Source of the DNA: Calditrichia bacterium
Lineage (GTDB): Bacteria > Calditrichota > Calditrichia > RBG-13-44-9 > J075
Length of the DNA stretch: 64,000 nucleotides
Reading direction: 5' to 3'
NCBI GenBank assembly: GCA_050633245.1
Contig: JBOEGD010000016.1
Span: 129,645 to 193,644 of the forward strand
Position 1 is the first letter of the stretch. Each line of letters opens with the position of its first letter. The position numbers were made by a program, and so were the translations under genes. Below, in pieces: positions 1 to 64,000 of the stretch. The notes under the pieces are model-generated. The model did no database searches and was not told the origin of the DNA. It was given only the letters and a program-made list of their open reading frames with translations.

Positions 1-268
1 AGATATGTTTATCGCGCCAGTGGCTATAGATGAATTTAGCCAAGCCCGACAACGCACGTTCAACACCATCCTCAATCTCGCAGAAAACAATCTGCTCGCC
101 AAGCTCGGCAGATTCAAGCGACGCTTCTATCAGAGGTGGGACAATGATCGATTTGTGTTCTCGCTCTTCAAAAGAAAAGGCATTGTTGCCGGTTGCGGTC
201 TTAATAGAAAAACCGCTGTAGAGCTTCATCAGCTCTGCCAGCGGCTTTTTCATACTATTTGCTACCAT
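1..268 (-). CDS. UPF0489-like protein, N-terminal part (runs off window start)
   Basis: Not in the ORF track. Manual translation from ATG 268 (or 253) gives MVANSMKKPLAELMKLYSGFSIKTATGNNAFSFEEREHKSIIVPPLIEAS...GLAKFIYSHWRDKHI, open to the edge. It starts 4 nt after the ALDH stop. The GNNAFSFEER motif is recalled from UPF0489 proteins. Confidence 0.6.
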   Translation of the reverse strand, partial: MVANSMKKPLAELMKLYSGFSIKTATGNNAFSFEEREHKSIIVPPLIEASLESAELGEQIVFCEIEDGVERALSGLAKFIYSHWRDKHI

Positions 269-272
269 ATCG

Positions 273-1703
273 TTAGGCCAATGTCGCCTGAACATGCAGC
301 GCACGCTGGCGGTAAAGATGTTCGAACAAGTTACCTTCATGCGGCTGATCCCAGGCAATTTTCATGGTAGGAACCGGTCCAATGTTCAAACGCTCTACAT
401 TCGGCGATGCAAATAATTCATTGACATAGTTCTGATCCTTTGTAATTGCCGAAACAACCAGAGTTGGCCCCATCTCATTCAGAATGCGATCCTGCGGCAC
501 TTCCACCACCGTTACAAACGGAAACAAGTATTCGCTGGATGCCAGTGGATGCTGCGGGTCTTCACAGTAGACAACCGTCGGTAGCAGAAATACGCAGTCA
601 TCAAGCTCTACCAGTCGGCTACCCTCACGGTATTTTGCCGTCAGGTCTTCAGCACCTTCGGTCTGCAGCTGACTATCTATTGCATCATTCAGCATATAGG
701 CCAGCTTCTTATTGGCAAAAGCTGCGATTTGGGCATTCGGATCATCCATCGTCGTTGCAGTAACCTTGGCAAGGCGCTTCGCCAGTTCTTCAGCAATTTC
801 ACGTCCACGACGCGGCACCCAAAGTCCTGAAGCATTGATGCAGGAACGTCCGCCATTTGCAACAACGGAATGTTCTACCACATCGAGATGCTGATTAAAA
901 TCGTCTACCTGGTCTTCACCAAAGAGGACCTTACTCCAGCCCGGTCCATGAATCTGAACGCGTTTGTCGTTCTTCCATGGTGCAACCGTGTTCTTATCAC
1001 CAAAGAACATGGAACGACCGGTGCGCAGTAAAATTTCACGTGCGCCATCATAGCTGGTGGGATAGTAGCCAAAAACTTCCGGCGGACAACCGGCAGCCAT
1101 AAAAGACTGTGCAATGCGATAAGGCGTCCACGGCTCCTGACTACCCGGCTTTAGCACAACCGGCACCTTCAGGGCGATGGCTTGAATCCAGAGCGAGTGA
1201 ACCCCGGGCGAATTGCTCGGCAAAATAGCTCCCAGAGCATTGGTTTCGCAGAGAAAATTTAGCGGCCTGCCATCTTGCTCAACCCAGCCTTTATCGAGAA
1301 TGGACAGATCGAGACCGCGGGTAAGTCCACCAAGCACTTCTTCCATGCCTTCCATAACCAGCGTTATTTTTGCCATATTGGTTCGGCAAAGTGCCTCCGG
1401 CATTCCGGTAGTGGCAGACAAATTGGTAATGTACTCTTCCGGTGTTTGAGTGCCGTCTCCCATCGGGAGTTCGCTTTCATTGAAGTATTTCGCGGCTCGC
1501 TTACACATGTCCAGCAACTCACGAATCGGAATAGCATCCAGAACCTTTTTATTATGGGCGGCATCGCGCATATCTTTGTTAATCAATCCGGGATTGGCCT
1601 GACTCATTTCTGCAACCGGCTCTCCGGTGCGGAAATGGGGAATCGTAACCGTAGTGAGGCTTTTATACGGTTTCCCGGCTCGTAATATGGGTATATGAAT
1701 CAT
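273..1703 (-). CDS. Aldehyde dehydrogenase-fold protein, EhpG/LuxC-like acyl-reductase type
   Basis: LPSNSP, LKPGSQEP, catalytic Cys in NGGRSCINAS, EYLFPF. HGPG replaces the canonical ELGG. Confidence 0.8.
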   Translation of the reverse strand: MIHIPILRAGKPYKSLTTVTIPHFRTGEPVAEMSQANPGLINKDMRDAAHNKKVLDAIPIRELLDMCKRAAKYFNESELPMGDGTQTPEEYITNLSATTGMPEALCRTNMAKITLVMEGMEEVLGGLTRGLDLSILDKGWVEQDGRPLNFLCETNALGAILPSNSPGVHSLWIQAIALKVPVVLKPGSQEPWTPYRIAQSFMAAGCPPEVFGYYPTSYDGAREILLRTGRSMFFGDKNTVAPWKNDKRVQIHGPGWSKVLFGEDQVDDFNQHLDVVEHSVVANGGRSCINASGLWVPRRGREIAEELAKRLAKVTATTMDDPNAQIAAFANKKLAYMLNDAIDSQLQTEGAEDLTAKYREGSRLVELDDCVFLLPTVVYCEDPQHPLASSEYLFPFVTVVEVPQDRILNEMGPTLVVSAITKDQNYVNELFASPNVERLNIGPVPTMKIAWDQPHEGNLFEHLYRQRALHVQATLA

Positions 1704-1732
1704 ACGGATATCTCCGTTTGGTTTTATTGGGT

Positions 1733-2842
1733 TTAATAAACACCTACAACGACTGACTGCTGAAAGCGCGAGAACAAACGCAGGTTCGATACGCCATCCC
1801 AGGGATAGGCATCAATCGGTTCAGCGCGTTCACCTTCATCGCGTTCTAGGAATCGTGGCATAAAGAATTCTTTAGTCAGCGTGGTTAAGATAACACGTCC
1901 GGTTTCACCATAATCAACAAGCTCATCAGGGTTGTCCGGATTGACCAGTTCAAACACAGCACGTGGATGCGGACCATAATAGGTAATGGCGTAATCGTCT
2001 TTCTGATCGAATGGCTTATTACAGGCCAGTCCCATTAGCGTGTTGCCATAGGTTGGTTGAAAATCGATTCCGGGAATCAACTCTTCACGTGCGAAGCGAT
2101 GAAATTGCGCATTCATCTCGGTTCCACCGCAAAAAATACCGGTTACACCATGCTTGACGAGCGAGATTTTCTCACAGAGAGACTCAAGTAGCTTCGGCGT
2201 GGTAAACACGCATTTTATATTGTCATGGGCACGAAGAATTTTCAGCGCCTGATCGATAACGTGTTGCTTATACAGCTCGAGCTCCTGCATCTTGCCGGCT
2301 TTAATGAGCTTGTTTACCCAGCGCGGATCGAGATCGACAAAAAAGCAGATACCGCCGCGGTGCTGAGCCAGATGCTCTACAGCCAGGCGCAAACGACGTG
2401 GCCCACTCGGACCAAGCATCAACCAGTCACCGCCTTTGGGGAAGGTCTCATCAGAAAGCGTTTCGCTGAACATTTCATAATCCGTCCGAAAATCGTTAAT
2501 ATTTATACGCGATTTCGGTACGCCGGTTGAGCCACCGGTTTCAAATATATTAATCGGACTATTTGCATACGGTTTCGGCACCCATCGTCTCACCGGGCCA
2601 CCACGCAGCCATTCGTCCTGAAAATGACCAAGGATTTTAAGATCGTTGTAACCACCGATCTCTTTGCGCGGATCAAAGTCCAGGTTCTCCGCGTAGTTCA
2701 GCCAGAAGGGACAACCGGTTTCAGGACTAAAGTGCCAGTCTACAATTTCGCGAACGTGAGTGTCCAGCTTATCCTGTGCTGCCGCAATCTTTTGAGACAG
2801 CGATTTATCTAGAATATCCATAAGTTCCTCATTATAAAGCAT
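1733..2842 (-). CDS. EhpF/LuxE/PaaK-like adenylate-forming enzyme (ANL superfamily, short form)
   Basis: WHFSPETGCPFWL, P-loop ETGGSTGVPK, YGNT, GETGRVILTTL, ERD. Likely start is MDILD. Confidence 0.75.
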   Translation of the reverse strand: MLYNEELMDILDKSLSQKIAAAQDKLDTHVREIVDWHFSPETGCPFWLNYAENLDFDPRKEIGGYNDLKILGHFQDEWLRGGPVRRWVPKPYANSPINIFETGGSTGVPKSRININDFRTDYEMFSETLSDETFPKGGDWLMLGPSGPRRLRLAVEHLAQHRGGICFFVDLDPRWVNKLIKAGKMQELELYKQHVIDQALKILRAHDNIKCVFTTPKLLESLCEKISLVKHGVTGIFCGGTEMNAQFHRFAREELIPGIDFQPTYGNTLMGLACNKPFDQKDDYAITYYGPHPRAVFELVNPDNPDELVDYGETGRVILTTLTKEFFMPRFLERDEGERAEPIDAYPWDGVSNLRLFSRFQQSVVVGVY

Positions 2843-2857
2843 CAGGTTTGGGGTTCG

Positions 2858-5011
2858 TTATTCTCCGATTCCAAAAAGATGGCTTTGGCCGCGAACGAAT
2901 ATCATACCATCTGCAATGGCCGGCGTGGCCATCACCACTTCTCCAACATCATTCTGAGCCACAATGCTATAGCTATCGCCGGCATCAGCTACGTAAATTG
3001 TTCCATCCTCACTGGCAAGGTAGATCAAACCGTCGGCAGCAACGGGAGACGCAGAGAATGCATAACCGCCACCACGTCCACCAAGACGCTCCCTAAACTT
3101 GCGTTCGCCGGTCAGTGCATCAAAGCAGCTAAACGTGCCGTTATTGGTACAAACAAACAGATTCTTCTCATAAATAATCGGCGTCGGCATATAAGGGCCA
3201 CCACGCTGAGTACTCCAGGAGATGTGATCACTGGACGTTTCGCCTTCGGCAAGAGAAATATCTCCTTTTGCGCCCGGTTTTATAACATAAATCGGTTGAA
3301 TGGGTCGATAGCCACTGGAAATGTAAAACATTCCATGAGCGACAAACGGCGTCGGAACAGCAATTTCCGAATTGCCTTTTAGCGTCCAAATCTCAGCACC
3401 CGTTTCAGGATTGTAGCCACGAATGCCGTGCGTGCCATTTGTCAGAAGCTCAGCCGCATCACCATCTGAATAAACGGTAGGACTAGCCCAGGAAGGAATC
3501 TCATCGCGATCGGTCTTCCAGCGCAGCTTACCGTCTTTCAAACCATAAGCAGCGATATAAGAGTCTTTCTGCTTATCACACTGTACAATCACCATATCGC
3601 GATAAATGATCGGTGAACTGGCATGTCCCCACTGATAGTCAGGATCGTAAAACCACCCTGAATCGAGATAACCAAGATCCTGCTTCCACAGCAGTTCTCC
3701 GTCAATATTGTAGCAGAATAAACCTTCTGCGCCAAACAGGGCAACAACGTATTTACCATTTGTTACCGGCGTTGAATTTGCCTGAGTGGCTTTGGTATGC
3801 CTTTTTACTTGCGGCACCCCCCGATACGCCTCGCGCTCCCATATGATGCTGCCATTCTTCTTGTTGATACAATAGACGCGCCAGGAATGCTCGGAAACAT
3901 CAGCGTCTGGCGCCACGTCACCATACAAGCCAACACGTAGTGCAGAGGATGTATCACTGCTTAGCGCGGTAGTTATAAAAAGTCGGTCTTTCCAAATTAT
4001 CGGACTGGAATGAGCCAATCCTGGAATGGGCGTTTTCCACTTGATATTTTTGCCGCTCTCGACATCCCACTCAACAGGCGGGAACTGCTTATCGGCAACG
4101 CCTGTTGCCCCCTGTCCACGAAATGAAGGCCAATTTTGAGCAACAACTTTGCCTTTAGGGCGAATGCTCGGTGCAGCCTCTTCCACAACGGCAGACTTTT
4201 CTTCTTCCGGCTGGCTGCGCTTAAAAATAAACTTTGAATTCCCCTGCTCCAGTTCGAAGCTCTCGGCTTCGCTTGTTCCTTGTGGGAAGCGAACCGTAAT
4301 ACCCTCAAATTCTACGGACTTGAATGTCGTCTCATCTTCCGGAGCATAGGTTAGTGCGGGCTGTCCCGGTACTACACCTTTTAGCGAACCATTTTCGATG
4401 GAGAAGGTGAGTTTCATCCCAAAATCGCTGTTATCATATTTTCCGACATAACGCTTAAGAACTGACTCCGATACCTTTTGCTCTTTCGGCTTCTCAATCG
4501 TCTTAGCTCCGGCTTTTTCCAAAGCTGCAACCATTTCAGGTTTCTCACCACTCTTCGCTGTAGCAAGGGCGCGGGAAAGCGCATCCGCATCGGCCTTTCC
4601 GCTTTCCAGAACGACCTGCAAAAGCTCTGCGTTATTTTCCTGAACCGCTGTTAACAGCACAGCATCTGCGCCTTCGGAACCACGTTCTAACAAAATTTTA
4701 ACAACGGTAGCATGCTTATTGTAAGAAGCCCAATCAATAGCAGACGCGCCATAGAAAGTATCTTTACGATTTAGCTCTGCGCCTTTATCGAGCAGTAGTG
4801 TAACAAGCTCAACATTTCCGCGATCACAGGCATAAGTAAGTGCCGTCACTTCATAGCGTCCGGTGGCGTTTACGTCTGCACCGTCAGCTAAAAGCTGCTT
4901 TACTTTTACAACATCGCCGGCACGAACAGCTTCCAGAAAAGCTTCATCGTTCTCTCCAGCAAAGAGAGACATAGCGCTAAAGAGGAGAAAAAACATGGTA
5001 TAAATCCGCAT
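2858..5011 (-). CDS. Secreted ankyrin-repeat + DUF3471-like + PQQ-like beta-propeller protein
   Basis: Signal peptide, ankyrin repeats (GADVNATGRYEVTALTYAC), LKRYVGKY domain, then WPSFRG and repeated SSP/TP..G..W propeller blades. Confidence 0.85.
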   Translation of the reverse strand: MRIYTMFFLLFSAMSLFAGENDEAFLEAVRAGDVVKVKQLLADGADVNATGRYEVTALTYACDRGNVELVTLLLDKGAELNRKDTFYGASAIDWASYNKHATVVKILLERGSEGADAVLLTAVQENNAELLQVVLESGKADADALSRALATAKSGEKPEMVAALEKAGAKTIEKPKEQKVSESVLKRYVGKYDNSDFGMKLTFSIENGSLKGVVPGQPALTYAPEDETTFKSVEFEGITVRFPQGTSEAESFELEQGNSKFIFKRSQPEEEKSAVVEEAAPSIRPKGKVVAQNWPSFRGQGATGVADKQFPPVEWDVESGKNIKWKTPIPGLAHSSPIIWKDRLFITTALSSDTSSALRVGLYGDVAPDADVSEHSWRVYCINKKNGSIIWEREAYRGVPQVKRHTKATQANSTPVTNGKYVVALFGAEGLFCYNIDGELLWKQDLGYLDSGWFYDPDYQWGHASSPIIYRDMVIVQCDKQKDSYIAAYGLKDGKLRWKTDRDEIPSWASPTVYSDGDAAELLTNGTHGIRGYNPETGAEIWTLKGNSEIAVPTPFVAHGMFYISSGYRPIQPIYVIKPGAKGDISLAEGETSSDHISWSTQRGGPYMPTPIIYEKNLFVCTNNGTFSCFDALTGERKFRERLGGRGGGYAFSASPVAADGLIYLASEDGTIYVADAGDSYSIVAQNDVGEVVMATPAIADGMIFVRGQSHLFGIGE

Positions 5012-5086
5012 ACTTGCTCCTGAAAGCTTGGTATTTCAATTTAAAAACATGAGTTGCCCAGAGCCCAATAGTTCACATAAAGACGT

Positions 5087-5114
5087 TGAATTTTGAACCC
5101 TGAACCCTGAATTT
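5087..5114. repeat. Heptamer tandem repeat TGAAYYY x4
   Basis: TGAATTT TGAACCC TGAACCC TGAATTT, directly after the stop of 5118..6578. Confidence 0.7.
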
Positions 5115-5117
5115 ATT

Positions 5118-6578
5118 TTACATATTTGCGTCTATTGCAAACAATGTCGTGCGGCTGGCAATATACAGAACACCATTATAAACGGTTGGCGTAGAGTATA
5201 CTGCGCTACCCATGTTTACTTCGTGAATCAGCTCTTTGGTTTTAGAAGCGCGAAGTACTGCAACATCGCCGTCTTCATCACCAATATAAACCTTACCATC
5301 CGTAACAAATGGTGATCCCCAAATGGCAGCAAATGTATCATAAATCCAGTGCTCTTTACCAGTGTTTACATCCAGGCAATACAGAAAACCGCTCAGATCG
5401 GAAATGAACATCAGGTCGTCGATAATTGCGGCGGTTGCCATGGTGCGATTGAAGTCATCACCACTGCGCTGCCAAATATTACCGGTTTCGGTAATGTCTC
5501 CGGTTTGGGAAGCATCGATGCAATACAAGTTACCAGGTGCTTCGCCGTGCTCCGGATCTTGTCCAACGCCAAGATAGACTTTACCATCCAGAAATACCGG
5601 AGTTGAGATCAGATTATTGCGCGTACCGGAACCACCAAGAATCCACTTGGAATCCTTCGGGTTACAGTCAAATTGCCAGATCAGGTCACCGGTTTTCGGA
5701 TCGAAGCTATATGCAACTCCATCCCCGCCGGGAAAAACCACCTGCTCACGGCCACCAGCTATACCATAAGCCGGATTGGCCCAAGTACCGTGAAGGATAT
5801 CTTCACCGGGAAGGTTGTTTTCCCAAACAACTTCACCGCTATTCTTGTTAATGGCAAGAAAGCTGGGTGCTTCAGGCGAAGGAATAATGATATGGCTTTC
5901 ATCGACACCATTCCCGGTCGTTAAATAAAGCATGTCTCCGACAAGCAATGGGCAACCAACAGCCAGGTTATGCGGGAATACATCCAGCTCATCGATGGTA
6001 TCCAACTTCCAGATAATATCTTCATCGATTTTGCTGTTTTCAACTTCATCCTTGTACGGTCCGCGATTTTCACCGTCCAGGAAACCATCCAGATCAGCAG
6101 CAATCACTTCAGCGCGATTAGACACATAATAAATAATGTCGCCTTCAATAGCAGGTGTCGAGCAAATGCCCTGCAGCGGCCAGTCATTTACCATACCAGA
6201 CGGCAGCTTGGCGTGGGCTGCCTGCCAGAGAAATTCACCCTTGTCTTCAGTAAAAACCATCAGGTTTCCGCGATCGCCACCCAGCTTGGGATTGCGAACA
6301 GCTTCATTGTTGGTGGCAATAACTACTTTGCCGTCAACAACCTGCGGGTTGGTATAGGTTTGTGATCCCAGCTTGGCAGTCCACTTAATGTGCTTACCGG
6401 TTTCCGGATCCCAGCTATGCGATATTCCGGTTGCTTCCTTTACCATATTGCGCGTAGCATCAAATCCATACATTGTCAGCACCGGAGCATCGGCCGATTT
6501 ATCAGATTTCGTCTCCCTAGCTCCCGGTGTACTTACCAGAAGCAAGAGCAGTATAACTGCAACTATTTTTAACATCAT
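5118..6578 (-). CDS. Secreted PQQ-like beta-propeller protein (planctomycete-type)
   Basis: Signal peptide, KWTAKLGSQTY, GICSTP, GQDPEHGE, IWGSP, VYSTP blades. Confidence 0.85.
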   Translation of the reverse strand: MMLKIVAVILLLLLVSTPGARETKSDKSADAPVLTMYGFDATRNMVKEATGISHSWDPETGKHIKWTAKLGSQTYTNPQVVDGKVVIATNNEAVRNPKLGGDRGNLMVFTEDKGEFLWQAAHAKLPSGMVNDWPLQGICSTPAIEGDIIYYVSNRAEVIAADLDGFLDGENRGPYKDEVENSKIDEDIIWKLDTIDELDVFPHNLAVGCPLLVGDMLYLTTGNGVDESHIIIPSPEAPSFLAINKNSGEVVWENNLPGEDILHGTWANPAYGIAGGREQVVFPGGDGVAYSFDPKTGDLIWQFDCNPKDSKWILGGSGTRNNLISTPVFLDGKVYLGVGQDPEHGEAPGNLYCIDASQTGDITETGNIWQRSGDDFNRTMATAAIIDDLMFISDLSGFLYCLDVNTGKEHWIYDTFAAIWGSPFVTDGKVYIGDEDGDVAVLRASKTKELIHEVNMGSAVYSTPTVYNGVLYIASRTTLFAIDANM

Positions 6579-6609
6579 ATCTTAAATTCTCCTCAGAAAA
6601 ATTTTATGC

Positions 6610-8877
6610 TTACTTTGCTGTTACTTTCACATTGTCGTAATAGTGCTCGGTATAAGATACCCCGATAATTCCCGGGCTACCCTGCATTACCGGATACGGA
6701 TCTTCAGTCGTAATTGACCAATCTGTCGGCTCAGCTTCGTCTCGTGGCCAAACCTTACCGCGGATAATTGCTTTACCGCCTTCATAGGAGACATCGAGCT
6801 TCATCGTATACCAGCGATTCTCTTCCCACTTAAACGGCACTACTTCCTGAATACGGTATTCCGAGACCCAGGAGCGCAGTTCCAGGCGATTGCGCTTACC
6901 CATCAAGTCCATTTCGTAGCCATGAGAGATTAGTCCAATATCCGAACGCTTACGCTTGTTCCGCTGATCCATAAAATCGGTCTGAATCACGTAGCCCTTC
7001 ATGTCCGACGGTCCAAAATAAGTAGAATGACGCTGAATACCTCTCTTTGCGAGCGGCTTTGAAAGTACCTTATTACCATCTTCCAGCGTTTTTACAATGA
7101 ACTTACCACCGGGTGATCGCGAACTGCTTGTGCCAATCCACGGGCTCGGATTCCCACCATCCTCAATATCTTCAAAGTCTTCCGTCCAAGGCAAATTGGG
7201 GAATACCCGAACGCGAGCGGTTCCACTGACTCCGTCTACCGTCGCCATAACTTTACCGGCATGCATTTTTTTCATGTTCGTTGGAAACGTCATGCTTCCA
7301 TCGGAAGCAATTGAACCCTCAACACCCTGCAGTTTCCATTCAGCAGCGGACTCACGCAGAAAGCGGCCAGCCTGATCGAACAAACGTGCACGGAAGGTGA
7401 CCTTATCACCGGCACGAGCATCGAGTTCGGCAGGAACAACCTGTACCCAGGCTACCGCAGCGTCTTTGGTAGACTGCGGTTCAGCCAACACACGCTCCGG
7501 CATTTTGCCAGTGACGAAAGGACGCGCTTTATCGCCAAGGCAATAAACGCCTACCTCGGTAGCGAAATATACACGGCCATAAGCAATCGCTACAGATCCA
7601 TATATCTCTGCCGCGCGCTCTTCAGTTTTCATATGAATTTCTTCTTCGTCCAAAACCTCAACGCCGGTAGCGGAAGGCTTGAGGATATACATGCGACCAT
7701 TTGTTTCAGTCACATAAATTTTGCCGTCAGCCCAAACCGGAGACGGTCGGCCGATTGTTCCAAGGCTATGCTCCCACATTTTCTCGCCGGTTTTGGCATT
7801 TAGGGCATACATCATTGCGGCATTGTCAATTGCGTAGATAACGCCATCTTTAATCATAGGTGATGAGTTACCGATTTCTGCATCATATCGCCATACTTCG
7901 TTTGTCTTTGTAATGTCGCCACTACCGCTGGCGTTAATCGCTACTAAACGTCCCATTTGCGGGGTATCAACATTTTCTTCACTATGCCCGGCATACACCA
8001 TATTCCCATCGATAACAACAGAAGAGTTCATTCCACGCTTGCTCAGCTTGAATTCCCAAACCTTTTCACCGGTACGGGCTTTCATAGCGTAAACCGTTCC
8101 ATCAGCGTTTCCGCCAATCAGCAGACGTTCGCCATCAATAATTGCAACGCTTGGCATGGTATAAATGTTTGGTGCTTTAAAAACACCGCTCGGTGTTGCG
8201 GTCCAAACGGTTTCACCGGTGCGCTTATCGAAAGCAAAATGACGGTGTTTCATTGGCTTCTGCTCACCCCAACCAGCGGAGACATAACCGGTGATGAGCA
8301 AATCTTCGTCGATTAGCGGACTGGTGCTACGGCCGCCATAACCGGTGCGGGTTCCAAATTCTTCCGTAAGAGAACGCTTCCAAACAATCTTGCCATCTTT
8401 GTCGAAGCAGTGTATCATCGCGCCACTACCAACCGCATAAACATAACCGGTTTCAGCGTCCCCACCCATGCTAGCCCAACCCAATCGATTAAACGGAACG
8501 GATGTTAAGCGCATATTGTAGCGGTATTCCCAGAGCTGGGCGCCGGTTCCGGCATCAAAACAGGCAACTATCTCCTGCTTGGAAATCCCATCTCCGGTTC
8601 TACCGATCACATAAACACGACCGTCTTGAACTATCGGCGTTGAACGACCGATAAAGTCGGCCTTCCAAAGCAGGTTTTCACCTTCCTGAGACCAACTGTC
8701 TATCAGGCCTTTCTCTGTAGAGACACCATTAAGCGTTGGTCCGCGCCAGTTGCGCCATTCAGTCGTTTCTACCATCTTACTGTCTTTAACCATTTTACTG
8801 TCTTTAACGTTTCCGCTGCTGCACGCGGCAAGCAGGGCAAAGATAAAGGCAGAGGCTATCAGCAAATGAAATCGCAT
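6610..8877 (-). CDS. Lipoprotein: PQQ-like beta-propeller + Ig-like domain + C-terminal jelly-roll (DUF1080/ConA-like) domain
   Basis: Lipobox LAAC, WRNWRGP, propeller blades, VQVVPAE Ig-like segment, IRGKVWPRDEAEP..W C-terminal motif. Confidence 0.8.
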   Translation of the reverse strand: MRFHLLIASAFIFALLAACSSGNVKDSKMVKDSKMVETTEWRNWRGPTLNGVSTEKGLIDSWSQEGENLLWKADFIGRSTPIVQDGRVYVIGRTGDGISKQEIVACFDAGTGAQLWEYRYNMRLTSVPFNRLGWASMGGDAETGYVYAVGSGAMIHCFDKDGKIVWKRSLTEEFGTRTGYGGRSTSPLIDEDLLITGYVSAGWGEQKPMKHRHFAFDKRTGETVWTATPSGVFKAPNIYTMPSVAIIDGERLLIGGNADGTVYAMKARTGEKVWEFKLSKRGMNSSVVIDGNMVYAGHSEENVDTPQMGRLVAINASGSGDITKTNEVWRYDAEIGNSSPMIKDGVIYAIDNAAMMYALNAKTGEKMWEHSLGTIGRPSPVWADGKIYVTETNGRMYILKPSATGVEVLDEEEIHMKTEERAAEIYGSVAIAYGRVYFATEVGVYCLGDKARPFVTGKMPERVLAEPQSTKDAAVAWVQVVPAELDARAGDKVTFRARLFDQAGRFLRESAAEWKLQGVEGSIASDGSMTFPTNMKKMHAGKVMATVDGVSGTARVRVFPNLPWTEDFEDIEDGGNPSPWIGTSSSRSPGGKFIVKTLEDGNKVLSKPLAKRGIQRHSTYFGPSDMKGYVIQTDFMDQRNKRKRSDIGLISHGYEMDLMGKRNRLELRSWVSEYRIQEVVPFKWEENRWYTMKLDVSYEGGKAIIRGKVWPRDEAEPTDWSITTEDPYPVMQGSPGIIGVSYTEHYYDNVKVTAK
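8771..8806. repeat. In-frame 18-bp tandem duplication (VKDSKM x2) in lipoprotein linker
   Basis: accatcttactgtcttta / accattttactgtcttta, 1 mismatch. Confidence 0.85.
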
Positions 8878-9141
8878 GTTCTCTCCATTAATCAGTGTAT
8901 TTGAAATGAAATATGTATCATGTAGTTTTTGATGTGTCCAAAGAGGTTATTCGCATTGCCTTTCAACAAGACACGCTACTTCTTGTCAGGCGTGTTTATA
9001 TCTTGAAAACGACTTAAAGTAAATAAATTACGAGCGAATTCAAAAAAGGTTTATTTTTGTAATGATAGAAAAATAAAAAAAGATTCAGATTTCCACAGAA
9101 GAACTATAACTTCTCAAGCCAAACGACTATGGAGCATCTAT

Positions 9142-9891
9142 TTGAAATATACATCTTTGCCAAATTTAGAAGGACGTAAAAAGCCCTATATTATTGCCCA
9201 CCGTGGTAATAAAGCGAACTGTCCGGAGAATACATTAGCGGCCTTTTTGCGCGCAATAAAAGATGGAGCAGATATTCTGGAGACAGACCTGCACGTCACC
9301 ACTGACGGGCAATTTGTATGTATTCACGACTCAACGTTAGATCGCACCACTAATGGCAGCGGGCAGGTCGAAGACATGACCTTAAAGCAGGTGCGTCGCT
9401 TCAGTGCGTCTTATGGACAGCGCGAATTTGAATCGGAGCGCATTCCACTGTTGGAAGAAGTTGTGCAGATTATGCCGGAGAACATGGGATTGGCGCTTGA
9501 GTTGAAGTCAGACCGTTTTCTGGACGAGGAAACCTGCCGCAATCTCTATCAACTGCTAAAGAAGCTGAACATTCACTCTCGCACGATTGTGCTTTCCTTT
9601 TCCACGCGCAGACTGGAAGCGGTGGCAAAGTATGTCCCACAATTACCATCGGGCCTTATCAGTCTTTCCCGGCTACGTCCCTATCGAAGCACTCAGCTGG
9701 TGGGTCCCTTCTGGCCGATTCTGTTACTCAATCCGCGCTTTGTAAAAACAGCGCATAAGCGTAATCAAGCGGTCGCTCCTTTAGATCCGAATCCGGACTC
9801 ACGGCTTTGGCTATATGTAAAGTTGGGATGTGATGCGGTATTGACGGACAATCCGGCGAGTACCTTTGAGGCGCTGAAAGAGTATCGATAA
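9142..9891 (+). CDS. Glycerophosphodiester phosphodiesterase family protein
   Basis: IAHRG, PENTLAAF, ETDLH, IHD, ELK, TDNP motifs. Confidence 0.93.
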   Translation: MKYTSLPNLEGRKKPYIIAHRGNKANCPENTLAAFLRAIKDGADILETDLHVTTDGQFVCIHDSTLDRTTNGSGQVEDMTLKQVRRFSASYGQREFESERIPLLEEVVQIMPENMGLALELKSDRFLDEETCRNLYQLLKKLNIHSRTIVLSFSTRRLEAVAKYVPQLPSGLISLSRLRPYRSTQLVGPFWPILLLNPRFVKTAHKRNQAVAPLDPNPDSRLWLYVKLGCDAVLTDNPASTFEALKEYR

Positions 9892-9949
9892 CTGGGCGAC
9901 AAGGCGAGCGGGTGATGCGGCTTTGCCGCAGGGGGTAGGACGCTTCGCG

Positions 9950-10005
9950 TCTGGCGTCTCGCCTCTCGCCTCTCGCCTCTCGCCTCTTGCCTCTTGCCTC
10001 TTGCC
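9950..10005. repeat. Heptamer tandem repeat (TCTCGCC x4, TCTTGCC x3, plus one degenerate unit)
   Basis: Read directly. It abuts the MscS stop codon. Confidence 0.95.
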
Positions 10006-11117
10006 TACTCCGCTTCCAAAAACGTCAATTCCTGCCTCGTTACCAGTCCTTTTTCCAGAAACTGTTCCATCACCAGCTCCGTCATTTCACTGGCAAAAGG
10101 AAATTCATATCGGACATCCAGCACATAAGCCTTCAGACGCATCTTAAGCAAGGACCGTCCCTGATGGATTTCATTTTTAAACAGCACCACAATCGGCTTG
10201 TTCAGAAAGACATAGCGCGATACCGCGGCCGCGCGATAGGCAATATCGCGAGCTTTATGCTGCTCTATATGTGCCGGAAGGAAGAACTCGGCAACGACCT
10301 GACAGTTCGACTCACCAGAGTTGGCATTGGACACCGACTGATTGATAATCTCGCCATTTGGTACCGAAACCGTATTGTCATCCGGTGTAACGAGGCGCAC
10401 GGTACGGAGTCCAATATTGATGACCTCGCCATAGTCGGTACCGATCTGGATCTTGTCCCCCACCTGAAACGGACGATCAAAAATGATCATGATTCCACCA
10501 AAGATATTCTTGAGAATATCCTGTGCAGCGAAGGTTAATCCAATTCCCGCCGAGGCAATCAGAGTAATCAGAGAGCTGCTGGGTGCCTGCATTATCACCG
10601 CTATGATGAAGTAAATAACAATCACCCAGCCAATAATGCGAATAATGGGCACCGAGCGCTTGATCAGCAGACGAAAGTTTGCCCAGCGCTCCGCAAGAAT
10701 TTCAGAAAGTGAGGTAAAGTATTTGAAAACGATATACGTAATGATGATTAGAAAAATCGATTTTAGAACTTGCGACAGCGTCAGTTCCCACTCTTCTTTG
10801 GGTTCTAAAACGGGTGTAGAATCAGTGGGTTTGGCGGCATCTGCTTGTCCATTCGCAACTGACTGATCCGTAGCAGAATCGGGCATTGACTTAGCTGCGC
10901 TGTCTTTCTCGGCATCCTCAGTTACCGCGACAATGCCAACTCCTGTGGCCGTCGCAGCATCCTGCAGCTTCTCCTTCAGTTCTTGCTGAACTTTTTTTGC
11001 TTCCGCAGCCAGCGAATCCGGATTATAGCCGGTAATGTAAGGCTGTGCGGAAATCGCAAAAGAAGCTGCAATAACAAACAGTAATATGTAGAAGCGTATT
11101 GAAGCCATTATAAACAT
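10005..11117 (-). CDS. MscS-family mechanosensitive channel with N-terminal signal/periplasmic extension
   Basis: GLTFAAQDILKNIFGG, DRPFQVGDKI, GEVINIGLRT, VPNG. Confidence 0.92.
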   Translation of the reverse strand: MFIMASIRFYILLFVIAASFAISAQPYITGYNPDSLAAEAKKVQQELKEKLQDAATATGVGIVAVTEDAEKDSAAKSMPDSATDQSVANGQADAAKPTDSTPVLEPKEEWELTLSQVLKSIFLIIITYIVFKYFTSLSEILAERWANFRLLIKRSVPIIRIIGWVIVIYFIIAVIMQAPSSSLITLIASAGIGLTFAAQDILKNIFGGIMIIFDRPFQVGDKIQIGTDYGEVINIGLRTVRLVTPDDNTVSVPNGEIINQSVSNANSGESNCQVVAEFFLPAHIEQHKARDIAYRAAAVSRYVFLNKPIVVLFKNEIHQGRSLLKMRLKAYVLDVRYEFPFASEMTELVMEQFLEKGLVTRQELTFLEAE

Positions 11118-11189
11118 TTTCCTTCAATTTGTTGCAACTCTGGAACTACGAAAAACCGCATATATATAACGGAAATAACGTATTCGATT

Positions 11190-11221
11190 AAGCGCCTCGA
11201 CTCCGCTCGGCGTGACAAACA
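11190..11221 (+). repeat. Dispersed hairpin repeat family A, copy 1
   Basis: AAGCGCCTCGACTCCGCTCGGCGTGACAAACA, identical to 43265..43296. Confidence 0.9.
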
Positions 11222-11232
11222 ACGATTCACTT

Positions 11233-11253
11233 TGAACCTTGAACTATGAACAT
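11233..11253. repeat. Heptamer tandem repeat TGAACNN x3
   Basis: TGAACCT TGAACTA TGAACAT, next to the stop of the 1027-aa gene. Confidence 0.6.
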
Positions 11254-11256
11254 TTT

Positions 11257-14200
11257 TTAATGCAAAATGTTGCGCATTGTAAGCGCACGAACCACCGGAC
11301 GATAGAGAAATGGATGAATACGGAAACCGGTTGGTTCATCCAGCAAAATGCCGCGCCGGCTCAGTGCGCGCAGAATACTCAGACTTTTTTCCTGCTCCTG
11401 ATGGAAAACAGAGGCATGCTCGTGAATCTCCAGCATATCATGCTGAACGAGTGCACCAAGCGTAAACAGCTCATCACCTTCCATTTGGAAGACAAAAGAA
11501 TAGTCAAAATCGATAACCGGATTTAAAACCAGCTCTTCTTCAGTGATTTTTTGAATGGCACGCAACCAGTAAAGCATCGCCACAGAAATATTGCCGGCAG
11601 AAATTTCCTGAAGCTGTTCGAAGAACATTTCGCGCAAATACACCTGCTCCTTACCTTCACGCATCATCTTGCGAAATTTTCGCTGCCGCTTGATTTTTCC
11701 CGGGATGTCGAACACCAGCCGATAACCGGTAACGCGGTGACGCTTTATCAGAATGTCTTCTACCATTTCTTTTTGCAATCCACCCAGAGATAAAACCCGT
11801 CCGAAATAACGACCAAATTTTAAAACGCGATCGAGATAGTCCCAACTATAGCGATTACAGCTAAAAATCCAAAAGACCTGCTTGGAAGACCGGATGATCA
11901 GCATCATAAAACGTTCGAGAAGCTGGAACCCGTCTACCGTTTTCAAAAATAAATTCTGGATATTTTCGACAATCAGAACAACCGGCTCTTCACGTTCAAC
12001 CAGCTGTTTTTCAAGATCTTCCCAGCTGTCCCCGGCAACGTCTGGAAAACCAGCCTTGAACATCTTCATGAACGTTTTTTCATCCTGAAGCGTTTCAGTA
12101 AAATCTACACGGTAGGTTTTCTCATCCTCAAACAGCGGCATTGCAAAGTTTATAAGCGTTGTACGTCCACTCCCCTTCTCGCCAACGATAATCGTCGTAA
12201 CGTCCATTCCGTTTTTCCAGTTCTGGAAATCGCTGCGTATCACTTCCAATTCCTTATCACGACCGGAAAAGAATCGTTCATCTTCCAAGGGCAATAATTG
12301 AAAAAGACGCTGATAGACATAGGGTAAATTATCTATTCGCTGATTGGTTTCGCTCAAAAAGTGTGCGAGCGTTTCACCCGCCATATCAGGCATATTCATT
12401 AGCCCGATAGTGCGCATTAATTCTACCCACCAAGCACGGATTTCTGTGCCCAAACTTTTGGCACTGCGCCAAAGATCGGCCCAAACACTCTTCAGGAAAC
12501 GCCAGGAATCCTTGCGCCACTGCAAGAGGCGCTGCCGCGCTTTAGCCTGCATTACCTGAACCTGTAGTGCCAACAACTTCTCGCTGTCCCTCAGGTCCTG
12601 CAAACGCACGCAGAAGGTGCGCGCTAACTCGAAAATGGCACCTTCGCTGTCGACGCGCATCTTGTCGAAGCGATCGATAAACAGATTGATCTTGCCACCG
12701 GCACGTTCAAGACCTTCGGTAAGCATTTTTCGCGCTTCGGGAAGCCCGTCTTCCTGTTCCAACATACCAAGTGCGGCATCGAGGTTGAACTCAACAATCT
12801 CATCAATTTCGGAAATACCCAGCAGCATCTTTTCAATACTTCGACTGAGCTTCTTGCGAAACTCGGTCAGTTCATTATCAAATGACAGGAAGAATTCATT
12901 TTCGATAATTTCCTTTATCTGAACATCATCAACCGAGGAGCGCGGCGGCTTATTTTCTTTGTCTCGAACACGAAGAATCGTCTGTTTGGGCGGCAAGATT
13001 TCTATAGCCGACTTTACTTCCTGCTGGAAGCCACGCATAAGCAGGCTAAGTTTGGAACGCAGAAGCGTGTCCATAATATTGGGTAAAATTTCATTGCGGA
13101 GAAGATTAACCAACTGTCGATTTTCTTTTGCAATGGCGCGACGTAATTCTCGCTTTTGCTTGCGCAATTCAACCTTGCTGATTTCACCGTCGGCATCGCC
13201 GCTTTTATTCGCTGCAGCTTCAGCCTGCTTGGCAAACTTTGCGACCGATTCCTTTATTATCGCACCGGTTTCAGCTAAAACCGGCTTCATATCTTCTTCT
13301 ATCTTTTGACGAAAAGTTGCGTTCAGCCTCAAATATTCGCAGCCAATGGTAAGCTGTAGAGAAAACAGCGCGATCTCCTGTTCCCAACTTTGACTTTCGG
13401 CATCGGTGTGAATCTTCCAGGCATTTCTGTCTCGATTAAAGTTAGCCGTTAATTCGGCATTCTTTTCGCGCAGCTTGCTCTGAGAATAAGAGGCAGGTTT
13501 CAGCTCACCTTTTTGTGCATTTTCCCACTCTTTTCGAAAAAGTTCGCTGTTGGTTTGCCACCAGGTTTCAAAGCGCTCCATCGCAGCAGCTTTGCTTTGC
13601 GTCGTGCCGCGCAACGTTTCTGTAATCTTTTCTGTTAAGCCACGCTGCTCGCGAATATGGTCGACTAAATCCAGCGCCTGATTGCGAATCCAAACCTGTT
13701 CCGCGTTTTGCAACAGTAATAGTAGTTGGTTAACCGAGCGATCGATCTCATAGATTTCATTCAGATCTTTTGAAGCTTCGTATAAAAACTCACTCCATTC
13801 GCGAAGCAAAACACGCTGGAAGGGCTGGAAAAGGTGTAGACGGATAAAAGCATGCTGGGGAAAGTTTTCTATAACAGCTTTGTCAAATGGGTTCCACCAT
13901 TTGCCATTGGGCAGCGGAGTAGCAAAGAGCGCCTCTTCGGGCAGTTCCCGCAGCGTAAAGATGCTTTGTTTAATGAAGCTGCCAAAAAATTCGCGCGCCG
14001 GAAGTTCATCGGGCACATAGTGCAATCCTTTGCACCATTTGACCAATTCACGTGAATACTTTAACAGTTCCTGCCAAACTTCTTCGAGCGTTCCTTCACT
14101 CTCTATTCGCTGATTCACGCGATCCAACGCAGCGTTCAAATTCTTGCTATAGCTGGTCAGCTTGCCATCGTGCATGCCGTACCACTCGTCCAAACGCTGC

Positions 14201-14340
14201 TCAAGATAAGCCACTAGAGAGGGCTTTAGCTGCTCCAGAGCCTGTTCGGAAGACTGCACAGCTTCAACAGAGGACTTCTCCGGAACCTGCTCTGTAGTTT
14301 GCGTGCTTTCTGCAGATGATTTTTCTTCAGTAGAGTTCAA
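11257..14340 (-). CDS. Large helical protein with C-terminal P-loop NTPase (AAA+/STAND-like) and winged helix
   Basis: FFSGRDKEL, Walker A-like GEKGSGRTT, Walker B-like VLIVENIQNLF, SAGN, C-terminal wHTH-like LSRRGILL..FRIHPFL. Confidence 0.75.
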   Translation of the reverse strand: MNSTEEKSSAESTQTTEQVPEKSSVEAVQSSEQALEQLKPSLVAYLEQRLDEWYGMHDGKLTSYSKNLNAALDRVNQRIESEGTLEEVWQELLKYSRELVKWCKGLHYVPDELPAREFFGSFIKQSIFTLRELPEEALFATPLPNGKWWNPFDKAVIENFPQHAFIRLHLFQPFQRVLLREWSEFLYEASKDLNEIYEIDRSVNQLLLLLQNAEQVWIRNQALDLVDHIREQRGLTEKITETLRGTTQSKAAAMERFETWWQTNSELFRKEWENAQKGELKPASYSQSKLREKNAELTANFNRDRNAWKIHTDAESQSWEQEIALFSLQLTIGCEYLRLNATFRQKIEEDMKPVLAETGAIIKESVAKFAKQAEAAANKSGDADGEISKVELRKQKRELRRAIAKENRQLVNLLRNEILPNIMDTLLRSKLSLLMRGFQQEVKSAIEILPPKQTILRVRDKENKPPRSSVDDVQIKEIIENEFFLSFDNELTEFRKKLSRSIEKMLLGISEIDEIVEFNLDAALGMLEQEDGLPEARKMLTEGLERAGGKINLFIDRFDKMRVDSEGAIFELARTFCVRLQDLRDSEKLLALQVQVMQAKARQRLLQWRKDSWRFLKSVWADLWRSAKSLGTEIRAWWVELMRTIGLMNMPDMAGETLAHFLSETNQRIDNLPYVYQRLFQLLPLEDERFFSGRDKELEVIRSDFQNWKNGMDVTTIIVGEKGSGRTTLINFAMPLFEDEKTYRVDFTETLQDEKTFMKMFKAGFPDVAGDSWEDLEKQLVEREEPVVLIVENIQNLFLKTVDGFQLLERFMMLIIRSSKQVFWIFSCNRYSWDYLDRVLKFGRYFGRVLSLGGLQKEMVEDILIKRHRVTGYRLVFDIPGKIKRQRKFRKMMREGKEQVYLREMFFEQLQEISAGNISVAMLYWLRAIQKITEEELVLNPVIDFDYSFVFQMEGDELFTLGALVQHDMLEIHEHASVFHQEQEKSLSILRALSRRGILLDEPTGFRIHPFLYRPVVRALTMRNILH

Positions 14341-15514
14341 TTTTTGTTAACCTTCCATCAAGTGAACCATTGACCAGCGGAATTTTCCGGCTCGGCCGTA
14401 AGCCAAGTGAACCAATCAACTTTCGATCTCCAAAGTATACCCACGCTGTGCATCCGGTACAGTGACGTTTGAGAAAATCTCCGAACGTTTTATAAAACAA
14501 TCGCATATCATCACAGGAATTGAGCCGTAATCCATATGGTGGATTGCAAACAATGGTCGTGTTTTCAAAATCCGGCAGCGATTCATAAGACGCGACGCTA
14601 AGATCAATTGCCTTCCCATCCGGCAACCGCGCACAGTTTGCCCGGCTGGCATAAACGGCATCTTCAGAAATATCGCTGCCAGCAAGCAGGCCTTTTGGTA
14701 GAGACCGAATTTTTTCTGCGGATGTCACTTTCATCTTATCCCAAAGTCCGGCATCGAAATCTGGCAGCAGGCCAACGCCAAAATCTTTGCGTAAATATCC
14801 TGAAGGAACATTTGCCCAGGACATTAGCGCCTCGCAAAGAAGTGTACCCGAGCCACAAAATGGATCGTAAAGTGGCGTTTCACCCGTCCAGCCGCTCATG
14901 CGAATAATCGCGGCGGCAACGGTTTCCTGAATCGGGGCTTCCACGCTCTTTACCCGATAACCACGACGATGCATGGCACCACCGGAGACATCAACGCTGA
15001 CAATACCACGATCATTCTCTATACGAAGATTGATCTGCAAATCGGGATCTATTTTCTGCACGGACGGGCGACCGCCACTGCGCTCGCGATAGCGGTCGAC
15101 AACCGCATCTTTTAACCTGAGAGCTGCAAAATGCGAGTGCGTCATCTTGCTGTTTGCCGTCGTTGCGAAAATGGCAAATGTCTCATCCTTCTTCAGCAGT
15201 GTTTCCCAGGGAATCAACTTACCGCGTTTGTAAAGCTGTTCATCGCTTGCACATGGAAAAGTAGATATCGGGGCAAGCACCCTGCTCAACAGGCGAGAAT
15301 TGTAAACGATGCGATAAAGAACTTCTTTTGATGCGCTAAAGTAGATTCCGCGATAAGCAGCTCGAATTCCAGTAGCACCAAGTTCACCCAGCTCTTCGCT
15401 GCCCAGCTCTTCCATTCCTCCGGCAACCTGTGCAAAATACTGTCCGTTTTTCTGATACAGAAACAAGAAGATCTCTTTTCGTGTGTTTGAAAGGTTTAAA
15501 GCTACGCATCCCAT
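14327..15514 (-). CDS. THUMP-domain RNA m2G methyltransferase (RlmL/YpsC-like)
   Basis: MHRRGYR, APIQETVAAA, DPFCGSGT, NPPYG. Probable start is TTG 15466. Confidence 0.92.
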   Translation of the reverse strand: MGCVALNLSNTRKEIFLFLYQKNGQYFAQVAGGMEELGSEELGELGATGIRAAYRGIYFSASKEVLYRIVYNSRLLSRVLAPISTFPCASDEQLYKRGKLIPWETLLKKDETFAIFATTANSKMTHSHFAALRLKDAVVDRYRERSGGRPSVQKIDPDLQINLRIENDRGIVSVDVSGGAMHRRGYRVKSVEAPIQETVAAAIIRMSGWTGETPLYDPFCGSGTLLCEALMSWANVPSGYLRKDFGVGLLPDFDAGLWDKMKVTSAEKIRSLPKGLLAGSDISEDAVYASRANCARLPDGKAIDLSVASYESLPDFENTTIVCNPPYGLRLNSCDDMRLFYKTFGDFLKRHCTGCTAWVYFGDRKLIGSLGLRPSRKIPLVNGSLDGRLTKIELY

Positions 15515-15658
15515 TGTAAAGTCAGAATATACGAAACCGTCACCTTCAACGCAATCGGGCGATTCGCTTCTTTCTACAGCTTGTGAAAGAGCACTTGAAA
15601 TTGCTTTTGAGGTAGCGTATGTTTTAAAAGCAACCAGTATTCAGAATAAGGAGACCAC

Positions 15659-17095
15659 TTGTCTCAGCAACCGCAAAATATCAATAATACACCGCACGAT
15701 ATAGAGCACATCTTTCAGAAGCAGCTAGCCTTTGCTCCAAAGGTCAAGCAGAGCAGTTATCGGGAGCGAAAAGCAAAGCTAAAAAATCTATTAAAGTGGA
15801 TTTACGCAAATCAACCGCGTATTCACGCTGCCCTGGCGGCAGACTTTCGCAAGCCTGAAGCAGAGGTCGATTTAACTGAAATATTCGTTGTGACCAGCGA
15901 ATTAAAACATACGGTGCGCCACCTGCGTTATTGGATGTATCCCGACTATGTAGCGCCAAACCTCGCGCTGCTCACCACACGCTCCAAGATTCTCTATGAA
16001 CCCAAAGGCACTGTCCTGATCATCTCACCGTGGAATTATCCATTTAATTTGACCGTTTCACCGCTCGTGTCAGCGATTGCGGCGGGAAATACGGTTATGA
16101 TAAAACCGTCCGAGCTTTCGCCAAATACCTCGCAACTGCTTCAGGAAATGGTCAGCGAGCTTTTTCAGGAAGAAGAGGTCGCGCTTTTTCAGGGCGGCGT
16201 CGACGTTTCGACCGAACTGCTGAAGCAACCGTTTCATCATATCTTCTTTACCGGTAGTCCACGAGTTGGTAAGATCGTTATGGAAGCCGCTTCAAAAAAC
16301 TTGTCCGGTGTTACTCTCGAGCTGGGTGGCAAGTCGCCGGCAATTGTCGACAAGAGCGCCAATCTTAAGGATGCCGCAGCAAAACTGGTTTGGGGAAAGT
16401 TCAGTAACTGTGGACAAACGTGTATCGCGCCGGACTATGTATTGGTTGATAAAGCGGTGATCGAAAAACTGGGCAACGAGCTTCAGCTGGCAGTGCAGGC
16501 CGCCTATGGCAAGACGGCGGAGCAGCGTGAAGCCAGTCCGGATTACGCGCGCATCATCTCGCAAAGACATCTCAACAGGCTTCTGGACATGCTGGCTGAA
16601 AGCCTCGACTCGAACGCCAGGCTTCTTATTGGCGGTGATTCCAGTGCAAACGATCGCTATTTCTCTCCAACCATCCTGACAGATGTGCCGAACGATAGCC
16701 GTTTGATGCAGGAGGAGATTTTCGGTCCGATTTTACCTGTTATCGCCTATCAGGATCTCAACGAAGCACTCAGTATTATCAATTCGCGTGAAAAGCCGCT
16801 GGCACTGTACATATTCAGCAAGAACCGCAAAGTCACCAATCGTCTGCTTGCAGAAACGACAGCCGGTGGCACCGGGGTAAACGAAGTGCTATTGCAGTTT
16901 GCTCATCCCAATCTACCCTTCGGCGGAATAAACAATAGCGGCCTTGGCAATTCGCATGGATTTTATGGCTTCCGGGCGTTTTCACATGAACGACCGGTGT
17001 TAAGACATAATGCCTTGAGTCCGCTAAAGCTGCTAATGCCTCCTTATTCCAAAACTGTTCGAAAATTAACCAAACTTGTAGCCCGTTTTCTATAA
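15659..17095 (+). CDS. Aldehyde dehydrogenase, ALDH3/CalB-like family
   Basis: ISPWNYP, KPSE, FTGS, LELGGKSP, GQTCIAPD, EEIFGP. RBS AAGGAG before TTG. Confidence 0.95.
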   Translation: MSQQPQNINNTPHDIEHIFQKQLAFAPKVKQSSYRERKAKLKNLLKWIYANQPRIHAALAADFRKPEAEVDLTEIFVVTSELKHTVRHLRYWMYPDYVAPNLALLTTRSKILYEPKGTVLIISPWNYPFNLTVSPLVSAIAAGNTVMIKPSELSPNTSQLLQEMVSELFQEEEVALFQGGVDVSTELLKQPFHHIFFTGSPRVGKIVMEAASKNLSGVTLELGGKSPAIVDKSANLKDAAAKLVWGKFSNCGQTCIAPDYVLVDKAVIEKLGNELQLAVQAAYGKTAEQREASPDYARIISQRHLNRLLDMLAESLDSNARLLIGGDSSANDRYFSPTILTDVPNDSRLMQEEIFGPILPVIAYQDLNEALSIINSREKPLALYIFSKNRKVTNRLLAETTAGGTGVNEVLLQFAHPNLPFGGINNSGLGNSHGFYGFRAFSHERPVLRHNALSPLKLLMPPYSKTVRKLTKLVARFL

Positions 17096-17589
17096 AAACC
17101 GCCTTAAGCCGGCCAGACCGACAAAATCGCTGGCTTGGTTCTTGCAAAAGATGAAAGAAGATTTTCAACTCTCAGTTTGGTTCTTTGCCAAAATAATTGT
17201 ATTTTAATGCATTACAGCCTCTGGAGGAGGCGTACTTTTTCCCAAAAACATCCGGATGTTGTCGCAAAAGTAGCGTTTTAATATTCATTTTCCAGCTACT
17301 TTCGCTTGCGGAACTATTTTTCGTAAGGGCTTGTTTATTTAAGGCTTACAAAAAAACCTGCTCTTTTTATTAAAATTAGCTCTTTGTCAACTGCTTTATT
17401 TGTATCGATGCTGTTTCCTCCATCCTCTAATCATACGAATCCGGAAAGTTATTGTGGCTTACGCTTCCTCCCGGAGTGGATCAGACATAATACCATGACT
17501 ATTTGTGTACAATTTGTGCGCACAGTTATCGGTTATCTCAGGCAGTCAAACGTGAATTTTATGAGGTCTACTATAGAAAAGAGGTTACC

Positions 17590-20500
17590 ATGGCGAATTC
17601 AGAACATCTTGCCATAATCAAGTCCGGCGTTGAGGAGTGGAACGCCTGGCGAAAAAAGAATCTGGACATTTCTCCCGATTTACGTGACGCAAACTTGCGC
17701 GGCGCTCAGCTTGATAATGCCATTTTGCGGGATGCCGATTTGTCAGGTGCAAATCTATCCGGTGCATCGCTTAAGGAAGCAGATCTTAGCAAAGCGGTTA
17801 TAAATGAAGCCAATCTGTCTGGTGCAGATCTTAGCCGGGCAAATCTATATCGCGCAAAAATGCGGCGCTGCAACCTTACCGGTGCAGACATGCGTCAGGT
17901 CGTGCTCTATCAGGCTAATCTCACCTACGCAAATCTCTCGCGAGCCAATTTAAGCAAGGCCAACCTGCGAAAAGCCAATGTGTCTAAGGCAGATCTCAGT
18001 AAGGTCTACTTCAGCAAAGGCAAAGCCGAAGAAACCAGTTTTAATGAAGCCAATTTAGAAAAAGCGAACCTCTACGAGTCCAATCTTGTACAGGCCGACC
18101 TTACCGATGCCAACCTGTCCGGTGCGGTAATGTATAAAGCAAATCTTTCGGAAGCCGATTTCGAAGGCGCCAATCTTAAAAATGCCAATCTAAACCTGAC
18201 CAATTTACAGAACGCGACGCTCAACCGCACTCAGCTCGAAGGTGCCAAGCTTACCGGTTCTACCGTGAGCAATATTTCGATTCATGATGCAGTGCATAGC
18301 AATAGCGAACAGCTCGACCTTGTTGTAACGCAATCTGATGGCGTGCTGGTTAAATGTGATGATATGCGCGTTGCCAATCAGCTTGAAAAGCTGTTAAGGC
18401 ACGATGATTTTGAAAACACGCTCGATTCCAACAAGCTGGTCGTATTGCTCGGCAACTTTTCCGCCGATCGCAAGATAATCAAAGGACGTATTCTGGAAGA
18501 AGTGCGTAAAGACGGCCTCAATCCTCTGCAGTTGGAATGTCTGTCTACACCGGAAGCTGAATTTAGAGCGAAGCTCAATCGGCTGGCCGGTGCAACAAAC
18601 TGGTTGATTTTCGATGCTACGCAGGCAGCCGACCTAATCGATCAGGTTCTGCCGATTCTTACCAATTACCCGGACCTGAAGGTAACGGCGTTTGTGGAAT
18701 CCGCTACCCGTTGGCAGGTGGCTACACCATTTGCTCATTATGTAGAGCGCTTTCCGCTTGGAGAATATGAAAACCCCGAAGATATTCCCGAACTACTTTC
18801 CTTTAGCCGCTCGCAGGAAACTCAGGCACCGCGCCTGATTATTCTTCCGGACGACGCTGCGGCCGTAGAAGAGCCACAAGCGCAACCTCAAGAAATTCCA
18901 GATTCCGAAGAGACGATCCAGCTGAATCCTGCTGAGATTATGGCACTTGCCGGTAAGGATGCAGAAATAGAGGCTGAGGTAGAAGAAAATCTTGAAGCAA
19001 TTAGCGAAGAGCTGGTTACCGAGGCCAAAGAGGCAGAAGAAGTTCCTATTGAGGCCGTAGAGGAAGAAATTTCTGTAGAGGAAGACGTTGAAGAAGAAGA
19101 TATTGCGGACGAAGCCCCTGTCGAAGGGCAAAAAGAAGAGGAACAAATAGAAGAAACTGCTAGGGATGAAGACGATTCGGTTGAAGAATTTACCGAAGAA
19201 ACCCTCAGCGAACATTATACCGGAGATAACTCCGATAGTTTTATCGGCGAGAATGTAGTGATTGTCCCGGCGAACGGCCAGGCGCCGAGCGTTGCAGCCA
19301 GCAGTGAGACCAAGGCGGAAGACATTGTCATAACCGCGCCGAAAGGTTCAAAAAATCCATTCGCCGATGTAATGAATCCGGTCGAGAAAACCACCAAGAA
19401 AAAAGTGGATCTGAAGTTTCCAACTGCCGGACAAGAACTGATGCCCGCTCAGAAAACGGTTGTCATTTTAGAAGGCGATGAACGTCAACAGACGGTGAAA
19501 CCGAAATCGAATTCCAGGATATGGATCGGTCTCGCAGCAGCCGCAGTGCTATTTAGCGGCATGTTTTTTGGTTGGAATCGCCTGCATAGCGACGTAATGA
19601 TTGTTGCACCAAAATCTGCGAATGCCTTTATTCAGCTAAACGGCAATGTGGTAAGTCTACATAAACAGGAGGGCGACAAGAGTTATTATCTCGCAGAATC
19701 CCAGTTTATCGGCAACACGCCGCTAACTGTTTTTTCAACTCAGATTTCTGAAATGGGACAGGAAGAATTTGTCCGCTATAAGCGTTACGAAGGCGAAATA
19801 GACGTGTCTCGTGGTGAAGATGGCATCTTTACGTATGAAGTCGGATTCCAGCCGCTTTATCGCGTTAGCAAGGTGGCAACGGGTAAATTTCCGGCAATCG
19901 ACGCAGCCGGAAAGACTATTGCCTACACCAAGGCAGCAGACAATAGCAAGCGCAATGCTCGTCAAGAGCTATATATTAAGGATTTACAGAGTGGTACAGA
20001 GACTAAAGTCGAGCCGCGAAACCGGCGCTCCCTAAATTGGGATGGCGAGCGGCCTTACCTGCTGGGTGATGGTGAAAGCCTTTTTATTGGCGCCTACCAG
20101 TATCGTGCCGATAAAACGCTGCCGTATCGCGTGGATTTGGCAAGTGGACAAATGACTAAGCTCGATTTACCGGCAAATGAAAAGTGGCTGAGCTTTTTAC
20201 CGCTGGCCGGTGGAGAAAAACTGGCATTTCGCAATAAACTGTATGACGCAGAAGGCAATGAATTAAAAGAGTTCAGCAGCAATCGCCCGTATCTTGATAA
20301 GCTTTATCCCGCGGGAGACGATGGCCTGTTGTTTTTTGACAAGACCAAGAATAAGAAAAACCGCATTAGCTTCGACTGCTACTATAGCAAGTTGGGTTCA
20401 GCAACTCCACAAAAGCTTTTCTCGGTTTCAGCAAACATTCCGCCTTTTGTTTCCGCATCCAAGAATGCAGAGACCGTTGTCGTGAGCACTTATTCCGGAT

Positions 20501-20745
20501 TGAATCGCGAGTTTCTGTCTACCGTGCGAATGTGGAAAGATGGTCAGTTTGTTGATCTCTCACCACGCTATATCGATGGCTCGAGAGACTATGCAGACGG
20601 TAGTGAATACCATCAGACAGAAGCAGTCGTTGACGCCTCCGGTAAGCACATCGTCTACGAATATGAGAGTAATATCTATCTAATTGAAATTATGGATGGC
20701 GTGACGTTCGCAGATATTCAGCAGGCGGAAAAGCCGGCGAAGTAA
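17590..20745 (+). CDS. Pentapeptide-repeat protein with TIR/NDT-like domain, acidic linker, TM helix and exported TolB-like propeller
   Basis: MANSEHLAII..GVEEWNAWR followed by a long run of ANLSG/ADL-type pentapeptides, VVLLGNF...WLIFDAT domain, Glu-rich tract, IWIGLAAAAVLFSGMFFGW TM helix, and FPAIDAAGKTIAY blades. Start moved to ATG 17590 (GAGG RBS). Confidence 0.8.
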   Translation: MANSEHLAIIKSGVEEWNAWRKKNLDISPDLRDANLRGAQLDNAILRDADLSGANLSGASLKEADLSKAVINEANLSGADLSRANLYRAKMRRCNLTGADMRQVVLYQANLTYANLSRANLSKANLRKANVSKADLSKVYFSKGKAEETSFNEANLEKANLYESNLVQADLTDANLSGAVMYKANLSEADFEGANLKNANLNLTNLQNATLNRTQLEGAKLTGSTVSNISIHDAVHSNSEQLDLVVTQSDGVLVKCDDMRVANQLEKLLRHDDFENTLDSNKLVVLLGNFSADRKIIKGRILEEVRKDGLNPLQLECLSTPEAEFRAKLNRLAGATNWLIFDATQAADLIDQVLPILTNYPDLKVTAFVESATRWQVATPFAHYVERFPLGEYENPEDIPELLSFSRSQETQAPRLIILPDDAAAVEEPQAQPQEIPDSEETIQLNPAEIMALAGKDAEIEAEVEENLEAISEELVTEAKEAEEVPIEAVEEEISVEEDVEEEDIADEAPVEGQKEEEQIEETARDEDDSVEEFTEETLSEHYTGDNSDSFIGENVVIVPANGQAPSVAASSETKAEDIVITAPKGSKNPFADVMNPVEKTTKKKVDLKFPTAGQELMPAQKTVVILEGDERQQTVKPKSNSRIWIGLAAAAVLFSGMFFGWNRLHSDVMIVAPKSANAFIQLNGNVVSLHKQEGDKSYYLAESQFIGNTPLTVFSTQISEMGQEEFVRYKRYEGEIDVSRGEDGIFTYEVGFQPLYRVSKVATGKFPAIDAAGKTIAYTKAADNSKRNARQELYIKDLQSGTETKVEPRNRRSLNWDGERPYLLGDGESLFIGAYQYRADKTLPYRVDLASGQMTKLDLPANEKWLSFLPLAGGEKLAFRNKLYDAEGNELKEFSSNRPYLDKLYPAGDDGLLFFDKTKNKKNRISFDCYYSKLGSATPQKLFSVSANIPPFVSASKNAETVVVSTYSGLNREFLSTVRMWKDGQFVDLSPRYIDGSRDYADGSEYHQTEAVVDASGKHIVYEYESNIYLIEIMDGVTFADIQQAEKPAK

Positions 20746-20776
20746 ACGGTGAACAGCGATCGGTGAACGGTGGAAT
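20742..20776. repeat. Heptamer tandem repeat GTGAACG-like x5
   Basis: GTAAACG GTGAACA GCGATCG GTGAACG GTGGAAT, overlapping the stop codon. Confidence 0.7.
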
Positions 20777-20820
20777 TTAAAACCATTGTCCGATGCCCGA
20801 TGTCTCCCGGCTGTCCGGGA

Positions 20821-21710
20821 ATGCCCGATGTAACTATTGACATTCCCCTCTCCCCTACCTTTATTACATAACTCCCTTCAAAAAAAATAGCGTTTTCAAC
20901 CACGGTCTACAGCGGAACCGCTTATGGAACCTGTAACTACTTTACCTTAGCTGCAGTTTACGCGCTTGCCAAAGAAAGCGGACTGACTGACTTTCTGGTA
21001 AAACAGCCGAAGACAGTGGTAGAGAAGCTGCTGCAAAAGGAGATCACCAGTAAAGTTACCGGAAGCAGGTTTTTACGTGCTTACTTCACGCCACAGGTGA
21101 GTGGCAAGAGCTGGAAGAAGAATTACCGGAGGTCCGTGAGGCCGTATCATTTGCAAAAAAAGACTGATGCTGAATTTGCATGGCACGTCGCCTATGATGC
21201 CTACCTTTTAATACGCCGAACCGGCTTACTTACTGAGTCTTATTCTATTCCTGAGGAACTGGAAAAGTCGCATTTAAGAAAAAAGATAAATCCATTTTAC
21301 AGAGAGTATACAATGGACAAGCGCTGATTCAACAAACTTGGGGCTCGCTGAATAAAGCGATGGATTTAAATAAGCTACAGGAACAACTTTGTCTTGAGCT
21401 TGATGATAAAGACAGCCTGCAAATCAGCTACGGAAATCAGGCACTCATTCTGAAAGAATGAGGAAGGCTCGACGAGGCTCTAAAATTGCAAAAGAAAAAG
21501 GAAAAAATATGTTTGGAAATAAATAATCGCAGCAGCCTTGGTTATTGCTGGTGGCAGATGGCAGAACTCTATGAAAAATGGAAAAACACTGGAGAGGCGC
21601 AAAAATATGCAGAAAAAGCGCTGAAGATATTTACCGAGTTAAAAATGCCGCGTGAGCGCGATGCAGTTCAGGAATTGGTGGATGGGTTGGAATTGTCGCG
21701 TGGGTCATGA
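20821..21710 (+). pseudogene. Degraded tetratricopeptide-repeat (TPR_12-type) gene
   Basis: Reconstructed ...DKSILQRVYNGQALIQQTWGSLNKAMDLNKLQEQLCLELDDKDSLQISYGNQALILKE*GRLDEALKLQKKKEKICLE. TGA at 21459 sits at the repeat's Trp position, there is a frameshift near 21265, and TAA at 20869. The 5' boundary is uncertain. Confidence 0.75.
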
Positions 21711-21768
21711 CCCACGATACGGTTTCGGGATCAGTTCTGTAGTGTGGGTCAAGACCCACACTACAGAA
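21699..21768. repeat. REP-like palindromes, family B (GTGGGTCwwGACCCAC), two copies
   Basis: CGTGGGTCATGACCCACG at 21699-21716 and TTCTGTAGTGTGGGTC-AA-GACCCACACTACAGAA at 21735-21768, between convergent genes. Confidence 0.85.
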
Positions 21769-21770
21769 TT

Positions 21771-23861
21771 TTAATTCAGCTTATCCAGCGCATCAAGCAA
21801 AATACCCGGCGTAAGAATTTCCGGCAGGATAATCGGTTCTTTGCTGCCATCAGCACTATACAGCACGTACAGCGGAACGCTATTGCGGCCAAATTCGGCA
21901 AGTGCTTTGGTAATGTCGGCATCGCGGGAGGTCCAGTCGGCCATAACTGCATTCACGCCCATTTCCTTAAACGCTGCCTCAACTTCGTCGGTCTCAATTG
22001 CAAACTTCTTGTTCGCTTGACAGCTCAAGCACCAGGAGGCAGTAAAGTCCACAAATACCGGTTTACCAAGCTGGCGCAGTTCTTCCACCTTACCCGGTGC
22101 AAAGTCCTGCCATTCAATCGGATTAACGCTTTTCCCCGGCTTCAGCATAAAGAAAAAGGCAAGGCCACCAACAACCAGCGCGGTTGCCAGAACCTGTCCG
22201 ATAAGCCGCGTTTTTGTCTCACGAGCAATATTGCCCCAGCGACCAAGCACCCAGCCACCAATCGCAATAATCACCAGCGAAACCAGCATAATCATCACGG
22301 TGTCTAACCCACTCTGATCGCCCAATACTTTTAATAACCAAACAACCGTTGCCATCAGCAGGAAGCCCATGAACTGCTTTAGTGACTCCATCCATACGCC
22401 GGGGCGTGGCACAAACTTCAGCAGAGCCGGTGAGGAGGATAACAACACGTAAGGAAAGGCCATGCCAAGCCCAAGGAAGGTAAAGATCATCATGCTTACC
22501 CATGGTGGTTGACTAAGCGCATATCCCAGCGCAGCGCCCATAAACGGAGCGGTACAGGGCGTTGCAACCACCGTAGCCGTAACCCCGCTCATAAATGAGC
22601 CGGTAAACCCGCTCTTCTCTGCGCCTTGCCCAACGCCCATCAGCGAGGTGCCGATTTCAAACACGCCAAACAAGCTCAATCCAAACAGGAAGAGAAAAAC
22701 GATTAGCACCACCACAAAAATCGGAGACTGCAGGTGAAACCCCCAGCCAAGCTGCTCGCCGCCGGCCTGTAGTGCAATTAGAATTCCCGCAAGCACCCAA
22801 AACGATGCCAATACGCCGAACATAAAGACCAGGCCGTGCTTGAAGACGCTACTGCTGTCTTCACCGGCCTGCTCAACAAATCCGAGAATTTTTAGCGATA
22901 GCACCGGCAATACACAGGGCATCACGTTTAAAATCATTCCACCGACAAATGCCGAAAACAGTGCCCACCAGATGCCACTAAGATCGCCGCTGGCAGCAGC
23001 ACCTATCGCGCCAAGCACTTTTTCGGTAACCGGCACATCGATATTTAGTGATCTCTCGGCACCGGCACCACGCCAGCCATCATTCGCTACCAGAATTCCG
23101 TTAATAGACTCTGGCACTTCATCATCTTCAATCAGTAGTGGCAAATCCAGACGGTAGCCGTCTTCAAAGGCAGCAAACTGCTGATCCTTACCAATATCAA
23201 AGCCTTCGCTATCATACGGGAAAAAAGTTAGCCCGGCCATCGAGCCTTCAAAACTCGCCGGCGGGGTTGCCAAAAGACTCAAAGTCGTATCATTGATCGC
23301 GGCCTGAATCGTCCATTCACTATTTTTTATTGGCAGCTGCGCTCTGACCTTGGAAAATGCTTCCACCCATTGCGAGTTTGGCTGTGCCAAATCATGATTT
23401 ACTGCAAGCTTTAGCTCCAGAGACGCGTCTTCCGGAATACAGGATTCCTTACAGACCAACCAAGTGGTTTCTGCCTTTAAAGTAACTTCGCTATCGGCCA
23501 AATCCGCTGGAGGCGTAATATCTACCAACAGCAGCAGCTCATCCTCATAACCAAAGTTTAACAGTCCGGAAAACGGTATGCGTTCCGGAAAGGGCCACTG
23601 AATCTCACCAGCGCTAAATCCTTCCGGCAAATTCCACTCGATCTCGGGTGCTAATCCCGCATCGCCCGGGTTAATCCAGTAAACATGCCAGTGTGGATCC
23701 ATTTCCAGGCGCAGCGCCACGGTAAATGGTGTTGCCGGACGAATGGACTCAACTTCGGAGACCAGTTGTGCCGCAACCTGATCGCTACGAACAATGTTCT
23801 GCGACCAAAGAGTAGAAGTAAGGATTAGAAAGAGAAGAAAAACGCGGTGAAGTTTCAACAT
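21771..23861 (-). CDS. dsbD: Thiol:disulfide interchange protein, DsbD-like
   Basis: N-domain WHVYWINPGDAG and VCKESC, TM domain MPCVLPVL and TPCTAPF, thioredoxin WCLSC. Confidence 0.9.
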   Translation of the reverse strand: MLKLHRVFLLFLILTSTLWSQNIVRSDQVAAQLVSEVESIRPATPFTVALRLEMDPHWHVYWINPGDAGLAPEIEWNLPEGFSAGEIQWPFPERIPFSGLLNFGYEDELLLLVDITPPADLADSEVTLKAETTWLVCKESCIPEDASLELKLAVNHDLAQPNSQWVEAFSKVRAQLPIKNSEWTIQAAINDTTLSLLATPPASFEGSMAGLTFFPYDSEGFDIGKDQQFAAFEDGYRLDLPLLIEDDEVPESINGILVANDGWRGAGAERSLNIDVPVTEKVLGAIGAAASGDLSGIWWALFSAFVGGMILNVMPCVLPVLSLKILGFVEQAGEDSSSVFKHGLVFMFGVLASFWVLAGILIALQAGGEQLGWGFHLQSPIFVVVLIVFLFLFGLSLFGVFEIGTSLMGVGQGAEKSGFTGSFMSGVTATVVATPCTAPFMGAALGYALSQPPWVSMMIFTFLGLGMAFPYVLLSSSPALLKFVPRPGVWMESLKQFMGFLLMATVVWLLKVLGDQSGLDTVMIMLVSLVIIAIGGWVLGRWGNIARETKTRLIGQVLATALVVGGLAFFFMLKPGKSVNPIEWQDFAPGKVEELRQLGKPVFVDFTASWCLSCQANKKFAIETDEVEAAFKEMGVNAVMADWTSRDADITKALAEFGRNSVPLYVLYSADGSKEPIILPEILTPGILLDALDKLN

Positions 23862-23894
23862 GCCAGATAACCTATCTATTCAGGGTGTTTGTTG

Positions 23895-24992
23895 CTAAGC
23901 GATGCGCTGTTTGGACTTTTCATCAAAGAAATAAATTTTGTCCAGATCAAACGCAACATCCACATTTTCATTTACGCCGTAAGTCTTTTCAGACGTACTG
24001 CGGATACACAAATTCTCGCCGCCGGTATTAAAATAGAGAAAAACCTCATTTCCTATCGGCTCGACCACATCTATTGAGATGCGCTGTGGATCGGAAAGGT
24101 TACGCTTCTGATCGTCCCGCAAATCGTAAATATTTTCCGGTCTGATACCAAGCGTAACATCATCACTGCTATTACTGAGCGATTCTGCCAAAGATTCCGG
24201 CAGCTTAAAGTTGATACCCTCGGTCTGAAAGTTCAGGCTGCCGTTGCGCACCAGCTTGCCGGGGATGAAGTTCATCGCCGGGCTTCCGATAAATCCTGCC
24301 ACAAATTTATTGGCGGGTTCTTTATACAAATTCATTGGACTGTCCATTTGCTGAACAACACCATCTTTTAGCACCACAATGCGCGTGCCCATCGTCATCG
24401 CTTCAATTTGATCGTGCGTAACATAAACCATCGTAGCCTGTAGCTTATTGTGCAAACGGCTGATTTCTACACGCATCTGAACGCGTAGCTTGGCATCGAG
24501 ATTGGAAAGCGGTTCGTCAAAGAGAAAGACCTTTGGCTTACGAACAATGGCGCGACCAATTGCGACGCGCTGTCGCTGTCCACCGGAAAGCGCTTTCGGC
24601 CGGCGATCTAAATATTCACTTATACCCAAAATCTCGGCGGCTTCATTCACGCGAGACTTGATCTCTTCTTCACTGAACTTACGTAGCTTTAAGCCAAACG
24701 CCATATTGTCAAAAACTGTCATATGCGGATAAAGTGCGTAATTCTGGAATACCATAGCAATATCGCGATCTTTCGGCGGCACATCATTTACTACTCTGTC
24801 GCCAATGCAAATTTCACCTTCGGTAATATCTTCCAATCCGGCGATCATGCGTAAGAGCGTGGACTTTCCGCAACCGGATGGCCCTACCAGTACGACGAAC
24901 TCTTTATCTTTTATCGCAACATCAGCGCCTTTAATGACTTCAACATTGCCATCGTAGACCTTTTTTACATTTTTTAGTGTTACGCTTGCCAA
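23895..24992 (-). CDS. ugpC: CUT1 sugar ABC transporter ATP-binding protein (UgpC/MalK/MsmX)
   Basis: GPSGCGKST, VFQNYALYPHM, LSGGQRQR, DEPLSNLDAKLR, TOBE C-terminus. Confidence 0.93.
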   Translation of the reverse strand: MASVTLKNVKKVYDGNVEVIKGADVAIKDKEFVVLVGPSGCGKSTLLRMIAGLEDITEGEICIGDRVVNDVPPKDRDIAMVFQNYALYPHMTVFDNMAFGLKLRKFSEEEIKSRVNEAAEILGISEYLDRRPKALSGGQRQRVAIGRAIVRKPKVFLFDEPLSNLDAKLRVQMRVEISRLHNKLQATMVYVTHDQIEAMTMGTRIVVLKDGVVQQMDSPMNLYKEPANKFVAGFIGSPAMNFIPGKLVRNGSLNFQTEGINFKLPESLAESLSNSSDDVTLGIRPENIYDLRDDQKRNLSDPQRISIDVVEPIGNEVFLYFNTGGENLCIRSTSEKTYGVNENVDVAFDLDKIYFFDEKSKQRIA

Positions 24993-25057
24993 GTCAACTA
25001 TCCTCCGGGTTACGTGGGCTTTTCTGCTAAAAAAGATAAGCAGCTATCAGCAATTAA

Positions 25058-26245
25058 TCAAATGGAATTACCGCGTTTCCAAGCCTCAGAAACCGCTTTT
25101 GCTACGAAAGGAGCAACGCCTTTGTCCAGGGGCGAAGGAATGACAGCCATCCGCGTTGGCTTTTCAATATATCCGGCTAAAGCTTCAGCCGCTGCAATCT
25201 TCATTGCTTCATTTATCATCGGAGCACGCGCATCCAACGCACCACGAAATATCCCGGGAAAGGCCAGCACATTATTTACCTGATTCGGAAAATCACTACG
25301 CCCGGTTCCAACAATAAACGCCCCGGCTTTATGTGCCGCTTTAGGCATGATCTCCGGTTCAGGATTGGCCATCGCAAAAACAATGGCTTTTTCAGCCATG
25401 CTTCGCACCATGTCCTGCGTCAGTAATCCTGCTTTGCTTACACCGATAAACACATCTGCTCCAATAATGGCATCAGCAAGGCTACCGCTTCTGCCCTCTT
25501 TATTTGTAGATTTCGCCAGACGCATCTTCGCTTCATTGCCGGAAATATCTCTGCGCCCCTTATGGATAATGCCTTTGGAATCGCAAACTAAAATTTCACA
25601 GACCGACGTACAGATCGCGGAATCGTAGCCACTGCATTGCAATAGATTGGCAATTGCCGTACCCGCTGCACCGGCTCCGCTTATAACAATACGCAACGTC
25701 TCCAACGGTTTTCCGACAAGCTTTGTGGCATTCACAAGGGCTGCCCGCAGCACAATAGCAGTTCCGTGTTGGTCATCATGAAACACTGGTATACCGATAT
25801 CCTGTAATCCTTCCTCGACATAGAAGGCACGTGGCGCAGCAATGTCTTCCAGGTTAACCCCGGCAAATGTCGGCGCAATTTGCTTTACAAATCGTATAAT
25901 CTCATCTGTATCCTGAGTAGCAACGCATATCGGAAAGGCATCTACTCCGGCATACGCTTTAAACAGCATCGCCTTTCCTTCCATTACCGGCATCGCAGCT
26001 TCAGGGCCGATGTTTCCAAGCCCCAGTACCGCCGAGCCATCTGAAACAATGGCGATTGTATTTCGCTTGATAGTAAGATCGTATGCTTTCCGTGGATCTT
26101 TCGCAATGTCCAGACAGGCCTGCGCCACGCCAGGTGTATAAAGAAGCGACAGATCGTCCTGTGTTTCAATCTCCTTTTTATTGCGAATCTCCAGCTTTCC
26201 GCCGAGTTTCTTATGCAGCTCCAATGACGCCTTGTAATAATTCAT
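25058..26245 (-). CDS. NAD(P)-dependent malic enzyme (short type, no PTA domain)
   Basis: YTPGVA, PVMEGKA, NLEDI, HDDQHGTA, GAGAAG, TGRSDFPNQVNN. Start set at ATG 26245. Confidence 0.95.
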   Translation of the reverse strand: MNYYKASLELHKKLGGKLEIRNKKEIETQDDLSLLYTPGVAQACLDIAKDPRKAYDLTIKRNTIAIVSDGSAVLGLGNIGPEAAMPVMEGKAMLFKAYAGVDAFPICVATQDTDEIIRFVKQIAPTFAGVNLEDIAAPRAFYVEEGLQDIGIPVFHDDQHGTAIVLRAALVNATKLVGKPLETLRIVISGAGAAGTAIANLLQCSGYDSAICTSVCEILVCDSKGIIHKGRRDISGNEAKMRLAKSTNKEGRSGSLADAIIGADVFIGVSKAGLLTQDMVRSMAEKAIVFAMANPEPEIMPKAAHKAGAFIVGTGRSDFPNQVNNVLAFPGIFRGALDARAPMINEAMKIAAAEALAGYIEKPTRMAVIPSPLDKGVAPFVAKAVSEAWKRGNSI

Positions 26246-26548
26246 TGATTTTCCTTTCGCATGACTGTTGCAAGAACCTACGTAAAATCCGGGCAACTAC
26301 AAAAATTCGACAAGAATTGTCAACTTTTATCGACAAAAGCCGACATCTGCCCTTGCATAAGTCTACATTTCTTGATATACTCTTAGGCATTCCACTACAT
26401 GATGAGTGGTTGCACGGGGAAGAGTCACTCCACAGATGCTTGTTTACCGCCTCAAAAGTATCTTTCGACTCTACACTAATACACAAACAGGATGTTTTGT
26501 ATCGCTACCTGCAACGGGTGGTGTAATTTCATCATTATCGGAGTCACA

Positions 26549-26818
26549 ATGAGCGACGCGTGTAGATGGATGGCAGTAATTTATTTAGTAGCAGTTGTAT
26601 TTTTAATTACACTATTTATGCAGGGGCAAATGCTCACCAATCCCAGCGCCGAGGTCGTCACCTCACTTGAAACAATGGGTCATTCCGGCAGCGCCAATGC
26701 TGCACTTTTTGGAAACCTGAAAATCAGCAACAACACCGCATTTACTCTTTTTATCGGCATCACACTGCTTTTCGGTACCGGTTTTACTTTATTGCGTTCG
26801 CGCAACGAAGACTACTAG
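26549..26818 (+). CDS. Small two-TM hypothetical membrane protein
   Basis: Two hydrophobic helices, GGAG RBS before ATG 26549. Confidence 0.55.
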   Translation: MSDACRWMAVIYLVAVVFLITLFMQGQMLTNPSAEVVTSLETMGHSGSANAALFGNLKISNNTAFTLFIGITLLFGTGFTLLRSRNEDY

Positions 26819-26874
26819 AAATTTTGTAGCGTAATTTTATTGATTCTAAAGCAATTCTTGCACATACTACTAGT

Positions 26875-27609
26875 ATGTATCAGGAAATTACGCCACTCGC
26901 TCCACTAAACAGGTTTATCGACGCCTTTTGGCATTATTCGAACTCAGGCTCCGGAGATGAGACCATCATCTATCCGGATTGCTGTGCAGATTTGATATTT
27001 CTAAAAGACTCTTCATCCACATCGTCTTATGTAACTGGCGTGATGACCAATCCCAAGCCGGTAGGCATTTCAACACCCGCAACTTACATCGGCGTTCGTT
27101 TTAAGCCGGGCTTCGCAAAGTTATTTATAGACAATCCGCTCTCTGATTTTACTGATCAAACGATACCTTTCTCCGCTAAATCTTCAGAATCAGCATTTTT
27201 CAACGTCGTACATAGTGATGTAGCAACAGCGCATGAACTTTTTACTGCTCTGGGCAGCTTTCTATTTAACAGGCTTGCAAATACTCATAGCTTCGCTTTG
27301 GAAAAGAAGATTAGGCATATTGCTTCACTGCGCGACTGTCGGGTGACGGAGATGGCCGATGCGCTCGGTACATCACGGCGCACGTTGCACCGGCTATTCT
27401 TAGAACACTTCGGCCTGTCCCCTACCCAGTATTCCAACATAAAGCGTTTTGATAGATTCCGAAAAGTAGTGCGTTCCAAAGAGTTCACGTCTTTGGCTGA
27501 TTTAGCTATTGCATGTGGATATTACGACCAAAGTGATATGACGAATCATGTTAGAAAGATCAGTGGAAAAACGCCCGGTGCTTTTTTGTCCCAACTCTAC
27601 AAGACTTAG
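26875..27609 (+). CDS. AraC-family regulator (DUF6597-type N-domain)
   Basis: YPDCCADL, GVRFKPG, SRRTLHRLF..GLSP, GYYDQS. Confidence 0.9.
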   Translation: MYQEITPLAPLNRFIDAFWHYSNSGSGDETIIYPDCCADLIFLKDSSSTSSYVTGVMTNPKPVGISTPATYIGVRFKPGFAKLFIDNPLSDFTDQTIPFSAKSSESAFFNVVHSDVATAHELFTALGSFLFNRLANTHSFALEKKIRHIASLRDCRVTEMADALGTSRRTLHRLFLEHFGLSPTQYSNIKRFDRFRKVVRSKEFTSLADLAIACGYYDQSDMTNHVRKISGKTPGAFLSQLYKT

Positions 27610-27650
27610 GCGAATAGTTTGGCGAAATTCCGTTAAAAAGGAGATTTTGC

Positions 27651-28046
27651 ATGCGTCTGAGTTATACAATTTTATACGTAAAGGACGTTGCCAAGAGTAT
27701 CGAATTTTATCAGAAAGCCTTTAATCTTGAGCATTGTTTCACCCATGAAAGTGGAGACTATGCCGAGTTGAATACCGGCGAGACAACACTCGCATTTTGT
27801 AATTATCGGCTGGCAGCAGACATATTGCGCAGGGACAGTCAGGAAATGGAATCAGAGCGCTGCGCGTCAAGAACGCAGATTACTTTTGAACCAGCTCATC
27901 TAAACACAGCTTACGAGCAAGCCGTTAGCCACGGAGCCAAAACACTTGCTGAACCAGAAACAAAACCGTGGCAATTTGAAGTCGCAATATTAGAAGATCC
28001 GGATGGGCACATTATAGAACTTGCAAGGAGAGTCGTAGATGAATAA
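27651..28046 (+). CDS. VOC/glyoxalase family protein
   Basis: YTILYVKDV..SIEFY, KPW, DPDGHIIEL. Confidence 0.9.
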   Translation: MRLSYTILYVKDVAKSIEFYQKAFNLEHCFTHESGDYAELNTGETTLAFCNYRLAADILRRDSQEMESERCASRTQITFEPAHLNTAYEQAVSHGAKTLAEPETKPWQFEVAILEDPDGHIIELARRVVDE

Positions 28047-28374
28047 CCAGATGCTTGCCGATCTTGAGGCAGAGATTATCAACTTCATAACATCTAATTT
28101 AGCAGATATCATTTCGGAGCCAAAATACGGTGGGCTGCTTTTTAAATCCGGCAAAAACGATCATTTCTGCGGTGTTTTTGTCTACAAAGAGCACCTGAGC
28201 ATCGAATTTGGTGAAGGCTATCGTCTAACCGATCCGGATGGCCTTTTGCATGGGAAGGGCAAATATCGGCGCCATCTCAAATATGCTGAACGTGGTGAGG
28301 TTAATTGGGATGCCCTGCTGCGCTTCTTGAAAGAAGGCGCTCAACTTGCAGAGGCTGGGAATGCAAACACTTGA
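28039..28374 (+). CDS. DUF1801 (YdhG-like) protein
   Basis: KYGG, FCGVFVYKEHLSIEFGEG, LHGKGKYRRHLK. Confidence 0.8.
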   Translation: MNNQMLADLEAEIINFITSNLADIISEPKYGGLLFKSGKNDHFCGVFVYKEHLSIEFGEGYRLTDPDGLLHGKGKYRRHLKYAERGEVNWDALLRFLKEGAQLAEAGNANT

Positions 28375-28394
28375 TGGGGACTAAATATTTTTTA

Positions 28395-28422
28395 TTGTCG
28401 CACCGAGCGGAGTCGAGGTGCT
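28395..28422 (-). repeat. Dispersed hairpin repeat family A, copy 2 (variant, reverse orientation)
   Basis: Reverse complement is AGCACCTCGACTCCGCTCGGTGCGACAA, with 3 differences from copy 1. Confidence 0.85.
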
Positions 28423-28482
28423 ATGCCAAATAAATCGAAGTGCACCATTTTCATTCGTCTATATAAGTTTTTGGGAATAGTA

Positions 28483-29562
28483 TTAAAGCACAATCTCTTC
28501 CCCTTTTAACAGATTCGCTGCCAGACAGGAATGCACCGGCAGCACCGCTACCAGATCACCCGGCTGAACTGTCCAGCCCTCCGGCATTTCCATTATGCCG
28601 TGTTCTTGCGACAATTTTCGCAACACAGCACCTTTTGCATCAAGATTCCATCCATTTTCTGAAAGTGGGTACGCAACTCCGTAAACTGATCTTGATTGTT
28701 CATCCTGAAGAACATCTTTAGATAGATGAACCGCTCCACCGTGCAGGACTACCTCATTACGCCTGTTCTGCAATGCCAGAACCGGACAAGCTACCGCTAC
28801 AGCAATATCTTCACGTGAACAGGAGCCTATCTTTTTCTGCATCAAATCGTAATAAACAAAATTTCCTGCTCGCACTTCATCAACCAGTCCAAAGTCATTG
28901 ACAGTTGAACAGCCAGGCGTATCGCCCGTGGAAATTTCTACCTCTATCCCCTCTTCACGCAACCTCTGCTGACTGCTAATCATATACTCAACGGTCTCGT
29001 GGAAGATTCTCGCTATCTGCTCTTTAGAAATGGCATTATAGCTATGCCCGGCATGAGTGGCAATACCACGCAGCTTTAATCCAAACTGCCGACAGCTCTT
29101 GGCAAGCCGAACAATGGTATCGCTATCATCGTAACGAACGCCGGTGCGACCATATCCGCTATCAATCTTTAACCAAATGTCCAGCTGGTATGCTTCTGCC
29201 TCAGCGAGCCTTGCAGCAACCTGTAATGATTCTATAAAGACGCCCAAGCGACACATTTTAGACAACGCATTCAATTCTTCTGCCTCACGCAGGTTTGCCG
29301 GAATGGCAATTAAAATATCCTGCCAACCGGCAGCTGCAAATTCCTGTGCCATCTTCAAGGATGAAACAGCAACGCTGGTAATCCCGACTTCACGCAACCA
29401 GTTGCCAACAATAATTGGTGACTGATGCGTTTTACAGTGTGGACGCAGTCGCACGCTACTTTGCACAGCCTTTTCCGCCATGCGTTGAATATTGCGCTTG
29501 GCAATTGCCTGATTGATAATTAGTGAGGTGCGGACACATTTTTCTATTGTGGAACCAGTCAT
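28483..29562 (-). CDS. Fold-type III PLP enzyme, DSD1/D-threonine aldolase-like
   Basis: RPHCKTH, GYGRTG, HAGHSY, GDTP, AGNFVYYD, SQEHG, PVHSC. Confidence 0.9.
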   Translation of the reverse strand: MTGSTIEKCVRTSLIINQAIAKRNIQRMAEKAVQSSVRLRPHCKTHQSPIIVGNWLREVGITSVAVSSLKMAQEFAAAGWQDILIAIPANLREAEELNALSKMCRLGVFIESLQVAARLAEAEAYQLDIWLKIDSGYGRTGVRYDDSDTIVRLAKSCRQFGLKLRGIATHAGHSYNAISKEQIARIFHETVEYMISSQQRLREEGIEVEISTGDTPGCSTVNDFGLVDEVRAGNFVYYDLMQKKIGSCSREDIAVAVACPVLALQNRRNEVVLHGGAVHLSKDVLQDEQSRSVYGVAYPLSENGWNLDAKGAVLRKLSQEHGIMEMPEGWTVQPGDLVAVLPVHSCLAANLLKGEEIVL

Positions 29563-29655
29563 GTAGATTTACCTTGGTTTAAAGCCAAACATGATTCGAG
29601 TATAAGCAGAATTTTTGTAAGCCTCAACGTAACGCATAAAATTATCCCGACACCT

Positions 29656-31968
29656 ATGCAAACATCGTACGCCAATTTTCGCTCAGCGAGCCTGATCGCA
29701 CTATTGCTAACCGCCTCGTATCTGATGATTCCGTTAAAACAGCCGGTTTTTCCAGCGGATTACAGCACTGCTGTATTGGACAAAAATGGTGAGTTGCTCC
29801 GAGTGTTTCTTAATAGCGAAGAGCAGTGGTGTTTTCCCGATCGCGTTGAATTGCATTTGCCCGAGAAACTGAAGCTGGCAGTGTTGGAATATGAAGATCG
29901 CCATTTCTATAAGCATCCCGGTATTAATCCGTTGCGCGTGCTTTCTGCTGCCTGGGATAATGTTAGCACTGGCACCGTGGTCAGTGGCGCCAGCACCATC
30001 ACCATGCAGGTGGCGCGCATGTCTGAAAGGCGTCCCAGAACCTACTTAAATAAAATTCGTGAAATGCTGATTGCACTAAAGCTGGAATTTCGCTATAGCA
30101 AAAGCGAGATCATGCGTTTTTACCTGAATCATGCCCCGTACGGCGGAAATATTATTGGATTTCAAGCTGCCTCATTATGCTACTTTACAAAAATCCCGGA
30201 ACAGCTTACCTGGAGTGAAGCTGCGCTGCTGGCGGTATTGCCAAATGCTCCTGGACTGCTCTCTCCAGACGTCAATCCCGACCGGCTAAAAGCCAAACGC
30301 GATGTGCTTTTGAACAAGCTTCACGAACGTGGGTTATTTTCAGAGGAGAGCCTTAGCCTTGCCTTAATCGAACCGCTGCCTGAAGGGTCTATCTCTTTCA
30401 CAACGCTGGCAGCCCATGCTGCACGTCGTTTAAAGCGCAGTGAAGCACCAAACGGCGGCATTGTGCGCACAACGCTGGACAAGTCAATCCAACAAATGGC
30501 GGAACAGGAGGCGCGCTTCCATCAGCAGGATTTAATTAGACTCGGCATTCCAAACTCTGCCGCGCTCATTCTGGAAACTCAAACCGGCAACGTGCGTGGC
30601 TATATCGGGTCGCAGAACTTCTTTGATCTCGAAAACAATGGGCAAGTCGATGGCGTTTTTGCAGCGCGATCATCTGCGTCTACGCTTAAGCCGCTGCTCT
30701 ATGCAGCCGCCATTGACGATGGCATTATTATGCCGAATACCATGCTACGCGACGTACCGACTTACTACGGCGCTTTTTCACCAAGCAATGCAGACGAAAC
30801 TTTTGATGGCATCGTTCGAGCAAATGAAGCATTGACGCGCTCGCTTAATGTACCGGCGGTGCGGCTCCTCTATACTTATGGCGTGCAGCCGTTTTACCTA
30901 ATGCTACAGTCCGGCGGAATTTCTACGCTATTTCGCGATCCTGAAGACTATGGACTACCGCTGATCCTTGGCGGTGCAGAGGTAACAATTTGGGATATTG
31001 CCGGCCTGTTTAGAACGCTGGCAACCGGCAATTATCAACCGAATCGTCTTCTGCCCAACAAAAAACAACCTGATGCGAGTCGTGTTCTTAGTCCAATGGC
31101 ATCATGGCTCACCATGCAAATGCTACGAGACGTAAAGCGTCCGGGTGCGGAGTTTTACTGGGATCGTTTCGAGAACCAGTGGCCTATGGCCTGGAAAACC
31201 GGCACCAGTTACGGCCAGCGAGACGGCTGGGCAGTTGGCGTCAATCCCGAATGGACCATCGCCGTGTGGGTGGGCAACTTTAAAGGGCCCGGCAACAGTA
31301 ATCTCGGTGGCGCGCGTTCGGCGGGCCCACTCTTGTTCAAGCTGTTTTCCAAGCTGCCAAAAGACCCACAAAAAGTATGGTTTGAAAAACCGGCAAAGCT
31401 AAAAGTTCTTGATATATGTTCAGAGACCGGAATGCTGGCAAATGCAGACTGCCCAACACCGGAAGTGAAGGAGGCCCCGGCAGATATGAAGCCGCTTCGG
31501 CTCTGCGCCTTTCATCAGCGGATATTCTTAAGTGGGGATGAAGAGAAGCAAGTGTGCTCATTGTGTTGGCAGGGCGAAGAACATAAAATTGAATCCGAAC
31601 TGATCTATCCGCCGGATATTGTGCAGCATCTTCGCCAGCGCGGACAGCTCGTCAGCTCTCTTCCACCGCATAAAGCAACGTGCCCGGCCAGACAGGGGCG
31701 AGATGCACTACAGATTCTTTATCCGCAGGCTCGTTCTCAACTAATCTTGCCGGTAGATTTTGGCGGCGAGATGCAAAAGCTCTCAATGCGAGCAGCTCAT
31801 CGCGAATCTCAGCGACGTATTTATTGGTATTTGGATGAACGCTATTTAGGTGAAACGCGCAATCGCCACGAGCTGGCGACTGAAGTAGAACCCGGCTGGC
31901 ACACGCTTGAGATAGTTGACGATATTGGGCAACGAACCAGTCAGCGCTTTTATGTGGGTGAGCGGTGA
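29656..31968 (+). CDS. pbpC: Penicillin-binding protein 1C
   Basis: EDRHF, GASTITMQVAR, STLK, SLN, KTGTS, Cys-containing region and C-terminal PBP1C domain. Confidence 0.95.
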   Translation: MQTSYANFRSASLIALLLTASYLMIPLKQPVFPADYSTAVLDKNGELLRVFLNSEEQWCFPDRVELHLPEKLKLAVLEYEDRHFYKHPGINPLRVLSAAWDNVSTGTVVSGASTITMQVARMSERRPRTYLNKIREMLIALKLEFRYSKSEIMRFYLNHAPYGGNIIGFQAASLCYFTKIPEQLTWSEAALLAVLPNAPGLLSPDVNPDRLKAKRDVLLNKLHERGLFSEESLSLALIEPLPEGSISFTTLAAHAARRLKRSEAPNGGIVRTTLDKSIQQMAEQEARFHQQDLIRLGIPNSAALILETQTGNVRGYIGSQNFFDLENNGQVDGVFAARSSASTLKPLLYAAAIDDGIIMPNTMLRDVPTYYGAFSPSNADETFDGIVRANEALTRSLNVPAVRLLYTYGVQPFYLMLQSGGISTLFRDPEDYGLPLILGGAEVTIWDIAGLFRTLATGNYQPNRLLPNKKQPDASRVLSPMASWLTMQMLRDVKRPGAEFYWDRFENQWPMAWKTGTSYGQRDGWAVGVNPEWTIAVWVGNFKGPGNSNLGGARSAGPLLFKLFSKLPKDPQKVWFEKPAKLKVLDICSETGMLANADCPTPEVKEAPADMKPLRLCAFHQRIFLSGDEEKQVCSLCWQGEEHKIESELIYPPDIVQHLRQRGQLVSSLPPHKATCPARQGRDALQILYPQARSQLILPVDFGGEMQKLSMRAAHRESQRRIYWYLDERYLGETRNRHELATEVEPGWHTLEIVDDIGQRTSQRFYVGER

Positions 31969-32037
31969 GCAGTGAACTCGTAACGTGGGTCTTGACCCAC
32001 GCTATAGGTCTTGACCCGCGCCATAGGTTTTGACCCA
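31958..32037. repeat. Heptamer x3 followed by a family B REP-like palindrome and two decayed 19-bp tandem copies
   Basis: GTGAGCG GTGAGCA GTGAACT, then GTAACGTGGGTCTTGACCCACGCTAT, AGGTCTTGACCCGCGCCAT, AGGTTTTGACCCAG. Confidence 0.8.
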
Positions 32038-32098
32038 GATATTGGTAAGCTAATTCGCGTTTTTTTATGCAAGATAGAAACCTTATACAGGAAACAAA

Positions 32099-33883
32099 AT
32101 GTCAAAATTCAAAAACGCATTCATTCTGCTAATCGTATTAACAACAGTCGCATTCACTAAGCCGCAAATCCACTACACGGTATCGTGGGATGGTGCGAAT
32201 CGGCATATATTTCATGTTGAAATGACCATCCGCAATGCCAAAGGCTCCAACCTGCAGGTTCGCATGCCTGCGTGGCGTCCCGGACGCTATGCGATGCAGA
32301 ACTTCAGCGGCAACGTGACAAACTTTACGGCTACAGACGCCTCCGGGAAATCGCTACTTGCAGAGAAAACCGACAAAGATACCTGGACGATTAAACGACA
32401 CGGCAAGAAAACGATCATCGCCTCCTACGATTATTACGCCAGTCAAAAAGATGCAGGCAACAGCTATGTAGATTTATCCGAAGCCTTCCTGAATCCGGCG
32501 ACCATGCTCACTTATCTGCCTGGCAAAGAGTCGCTTCCGTTAACCATTGAATTAAAGAAACCAGCAGGTTGGAAAATCGCGTCTGTGCTGGAAGCAGCTA
32601 ATACACCCACAACGTTTCGCGCAACCTCTTTCCACGAGCTTGCTGATACTCCGATTTTAGTTAGCCCGGACTTCAATATGCTTGAGTTCGAGACATCCGG
32701 CGTGCTAATCCAGCTGGTTGTACAGGGCAAACGCGGTTATTCCGAAGAAGATTTAATTGCCGAAACGCGGGCCATCGTAGAAGAACAGTTTAGGCTGATG
32801 GATTCTACTCCATTCACACGCTACATGTTCATCTTTCACTTTGAGCCGAATCGCATTCGTCATGGCGTTGAGCATAAGAACAGTACGTCCATCTTCGCTG
32901 GCCCTCTCAACTACGGTGATGGTCGCTTCATTCGCAGTCTACGCTCACTTACCTCGCACGAATTTTTTCACGTGTGGAATGTCGAGCGAATTCGCCCGGA
33001 AGTTCTTTGGCCAACTGATTATTCACGCGAAGCCTATACCCGCACCATGTGGTTTTATGAGGGCGTAACCGAGTATTTTAGCAATCTGACCATTCATCGA
33101 TCGGGTCTAATCGACCGCGATCGTTATTTGCAAAAGCTTGGCAGCGCCATCGGTCGGGTTGAGAACAATCCGGGAAGGCATATCTCCAGCACGGCATTAA
33201 CCAGCTGGGATTCCTGGGTAACCTTTGCGCATCGTCCACCGCAAAGTTCGGTGTCTTTTTACACACAGGGTGAAGTGATTGGCGCGTTGATCGATTTAAA
33301 AATCATGCAGCAAACGGACGGCAAAAAGTCTCTCACCGACGTCATGCGCCAACTTTATCAGACTTACCCGGTTAAAGGGCGTGGCGTGCCGGAAAACGGC
33401 ATTCAAAAAGCGATTGAGAAGATTAGTGGACAAAAATGGGATAATTTTTTCAAGCGCTATATTCACGGAACCGACGTGCCGGATTACGCGGCCATCTTTG
33501 CCATTGCGGGAGTAGAGTGCAAATCGTTTCTGCCACTGAATCAACCACAGTCGTGGATTGGCGTTGACCTGCGTGAGATTGGCGGAGCGCTAAACATTAC
33601 ACAGGTGACCGTCGGCTCGCCTGCGGATAATGTCGGCATGGCCATCGGCGATCAGCTGGTCGCAGTCAACGATCTACAGGTAGACGCAACATCCTTCACT
33701 AATATGCTGCATGAGACAGCGCCCGGTACACCAGTCGTGCTCACCTTTTTTCGCCAGGGTAAGCTGATGGAGCAGAGTGTTGTAACAGCTGAGAATCCAT
33801 TTCGCAGTTATATCCTACAGCAGGATTCGAAGGCGACGGAGAGACAGTTGGGGGTGCTGGATGGGTGGTTAGGCAGCGAGTGA
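32099..33883 (+). CDS. M61 family glycyl aminopeptidase with PDZ domain
   Basis: MPAWRPGRY, GVEHKNST, HEFFHVWNV, YEGVTEY, GSPA PDZ, signal peptide. Confidence 0.93.
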   Translation: MSKFKNAFILLIVLTTVAFTKPQIHYTVSWDGANRHIFHVEMTIRNAKGSNLQVRMPAWRPGRYAMQNFSGNVTNFTATDASGKSLLAEKTDKDTWTIKRHGKKTIIASYDYYASQKDAGNSYVDLSEAFLNPATMLTYLPGKESLPLTIELKKPAGWKIASVLEAANTPTTFRATSFHELADTPILVSPDFNMLEFETSGVLIQLVVQGKRGYSEEDLIAETRAIVEEQFRLMDSTPFTRYMFIFHFEPNRIRHGVEHKNSTSIFAGPLNYGDGRFIRSLRSLTSHEFFHVWNVERIRPEVLWPTDYSREAYTRTMWFYEGVTEYFSNLTIHRSGLIDRDRYLQKLGSAIGRVENNPGRHISSTALTSWDSWVTFAHRPPQSSVSFYTQGEVIGALIDLKIMQQTDGKKSLTDVMRQLYQTYPVKGRGVPENGIQKAIEKISGQKWDNFFKRYIHGTDVPDYAAIFAIAGVECKSFLPLNQPQSWIGVDLREIGGALNITQVTVGSPADNVGMAIGDQLVAVNDLQVDATSFTNMLHETAPGTPVVLTFFRQGKLMEQSVVTAENPFRSYILQQDSKATERQLGVLDGWLGSE

Positions 33884-33908
33884 CCTTTGTGGCAAAGTGA
33901 CGGGGTGA

Positions 33909-34136
33909 GCGGGTGAAACGAACATCAGCAAAAAAGAACTGGTCTACAGCTTTTATCCAAATATCATCGGTGAGATTCAGCGAGTAAAAGAGTGGCTTGA
34001 TTCTGGAAAGATAGTCCTGACAGGAGAACAAGATGAGCTGGATCGCTACGAATTCATAGACTATCGCACAAAGGACGAAAAAGAATCGACATTTTTATCA
34101 AAATTTGCTTCAAACCCAACCAGCAAAAAGTGTTGA
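33909..34136 (+). pseudogene. 5'-truncated gene fragment at the left edge of the accessory block
   Basis: Open frame without a start codon: NISKKELVYSFYPNIIGEIQRVKEWLDSGKIVLTGEQDELDRYEFIDYRTKDEKES. It has protein-like composition. Confidence 0.45.
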
Positions 34137-34336
34137 GAGTTCTGGAAATAATCTCTGCAGCCTATGGAAATCATTTACTTACTGATTTTCATCATTGATA
34201 TGGCACCTTGACCCGAGAAGATTCCTTGTAACAATTTCCCACTGCTCCCGTCAGAATAAGCAAGAATCTTTTATACCTTCACTCAGTGACTGTAGGAAAT
34301 TCACCATTCTGCCCCAAATCCGAAAAGGTTATCTGT

Positions 34337-35026
34337 ATGATTACGATGAAAAGAGTCTTTGCATCTGTAGTGCTCGGGTTTTTATTGACCGCTTGCGACG
34401 CCGAAATACCGGAAAAGCAAAGTGTAGAGAAAGACGTTACGTTCAACCAGGAACTTGTAGATGAACTCGAACAAATGGCAAAAATGGACCAAATTGCGGT
34501 TTATATTCCGCAGGGAAAGTACAAAGAATTATCAAATACAGAATGGAAGTCCTTCAAGGATAGCGTGCTTACCACTCATCAAAAGCGCCTAAAGCAACTA
34601 TTCGATAGGTACGGGTTTGTGGGATTCGATTTAGCGGGAGAAGACGGCTCTCATAATTTTTGGCTTATGGTTCAGCATTCAGACCATACCCCGGAATTCC
34701 AAAAGGAAGTATTAAAGTCGATGGAAGATGAAGTTGCGAAGGGAAATGCTAAAGCAAGCAACTTTGCATATCTGACCGACCGAGTAAGAAAAAATTCCGG
34801 ACAGAAGCAGATTTACGGAACCCAGGTAACTTACAACATGCAAACCGGACAGGCATATCCCAGAAGTTTGGAAGACAGCCTAAACGTGAACATAAGACGT
34901 AAGACCATGGGTCTGGAACCGATAGAAAATTACCTGAATCAGCTAACCGAAATGCACTTTGAAATGAATAAAGAACGTTATGTGAATATGGGAATTATCG
35001 AACCCAATTTATATAAGATAGACTGA
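34337..35026 (+). CDS. DUF6624-like lipoprotein
   Basis: Lipobox LTAC, DQ, WLMVQHSD, AYLTDRV, QIYGTQ, RRKTMGLEP. Confidence 0.85.
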   Translation: MITMKRVFASVVLGFLLTACDAEIPEKQSVEKDVTFNQELVDELEQMAKMDQIAVYIPQGKYKELSNTEWKSFKDSVLTTHQKRLKQLFDRYGFVGFDLAGEDGSHNFWLMVQHSDHTPEFQKEVLKSMEDEVAKGNAKASNFAYLTDRVRKNSGQKQIYGTQVTYNMQTGQAYPRSLEDSLNVNIRRKTMGLEPIENYLNQLTEMHFEMNKERYVNMGIIEPNLYKID

Positions 35027-35038
35027 GAGTTAAGCCCC

Positions 35039-35467
35039 ATGATTAAGATGCACAAGATTGACAAGTTTTTGGACGCCAATAAAGACATCGGCATCCTGCT
35101 ACTCAGATTGTTTATTGGAGCGCGCTTATTCTATGGTGTTATCGACAACGTTCTCAGCTGGGAACACATGCTTCTGTTTTCTGAATTCCTGCAGGCTAAC
35201 GGGTTCCCGTTTCCGCTTCTAAGTGCGGTTGTTTCGGTGTATGTGCAACTTATTGGCTCAATCATGATTCTGGTCGGGTACAAAATCCGAATCGCGGCGT
35301 TTGTCCTTGCCATTAACTTTATTGTCGCACTGCTTATGGTGCATCTCCCGGCTGGTGATACGATAGAAGGAATGACGCCTGCACTGGCAATGCTATTTGG
35401 TTGCCTCACGCTTTTCTTCACCGGCGCAGAGAAGTTTTCATTAAACAATTCAGGAAAAGCAGATTGA
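35039..35467 (+). CDS. DoxX family membrane protein
   Basis: LLLRLFIG, GFPFP, four TM helices, GAEKFSL. Confidence 0.9.
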   Translation: MIKMHKIDKFLDANKDIGILLLRLFIGARLFYGVIDNVLSWEHMLLFSEFLQANGFPFPLLSAVVSVYVQLIGSIMILVGYKIRIAAFVLAINFIVALLMVHLPAGDTIEGMTPALAMLFGCLTLFFTGAEKFSLNNSGKAD

Positions 35468-35487
35468 AAACATATTGGCAGACTTAG

Positions 35488-36243
35488 ATGAACATCACCG
35501 ATGAATATAAGCGACAGGCAAACTGGAGAAATTGGGAGACGTACTTCGAGCATCTTCCAATTGAAGGTGGACACACCGTTTTAGATTTAGGCTGTGGGGT
35601 TGGAAGCATCGCAAAGCTATTGGCTGAAAGGTCATCAAAAGTCATTGGGGTTGACTTGAATGAAGAGTTATTGGCAACCGCCGAGCTTGAAAACAATAAG
35701 AGTAATACGATGTTTATAAAAGGAGACCTGAGAGAACTGCAAGATTTTGTCACAAAACCTGTAAACGGCATCTGGTCGAGCTTTACTGCAGCATATATTC
35801 CTGATTTTTCCGTTACGCTACAGAAGTGGCTTCAACTTTTAAAGCCAAATGGCTGGATCGCCCTGGTAGAGATCGATGATTTATTTGGCCATTCTCCAAT
35901 ACGTTCACTTACACGGCAAAATTTCATCAACTATTACGATCGCCAGTTAAAAAGAGGGTTTTACGATTTCAGAATGGGTGGGAAATTGAAGTCGTTTTTG
36001 GTAAAGGAAGGCCTCACAATCATTCATGAAGAGAATAAATTCGATAAGGAATTTACATTTGTCGGGCCGGCCGAACCGGGTATTTATTCCGCGTGGAGAG
36101 ATAGACTGAACCGAATGGTCGCATTAAAAGAATTTCTTGGAAATGAAGATTATCTAAATTTAAAGTCTGATTTCTTGACCTGCCTGGAACATCCGAACCA
36201 TAGCAGTGAGACAAAAGTCAACTATATCATTGCACAAAGATAG
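35488..36243 (+). CDS. Class I SAM-dependent methyltransferase
   Basis: VLDLGCGVG, GVD, LKPNG. Confidence 0.9.
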   Translation: MNITDEYKRQANWRNWETYFEHLPIEGGHTVLDLGCGVGSIAKLLAERSSKVIGVDLNEELLATAELENNKSNTMFIKGDLRELQDFVTKPVNGIWSSFTAAYIPDFSVTLQKWLQLLKPNGWIALVEIDDLFGHSPIRSLTRQNFINYYDRQLKRGFYDFRMGGKLKSFLVKEGLTIIHEENKFDKEFTFVGPAEPGIYSAWRDRLNRMVALKEFLGNEDYLNLKSDFLTCLEHPNHSSETKVNYIIAQR

Positions 36244-36309
36244 CTGCGCAAAACCATGCTAATGTATAAGCTATAAAACGCTAACCCTCATCCGCAAAGT
36301 GAATCCCCA

Positions 36310-37461
36310 ATGAAATCCCTTTTCCCTACCCTACTACTTCTCCTAGCCTTTGCTGCATGTAATACGACCTCTAAGCCTCAAGTCAGCTCCTCAGGTCAAA
36401 GCGACAAGTTCATTGTTGAAACAATTGAAGAGCAAGCGACTCAAGTAATGGACTCTTCAATAATGAATGCACTATCGATTGGCGTTCTGATGAATGGCAA
36501 AAACTACATCGAGCATTTTGGCGAGCTTGTGCCCGGCTCCGGTATTAAACCAACCAATGAAACAATTTATGAAATCGCATCCGTCAGCAAAACTTTCACC
36601 GGCACGTTGGCGGCCAAAGCGGTATTGGAAGGAAGGCTTACGCTCGAAGACGATATTCGACTCTATTTGAACGGCGATTATGCAAATCTGGCCTATCGAA
36701 ATAACCCAATTCAGATTCAGCATTTACTAACGCATACCAGTGGGTTGCCGTCGAATAATAAAGGGTTTGAGTCCCTTCCCTCAGGACTAGATTTTACGGA
36801 AATGGCGAAGCTTGTTAATGAAATTGAGAAACGACAAACCAAAGGGATGTTCTTCCAATATCTGAGTGAGGTGTCAATTGATACTCTTCCGGGAATTCGC
36901 TTTAACTACTCCAACTATGGGGCGAATCTGATGGCAGCCATTCTCGAGAATGTCTATGATGTTCCCTTTCAGGAGTTAGTAGAGAAAGAGATAATCGATA
37001 AAGCTGACATGATATCTACAAGCTTTCATTTGTCGGAACGGGATAAAAAGAGATTAGCGCCCGGTTACAATGAACGAGATGAGAAAATGCATCATTTGTC
37101 GCTTGCCAGCACATTGTGGGGAGCAGAAGGTGCGATAAAATCAACGCTCCCAGACATGTTGAAATACGCCCGCTTTCAGCTGGATATGCAGAACAAAATG
37201 GCCGTGGAATCGCATAAAAAAATTAAAGAGCTCGATACAAATTACTGGGTTGGTTATTTCTGGTGGATTATCGGCGAGGATGGTAAGAACCTTCACTTCA
37301 GACATGATGGTGGCGCAGCCGGTACCAGAGGAGTCTTATTACTCTATCCGGAGTCTGAAATTGGCATCTACGCTGTTACCAATGTGGTTGGCGAAAAGAT
37401 CTTTGATGATTTGAGTAGGCTGAGTAAAGGGGTATTTCGATCCTTAAATAAGAAGAACTAA
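36310..37461 (+). CDS. Serine hydrolase, class C beta-lactamase/AmpC-like family lipoprotein
   Basis: Lipobox FAAC, SVSK, LLTHTSGL, YSN, HDG. Confidence 0.9.
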   Translation: MKSLFPTLLLLLAFAACNTTSKPQVSSSGQSDKFIVETIEEQATQVMDSSIMNALSIGVLMNGKNYIEHFGELVPGSGIKPTNETIYEIASVSKTFTGTLAAKAVLEGRLTLEDDIRLYLNGDYANLAYRNNPIQIQHLLTHTSGLPSNNKGFESLPSGLDFTEMAKLVNEIEKRQTKGMFFQYLSEVSIDTLPGIRFNYSNYGANLMAAILENVYDVPFQELVEKEIIDKADMISTSFHLSERDKKRLAPGYNERDEKMHHLSLASTLWGAEGAIKSTLPDMLKYARFQLDMQNKMAVESHKKIKELDTNYWVGYFWWIIGEDGKNLHFRHDGGAAGTRGVLLLYPESEIGIYAVTNVVGEKIFDDLSRLSKGVFRSLNKKN

Positions 37462-37549
37462 CTGAATCAAAGAAATCTCATGAGTCCAGATTTTATAGCC
37501 TATATAGCAATGTCCACCGCAAATAAATCTTAGGGGAATACCAAATCTT

Positions 37550-38824
37550 ATGAAAAGCCTACTACTTGCAGCCATTCTTCTTTTTTTAATAAATCCGCTA
37601 AGCGGGCAGGACAAGCCGAATGTTTTTAAAATCAAAAAAGACGCAGACAGCTTTTATAGCGCAGAAAACTATGATTTGGCCACTATCAATTACTTGAAAC
37701 TAATTGAATTGTCCGATTTCAATAGTCAAAAGCAAAGCGCGGCCTATAATGCGGCCTGTTGTTTAGCTTTACAGCAAAAGACGGACAGCGCATTTATCTT
37801 GTTAAAAAGGGCAATAGACTACGGCTTTAATTACAAGTCCCACATAATCAAAGATTCTGATTTGGTGAGTTTACACGGCAATCCCGAATGGGAAACGTTG
37901 GTGCATCAAATTCCTGAAGCAAAAACATTAAATAGCGATCCAGAGCTCGCGACCATTATTACAAAGGACATCCACCATTTTTGGCAAGCATATGACTTGC
38001 AGGCTAAGGACTCTTCAAATACCGATACGATTTTTAAGGAATATTATTTCGATAAAGCCAGCAATGGCATGCAAGACTATATGGGAGCAAAAGTTAGTTC
38101 AATAGATTACTTTATTAAGCATATTAAATTGCACCCCAAACTCTACGCAAGCATTCGGGAAAACACGTTAAAAGTAGATGACTATAAAACAGAAATTCGA
38201 AAAAGCTTTAGGACTTTTAAAGCAATATATCCCGCTGCAAAGTTTCCAGATGTGTATTTTGTCATCGGCGCATTTACCAGCGGCGGTACGGTGTCCCCCT
38301 CCGGTCTACTCATCGGCACAAATCAGATGAGTGATGGGGAGAATGTAAATACAGAAGAACTAGATTTTGGCGCGAAGCTACTGATGAGCAAATCAGAGTT
38401 TCTGCCGAATATTGTTTCTCACGAATTGATTCACTTTCAACAGGATGGAATGAAGAAAGACAGCATTACACTTGGGTATGTTATAAAGGAAGGCATGGCT
38501 GATTTTATTGGAGAATTAATTAGCGGTGAAACAGCCAACAAAAAAATATTTGATTGGACAAAGGGAAAAGAAAATCAGATTTGGACAGACTTTAAAAAGG
38601 ACATGTATTTTAACCGCTATAACAACTGGATTGCAAACTACAGCACTGCTTCAGAGGATAGTTATCCTGATTTAGGCTATTGGATTGGATACGAAATTTG
38701 CAAATCATATTACGAAAACGCCAAGGACAAAAATCAAGCCATTTACGACATGCTCCATATTAAAGACTATCAAACATTTTTAGCTGACAGTAAATGGGAA
38801 GCAAAGCTTGAAAAGATGAAATGA
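37550..38824 (+). CDS. Secreted TPR + DUF2268-like putative Zn protease
   Basis: AYNAACC TPR, SGGT, HELIH, EGMADF, DLGYWIGY. Confidence 0.8.
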   Translation: MKSLLLAAILLFLINPLSGQDKPNVFKIKKDADSFYSAENYDLATINYLKLIELSDFNSQKQSAAYNAACCLALQQKTDSAFILLKRAIDYGFNYKSHIIKDSDLVSLHGNPEWETLVHQIPEAKTLNSDPELATIITKDIHHFWQAYDLQAKDSSNTDTIFKEYYFDKASNGMQDYMGAKVSSIDYFIKHIKLHPKLYASIRENTLKVDDYKTEIRKSFRTFKAIYPAAKFPDVYFVIGAFTSGGTVSPSGLLIGTNQMSDGENVNTEELDFGAKLLMSKSEFLPNIVSHELIHFQQDGMKKDSITLGYVIKEGMADFIGELISGETANKKIFDWTKGKENQIWTDFKKDMYFNRYNNWIANYSTASEDSYPDLGYWIGYEICKSYYENAKDKNQAIYDMLHIKDYQTFLADSKWEAKLEKMK

Positions 38825-38866
38825 TTCGCTGTGTTTTCAATTTATTATGCACGAGATTATAGAATT

Positions 38867-40027
38867 ATGAAACCTTCAAATACATTTATATTCCTACTTA
38901 TTAGCTTTGTTCTATATGGTCAAAGTTCCGACAGGACGACTCTTGTCCATGGGAAAGTTGTATCGGCAACAGAGTCGACGGTTCCATTACCCTCAAAAGG
39001 CAATCTCCATTACGAGATTTTCTACTCCGATGGCCATTCGCGAAGCTCATCTGTAAAAATAGGCAAGAACGGGGAATTCGAAAAGTTGTTCTACCAGAAC
39101 ACTAAAATTGCCTTATCCATTAGCTACCCTGACTTTTATACATCTGACACAACTATTCTGTATATTGAATTAAAAGACTGCATTAATGTTAACTTCATTG
39201 TCCAGCCTAAGGAATATTTTTATACAGAACAGAGCGCAGAAAGAGACCTATCTAATGGAAATGTTCAAATAATATTGTTTGACGACCTAATTTATAATTG
39301 GAATCGAAAACTTGACTTCACCAAACAATTTGGATTTAAGTACCTGAAAATGCCTGAACCAGTTGATCATGAGTTTAGAACAAACATGGCTAACTACAAT
39401 AATAAAGTAGAAGCATATCTGGACAGTATCAATGACCCTGCCTGGAATCACAGACTCAACGCCATGATTGATAGTCTTACGCACCTTGCTGCCGACAATT
39501 ATGGGAAGGCGAACAGTATAAATCTCAATGAGTTAGCTTTTCCCTATAATGTCAAACTATCGGATAAAATGAAAGAGACTATTCGCAAGCAACAGCATGA
39601 ATTTAAACGGATTTTTCAAAAGAAAAGAATTGAATACATCGAGTTCTCTCCTGAGTTCATTCTCAATAAAATCGACAATGATCCGCAGTACCATTACATC
39701 TTCATCGCTGAGTACTGGATGGCATTCAATTACGAAATGATGATCCCCGAGCTGCTTAAACGGATAACAGACAAGCGTGAAGTGGGACTTATAGGCACTA
39801 CTGAGTTGATAATCTCGGAGAGAATTAAATCTGGAGATATGAGGTTTTCGAGGATAGGCCGCTTAGTGTTTGATGACTTATTTACCATTTCAGGTAGGGC
39901 CAATCACTTGCTCCAAAGAATAACCGGAGAGGAGTTCGGTTTGGTTTCGATGTATTCGAATGAGCAGGATCTGAAGAAACTTCAAAACAGGTGGGCTTAT
40001 TGGCTATTGAATCTTAAAGAAGAGTAG
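38867..40027 (+). CDS. Secreted hypothetical protein
   Basis: Long ORF with signal peptide from MKPSN. I recognised no catalytic motif. Confidence 0.7.
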   Translation: MKPSNTFIFLLISFVLYGQSSDRTTLVHGKVVSATESTVPLPSKGNLHYEIFYSDGHSRSSSVKIGKNGEFEKLFYQNTKIALSISYPDFYTSDTTILYIELKDCINVNFIVQPKEYFYTEQSAERDLSNGNVQIILFDDLIYNWNRKLDFTKQFGFKYLKMPEPVDHEFRTNMANYNNKVEAYLDSINDPAWNHRLNAMIDSLTHLAADNYGKANSINLNELAFPYNVKLSDKMKETIRKQQHEFKRIFQKKRIEYIEFSPEFILNKIDNDPQYHYIFIAEYWMAFNYEMMIPELLKRITDKREVGLIGTTELIISERIKSGDMRFSRIGRLVFDDLFTISGRANHLLQRITGEEFGLVSMYSNEQDLKKLQNRWAYWLLNLKEE

Positions 40028-40092
40028 AATCAGAGCCTGAATACATTGATACGAGACTTCTGCCATCTAACGGCGAAGCAGTCTGACTTCTG

Positions 40093-41091
40093 TCAGTTGC
40101 TTTCCTTCAGTATCCGCATAATCACGTCATAAAAGCTCATTCCGGCAGCCTTCCCCGCTTTGGGAACCAGGCTGGTACCGGTCATTCCGGGAAGGGTGTT
40201 TGCCTCAAGGCAGTAGATTTCATTGGCTTCATTTACGCGAAAGTCCACGCGCGAGTAGCCGCGACAGCCCAATACGCGATGCGTTTGCAGTGCCGCCGTT
40301 TGGAGGGCATCTTTTAGCTCAGTGGTAGTTTCAGCCGGACAAATATAGGTCGTCATGCCGCTTTGATATTTCGATTCATAATCGTAGAAGCCACTCTTTG
40401 GGATGATCTCAATAATCGGTAGGGCTTCATCGGCTAGAACGGTCACCGTCATCTCGCGCCCGGGAACAAAGGCTTCCAGCATCACGCTCACGTCGTATTC
40501 GAACGCAAGCTTCACCGCGGCTGGCAGCTCAGACGCTTCGTTCACAATGGTTAGTCCAACCGTTGACCCCTGCGCATTCGGTTTAACCACCAGCGGATAA
40601 CCAAGCTTACCGGTTTCCGCTACGTCCAGCTCATCGGGATCTTTTAGGTGCAGCCAGTCTGCTGTAGAAATCCCCTCAGATCGCATCAACACTTTAGAAA
40701 GATGTTTGTCCATCGCCACCGCGCTGGCACAGCTACCACTACCGCTGTAGGGCACGCCAGCCAGATCGAGCAGCGCCTGGATTTTACCGTCTTCACCATA
40801 CCCGCCATGCAATGCCAGAAAAACGGCATCAAACTGCTCTTCAATCAGATAATCAATAGTGCGAAATACGTTGCGATTTAATACATCACGTTCTTTTTCA
40901 ATTTCGGAATGTTCAACCTTTACAGCGGTTTCAGCAGAATCGGAAAAATCAACCTGCTTTACGCCATAAGCCGGGTCTAGCGCTTCTACATGATGTCCGT
41001 TTTCCGCCAAGGCACGCGCCACGGCGATTCCGGTTGATAAAGAGACATCGCGTTCAGCAGAGGTGCCGCCAAGTAAGACTGCAATTTTCAT
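40093..41091 (-). CDS. ddl: D-alanine--D-alanine ligase
   Basis: GGTSAERDVS, LHGGYGEDG, MDK, GSTVG, YDYESKY, RVDF, EANTLPGMT. Confidence 0.97.
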   Translation of the reverse strand: MKIAVLLGGTSAERDVSLSTGIAVARALAENGHHVEALDPAYGVKQVDFSDSAETAVKVEHSEIEKERDVLNRNVFRTIDYLIEEQFDAVFLALHGGYGEDGKIQALLDLAGVPYSGSGSCASAVAMDKHLSKVLMRSEGISTADWLHLKDPDELDVAETGKLGYPLVVKPNAQGSTVGLTIVNEASELPAAVKLAFEYDVSVMLEAFVPGREMTVTVLADEALPIIEIIPKSGFYDYESKYQSGMTTYICPAETTTELKDALQTAALQTHRVLGCRGYSRVDFRVNEANEIYCLEANTLPGMTGTSLVPKAGKAAGMSFYDVIMRILKESN

Positions 41092-41099
41092 AGCATTAC

Positions 41100-42548
41100 C
41101 TAAACGTATTTTTCAACAGCTTGTTCAACAAAGCTGCATACTTTTTCTTTTCCAAAAATATCAATTACTACCGGTAATTCAGGACCAGAGGTCATGCCGG
41201 TAATCGCGACGCGCATCGGCTGCCACAGTCCGGCGCCTTTTACACCGCTCTCCTGCTGCACACCTTTCATGACTTCCTTAAAAGACTGCAGATCCAGTGT
41301 CTCAACATTTTTTGCACCGGCTAAAAACAGCTCCAGAACGGATTTCGTGCTTTCACCCTTCAGAACATCCAGAGCAGCTTCTTCTTCCACGTTCAGCGTG
41401 TCGGAATAAAAGAGATCAACTGCTGCCGGAATCTGATCACCGCGATCAACTTTCTTTTGAACAGCGAGTAGAATCTTGTTTGTTTGCGCTTCATCTGCTA
41501 CGTCCAGCCCAGCCTGCTGTAGAAATGGTTTTGCAAACTCGATATAGTTTTGCTGATCCATTTCTCGAATATACATGCCGTTCATCCAGCTCAACTTATC
41601 CTGATCGAACACCGAGCCCGATTTGCTAACCTTGTCTATGGAAAACTGATCGATCAATTCCCCCATTGAGAAAATTTCCTGCTCGCCACCCGGACTCCAG
41701 CCCAGCAGCGCAACAAAGTTCACCAGAGCTTCCGGCAGATAGCCTTTATCGCGATAGTCTTCGACCGCCACATCCCCTTGGCGCTTGCTGAGCTTGCTGC
41801 GATCGGCATTGAGGAGTAGCGACAGGTGTGCCATTTCCGGTGCTTGCCAGCCAAAGGCTTTATACAGCTGCAGATGCTTCGGCACGCTGTTCAGCCATTC
41901 CTCACCGCGAATAACGTGCGTAATGCCCATATGATGATCGTCCACCACATTGGCTAGGTGATATGTTGGAAATCCATCTGACTTTACCAGCACCTGATCA
42001 TCAAAGAGTTCATTCATAAAGCGCACTTCGCCACGGACCAAATCGCTAAAAACGGTTTCACCATCTGCTGGCATTTTCAAGCGCACCACATAAGAAGCAC
42101 CCTCGTTCATTTTGGCATCAACCTCAGCGCTATCGCGGTCACGCCAGGTGCCGTCATAGCGCATCGGCTCTCCGGCTTCCAGTTGCTTTTCGCGCATAGT
42201 TTCCAGTTCTTCAGGCGTGCAAAAACAGCGGTAGGCATAGCCATTCTTCAGAAGAATTTCGGCATGTTCTTTATATAGTTCCGTGCGTTGGCTCTGAATA
42301 TAGGGTCCCATATCTCCGCCAATGTCCGGTCCTTCATCATAGGCAATACCAGACCACTTCAAGCTGGCCATCAGCTTTTCCATGGCGCCTTGGACAAAAC
42401 GGGATTGATCGGTATCTTCAATACGAAGAATAAAAACGCCCTCGTGCTTCCGGGCATATAAATAGTTAAAGAGGGCAGCTAAAAGACCGCCAACGTGTAG
42501 GTATCCGGTTGGACTAGGGGCGAAACGGGTGCGAATTTGTTGAGACAT
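41100..42548 (-). CDS. gltX: Glutamate--tRNA ligase
   Basis: RFAPSPTGYLHVGG, RIEDTD, PTYH, KLSKR, C-terminal anticodon-binding domain. Confidence 0.95.
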   Translation of the reverse strand: MSQQIRTRFAPSPTGYLHVGGLLAALFNYLYARKHEGVFILRIEDTDQSRFVQGAMEKLMASLKWSGIAYDEGPDIGGDMGPYIQSQRTELYKEHAEILLKNGYAYRCFCTPEELETMREKQLEAGEPMRYDGTWRDRDSAEVDAKMNEGASYVVRLKMPADGETVFSDLVRGEVRFMNELFDDQVLVKSDGFPTYHLANVVDDHHMGITHVIRGEEWLNSVPKHLQLYKAFGWQAPEMAHLSLLLNADRSKLSKRQGDVAVEDYRDKGYLPEALVNFVALLGWSPGGEQEIFSMGELIDQFSIDKVSKSGSVFDQDKLSWMNGMYIREMDQQNYIEFAKPFLQQAGLDVADEAQTNKILLAVQKKVDRGDQIPAAVDLFYSDTLNVEEEAALDVLKGESTKSVLELFLAGAKNVETLDLQSFKEVMKGVQQESGVKGAGLWQPMRVAITGMTSGPELPVVIDIFGKEKVCSFVEQAVEKYV

Positions 42549-42665
42549 CAGGTAGAGCTCCTGCACATATTTAGCGATAATCGACTTACAGTTTCAATTA
42601 GCGCTAAATATACCACATAAACCCGCATCCCGTTAGCAAAAAAGAAGGTAATCTAATAGCGTAAA

Positions 42666-43112
42666 TTACTCTGGGGCAGCAATTGGTAATCCCGCGGCAC
42701 TCCAGGCACTCATTCCGTCTTTTACGTTAATCAAGTTGGTAAATCCACGCTCGCGCAGCATAGTTGCCGTACGACTGCTTCGGCCACCACTACGACAAAT
42801 CAGCATGATTTGTGCATCTTTATCGCCTTCCAGCTCAGGCACCCAGTTTTGAAACTGCTGAATGGGAAGTAACCGAGCATTTTCAATATGTCCAAGTGGA
42901 CCATTGTATTCATCGGGCGTCCGCACATCAATAAGAATCATATTTGGTCTACGATCTATTAATTGAGCTGCCTCGGTAACGTTCAGATTCTGAATTGCAG
43001 GCTTTTCCGGCACTTTCTGGTCGGCATCAGCCGTCTTTTGTGCATCACCAGAACTACAGGCTGCGAACACGAATAGTCCGGAAAAAATCAATATGCTGTA
43101 GAGATACTTCAT
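42666..43112 (-). CDS. Rhodanese-domain lipoprotein
   Basis: Lipobox FAAC, DVRTPDEY, GHI, CRSGGRS, GMSAW. Confidence 0.92.
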   Translation of the reverse strand: MKYLYSILIFSGLFVFAACSSGDAQKTADADQKVPEKPAIQNLNVTEAAQLIDRRPNMILIDVRTPDEYNGPLGHIENARLLPIQQFQNWVPELEGDKDAQIMLICRSGGRSSRTATMLRERGFTNLINVKDGMSAWSAAGLPIAAPE

Positions 43113-43230
43113 GCATACTCCAGGGTTTGTGAACGGATCACTGATCGGTGAAAAGTAAGGAGGGAAAGTGAAAAAGTCAATTATGAACGATGCGCTGTCT
43201 CAGCATGGCAAAATACAGCTCACCGATATC

Positions 43231-43351
43231 ATTCATGATTCATCAATCAAAATTCATCAATTAGAAGCGCCTCGACTCCGCTCGGCGTGACAAACAGCAT
43301 CTCTGAAAGATCACTCGGTAATCATCAATTATCATTCATCACTCATCAATT
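43231..43351. repeat. Heptamer arrays (ATTCATC-like) flanking hairpin repeat family A copy 3 (43265..43296)
   Basis: ATTCATG ATTCATC AATCAAA ATTCATC, then the 32-bp element, then AATCATC AATTATC ATTCATC ACTCATC. Confidence 0.8.
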
Positions 43352-44936
43352 AAAAGCTTCTCATCAGATTATTCCAGTAATACTGCGTCAAACCGCCATC
43401 GGTAACGATCCAGATATAGTCACCGTCGAGAAGGAGCTGGCGGCAATTATTACTTAACAGGCCATCTTCAGTCGTGAACAAGCGCCAGTATTTGAATTCG
43501 CGATCGTATTTCAACAAGCCAGAAGCTGTGGCAACCCAAACGGATCGCTTGTTCACAGCTATATCGGCATAGGGTGGGCGAATCTCAAATGTCAGCTGCG
43601 GATAGCTTTGCCAGCGATCTTCCTTCACATCATACCACATCACACCACTTGATGCCGCAAACCAAATCTCATTATCCCAAGCCGTTACAGCTGAAACGTT
43701 TAAGTCCTGAATCGCTGCTCGTGACGGCACAAATTGCCACTCTTTTATCGAGGCAACATAACGAAAGATGCCGCGATCCGTTGCGCACCACAAGGTGTCT
43801 CCCTGAAGCGCCAGACGACGAAATGTAACATTACTTAGGCGACGATCTTTTATCTTCTCCAGCTGTCCGGTTTGCAGGCTAATGCGAGATATTCCGCGTT
43901 CAGTGGCGGCATAAAGGTAATCCTGCAAAATGGCGAGATCGAGTACTTCATCATCGACAAGACCATTGTTTTGATTGTAATTGCGCCATTTGTTGTTCCC
44001 AACATCAAAAAGCGAAACGCCATAGGAGGTGCCAAACCAAACGGAGTCGCCATCCGCAAGAATCGAATTCACATCATCCTTCGGCAAGCGGCTGATAAAG
44101 CGTTCCTGATAATAATCCCACGCTACGCCCTCATACGGCCAGCGGGCGATTCCCGGTCTGGTATCTTGACCGCGTATGCCAATACCGCCAATCCAGAGAT
44201 CGTCATACTGATACTCAAGTGCCCGCGGTTCAATATCAGGCAGTCCGATTTGGTAGAAGTCTGCACGGAATGAGCCAAGGTCTCCCATACCAATTCCAAA
44301 TCCCTCAACCAAGAACCAAATGCGGTCGAATCGATCCCGGATGTATCCCGCGATGACGTATTCCTCAAAATTATCATCAATTAACAGCCAATCGCCGGTA
44401 AGCTGAAAACCACGGTTAGCAAAGAAAGAAGGCAATTCACTTAGATCATCTCTCCCGCGAAAAACCTCGCGCGGCACACCATCATTTGGCCTCTCGGGTC
44501 TTGGCCCGGGAAACTCATAGTTCCAGGTAGGCGATTCGGCCCGGCTAATCCAAACTTCGGAAGCCGGATCAAAGACCGCCACATCTCTCCGAGTTACAGC
44601 ATATAGAAAGGAGGTCGTTTCATCGTAAGCGACCTGAGTAACATGATTGCTGGGCAGGCCACTGCTGGTTGTATAGGGAAAGTCCCAATAATTATCGTAG
44701 ATATGATAGCGCAAAATTCCACCATCACGCGTACTGATATACAGGTATTCACTTCCAATCGCGGCAGATGTAAAACTGGTAGCAGTAGTGTAGCTCAGCC
44801 AGTCATTCAACTCATAAGTTGTTCTGCGATCGTGCTCGGTGGCAAAGCTATTGGTTCGAACGTACTGCGCGCTAACAGATTGAGCAACCAAGACCAGAAG
44901 TAGTGCGCAAAGGAAGTAAAGCTTGTTCAATTTCAT
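43350..44936 (-). CDS. Secreted Reg_prop-type beta-propeller protein
   Basis: Signal peptide, GLPSN/GLVDD/GLLSN repeats, WFGTSYGVS, WCATDRGI, WIVTDGGL. Confidence 0.8.
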   Translation of the reverse strand: MKLNKLYFLCALLLVLVAQSVSAQYVRTNSFATEHDRRTTYELNDWLSYTTATSFTSAAIGSEYLYISTRDGGILRYHIYDNYWDFPYTTSSGLPSNHVTQVAYDETTSFLYAVTRRDVAVFDPASEVWISRAESPTWNYEFPGPRPERPNDGVPREVFRGRDDLSELPSFFANRGFQLTGDWLLIDDNFEEYVIAGYIRDRFDRIWFLVEGFGIGMGDLGSFRADFYQIGLPDIEPRALEYQYDDLWIGGIGIRGQDTRPGIARWPYEGVAWDYYQERFISRLPKDDVNSILADGDSVWFGTSYGVSLFDVGNNKWRNYNQNNGLVDDEVLDLAILQDYLYAATERGISRISLQTGQLEKIKDRRLSNVTFRRLALQGDTLWCATDRGIFRYVASIKEWQFVPSRAAIQDLNVSAVTAWDNEIWFAASSGVMWYDVKEDRWQSYPQLTFEIRPPYADIAVNKRSVWVATASGLLKYDREFKYWRLFTTEDGLLSNNCRQLLLDGDYIWIVTDGGLTQYYWNNLMRSF

Positions 44937-44993
44937 ATAGGGATTAATCCATTTTTATTTTCGAAGAGGCAATGGCTAGTGGCTAAAAGTTCG

Positions 44994-45096
44994 CGTCTTT
45001 TCTTTGCCGTCTTTTCTTTGCCGTCTGTTCTTTGCCGTCTGTTCTCTGCCGTCTGTTCTCTGCCGTCTGTTCTCTGCCGTCTCTTATCTGTCGTCT
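44994..45096. repeat. 14-bp tandem repeat CGTCTKTTCTYTGC x7
   Basis: Read directly, just downstream of the hflX stop. Confidence 0.95.
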
Positions 45097-45107
45097 ACCA
45101 GTCAGCT

Positions 45108-46427
45108 CTACGCTTGTTCCATAGTACTGCTTTTTTCACCCGCTGCGATTTCTGCTTCCACAGTCTGAAGAATGCGTTCGCAATTACCCGGGGTTGCCTT
45201 AAAGTCGAGGTGAATGGTTGTATCCGTATATTCTGTGCCCGTCACAACAGCAAGATTATAAACCAGATTGCTGAGCTTAGATAGATACTGCGGAAAGCTG
45301 ACTTTTCCATCGACAAACGATTGACGCAGGAATTCAATCAGCGACTCACGCAGGTCTTCAACGCGAATTTGTCGCGTTGCGCTGATAAAAACGCTGCCGG
45401 TATAACGTTGTTTTAACGCGCCAATAATAGCCTTGTCTTCAAGTCGATCAATTTTATTGAACACCATCAGCATCGGTTTCTTTGAAGCGCCAAGTTGATT
45501 GATAACTTCTTTAACCGTTTCAATTTGCTCTTCAAATCCGGGGTGACTGCTATCGACCACGTGGATAAGCAGATCGGCTTCCAACACCTCATCCAGAGTC
45601 GACTTAAACGATTCCACCAAATGGTGCGGCAGCTTGCGAATAAATCCAACCGTATCACTAAGTAAAATCTCGTGCTGTGCATCCAACTTAACCTGCCTAA
45701 CGGTTGAGTCCAAAGTTGCAAACAGCTGATCCTGCACCAATACCCCGGCATCGGAAAGCAGATTCATTATCGTAGATTTACCAACATTGGTATAGCCAAC
45801 CAATGACGCCGTAAGTGAGTCATCCCGTCCTTTTCGACGCGTCTTACGCCGTTGCTGAATGCGCGCAAGATCCTTACGCAACACTTCAATTCGCGTGCGA
45901 ACCAAACGACGGTCAGTTTCGAGCTGGGTTTCACCCGGCCCCTTGGTTCCAATGCCACCCACCTGTCGGGAAAGGTGTGTCCACTGTCTGGTAAGACGCG
46001 GCAGCATGTATTTTAACTGCGCCAGCTCAACCTGCGTTTTGGATTCGCGGGTACGGGCATTTCGGGCAAAGATATCAAGGATCAGGCTGGATCGATCAAT
46101 GATTTTTGCATCAGTTGCCTTTTCCAGATTGCGCGTTTGCGCCGGAGAAAGATCGTCATCAAAAATGACGGTGCTGGCATCGTGCATTTCCAGCAGCTCA
46201 GTCAATTCTTCCACTTTCCCCTTACCAATAAAGGTGGAAGGCTCACGTCGGTTGCGCTCCTGCACAACTTCATCAACCGTTTCGACACCTGCCGTGGCAG
46301 CCAACTGTTTTAGCTCAGCAAGATTGTCTTCTACGTCCCACCGCTTATGACCGGGTAAGATAACACCAACCATAATAGCGCGTTCGGCCTTTTTATCGAG
46401 AGCATTTATTTTTGGCTTTTCTATCAA
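45108..46427 (-). CDS. hflX: GTPase HflX
   Basis: QVELAQL.Y.LPRL, GPGETQLETDRR, GYTNVGKS, LFATLD, DTVG, NKID. Confidence 0.97.
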   Translation of the reverse strand: MIEKPKINALDKKAERAIMVGVILPGHKRWDVEDNLAELKQLAATAGVETVDEVVQERNRREPSTFIGKGKVEELTELLEMHDASTVIFDDDLSPAQTRNLEKATDAKIIDRSSLILDIFARNARTRESKTQVELAQLKYMLPRLTRQWTHLSRQVGGIGTKGPGETQLETDRRLVRTRIEVLRKDLARIQQRRKTRRKGRDDSLTASLVGYTNVGKSTIMNLLSDAGVLVQDQLFATLDSTVRQVKLDAQHEILLSDTVGFIRKLPHHLVESFKSTLDEVLEADLLIHVVDSSHPGFEEQIETVKEVINQLGASKKPMLMVFNKIDRLEDKAIIGALKQRYTGSVFISATRQIRVEDLRESLIEFLRQSFVDGKVSFPQYLSKLSNLVYNLAVVTGTEYTDTTIHLDFKATPGNCERILQTVEAEIAAGEKSSTMEQA

Positions 46428-48556
46428 GCGCTACTTCCTCCTTCTGCGGCAACCATAGACTCGTATTCACGTTTCGATCCGGTACGTGCAATTAACATTT
46501 CTAATAACAGCAGAATAAACGCGGCAATTAGAAAATGCCGCCAAAGCTCTTTGCCAAAGCGACTATTGCGCACAGATTCGACCAAACCTTCAGGCTGAAG
46601 CACTGTAACATTATTGATAAGACCGCCAACTTCGTTGGCAGCATAGTATCTGGCAAGAGATTCTTCCGGCCAGGCATTCACCGAGAACGTATGAATTTTA
46701 TCGGTGTTATGAAAAATATCGTAATTGCCCGGAACTGCGGTATTCACAAACTCTAAAAACACTCTTGCTCCTTGAAAACGCGGCGTCAACTTCGCCTCTA
46801 CCCCTTCATCTCCGACAACTCTAAAATTGAATGGTGCCTGCAAATTGGCAAAATCCTGTCGAAAGACCTCGCCAGTTCGCAAAGTCTGGCGATCAACTTT
46901 ATTACCCGTGCCCGAAAAATAAATCAGACGATAGAGTAACGGCACGATAAATCCCTTCACCGGCAGTTGCGACCAGTCGCGCTGCAGCGGCGTAGACAAA
47001 TAGAAGACCACACCGTTACTGCCGGCACTTTGCAAAAGCAGTGGCGATTTATCTGTAAGTGAGATCAAACGATTGGCGCCGGCGGCAGGTTTGGTTCCAT
47101 AGGCAGCATAAATTTCAATTGGATTAAGCAGTGGTCGTTCTTTTTCAAACAGACCTTCAAATATTGGATGCTGCCAGTCTACTGTCGAGATGGAGAGAAA
47201 CTGTTCATTTTTTCCGGGCTCACCGGTTCGCTCAAGGAAGGTGCCGAGCTGCAACGTTTGCAGCATCTCGCGGTATTGCGGAGCAACCGACTGCGTTCCG
47301 GGGCTGATAACCACTCCCCCACCCGTTTCAGCAAACTGCCTCAAGCGCTGCGTCAATGTCGAGGGAATTTGATTTAGCCCCTCGATAAAGATGACGTCGA
47401 AGTCGGTAAAATTTCTGCTACTCCAGCCAGCTGCAGATGCTGATGTGTAGGCGAACACACCGCGATCAATCGCGGGTTGAATAATTAAGGGCACAAAACT
47501 TTTGCTAAGGGCGCCTTCATGCAAATGTAAAATACGTATTTTCTTCGGCACGAAGAAGTTGAAGTAACGTCGATTATCTTCATGTAGCGCATCGCTTTCC
47601 AGCGTCAACATCCCTTCGATAAATCCGGTTTGCGTCAACGTAAACGAATAGCGCACTTCGCGTGATTGCCCGGGCGGAATACTCACATTTTGCTGAGCAA
47701 CCCGTTTGTCTGCAAGTACAATCGAGGATAAAGACGTCTGATGTTTTTCCGGATGATGATTGCGCAAAACGGCGCGAATGGTTAGCGGCTGATTTACTTC
47801 GAGCAGGCGATTTATAACCTCAATACTGTCGACAGATAAATTTTCAGGATTTTCATGTTGCAGCGGTAGCGCGAAAATTCGCACGTCAGCTAAATCGCCT
47901 TCACCGAATACGGCAACAGACTCATCAAATTGTTCGCCCATTCCGCTATGCTGAAAATCTGAAAGTACATAAATTTCTCTACTGGCATAAACAGAACCGT
48001 TTAACTGCTGAGCCGCAGTGGTAAACGCAGCAGATAAGTTGCTTCGCGCAAAATTTGGCTGGAGCCTTCCAAGAAGCCGATCCCAGGTTTCACTGGAGAA
48101 ACTCTCCTGGCTGATAAGCACGTCCTGCGGACTCGTGGCTTGAATAACAGTGATGCGATCGCCGGGCTGAAACACATTCTGTAAACTCGAAAAAGACTGG
48201 CGCAGCTGATCCAGCAGGCTTCCCTGCAATCGCACTTCGTTCAGACTCTGGGAATTATCAAGGATAATCACCGCTTCAATAGCGCTGCGTTCTGCGAGAA
48301 TCCCGCCAACACTGTCTTCCTGCAACGTCGGTCGTGAAAACGCCAGCACCAGGCACAGAATAATCGCCATGCGCATAAACAACAACAGCAGTTGACGAAT
48401 GCGCAGATTGCGCATCTGTTTCTTTTCCAGGCGCTTTAAGAATTGGATTGTGCTAAACGGAATGTTTTTAATCTTGCGGCGATTCAAAAGGTGGATCACC
48501 AGTGGGATTCCCGCGGCTATCAGTCCGTAGAGAATTGCAGGATTCAGAAAATTCAG
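46424..48556 (-). CDS. BatA + vWA domain membrane protein
   Basis: NFLNP, IPLVIHLLNRR, LAFSRP, DNSQS MIDAS, SDFQ, C-terminal ELWR+TM. Probable CTG start at 48556. Confidence 0.9.
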   Translation of the reverse strand: MNFLNPAILYGLIAAGIPLVIHLLNRRKIKNIPFSTIQFLKRLEKKQMRNLRIRQLLLLFMRMAIILCLVLAFSRPTLQEDSVGGILAERSAIEAVIILDNSQSLNEVRLQGSLLDQLRQSFSSLQNVFQPGDRITVIQATSPQDVLISQESFSSETWDRLLGRLQPNFARSNLSAAFTTAAQQLNGSVYASREIYVLSDFQHSGMGEQFDESVAVFGEGDLADVRIFALPLQHENPENLSVDSIEVINRLLEVNQPLTIRAVLRNHHPEKHQTSLSSIVLADKRVAQQNVSIPPGQSREVRYSFTLTQTGFIEGMLTLESDALHEDNRRYFNFFVPKKIRILHLHEGALSKSFVPLIIQPAIDRGVFAYTSASAAGWSSRNFTDFDVIFIEGLNQIPSTLTQRLRQFAETGGGVVISPGTQSVAPQYREMLQTLQLGTFLERTGEPGKNEQFLSISTVDWQHPIFEGLFEKERPLLNPIEIYAAYGTKPAAGANRLISLTDKSPLLLQSAGSNGVVFYLSTPLQRDWSQLPVKGFIVPLLYRLIYFSGTGNKVDRQTLRTGEVFRQDFANLQAPFNFRVVGDEGVEAKLTPRFQGARVFLEFVNTAVPGNYDIFHNTDKIHTFSVNAWPEESLARYYAANEVGGLINNVTVLQPEGLVESVRNSRFGKELWRHFLIAAFILLLLEMLIARTGSKREYESMVAAEGGSSA

Positions 48557-48646
48557 ATTGTACTCCTTTTTATCGTCTGCCCGGAAGTACTGCGATGAAC
48601 GCAGCAGCCGCAATTAACGGGCTTATTTAGCAAAATGCAATGGATT

Positions 48647-49387
48647 TCAACGCAGGAAATGGCTCAGGGACTTTCTTCCTTCCCGCACCTCTTTTACCAA
48701 CCCCTCATAGAAGGCTTTTGTTCCGATATCAATCCACTCACCGCGAAAGCAGTAGACACCAACCTCCAGCGTTTTAATTGCGTTCTTATAAAGAGCCGTA
48801 ATAACCGATTGATTCTCAACCCTCAACAACTTTCTGGCCTGTGGCGTCAGCACTTGATAACCTATAAAAATCGCGCTGTTAAAGTCATCGGCTATGTCAT
48901 GTCCACGCAGGTTAAAGCGACGCAGCTGATGCGAGTCATCGTAGCTTACGAGGCCGTAATCGATATTGTTTTGCGAGGGTAAAACCGCCATCGATGCCAG
49001 CTTTGCCGAGCGACAGTGATAACGGTAGAAATCACGGATATCAATACCGCAAAGCGTATCGGCATTTACAACCAAAATATCTTCGCCATTAAAATGCGGC
49101 TCGGCGTTGGCGATACCACCGCCACTTCCCAGCAGCTCTGGTTCTTCACTAAAGATTATTTCGAGCCCATAATCTTTCGTCAGCAATCTTTTTACGACTT
49201 CCGGCATGTAGTGAAGGTTAATGATTGCCCGGGTTATTCCCGATGAAGAAAGTTTGCGGAGCAGTACTTCAATAATTCGATTTTCATCCAGTGGCAGCAG
49301 TGGTTTTGGCGTCTCGCTGGTTAAATCCCCCATTCGGGTTCCGTATCCGGCAGCCATGATCATTGCTGTTTTAAGTTCAGGTATCAT
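48647..49387 (-). CDS. Sugar-phosphate nucleotidyltransferase (MurU-like)
   Basis: MAAGYGTRM, PKPLL, EPELLGSGGG, VNAD, WIDIGT. Confidence 0.9.
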   Translation of the reverse strand: MIPELKTAMIMAAGYGTRMGDLTSETPKPLLPLDENRIIEVLLRKLSSSGITRAIINLHYMPEVVKRLLTKDYGLEIIFSEEPELLGSGGGIANAEPHFNGEDILVVNADTLCGIDIRDFYRYHCRSAKLASMAVLPSQNNIDYGLVSYDDSHQLRRFNLRGHDIADDFNSAIFIGYQVLTPQARKLLRVENQSVITALYKNAIKTLEVGVYCFRGEWIDIGTKAFYEGLVKEVREGRKSLSHFLR

Positions 49388-49504
49388 GCAGGTCCTACAA
49401 TTGCTGTTTTATCGCTAATATCCCTTGATTTTTATACGTCCAAACATACAACAGTAATGCGCATTTTGCAACTCTTCCTCGTTTGAGATGGCCCGAAATT
49501 TGCC

Positions 49505-49666
49505 AGACTGGAGCATTGTTAGAATGGAGCAGTCTTATATGGATTAAGGCAATTTTAACATATTAAAATCGTGAAGCCGTTCGGTTTCTTTGATGGAGCA
49601 GTTTTGAAATTAGACTGGAGCAGTTTTGAAATTAGACTGGAGCAGTTTTGAAAACTGCTCCAGTCT
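49505..49666. promoter_or_regulatory. Array of TGGAGCA boxes: 22-bp direct repeats ending in a perfect 33-bp palindrome
   Basis: TGGAGCAGTTTTGAAATTAGAC at 49594 and 49616 with a partial third copy. AGACTGGAGCAGTTTT-G-AAAACTGCTCCAGTCT at 49634-49666. Two more boxes at about 49509 and 49525. The repeat is certain and the function is inferred. Confidence 0.6.
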
Positions 49667-49794
49667 TTGGGTCATTTACCCCCTCTCCAATCAAATCAAA
49701 AACGTCAATTTATTAGCATAATTCTGCTGCTTTACCGGCTTATAGGGTTGAAAAATTTGATTTCAATGCCTATAATAAAGCAGGAGGAAATGGA

Positions 49795-50370
49795 ATGAGG
49801 ATTGCTTACAGGCTTATAATTGGATGTATCCTGCTACAGTTGTTTTTTGCAGAGAATGGACTGGCACAGCAGCAAGATCTAAATATTCGCTATACAATTC
49901 TCGCCACAACTTATGGCGAGAAAGAGAATAAGATTAAGATCAAAGTACCACCTTATTTATCGCGAAAGGAAGTCAGCCGACAAATTCGCCTTGCCATTGC
50001 CTGGCCTGGAGATCCACTTCCAGAGGTGCTAACCAAAGTGTATGTGTTTCGCGATGATGCGGTTCTTGGAAATACCTCACGGCTTGGCGGCATATATTCG
50101 CCGGTGGAGGGATTTATCTGGCATTTGAGCGGATGGGCGGCAGATACAACGATCGTAACGTACGAACTAACCTCACGCGACAGGCAGGTCTACAATACGC
50201 TATTGGACAGTATGTTTGCGAAGCAAAATTTTAAGCTGGAATCGAAAACGCTTTCCGCTACGGCAAAACGCGATATTGCCTGGCAATTTGATTTAAACGT
50301 CGCGCAAGTCGATTCTATTTTTTACCTGGTAAAATGGTGGCGTGAACTAAACGGAGCTGAGGGCCCATGA
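49795..50370 (+). CDS. Secreted hypothetical protein, paralogue 1
   Basis: GGAGG RBS, signal peptide, aligns with the next ORF. Confidence 0.85.
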   Translation: MRIAYRLIIGCILLQLFFAENGLAQQQDLNIRYTILATTYGEKENKIKIKVPPYLSRKEVSRQIRLAIAWPGDPLPEVLTKVYVFRDDAVLGNTSRLGGIYSPVEGFIWHLSGWAADTTIVTYELTSRDRQVYNTLLDSMFAKQNFKLESKTLSATAKRDIAWQFDLNVAQVDSIFYLVKWWRELNGAEGP

Positions 50371-50933
50371 GAGTTTTGATACTGCTGAACATTTTATTGT
50401 TCCCAACATTTGCAATCTCGCAGGAAACCTCCGTCTGGGATTCGCTGGACGTTCAGTACGAGGTGATCGACCAACAGTATAATAATGGAAAGGTAAGCCT
50501 GTCCATTCAACTTCCGCCTTTTTTGACGCAGGATGAAGTAAAGCGTCAGATTGAAATTGCCGTGCAGTTTCCCGGCTCGCCTCCTCCAAATGAAGTAACA
50601 GAAGTATCAATTTACGTCGAAGGTCGCAAAAGAGGCAAACGCGTGGGCCGTGCAACGTATAAACCGGGCAAAGGATTTAAGTGGAAGATCGATAAATGGA
50701 ATAGAGATTTGAACGTGATCCGCTACAGCCTGACGCCGGAAGATCGCTACATCTACGAAACGCTGATGGATACGCTCTACTCGATTGATGAGTTCTCGTT
50801 GGATAAAAATCACAAGCGAGTTAAGCGGGCAAAAAAAGAACTCGCCAAGCGCAGTGAAATAACGCTCGACGAGTTGGAAAATTTATACTATCGCGTAAAG
50901 TGGTGGCAGGCTCAGGAAGAGCGGAAACGATAG
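50367..50933 (+). CDS. Secreted hypothetical protein, paralogue 2
   Basis: ATGA overlap with paralogue 1. Shared PP.L...EV.RQI, PG.P.P, GF.W...W, Y.LT..DR..Y.TL.D, AK, VKWW. Confidence 0.85.
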   Translation: MRVLILLNILLFPTFAISQETSVWDSLDVQYEVIDQQYNNGKVSLSIQLPPFLTQDEVKRQIEIAVQFPGSPPPNEVTEVSIYVEGRKRGKRVGRATYKPGKGFKWKIDKWNRDLNVIRYSLTPEDRYIYETLMDTLYSIDEFSLDKNHKRVKRAKKELAKRSEITLDELENLYYRVKWWQAQEERKR

Positions 50934-50938
50934 CCTTT

Positions 50939-51706
50939 TTATAGTTGAAGTCGATACCCTAAAGATACATAAATTTCTAGCTGTGGATCCGCAAGTTTTC
51001 TGACACCTGTTGGTTCAGCTGTTTCGACAAACATTCCATTTTGCGAAACTTCGATGTCACCCCGCGTTACGCTTCCAATATCGATATGTCCTCCAAGACC
51101 AAACTCGACACCCGATCCCCCAACGCGCATTAGCTCGACCCCACCACCCAAACGAAAGAATGTACCTGCATCATATGAATGCGCGAAATCAAATCCATCA
51201 AAGTCTCCGGCCCCCGTATAGCTTCCTTCATAATTGCGTAAAGGAACTCCGGCAAAACCATAAACAAAGGTTGAGTTTTCAGAGTCAAAAAAATTACCAA
51301 GACCAATAAATGGTGTGATACTGCTTATTTTTAGCTTCTCCCCAAGAACAACCTCAGATCCCATTTCATTATTGGTTATTGTCGAACGGGCATATTCTAT
51401 CCCGACAAAAAGTTGCGGCTTCATATTTATCGGCAAATAGTAGGAAAGAGATCCTTTTATATCAAGTCCATGACCGAAGAAAAGTGAAATTGAAGGGTCT
51501 CCAGTGGTGTCCTCAAACTGATCGGGAATATTCGGATCGTTATTAGATCTATCTTTTAAATGAAACTGAGGCCCAACGTCCAAACGGACTTTCAGGCTGT
51601 GCCTCTTCAAAAGAGTTGCAAGTGTATCAGGCTCACTTATTGTTTGGCCGAAGCCAGCCGTAACTCCGGAAGCAATAAGAAGAAGAAATACCGTAGCTGT
51701 TTTCAT
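50939..51706 (-). CDS. Putative outer-membrane beta-barrel protein
   Basis: Signal peptide, alternating beta-strands rich in G and aromatic residues, C-terminal YVSLGYRLQL. Confidence 0.65.
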   Translation of the reverse strand: MKTATVFLLLIASGVTAGFGQTISEPDTLATLLKRHSLKVRLDVGPQFHLKDRSNNDPNIPDQFEDTTGDPSISLFFGHGLDIKGSLSYYLPINMKPQLFVGIEYARSTITNNEMGSEVVLGEKLKISSITPFIGLGNFFDSENSTFVYGFAGVPLRNYEGSYTGAGDFDGFDFAHSYDAGTFFRLGGGVELMRVGGSGVEFGLGGHIDIGSVTRGDIEVSQNGMFVETAEPTGVRKLADPQLEIYVSLGYRLQL

Positions 51707-51858
51707 AATTCGATTGTGCATGTGTCGTCTCCAGGAAAATGGTATTACTCAACTATTAGCCACCAGCACAAGAAATTATGAAAAATAGTACCATTATTTT
51801 GATAGCACAAAGCCCGCCTCAAAAGCATCTGTTTCCATTTATATAGATATCACAATTC

Positions 51859-52995
51859 CTATGACATGCGATAGTGCACATCGCGCTCTTCAAGATACTT
51901 TATGATGTATTCGAAACAGCCGTCCGCTGCACCAACATATTCTGGTGGAGAAATCCCCTTCTGCGAATACAACCCTTCAGCCAGCATGTTCACCGCAGCG
52001 GTGCAGGTAAATCCCGTGGTGCGTGCCATCGATGAAAAGCCGGTTCCGGGATCGTTGCGATCAAACAGGTGATAGCTATAGCTGGAGTCCTTACCGTCTT
52101 CTTTTCCTTGAACCGAAACCAGCATCACGGTAAACTCTTCCTCCCCTTCTCCAAGCTTCCACTTATCGAACAGCAAATGGCTGCTAAGGTCAATCGGACG
52201 CACCTTCGTTCCACGTATCGCGATTTCCTCCTGATTGAAAAAACCGCTATCGCGTAATACCCGCATCAAATAAATGTGCCCCGGATAGCGCAGTGTTTTT
52301 TCCTTCATGTTGGGAATATCCATCGTTTTGAGCAGCGTGCGAAGTCCATCGGTATTAAATGCCTCCAACGTTCCGATGTTCTCCAGCTCCAGGTATTCCG
52401 GTTCGGACAGCGCTTTTTTTACAACGTCCTTCCCGTTTTCGCGAATACGAGCCGGTCGCGTATACTCTTCCAGCACGTCAATTGGAGAAAAGGGTGCTTT
52501 ATATTCATACGGCCAGGAACGCACAACGGGCAATCCACCGACATAGCATTCAAAGTTTTCTACATCCATTTTGGAATTATAATATCCCAGAATAAGATTA
52601 CTCATTCCCGGTGCAACACCACAATCCACTATTGCCGTAACGTCGTGCTTCTTCGCCAACTCATCCAGTTCAAACGGATCGGCATCAAAAAAAGAAATGT
52701 CAACAATCGACTTTCCTGCTTCTATTACCGTCTTCAGCATCTCATATCCCATATGTCCGGGAACGGCTCCCACAACAATATCAGCATTCTCGACCGCTTT
52801 AGTAATCGCGGTTGAATCACTGAGGTCGGCCTCTATCGTTTCAATATCGTATTCATCTCGCAGCTCGGCTAAAACGATAGGGTTGACGTCTACAGAAGTC
52901 ACCGTAAAGGCCTGTTTCAAGTCGATAGCCATCGCCTTACCAACCAAACCGGCCCCAAGTACAACAACTTTAGTGTGAGCCTTTTTCATCTCCAT
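51859..52995 (-). CDS. Saccharopine dehydrogenase / lysine 6-dehydrogenase family protein
   Basis: GAGLVG, DCGVAPG, VGGLP, TDGLRTL, KTLRYPGH, MARTTG. Confidence 0.92.
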   Translation of the reverse strand: MEMKKAHTKVVVLGAGLVGKAMAIDLKQAFTVTSVDVNPIVLAELRDEYDIETIEADLSDSTAITKAVENADIVVGAVPGHMGYEMLKTVIEAGKSIVDISFFDADPFELDELAKKHDVTAIVDCGVAPGMSNLILGYYNSKMDVENFECYVGGLPVVRSWPYEYKAPFSPIDVLEEYTRPARIRENGKDVVKKALSEPEYLELENIGTLEAFNTDGLRTLLKTMDIPNMKEKTLRYPGHIYLMRVLRDSGFFNQEEIAIRGTKVRPIDLSSHLLFDKWKLGEGEEEFTVMLVSVQGKEDGKDSSYSYHLFDRNDPGTGFSSMARTTGFTCTAAVNMLAEGLYSQKGISPPEYVGAADGCFEYIIKYLEERDVHYRMS

Positions 52996-53036
52996 TGCAT
53001 ATCCTTTCTTTAACAGGGGAAGTGGTAATTGAGTCA

Positions 53037-53573
53037 TTACGCTGCCGGAAGTTTTGACGCCAGTTTTTTGAGCTGACGATGATGGTTTTCGTAGTGCTCG
53101 GTTAAAAAATGGAACGTTTGTTCGAGACTAAGATAACCAGCCAGTGGATGCCGAAAAACGCAGGCCTTTTGCTTTTCGGGGGGCAGTGCAAGGGCAAGTT
53201 GGCGTAGCCCCTGATGTGCGACATCCCAACGGGCAAGAGTTTCTTCCATGTTCGGCGAATCTGATGGTTCGATAACCGGCGTTGGCACTTTTATTTTTAT
53301 TGGTGATCGTAATATAAACGTCAGAAAGGCTGTTTTCACGTACTCGAGAGTTCCCGGCAGCGATAAATTATCAGACTGGCTCTTTTTTTGAATATAGCCC
53401 AGGGCAGCTTCTTCGACCTTAGCCAGGTGCTCAGCGATTTGATCGGCAGACCAACTTTGGTCACCCGAAGGCTGGCCAACTTTGTCTTTTCGTAATTTAT
53501 GTAACGATTCCAGAAACGCCTGTTTTGCGGCATCCCATCGTTCAATCTTTTCTAACAACATATTTGACCCCAA
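53037..53573 (-). CDS. DinB family protein
   Basis: WSADQIAEHL, HPLAG, HYENHHRQ. Confidence 0.88.
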   Translation of the reverse strand: MGSNMLLEKIERWDAAKQAFLESLHKLRKDKVGQPSGDQSWSADQIAEHLAKVEEAALGYIQKKSQSDNLSLPGTLEYVKTAFLTFILRSPIKIKVPTPVIEPSDSPNMEETLARWDVAHQGLRQLALALPPEKQKACVFRHPLAGYLSLEQTFHFLTEHYENHHRQLKKLASKLPAA

Positions 53574-53638
53574 AGCGTAAATCTAATGCTTCAAACTTAC
53601 GCGATGAGGGCAGATATGCAACATGTTTTCTGTGAAGA

Positions 53639-54769
53639 TTAGTCGAAAAACTCGTACCAGCGCTTCTTCACTTTAACCAAATCGACCAAGACTGCTTCCA
53701 GACCATCAACAACGCGCGCCATGTGGGCATAATTCAAATCGCGCGGCAGATCCTTACGCGTGGCATGATAAGGATTACGAGACTCTCCTGTATCGGTAAT
53801 CAACACAGCAGGATATTCTTTCCGCCAGAAAGCTCGCTGACAAACGCCACCAAGCCCCTCACTGGTATCGGGAAAAAGAAATCCTTGTGAGGGAAACTGC
53901 GCTTTGTTGCGAAATGAACGAATGGTTTCCTGTACCAAGTTCGCTGAGGACGTATTGCCGACAAAGGCGACAAAGTTCGCTTCATCCGGATAAAAAAACT
54001 GTAGCGGGAGCGGATACTTCTGGCTGGAGCTGTGCTGCGAATAATAACCTAATGATTCCAGAGTCAGAACAGCCTTAACCGATTCGCCATCTTTTTGCAG
54101 TGTTTCAGCGTAAGAATTACTTCCACGCTTTTCCAGTGGCAACGTATCGTATGCTTCGTTGGCAAACAGCACAAATCTTAACGTGCGGGAAACTTCCCTA
54201 TCGGCCAGCTTGCGCGCCAATGCCAGAAGAGCAGCAACTCCGGAAGCCGAGGCATTTGCAGCTACGCTGTTTTCAGGCGAATCATAAGGTGCGCCAACCA
54301 CAACGGTCTCTGCATCATTTTCTTTGCCGGTAATTTCGGCAACAAGATTATAGCAAATTTTGTCTTTAACGACGATGGGATAGCGAAGGACATCATAACC
54401 AGCCTCGCGTAGCGAGAATTCCAGGTAATCTACCGCTTCTTCATATTTATCGAAACGACCGACGTGGCGTTCGCCAATTCTTCCGGCAAGGATATCCACA
54501 TCAAAGCGAAGCGACTGTTCGTATTCAATTTGATCTTTTGAAAGTTCCGGGAGGGGATGTTCAAAACTACTTCCGGGCATTCGGGTTGTCATATAGCCTG
54601 TCAGCAATAATAACCCAACAACTCCGGCAAACAGGGTGCGAATAATTCGGCTCAGGAACAGTAAATGAAACCACACAATCTTCAGCAAAAAGCCCACGAT
54701 ACCTACTCCATTAGTTATATCAAGAATCCATTTGAGGAGCAGTATATAACGAGAAAAAGCGGTTGTCAA
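53639..54769 (-). CDS. M28 peptidase-fold protein, probably catalytically inactive
   Basis: NLVAEI, RTLRFVLF, SQKYP, NFVAFVGN, RNPYH scaffold with most Zn ligands substituted. The start is uncertain. Confidence 0.8.
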   Translation of the reverse strand: MTTAFSRYILLLKWILDITNGVGIVGFLLKIVWFHLLFLSRIIRTLFAGVVGLLLLTGYMTTRMPGSSFEHPLPELSKDQIEYEQSLRFDVDILAGRIGERHVGRFDKYEEAVDYLEFSLREAGYDVLRYPIVVKDKICYNLVAEITGKENDAETVVVGAPYDSPENSVAANASASGVAALLALARKLADREVSRTLRFVLFANEAYDTLPLEKRGSNSYAETLQKDGESVKAVLTLESLGYYSQHSSSQKYPLPLQFFYPDEANFVAFVGNTSSANLVQETIRSFRNKAQFPSQGFLFPDTSEGLGGVCQRAFWRKEYPAVLITDTGESRNPYHATRKDLPRDLNYAHMARVVDGLEAVLVDLVKVKKRWYEFFD

Positions 54770-54907
54770 TACCCCTAAGCCGGATTAAAAACAGCGTTTT
54801 TGTCGCTGTGATGTGGGATTTTTTGCAGTGTGCAAAGTGTATACAAATTCGCGAAAAAGAGTGAAAATCAGGGAAATAGTCGTCGCTATAAATCGACAAC
54901 ATTGTCG

Positions 54908-56644
54908 TTAATCATGCCGACGGCGGTTCATTCGCGTGATTAACTGTCGATATTTTGTGTTTTGCGTGTGACGAGCGCCAAACAATTCAAAGAAAATGAA
55001 GCCGCGGAACAGGCCTTTTCGGTCTCCAACGGTTGCAAGCTGACGCGCTTTGCGCAGATTTTTTGATTTTTCCTGCTCAAGCTGCATATCGCGTACAAAT
55101 AGCGGAGCAAACAGTCGTTCGATTCTTCCACCGGAAAATCTTTTTAGCGCATTTCCGATAGAATATTTTTGCAATCGCTGCCAGGCAAACTCTTTTTTTC
55201 GCACTGCAGGAACAATCTCCTCTGCAGAAAAACCTTCCTGTTCGGCAATCCAGCTGGAGGCGTAAAAAACGTTCTGCTTTTCACTCCAGTAACTCGCCGG
55301 AACATTGCCAATTTCCCATGGCTCATAGCGTCTTGGCCAGGCGGCATTTATTGCGCGAAACAGATTTTTACCGAAGCGTTTTTCGAATAATGTAGCGAGA
55401 CCAAACTCACTAAACGTTTTGCGTGTTAACTCCCCTGCCCGAATTCGATCGGCCAATTCGGATACATCCCAGCTTTTTTCAGAGATCATCCAGCGAATCG
55501 CTTCGGCGGCGGTTTCATCCGTCCAAACGCTGGCCGGAATTTTACCGATTTGCCAGGGACGTAGTTGTGGGTAAGCAACGGCAACCGCTCGTGAAGCGGA
55601 ATTATAATAGGTATTGAAAAGATAGGATAAACCATTTGATGCAAAGTGTTCTCGTTTAAGCGAATGTCGATAAAGTTTTTCAGGCATAAAACCAAGTCGT
55701 TCTTCAATTAACCAACGAACCGCTTCAGTACGATGCGTCTCTACTTCCCAGTAGTTGGCATCGCAGCGACTGGCAATCCATGGATGAATACGATCGACAT
55801 AGGCATTTCGCAGCACGCGATTAGCAGAATAGTTAAATCTGCGATAGAGATTTTGTAGCTTGTGTTTTAGGAAAAAAACTTCATCTGCCTGTTCAAGAAT
55901 AGCCTCCGGCGTGCTTTGCAATAAATCTTCAATAAGGAAACGTACTAAAACAGCAGCTCGCTCATCTCCATTTTTTGCGAAGAGATGCGGCGGCATGCGA
56001 CGCTCAATGCCGACATAGCACTTAAAGAAGCTATCGCAAAGCTGTTGGTCTGTGAGAGATTTTCGTCCATCGAGATCGACAGTTAACGGAATCTGCCCAT
56101 CCGGATAAAAACGACGCAATAGACTAATTGTCTCAACAATGCGTTTTAGGGTAGAATCAGATCGCTCCTCATCAAATGAGATACGCCCCAGCGAGCGCCA
56201 CCATTCCGGATAGGCAGCAAGAATCGTTTCGCTTAGATATTCTCCATCTTCAGGGGAAAGCACATTGAGGAGATGATCGAGAACCTGTTCGCTATTGTCC
56301 ACGTCAGGCTCTACCAGGATTTCCTTCTCCTCAGCATGCAGCACGTGCTCCAGCTTATCAACAGAAGTAAAGCGGCGCTTACCGATATCGGGAAAAAAAA
56401 TACGTCGAACAGAGTTGATGGCTTCGAGAAGAGTCTCCCGATAGCTTTTCTCGGAGAATACAATAGTTGTGAGAAGCTCAACAATGGCAGGTTCACCAAG
56501 GGCAGACTGACAGAGTTCTTCGTGCTCGTGAGCATCTATTTGGGAGTAACCACGCCCGCGAAGCAGCTCGCTTAGGAGCTGCTCTGAATATGAATACGCT
56601 TGCTGATAGTTGGCTGAAACCTGGGCACCTGATAGCTGCATCAT
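54908..56644 (-). CDS. DUF4046-like repeat protein with possible degenerate sigma-70-like N-terminus
   Basis: Three to four ~75-aa repeats (EAVRWLIE...F...GL..LF...AYP....PW....P...W). Confidence 0.7.
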   Translation of the reverse strand: MMQLSGAQVSANYQQAYSYSEQLLSELLRGRGYSQIDAHEHEELCQSALGEPAIVELLTTIVFSEKSYRETLLEAINSVRRIFFPDIGKRRFTSVDKLEHVLHAEEKEILVEPDVDNSEQVLDHLLNVLSPEDGEYLSETILAAYPEWWRSLGRISFDEERSDSTLKRIVETISLLRRFYPDGQIPLTVDLDGRKSLTDQQLCDSFFKCYVGIERRMPPHLFAKNGDERAAVLVRFLIEDLLQSTPEAILEQADEVFFLKHKLQNLYRRFNYSANRVLRNAYVDRIHPWIASRCDANYWEVETHRTEAVRWLIEERLGFMPEKLYRHSLKREHFASNGLSYLFNTYYNSASRAVAVAYPQLRPWQIGKIPASVWTDETAAEAIRWMISEKSWDVSELADRIRAGELTRKTFSEFGLATLFEKRFGKNLFRAINAAWPRRYEPWEIGNVPASYWSEKQNVFYASSWIAEQEGFSAEEIVPAVRKKEFAWQRLQKYSIGNALKRFSGGRIERLFAPLFVRDMQLEQEKSKNLRKARQLATVGDRKGLFRGFIFFELFGARHTQNTKYRQLITRMNRRRHD

Positions 56645-56773
56645 TTTCGCTCCCTGCGATAAACTTTTCCTATTAATGCTACGTCCTAATGAAAGGTGAA
56701 TGAGAAAAATGTTCTAAACAGCGATCAGCGTGACGTTATTGCCAATCTTCGACAAAATTCAGGCAGTTCTAGC

Positions 56774-59700
56774 CTATTTTTTCAGTACGCTCACTGCTTT
56801 GCCTTCGATAGAAGCACGAAAGTCATTGTTATACATCGCTTCAACAATTGTTCCGGGCAGTTCAAAATCGCCGACGGTAACGGCATTTAGCTTAACCAGA
56901 AAGTGATTCTCTGAATTCCGATTGCGCAAATCGAAAAACCACATGATGCGATCATCACGGATATCAAGATAATCGTAGTTGTTTATGCGCCATTTCGATG
57001 CCCACCCGGGAAGCGCCTCACCGGATAGGCGCGTATTTTCGATTTCCCAACCGGATGGCAGCACCTGAACTAAAGCTATTTCGTCAATTCGTCCTTTATA
57101 TGGCCTTGCGGGAGAAACGGAATAATGAGCCCAGAATGTCGTTCCCTGCTTAAGCGCAGCCGGATTTATCGGCGCACCATCATTGTCTAACCACTCCAAA
57201 TTGAGTTTCAGACTCTTGGAATCGGTTTTAACATCGCTTTTTAGCGGAACACCATTCCAATCGAGCGACAGAAAGGCGCGAGCGGTTGTTGAGCTTTTAT
57301 CCAGCTCAATTGTTACTTCCTTACCAAAACCGCTCAGCAGCTCACGATCAAAACTAAATTTATCGGTATCAAATGCCACGCGTTCTCCATCGGGGAGCAC
57401 AATATTTCCCTTCATACGTGGAGTAGAGCCTTCTTTACCTTCCAGCGCATCGAGGTATTTACCGATGGCCATCAACATATAGCCTGTCGTTTGTGTTGAG
57501 TACCAATAGCTGCGGTTCGAAAGTGCCAAGCTCAGCTCACTGGCGAGTTTATCAGCATCTGTCCAGCGTTCGAAGGCAACAAGTTGCTCAAGAATCATTG
57601 CGCGATCGCGGTTTTCAGAGCCATAGCTAAATGACCAACCAGAATACTTCTCCGCCGTAAATCCGGTTTCTTTAACCACACGTCCTGCTACCTCTTTTTG
57701 CCCTGCCAACAAATAAGCACTGCCAAGCAACCACTTATTGCTATTATTCATTTTGCTCATTTCATTTTCACGCAGCAGGTTCATTGCACCAATATCAGCC
57801 TTACCGGCACGAGCCAGTACATAAACACGATAAACGCGCGTTTTGATATTGTCTTTCGTGTCTTTCGCTTTACTTCTTAAGTATCGCAAGGCATTGTTGA
57901 GCATAACATCGGAAACGCTATAGCCTTTTTTGCCTGCCTCTACCATGAAATGAGTCGCGTAGAGTGTTCCCCACTCAGACACATCTGTATTACCAGGCCA
58001 GTAGGAAAACCCACCCGAAGAAAGCTGGAAACGGTGAAGTCTTTCTATACCACGATTGATGTTACGATCGATATCTTCGTTCCGATAGGCAACCTTATTC
58101 TCATTGACTAAACCCTTCAGAAAACCTTTCAGGTAGAGCTGTGGAAAGACAGAAGACGTCGTTTGCTCTATGCACCCGTATGGATAGCGGATGAGATACA
58201 AAATTCGGCTTGAGAAGTTCGTATTCGGACGTCGTCGAATACTGATAGACGCCACGTTAGAACCGGGAAGGCCGCGATTAGGAATCAGCATTTTCACCGA
58301 TGAGCCTTTGTCTATGGTCTTATCTTCATTATCAAATACCCGGGCAGACGACGGGCGAACATACATATCAATTTCATTGACACTTTTGTAGCTACCCGAT
58401 CGTGCTTCTACAATAATCTTGGACTGGCCAATGGCAGCATCGGCCTGTAGATTGAATGACACATCCTGATCACCGGTTTTTGCAAAGGTCAGCTTCTGTA
58501 ATCCTTCGCCTACAACTTTTAGCGGCCCGGTAGTCTTAACCGTTACATCAACTTCACCAATGCCTTCTTTCATGGCGAAGACGGTAACCGGCACAGAAAT
58601 TTTATCCCCCGGTGCCATGGCTCGTGGAAAAGACGAGACAGCCATCAACTCGGTTTTTACCGGAACGGCTTTTTCCGCTTTTCCATAGCGGTTCCCGGTC
58701 GCTGAAACAACCATCGCGCGAACCGAGCCCACATAGTTCGGCATCGTGAATTCTACAACCGCCTTGCCGTTGCGATCCGTTGTGATCGGGCCCTTAAACA
58801 TAGAGACCGGCTTAAAACGTTTTTTCTTACCGCTTTCGAGCTGTGAGGAGCGAAATTTTGAGGCCAGTCCACCACCAATAGAGAAGGTGCGGAACACATC
58901 GCCTTTATGCGCACCTAATACCTGTGCGAACAAGTCAAATGATTCTACCCCGAGCCGCAACTTACGAAAGAAGTGCTTCCAGGCATCAGGCGTATCAAAA
59001 CGGGTCAGATCCAGCAGACCTTCATCGACCACTGCAATTGTAAACTGCGTTGGCTCGCCATCCTCTGTCTGCACTTCGATTTTGAAAGGCGCATTCGATC
59101 GCAGCTCATCTGGCATATTTATTCTTATCGCCTGGTGCGTTGCGGCTTGCTCAACGTTTAGCGGCACCACGCCGTACATCCGCAGTGGGCGATCATTAGC
59201 GGTTTGGGCATGTGGCTGGATGATGGAGATAGAGGCGTAGGTTGTCGGCAACATCTCCTCCGTCACAGGAATTTCCACCTTCATTTCATTACCGCTTTGC
59301 AGGGCAATCCAGCGTGACGAAATTATTTTTTGCTCCTTCTCAATCGATAACAAAACGCTACCTTCGGCAGGTGCCGGGAAGGAGATCACAGCGGTTTCAC
59401 CAACATCATATTTATCTTTGTCCGCAGACAGTGCTAAAACCCCGGCATCTTTACCACTCGCAGAGCTGCCCCAACTATCCACGAGAATCATAAAGGCGGA
59501 TGAATGCCCGGTCTCACCGTCTTGAACTTCTATTAAAAAACTACCTTCACGTTCAGGCGTGTAAGACAATATCCCGGCAACACCCTGAGAAACCAGCTTG
59601 CCTTCTTTCTCTAACTTCGTAGCAGAAGAGCTTTTGAAACGCAGCAGGTAACTGTTGCGAGAATCGTATTCCCACCACCAATAGCTATCGGAGGCGTAAA

Positions 59701-62365
59701 TGCGATACGTTAACTGCTTACCAGGCGCTTCTTTTCCATCCGCATCCAGTAGCACAAAAGGCACATCTATTTTCGAGCCGAGCTTTACGTATCCCCAGCG
59801 CGTTTCAGGACGCTGTAGTCCGACATAATGTGAATAGGTCTCAATAGGGATTGAAAGCGAATTGAGGTTAGCTCTGCCACCCTTTTCAAATACTCGGGCA
59901 GACACGTCAGCACGAAGCGAAGACGGTGCGCCGGTCAACTTTGGCAGCTTCCAGCTTATTTTTGCATTGCCATTCGCATCCAGATTTCCACTGAAAACGG
60001 ATGCACGAACCGGCTGATAGTTAACCGTACCGTTCTGAAAAATAAAATTCTTGTACTTCGGAAACTGCTTTCTTACAGACTGTAGAATAACATCTGCCTC
60101 TGCCTTGAGGCCTGCGGCCGGATTACCGAAAAGATAGGTGCTGTTAAAATCGATGTTCATCCGCTTGTCGGTCGCGGAGAGCGTTTTCTTTTCCGGAGTA
60201 AGATTGACTTTCAGACGAAAGGGTACAACCGTCTCTATTTTCAGGTCGTGGGTAAAATAGGAAGCACCCGCCTTCACCGAGACGCGATAGGTTCCGGTTG
60301 GATCATCCATTGCCCCCTGATAAGTAAAATTGTAAAATCCATCTTCCGATGTCGTATTTGTCTTCTCGAATACCTTCTGATTTCGCGGATTGTAAATAAT
60401 CATTTCTACCGGATGATTGTCCGGAAAGCTGTTTTCTTCATTTCGCACAACCGTCGAGATGTTTACTTCATCGCCGGGACGATACACACCACGCTCGGTA
60501 TAAATAAATGCGCGCGTTCCCCCCGGAACGGTTGATTCACCATCGGTGTCGAATGTGGACAAATTCCAGCGCATCTGCTGTAGCTTGATTACACTGCGCT
60601 CTCCACCACGTTCTCCTTCAACCGTAAATAGCTGATCCTTACCGATATCACCAAACTCTACATATCCGCGGGAGTCGGTAACGCCGGTGACGATGGGCTG
60701 ATGCTGATAACTGCGCAGTGTAACATTCACGCCGCTCATCGGCTCGGCAGTATTGATGTCGGTTGCGTAAATAACGTGCTGCTTATGACCGCGCTTATAG
60801 GTTAATCCAATGTCACTGGCAATAACCGGTTTATAAATCTGCCCCCAGTTGTTCGGATATCCCGGTGAATACGGGTTTGTAGTATACTCTTCGCCGTAAT
60901 AATAGCGTTTATTGCGATCTGCCATTTCCTGAGCGGTGCCATATAGCATATCATTATGAGAAAATCGTACGGACAGCAAATACAGCCCTTTATCTTCGCG
61001 AGAGATAATTTTAGAAAGATCCAGTTCATGCTGTTTCCAGCTATTTTTTTCGGTCCCTAAATCCAGTGTGTCGGTATGAACCACGACACCTACTCGATCT
61101 ATGTAATAATTGAAGCCACTATTTCGCGATGCACTGCCGTTCAAATCCTGCGTCTGTAGGAATTGTCCAAGATTAGACTCGAAGACGCGCTTTATTTCGA
61201 AGCGAGCAGACTTTACATTGAGCGACTGAAAACGCACGCTACGTTTATTAGCGGTCGGCATAAATACGCCGTCACCCGAAAACTTTATTTGAGGCTTAAG
61301 GTCTGCGAGCTTAACAACTTCGGAAATAAGCTTCGAGGTTTTTGTGCCAAAACGACTGCGCACGCCCTTACTGACCAGCACTTCATAGTCCTGTCCAAAA
61401 TTAAAGTTGCCGCTAAGGTAGGCATTCTTGCCAACAACCTTGACTTTTGCAGAAGCTGCCGGCTCGGTACGAATAAGACCCTGTAAATCCTGTGCGGCAT
61501 CAAGCTCATCAGAGAACTGGACAATAATACTAACCTTATCCCCACTCCCCTCTTTTTTTACGCTTGTCACACTCAGATTCGTGAGTGGAGACAAGACAAA
61601 TTCTTCATTTAACGACTGCGAAATATCTACCGGATCTTTATCAATGTTCAGGTTAAAGTTTTGCGTCGATTTCCCACGCGTAACAACTTCACTTTTAAAG
61701 CTGAATGTCTTTCCGCTACCGCTCCACGTGAGTGGCATGCCTCGCTTAAGGCGCTTTAGCGTCACTGCTTTTTTAACGAGGTCCTTTCCAATTGGCTCAG
61801 AGAACTCCACGGTTCCTACAACATGCAGCTTAGACGCATCGTCTTTATTAACCAGTTCAAAATCATGTTCAATTTTTGACAACTCACGACCGGCAACTTC
61901 AAATGCAAAGGGGAAAGACTCCAGAGTTTCTTTGTGTAGCGGCAATAAGGCGGCGACATCGAGCGTGGCAGAATAGTTTGTTCTGGCTGTCAGATCTTCC
62001 GAAGGAGTAAAGGTAAGCGTTTGTCTGTCTTTCCAGCGCGTCACGCCCTCAATTGGCGGGTCGAAGGTAAACACGTTTTTTTGTAAACTCTCGTTAACCA
62101 GGTTTTCCTTGATAACCGGAGAAGAGAAACGCACCTCAATTTCAGCATCCTTTTGCACCAGTCCGGATGTTACCTGACTGACAAGCTCAGCGGTTTCAAG
62201 TGAATAGTTAAGTTCGCTGTCCTTCGGGGCATCCTGCTTACAGCCAGACATCAGAAATAGCATGGAGAAGAGAATAATTAGCAAAGAAGAAGGTTGAAAT
62301 TGTTTAATAGACAGGTGTCTTCCGGAAAAGGGAATGAGCTGCAGCATAAGGTCCTCACTTGACAA
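56774..62365 (-). CDS. yfhM: Bacterial alpha-2-macroglobulin lipoprotein
   Basis: Lipobox MSGC, TERGVYRPGD, AVVDEG, thioester YPYGCIEQ, STQ, DIRDDR, EAMY. Confidence 0.95.
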   Translation of the reverse strand: MSSEDLMLQLIPFSGRHLSIKQFQPSSLLIILFSMLFLMSGCKQDAPKDSELNYSLETAELVSQVTSGLVQKDAEIEVRFSSPVIKENLVNESLQKNVFTFDPPIEGVTRWKDRQTLTFTPSEDLTARTNYSATLDVAALLPLHKETLESFPFAFEVAGRELSKIEHDFELVNKDDASKLHVVGTVEFSEPIGKDLVKKAVTLKRLKRGMPLTWSGSGKTFSFKSEVVTRGKSTQNFNLNIDKDPVDISQSLNEEFVLSPLTNLSVTSVKKEGSGDKVSIIVQFSDELDAAQDLQGLIRTEPAASAKVKVVGKNAYLSGNFNFGQDYEVLVSKGVRSRFGTKTSKLISEVVKLADLKPQIKFSGDGVFMPTANKRSVRFQSLNVKSARFEIKRVFESNLGQFLQTQDLNGSASRNSGFNYYIDRVGVVVHTDTLDLGTEKNSWKQHELDLSKIISREDKGLYLLSVRFSHNDMLYGTAQEMADRNKRYYYGEEYTTNPYSPGYPNNWGQIYKPVIASDIGLTYKRGHKQHVIYATDINTAEPMSGVNVTLRSYQHQPIVTGVTDSRGYVEFGDIGKDQLFTVEGERGGERSVIKLQQMRWNLSTFDTDGESTVPGGTRAFIYTERGVYRPGDEVNISTVVRNEENSFPDNHPVEMIIYNPRNQKVFEKTNTTSEDGFYNFTYQGAMDDPTGTYRVSVKAGASYFTHDLKIETVVPFRLKVNLTPEKKTLSATDKRMNIDFNSTYLFGNPAAGLKAEADVILQSVRKQFPKYKNFIFQNGTVNYQPVRASVFSGNLDANGNAKISWKLPKLTGAPSSLRADVSARVFEKGGRANLNSLSIPIETYSHYVGLQRPETRWGYVKLGSKIDVPFVLLDADGKEAPGKQLTYRIYASDSYWWWEYDSRNSYLLRFKSSSATKLEKEGKLVSQGVAGILSYTPEREGSFLIEVQDGETGHSSAFMILVDSWGSSASGKDAGVLALSADKDKYDVGETAVISFPAPAEGSVLLSIEKEQKIISSRWIALQSGNEMKVEIPVTEEMLPTTYASISIIQPHAQTANDRPLRMYGVVPLNVEQAATHQAIRINMPDELRSNAPFKIEVQTEDGEPTQFTIAVVDEGLLDLTRFDTPDAWKHFFRKLRLGVESFDLFAQVLGAHKGDVFRTFSIGGGLASKFRSSQLESGKKKRFKPVSMFKGPITTDRNGKAVVEFTMPNYVGSVRAMVVSATGNRYGKAEKAVPVKTELMAVSSFPRAMAPGDKISVPVTVFAMKEGIGEVDVTVKTTGPLKVVGEGLQKLTFAKTGDQDVSFNLQADAAIGQSKIIVEARSGSYKSVNEIDMYVRPSSARVFDNEDKTIDKGSSVKMLIPNRGLPGSNVASISIRRRPNTNFSSRILYLIRYPYGCIEQTTSSVFPQLYLKGFLKGLVNENKVAYRNEDIDRNINRGIERLHRFQLSSGGFSYWPGNTDVSEWGTLYATHFMVEAGKKGYSVSDVMLNNALRYLRSKAKDTKDNIKTRVYRVYVLARAGKADIGAMNLLRENEMSKMNNSNKWLLGSAYLLAGQKEVAGRVVKETGFTAEKYSGWSFSYGSENRDRAMILEQLVAFERWTDADKLASELSLALSNRSYWYSTQTTGYMLMAIGKYLDALEGKEGSTPRMKGNIVLPDGERVAFDTDKFSFDRELLSGFGKEVTIELDKSSTTARAFLSLDWNGVPLKSDVKTDSKSLKLNLEWLDNDGAPINPAALKQGTTFWAHYSVSPARPYKGRIDEIALVQVLPSGWEIENTRLSGEALPGWASKWRINNYDYLDIRDDRIMWFFDLRNRNSENHFLVKLNAVTVGDFELPGTIVEAMYNNDFRASIEGKAVSVLKK

Positions 62366-62422
62366 ACAATGAACGCGGTTATAGTAGATGATGTGGTCTT
62401 AAAATTAGTCAACAATTGAACT

Positions 62423-62444
62423 AAATCAAAGCGGGCTTTGATTT
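62423..62444. terminator. Possible terminator hairpin downstream of menE
   Basis: AAATCAAAGC-GG-GCTTTGATTT inverted repeat. It is AT-rich with a weak U-tract. Confidence 0.3.
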
Positions 62445-62503
62445 GTCTTTCGCAGCGAATTACACCAAATAGTGAAAATACTGAAAAATAGTTGTGTTAT
62501 TGC

Positions 62504-63925
62504 TCATATACTCAGGTTATCGGTGGCAAATTTTAAAAAGACTGAGCGCTTTATCTTATGGTCACCCGGTTCAGATTGCTCGGGCCAGGGCAGAATTCGT
62601 CTGGGAATCTTATAGCCGGCTAGCTGTTTGCGAAGTAGCGCTTTCAATTGTGATTCATCAAAATATGAAGCGCTGTTTTGCAGACGTATGAAAGCAACAG
62701 GACGGTGACCAAACTCATCATCAGCAACTGCAACAACGATCGCGCTTAAGACTCCCGGAATCTGTTCTAGCGCACGCTCAACCTCTTCCGGCTGAATGTT
62801 TTCTCCGCCCGAGATAAACATATTGTCCATACGACCGGTAATGTGAAGATTGCCAGAATCATCCAGCCTTCCACAATCTCGCGTATGAAACCACCCTTGT
62901 GTATCTACAGAATTTTTTACAGCTCCATTGTGGAGATAGCCGCTAAATAGCGTTTTTCCACGCACCATAATTTCACCATCATCGGCGATTTTCAATTCGC
63001 AATAGGGTAACACCTTTCCAGATGAAAAAACAACATTTACACCTTCCGGCGGCGTGGTTGCTATTTGAGAAGACATCTCCGTACTACCGTAACTGGTGTG
63101 AATCGGTAACCCGGCTTCGATTGCGCGCCTAAGTAATGGCTTGGGAATAGCACTACCGCCTAGCAAGACAGCCTTCAATTTTTGAAGTGCAGCCAAACCA
63201 GAGTCACTTTCCATCAATCGTAGAAGCTGCGTGCTGACCAGGGAAAGATGAGTTGTGGGCAGATTGATAAGCGCCTGCTCGAGCGATTGGCCTTTGTCAG
63301 GGATCGACACGGTTGCTCCGGCAAGCAAACAGCGCATCCAGATAGCAATTCCTCCAACATGATAAAGCGGTAGCGATAGCAGCCAGCTGTCCCCCGGGCG
63401 CAATGCAATATTCTCATTCGAACCCAGCGCACTATAGTAATGATTTGCCAAAGTGTGAACCGCTATCTTTGGCGTTCCACTACTGCCGGAGGTTGCCAGG
63501 TAAGTAGCATGCTCTTCTCCGGACAGGTTTTCGAAGAATGCAGCATTAGGTACTGAATTTCCGCGACCGTTTATCTGGCGTATCGTTTGAACATCTAAGT
63601 CAATAGAATCAGGCAGTGGTAAAAGAGCGGTATCGCAACCGGCACGCTTTAAAAGGATAGTTAACTGGTCTTTTGGTAAGCGTGTATTTAACGGAAAAGC
63701 CGGGATTTGCAAATTCCACAGCGCCGTTAGAGATAACAAATACTGGGCGGAGTTCGATCCCCAGATTGCAACAGGCTTTGTGGCATCTAAATCTGCGAGC
63801 TCAGAACTAATCTTCAGAGTAATCTTTCGGCAGTCGTCATAAGAATGCGTTCTCTCGGACGTTATTATAGCAGGTCGGTCAGCATTTCTTAAAAAGACAG
63901 ATGATAGAAAGTCAGACGATATCAT
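62504..63925 (-). CDS. menE: o-succinylbenzoate--CoA ligase
   Basis: TSGSSGTPK, WLLSLPLYHVGG, SLVSTQL, LLGG, SYGSTEMSSQ, FISGGENI. Confidence 0.92.
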   Translation of the reverse strand: MISSDFLSSVFLRNADRPAIITSERTHSYDDCRKITLKISSELADLDATKPVAIWGSNSAQYLLSLTALWNLQIPAFPLNTRLPKDQLTILLKRAGCDTALLPLPDSIDLDVQTIRQINGRGNSVPNAAFFENLSGEEHATYLATSGSSGTPKIAVHTLANHYYSALGSNENIALRPGDSWLLSLPLYHVGGIAIWMRCLLAGATVSIPDKGQSLEQALINLPTTHLSLVSTQLLRLMESDSGLAALQKLKAVLLGGSAIPKPLLRRAIEAGLPIHTSYGSTEMSSQIATTPPEGVNVVFSSGKVLPYCELKIADDGEIMVRGKTLFSGYLHNGAVKNSVDTQGWFHTRDCGRLDDSGNLHITGRMDNMFISGGENIQPEEVERALEQIPGVLSAIVVAVADDEFGHRPVAFIRLQNSASYFDESQLKALLRKQLAGYKIPRRILPWPEQSEPGDHKIKRSVFLKFATDNLSI

Positions 63926-63960
63926 GCCAACAATATAGTGGTTTTGGGGACGGGGAGCAA

Positions 63961-64000
63961 TGGGAACAGTGAACGATAAAAATGTGAAATGTGAAATGTG
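63961..64000. repeat. Heptamer tandem repeat AATGTGA (runs off window end)
   Basis: AATGTGA AATGTGA AATGTG at 63981-64000, with degenerate units before it. Confidence 0.75.

Follow-up and report, generated by a model that had tools for sequence, protein, structure and literature searches.

A widely conserved bacterial gene cluster in which a GriC/GriD-like enzyme pair adjoins apparently exported PQQ-like propellers

GriC/GriD-type enzyme pairs have so far been patchy tailoring enzymes of antibiotic clusters, and LuxE/LuxC are known to proceed by adenylation, an acyl-cysteine (LuxE has a C-terminal acyl-acceptor Cys) and NAD(P)H-dependent release of the aldehyde. Among propeller proteins and their partners, heme d1 (NirF/NirN) and pqq (PqqU, quinoproteins) represent cofactor pathways that are finished or consumed in the periplasm, and tetrathionate hydrolase is a cofactor-free propeller that cleaves its substrate. 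The biochemically described precedent for the enzyme pair reported here is GriC/GriD: in grixazone biosynthesis GriC adenylates 3,4-AHBA, which GriD then reduces, as described in PMC10179220. GriC/GriD (compared here through their description only), EhpF/EhpG and EsmB1/B2 each combine a truncated ANL adenylase with a subsequent ALDH-fold protein, and the same combination is present in the Calditrichia bacterium studied here.

The locus lies at the edge of a contig stretch of 64,000 nucleotides, referred to as the window. It consists of six ORFs, all of them real calls on the minus strand:

6610..8877, minus strand: P755, 755 aa with a lipobox-like LAAC, conserved core gene
5118..6578, minus strand: P486, 486 aa, PQQ-like propeller that appears exported, conserved core gene
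2858..5011, minus strand: ankyrin propeller, 717 aa, not core
1733..2821, minus strand: EhpF/GriC-like adenylase, 362 aa (369 aa in the longer call, 1733-2842)
273..1703, minus strand: EhpG/GriD-like ALDH-fold protein, 476 aa
1..268, minus strand: 5′ portion of a putative UPF0489 gene, truncated where the window ends, bystander

The intergenic gaps, in order from P755, are 31, 106, 15, 29 and 4 nt, as in the initial annotation, which had described six co-oriented genes with gaps of 4-106 nt. ATG 2821 is the better start of the EhpF-like gene (a GAGGA site lies upstream and the resulting length agrees with database relatives), and it widens the 15-nt gap before this gene to 36 nt. The UPF0489-like ORF starts at ATG 268 and runs off the window edge. 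Promoter and terminator scans gave counts close to the chance level (13 vs 12.5 for one, 16 vs 9.6 for the other). All three upstream proteins exceed the Pfam cut-off for PQQ_2 and have N-termini that, judged by eye, resemble signal peptides, in keeping with their earlier description as three exported PQQ-like propellers.

The enzyme pair looks like a two-protein carboxylic acid reductase of the GriC/GriD type, placed by its sequences in a separate conserved clade. Specifically, the 362-aa protein is a short ANL enzyme (the Pfam scan gave no AMP-binding_C match) that aligns over its full length with EhpF (PDB 3hgu, E=8e-46), its only solved close relative, both proteins ending in GVY; identity to Pantoea EhpF is 31%. 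Where EhpF has GPH, the adenylase carries the clade-specific motif GPRRLR, and RRLR is kept in 120/120 top hits, these being the best 120 (at least 77% identity) among at least 8000 relatives. The clade is separate from EhpF in the tree (SH-aLRT 99), and identity across phyla is high, at 66-83% for the clade and 66-80% for the adenylase. Streptomyces entries annotated as ‘arylcarboxylate reductase’ align at 31-33%, and distant relatives of the adenylase adjoin aromatic-acid genes (phz; pabB with DAHP synthase; a PKS with naphthoate synthase) or, in a haloarchaeal case, a symporter, an amine oxidase and a penicillin acylase. Apparent fusions were set aside: a search gave 16 longer proteins, 15 of which are represented by one sequence each, and most have one domain truncated at the join, so that they are likely read-through products and not true fusions; the joint P486-adenylase ORFs of two loci (L029 and L071) are frame overlaps in GC-rich DNA.

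The 476-aa partner belongs with the aldehyde dehydrogenases by Pfam (Aldedh, E=5e-18) and is 26% identical to the protein in the EhpG position of Pantoea (E=2e-37), while all NCBIfam families score at most 34 bits against cut-offs of at least 448. N164, H252 and C288 are invariant in an alignment of 34 sequences, and the retention of Asn164 and Cys288 predicts an acyl-transfer/reductase subunit. Unlike a classical hydrolytic aldehyde dehydrogenase, with its general-base Glu in ELGGK, the reductase lacks that Glu and has HGPG in its place; of 63 hits scanned, 50 have HGPGxSK where ELGGK would stand, one has QGPG and 11 gave no regex match (the listed counts sum to 62).

The pair had initially been read as an EhpF/EhpG-type adenylation-reduction pair outside a phenazine cluster, with LuxE/LuxC as a parallel. 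The former reading stands: the two proteins are 31% and 26% identical to their Pantoea counterparts, and the window is free of phz genes. The lux parallel survives as an analogy of logic but not as family membership, because neither LuxE nor LuxC was matched in a Pfam scan to E 0.05, in which the two proteins hit AMP-binding and Aldedh only; moreover, the adenylase ends in VVVGVY and is without the C-terminal acyl-acceptor Cys of LuxE. A phenazine-tailoring cluster of the ehp/esm type would include the core genes phzA/B, D, E, F and G, which were not found here: tblastn with five Pantoea Phz proteins (E≤1e-3) gave no hit in the 64-kb window or in 80 related loci. Likewise, Pfam scans that covered the operon and most window ORFs of at least 200 aa returned no lux family, in agreement with the initial annotation, which had noted neither phz nor luxAB/D genes in the window. 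A suspected link to thienamycin thnN/thnO was dropped, the literature search having yielded no supporting paper.

The related loci come from a GTDB survey in which the 80 top-ranked of 587 were used; 15 of these 80 are poribacterial, and the loci are therefore not independent. In 36/80 loci, from five named phyla, orthologues of both P755 and P486 immediately precede the adenylase in the order seen here, mostly with gaps below 400 nt; co-occurrence of the enzyme pair with these propeller subfamilies, on which the initial annotation had staked its case, is thus found in other genomes. Some PQQ-like propeller is present in 65/80 loci, the propeller-free remainder being 15/80, or 5/44 among loci with full flanks. 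In 61 loci the reductase is found no more than 10 kb away from the adenylase, and in 58 of the 65 loci with at least 2 kb of downstream DNA it is the neighbouring gene. The conserved unit is therefore four genes, P755, P486, adenylase and reductase, and the six-gene unit proposed earlier holds as a set of ORFs but not as the unit that is conserved. A UPF0489 gene is found in 0/80 loci and is a bystander here; the ORF is 44% identical over 64 aa to one annotated UPF0489 protein (E=4e-10), and the 90-aa fragment has no match in Pfam or in the ESM Atlas. The 717-aa protein, in which Pfam detects ankyrin repeats, a weak DUF3471 match and a PQQ_2 propeller, is a locally recruited WPxWRG-type paralogue and not a core component: homologues (49-54% identity in the propeller) occur near the cluster in only 2/80 loci (L010 and L021), on the opposite strand and divergent. 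The ‘BamB-like’ (WPxWRG) propeller family is large and mis-annotated, and is found in Planctomycetes, Acidobacteria, Poribacteria and their kin.

Around this unit a wider cluster recurs, with a Fe-alcohol dehydrogenase (Fe-ADH; 21 of the 80 loci), a HemN-like radical SAM enzyme (18), GT4 (33), a LolD/FtsX-type ABC transporter (FtsX permease in 22; LolD is the nearest match of the ATPase, E=1e-75), a TonB receptor (11) and a halogenase-like flavoprotein (6), together with a small propeller (19) and a sodium symporter (4). Among the GT4-type loci, nearly all from Acidobacteriota, 31/33 are without P486 in the DNA examined and so have no propeller pair nearby. The Fe-ADH, radical SAM, GT4 and permease genes are absent from the 64-kb window, where the operon runs off the edge; the link of the enzyme pair to propellers, as first drawn from the window alone, recurs in other genomes, and the pathway extends beyond what the window contains. 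These neighbours, and the exported propellers, are unlike those of GriC/GriD-type clusters, with the exception that the lomofungin cluster also places an ADH alongside an EhpF/EhpG-type pair. Varied further propellers have been recruited beside the cluster (52 genes in 37/80 loci), the 49 longer ones forming 16 groups at 45% identity; 29 of these 49 lie within 700 bp of core genes against 12.1 expected, and none of 200,000 simulations reaches 29. A possible link to the planctomycete dibromo-anisic acid genes baaAB was dropped: the paper on these genes describes no such cluster, and a 190-aa gene at locus L057, judged by eye to be a chorismate lyase, had no match in Pfam (E≤1) or PDB (E≤10).

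P755 (PQQ_2 E=3e-40; AF2 pLDDT 91.7) is predicted to be an exported eight-bladed PQQ-like β-propeller, lipoprotein-like in this genome, followed by two C-terminal all-β domains that have no Pfam match above cut-off and were barely covered by fold searches. Its fold matches are YxaL, BamB and TetH, its orthologues (40-56% identity, 36/80 loci) are split into two ORFs in several Poribacteria, and it has no conservation biased to one face (p=1.0). P486 is an eight-bladed propeller as well (PQQ_2 E=1e-25; pLDDT 87.3), with orthologues at 40-65% identity in 38/80 loci; an ESM Atlas search returned PQQ_2 clusters only. One of its faces is invariant and rich in His, Asp, Glu and Cys, and polar loop residues are conserved at 30/53 positions on one face vs 6/39 on the other (p=8e-5), making P486 a candidate periplasmic enzyme or metal/ligand-binding protein.

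The propellers share the eight-bladed PQQ-like fold with BamB, YxaL, tetrathionate hydrolase and PQQ alcohol dehydrogenases (Z 28-37), at 13-24% identity. They score 50-89 bits for BamB (TIGR03300/PRK11138; cut-off 285) and 22-70 bits for type I PQQ alcohol dehydrogenases (TIGR03075; cut-off 480), and the vicinal Cys-Cys of the latter enzymes occurs in 0/32 P486 and 1/28 P755 sequences. Eukaryotic ACSF4/AASDH carries an adenylation domain fused to a PQQ-like propeller, and the small propeller of the wider cluster exceeds the ACSF4-propeller cut-off (206 vs 133 bits), whereas the three propellers of the window fall below it; unlike in ACSF4/AASDH, the propellers here appear exported and are proteins distinct from the adenylase, and a carrier domain is not among the recurring features. 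In general design the cluster may parallel the heme d1 and pqq systems, whose cofactors are likewise made in the cytoplasm and exported, with propeller partners in the periplasm and a TonB receptor, although their biosynthetic enzymes have no homology to those here and NirN is only a fold match to the propellers (Z 22-23).

In the planctomycete Tuwongella immobilis a syntenic cluster is found in the same order (by Pfam and size, with orthology judged from annotation and order). The candidate orthologues there are GMBLW1_45340, 45330, 45310 and 45270. LFQ values of its P755-like, P486-like and adenylase-like proteins are 1-5e9, compared with 1.7-1.9e9 for DnaK_4; the P486-like protein was found in detergent fractions, and the small propeller was not detected in the proteome. 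The same genome holds 28 ‘bamB’ paralogues.

The reading that we favour, with a confidence slightly above even, is that the four conserved genes form the core of a biosynthesis-and-export pathway whose product is handled by the exported propellers. The EhpF-like protein would adenylate a carboxylic acid, probably aromatic, a second anionic group of which is perhaps held by the Arg-Arg motif. By analogy with GriC/GriD, and from the residues kept, the acyl group would pass to Cys288 of the EhpG-like protein and be released with NAD(P)H as an aldehyde. Gene order elsewhere suggests that Fe-ADH would then yield the alcohol, and that the HemN-like radical SAM enzyme, GT4 and sometimes the halogenase-like flavoprotein would tailor it. 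The LolD/FtsX-type transporter may carry the product into the periplasm, to be bound or finished there by the dedicated propellers and foremost by P486; salvage may proceed through a TonB receptor or a sodium symporter. Speaking for this reading are the recurrent gene order, the conservation of the adenylase across phyla, the absence of phz homologues from 80/80 loci, the aromatic-acid genes beside distant relatives, the conserved face of P486 and the Tuwongella cluster. Against it stand the GT4-type loci in which P486 is missing, the propeller-free loci, the absence of Fe-ADH, radical SAM, GT4 and permease from the window, the even conservation of the two faces of P755 and the non-independence of the 80 loci. 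We infer that the propellers bind or use the product of the enzyme pair, and that the pathway is common to Poribacteria, Latescibacterota, Acidobacteriota, Gemmatimonadota, Planctomycetota and KSB1/Calditrichota-like bacteria. A more tentative proposal is that the ‘BamB-like’ family depends on the cluster for a so far unrecognised cofactor, ligand or covalent modification in the periplasm, as quinoproteins do on pqq, with P755, P486 and the small propeller maturing or loading it and the recruited propellers, including the ankyrin propeller, as clients.

It is rather doubtful that the product is instead an envelope component; in that case glycosylation of the alcohol would give a glycolipid or anchor, LolD/FtsX would extract it, and the propellers would have no catalytic role but carry or scaffold, as BamB or LolA do. 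The kinship of the ATPase to LolD, the best structural matches (YxaL and BamB) and the detergent fractions of Tuwongella would fit, but a face rich in conserved His, Asp, Glu and Cys, as in P486, is more in line with catalysis or metal binding than with a scaffold, genes for fatty acids or polyketides are not a recurrent feature of the 80 loci, and annotated adenylase relatives sit in aromatic-acid clusters. Uptake and breakdown is an unlikely role: a compound would be imported by TonB receptor or symporter and cleaved by cofactor-free propellers, and the pair and ADH would reduce or detoxify the released acid. Such a route agrees with the 11 and 4 loci that have these importers, the TetH fold match (Z ~31) and the neighbours of the haloarchaeal relative; against it, radical SAM, GT4 and an ABC system of the exporter type are kinds of genes that belong to biosynthesis, reducing an acid at the expense of ATP is costly, and the syntenic Tuwongella proteins were abundant in the growth condition of the proteome study. 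Still less probable is co-location without shared function, in which numerous propeller genes drift beside a conserved housekeeping enzyme pair; the 28 Tuwongella paralogues and the many loci without P755/P486 would allow for drift, but not readily for two orthologues in the same order in five named phyla, nor for the excess of other propellers beside core genes. That EhpF is the only solved close relative might suggest that the pair is an orphan serving to tailor the product of a phenazine or lux pathway whose genes lie elsewhere, which is very improbable given 80/80 loci and a window without phz, a clade separate from EhpF, GPRR in place of GPH and no LuxE/LuxC Pfam match.

No described pathway of this composition was known to the initial annotation, and none was found in a literature search confined mostly to papers outside subscription. 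The cluster is thus undescribed in the literature found, and it is widely conserved. It would add a large new set of two-protein acid reductases that apparently need no carrier domain. Instead of being patchy tailoring enzymes, the adenylase clade is highly conserved across several abundant phyla of soil, sea and sponges, where it belongs to a fixed cluster together with the exported propellers, and therefore points to an unrecognised, possibly housekeeping, metabolite. The cluster is also a possible clue as to why many little-studied bacteria carry dozens of propeller genes.

The adenylase and reductase lie in a run of six ORFs which, as the initial annotation had proposed, are co-oriented and separated by 4-106 nt; all six are on the minus strand:

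6610-8877 (-): P755, exported PQQ-like propeller
5118-6578 (-): P486, exported PQQ-like propeller
2858-5011 (-): 717-aa propeller
1733-2821 (-): EhpF-like adenylase, 362 aa
273-1703 (-): EhpG-like reductase, 476 aa
1-268 (-): edge ORF resembling UPF0489 (44%, E=4e-10)

For the adenylase, 2821 is the most likely start, because a GAGGA site lies ahead and the database form has 362 aa. All three propellers, whose signal peptides were called by eye, pass the Pfam PQQ_2 cut-off (the 717-aa protein also carries ankyrin repeats) and score far below both the BamB and PQQ-dehydrogenase cut-offs. The absence of phz and lux genes, likewise proposed earlier, holds among the scanned window genes, the rest of which are ordinary; nor does the 64-kb window contain orthologues of the Fe-ADH, radical SAM, GT4 or permease genes that belong to the wider cluster elsewhere. 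Other features of the window are the following, the lower-GC stretch having possibly been acquired:

10005-11117 (-): mechanosensitive-channel gene, following the next entry
11257-14340 (-): 1027-aa coiled-coil/AAA protein
17503-20745 (+): 1080-aa protein with N-terminal pentapeptide repeats, acidic linker, likely membrane span and unannotated C-terminal region
34286-40027 (+): co-oriented genes at lower GC (38-42%), among them one for a beta-lactamase-family protein and one for a GldB-like protein; most of the products have export-like N-termini
54908-56644 (-): 578-aa protein in which helical motifs recur; DUF4046 is its sole match, and a weak one (E=0.09)

The EhpF/EhpG-like nature of the pair is borne out by 31% identity of the adenylase to Pantoea EhpF and 26% identity of the reductase to the Pantoea protein in the EhpG position. 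Specifically, the adenylase aligns with EhpF along its length (E=8e-46, PDB), followed in the profile search by phenylacetate-CoA ligases (E about 1e-6). The reductase is an ALDH-fold protein; N164 and C288 are the same in all 34 aligned sequences, and HGPG occupies the position where the ALDH motif has its general-base Glu. With these two residues kept and the Glu replaced, an acyl-transfer or reductase role would suit the EhpG-like protein. The enzymes are of an already known kind: PMC10179220, citing Suzuki 2007, describes a precedent in which GriC adenylates 3-amino-4-hydroxybenzoate and GriD reduces it, and PMC3175449 has EhpF-O turning PDC into the antibiotic.

All 8000 scored candidates proved to be adenylase relatives (hence at least 8000), the best 120 at 77% identity or more, and those named among the close relatives are KSB1 or Calditrichaeota. 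In a 111-row tree with SH-aLRT support and no bootstrap, whose outer part is unsure because of long branches, the window adenylase falls apart from EhpF inside an 87-row clade (SH-aLRT 99), and within it in a 41-row subclade (SH-aLRT 98) where 37/37 genome loci share the window's arrangement. The clade motif GP[ST]GPRRLR, which corresponds to GPH in EhpF and in most distant rows, occurs in 120/120 top matches; in the GTDB loci it is partly built in, because it served as a search pattern. Distant plasmid-borne relatives adjoin phz genes, pabB and DAHP synthase, a PKS without a reductase partner or, in a haloarchaeon, a symporter; the wider family is therefore tied mostly to aromatic acids, not to phenazines alone. 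Two distant proteins (P0202, P0218) appear by eye to be fusions, with EhpF-like domains behind an aminotransferase-like and a zinc-ADH-like domain. Two Blastocatellia loci (L058:1161-6439, L064:969-6201) have adenylase copies on either side of GT4, the second grouping with a planctomycete sequence.

The GTDB scan returned at least 587 adenylase relatives, and the counts below cover the best 80 loci, a sample biased to close relatives in which Planctomycetia are under-represented and Verrucomicrobiota do not occur. The reductase is present in 61/80 (58 of the 65 whose downstream flank is 2 kb or longer), followed by P486 (38), P755 (36), GT4 (33), FtsX permease (22), Fe-ADH (21), small propeller (19), HemN-like radical SAM (18), TonB receptor (11), EamA-like and Vgb-like (8 each), flavoprotein (6), and PaaK-like and symporter (4 each). 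The ankyrin gene occurs in 2/80 and the UPF0489 gene in 0/80, and no further biosynthetic family recurs in three or more of these loci. P755 and P486 occur together in 36 loci (Poribacteria 15, Acidobacteriota 9, Latescibacterota 3, Gemmatimonadota 2, Planctomycetota 2, unclassified 4 and one record labelled Patescibacteria), and P486 stands without P755 in two, both of them truncated where the contig stops.

The genes follow two recurrent layouts, P755-P486-adenylase-reductase-ADH-small propeller-radical SAM-propeller-TonB receptor-flavoprotein and adenylase-reductase-GT4-ATPase-permease-propeller. Two loci (L023, L077) hold parts of each, which points to a single pathway divided up in two different manners; against it, P486 is missing from the fetched DNA of 31/33 GT4 loci, and 15/80 loci (5 of the 44 with full flanks) show no propeller.

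The AlphaFold2 models of P486 and P755 are confident (pLDDT 87 and 92), and both are predicted 8-bladed propellers. Identity to the nearest folds, YxaL (Z 37), BamB, tetrathionate hydrolase and PQQ dehydrogenases, is 13-24%. When conservation was placed on the loops, assigned from DSSP strand order, conserved polar residues of P486 were concentrated on one face (30 of its 53 polar residues vs 6 of 39 on the other; p=8e-5, only indicative because the aligned sequences are related), whereas P755 shows no such bias (7/37 vs 4/23). The conserved residues on this P486 face include C139, H203, D226, H229, H263, D341, E343, H344, E346, D434 and E435. Outside the three dedicated subfamilies (P755, P486, small propeller), 37/80 loci encode 52 more propellers, of which the 49 longer than 200 aa form 16 groups at 45% identity; random placement would put 12.1 of these 49 no more than 700 bp from a core gene, and 29 are observed there, although independent events number fewer than 29 because some groups are single inherited genes. 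In nine Poribacteria loci (L007, L008, L009, L011, L012, L013, L015, L018, L037) P755 is split, upstream of the adenylase match, into a propeller ORF of about 420-445 aa and a C-terminal beta-domain ORF of about 306-323 aa.

Among the accessory proteins, the radical SAM protein is HemN/ChuW-like, yet under every cut-off, with HemN and the methyltransferase NocN as PDB relatives. The ADH keeps its Asp/His metal-ligand motifs in 21/21 sequences, CGxC near the GT4 N-terminus is invariant in 21, and the nearest relative of the ATPase is LolD. The flavoprotein has WxWxIP and FxxKxS, both known as halogenase motifs, in 6/6, and its best HMM is CmlS, below cut-off. A 233-aa Vgb-lyase-like protein lies between adenylase and reductase in 8/80 loci (L017:11216-11917 and seven from Poribacteria), L017 additionally having a creatininase/MftE-like gene. 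Directly 3' of the radical SAM gene, L004:18471-20903 encodes a fusion of a propeller with an enterochelin-esterase-like domain.

The literature search found no description of this gene cluster. A cultured carrier is Tuwongella immobilis, for which PMC8567305 (table S3) gives the order propeller, PaaK, 83-kDa PF13360 with signal peptide, 75-kDa PF13360, DUF1559 gene, 45-kDa COG-H hypothetical, three other genes, PF00171 protein, Fe-ADH, 40-kDa propeller and HemN-like protein. As far as this table goes, the shared genes stand in equal order in the GTDB locus L057, and by order, size and Pfam they appear to be orthologues of the cluster genes. In the same source the 83-kDa protein reaches LFQ values of 3.4-5.3e9 in the soluble fraction and the 75-kDa protein 1-3e9 in the detergent fractions; the 45-kDa hypothetical stands at 2.4e9 and the PF00171 protein at 0.6-0.7e9, compared with 1.7-1.9e9 for DnaK_4; in its proteome data the 40-kDa propeller is undetected. 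It also counts 28 'bamB' paralogues, and its table S3 places GcvH-like, radical SAM, squalene-cyclase-like, polyprenyl synthase and ApbE genes downstream of the cluster (GMBLW1_45230-45150).

It is very probable that the enzyme pair is functionally linked in some way to P755/P486, and this is more secure than the pathway reading given below. The boldest reading, in which the cluster supplies the entire propeller family with a cofactor or modification, seems rather unlikely. The most economical one, towards which we lean slightly and all of whose chemical steps we infer, is that an acid would be converted via acyl-AMP and acyl-Cys to an aldehyde and then an alcohol, which would be tailored, exported and handled by dedicated periplasmic propellers.
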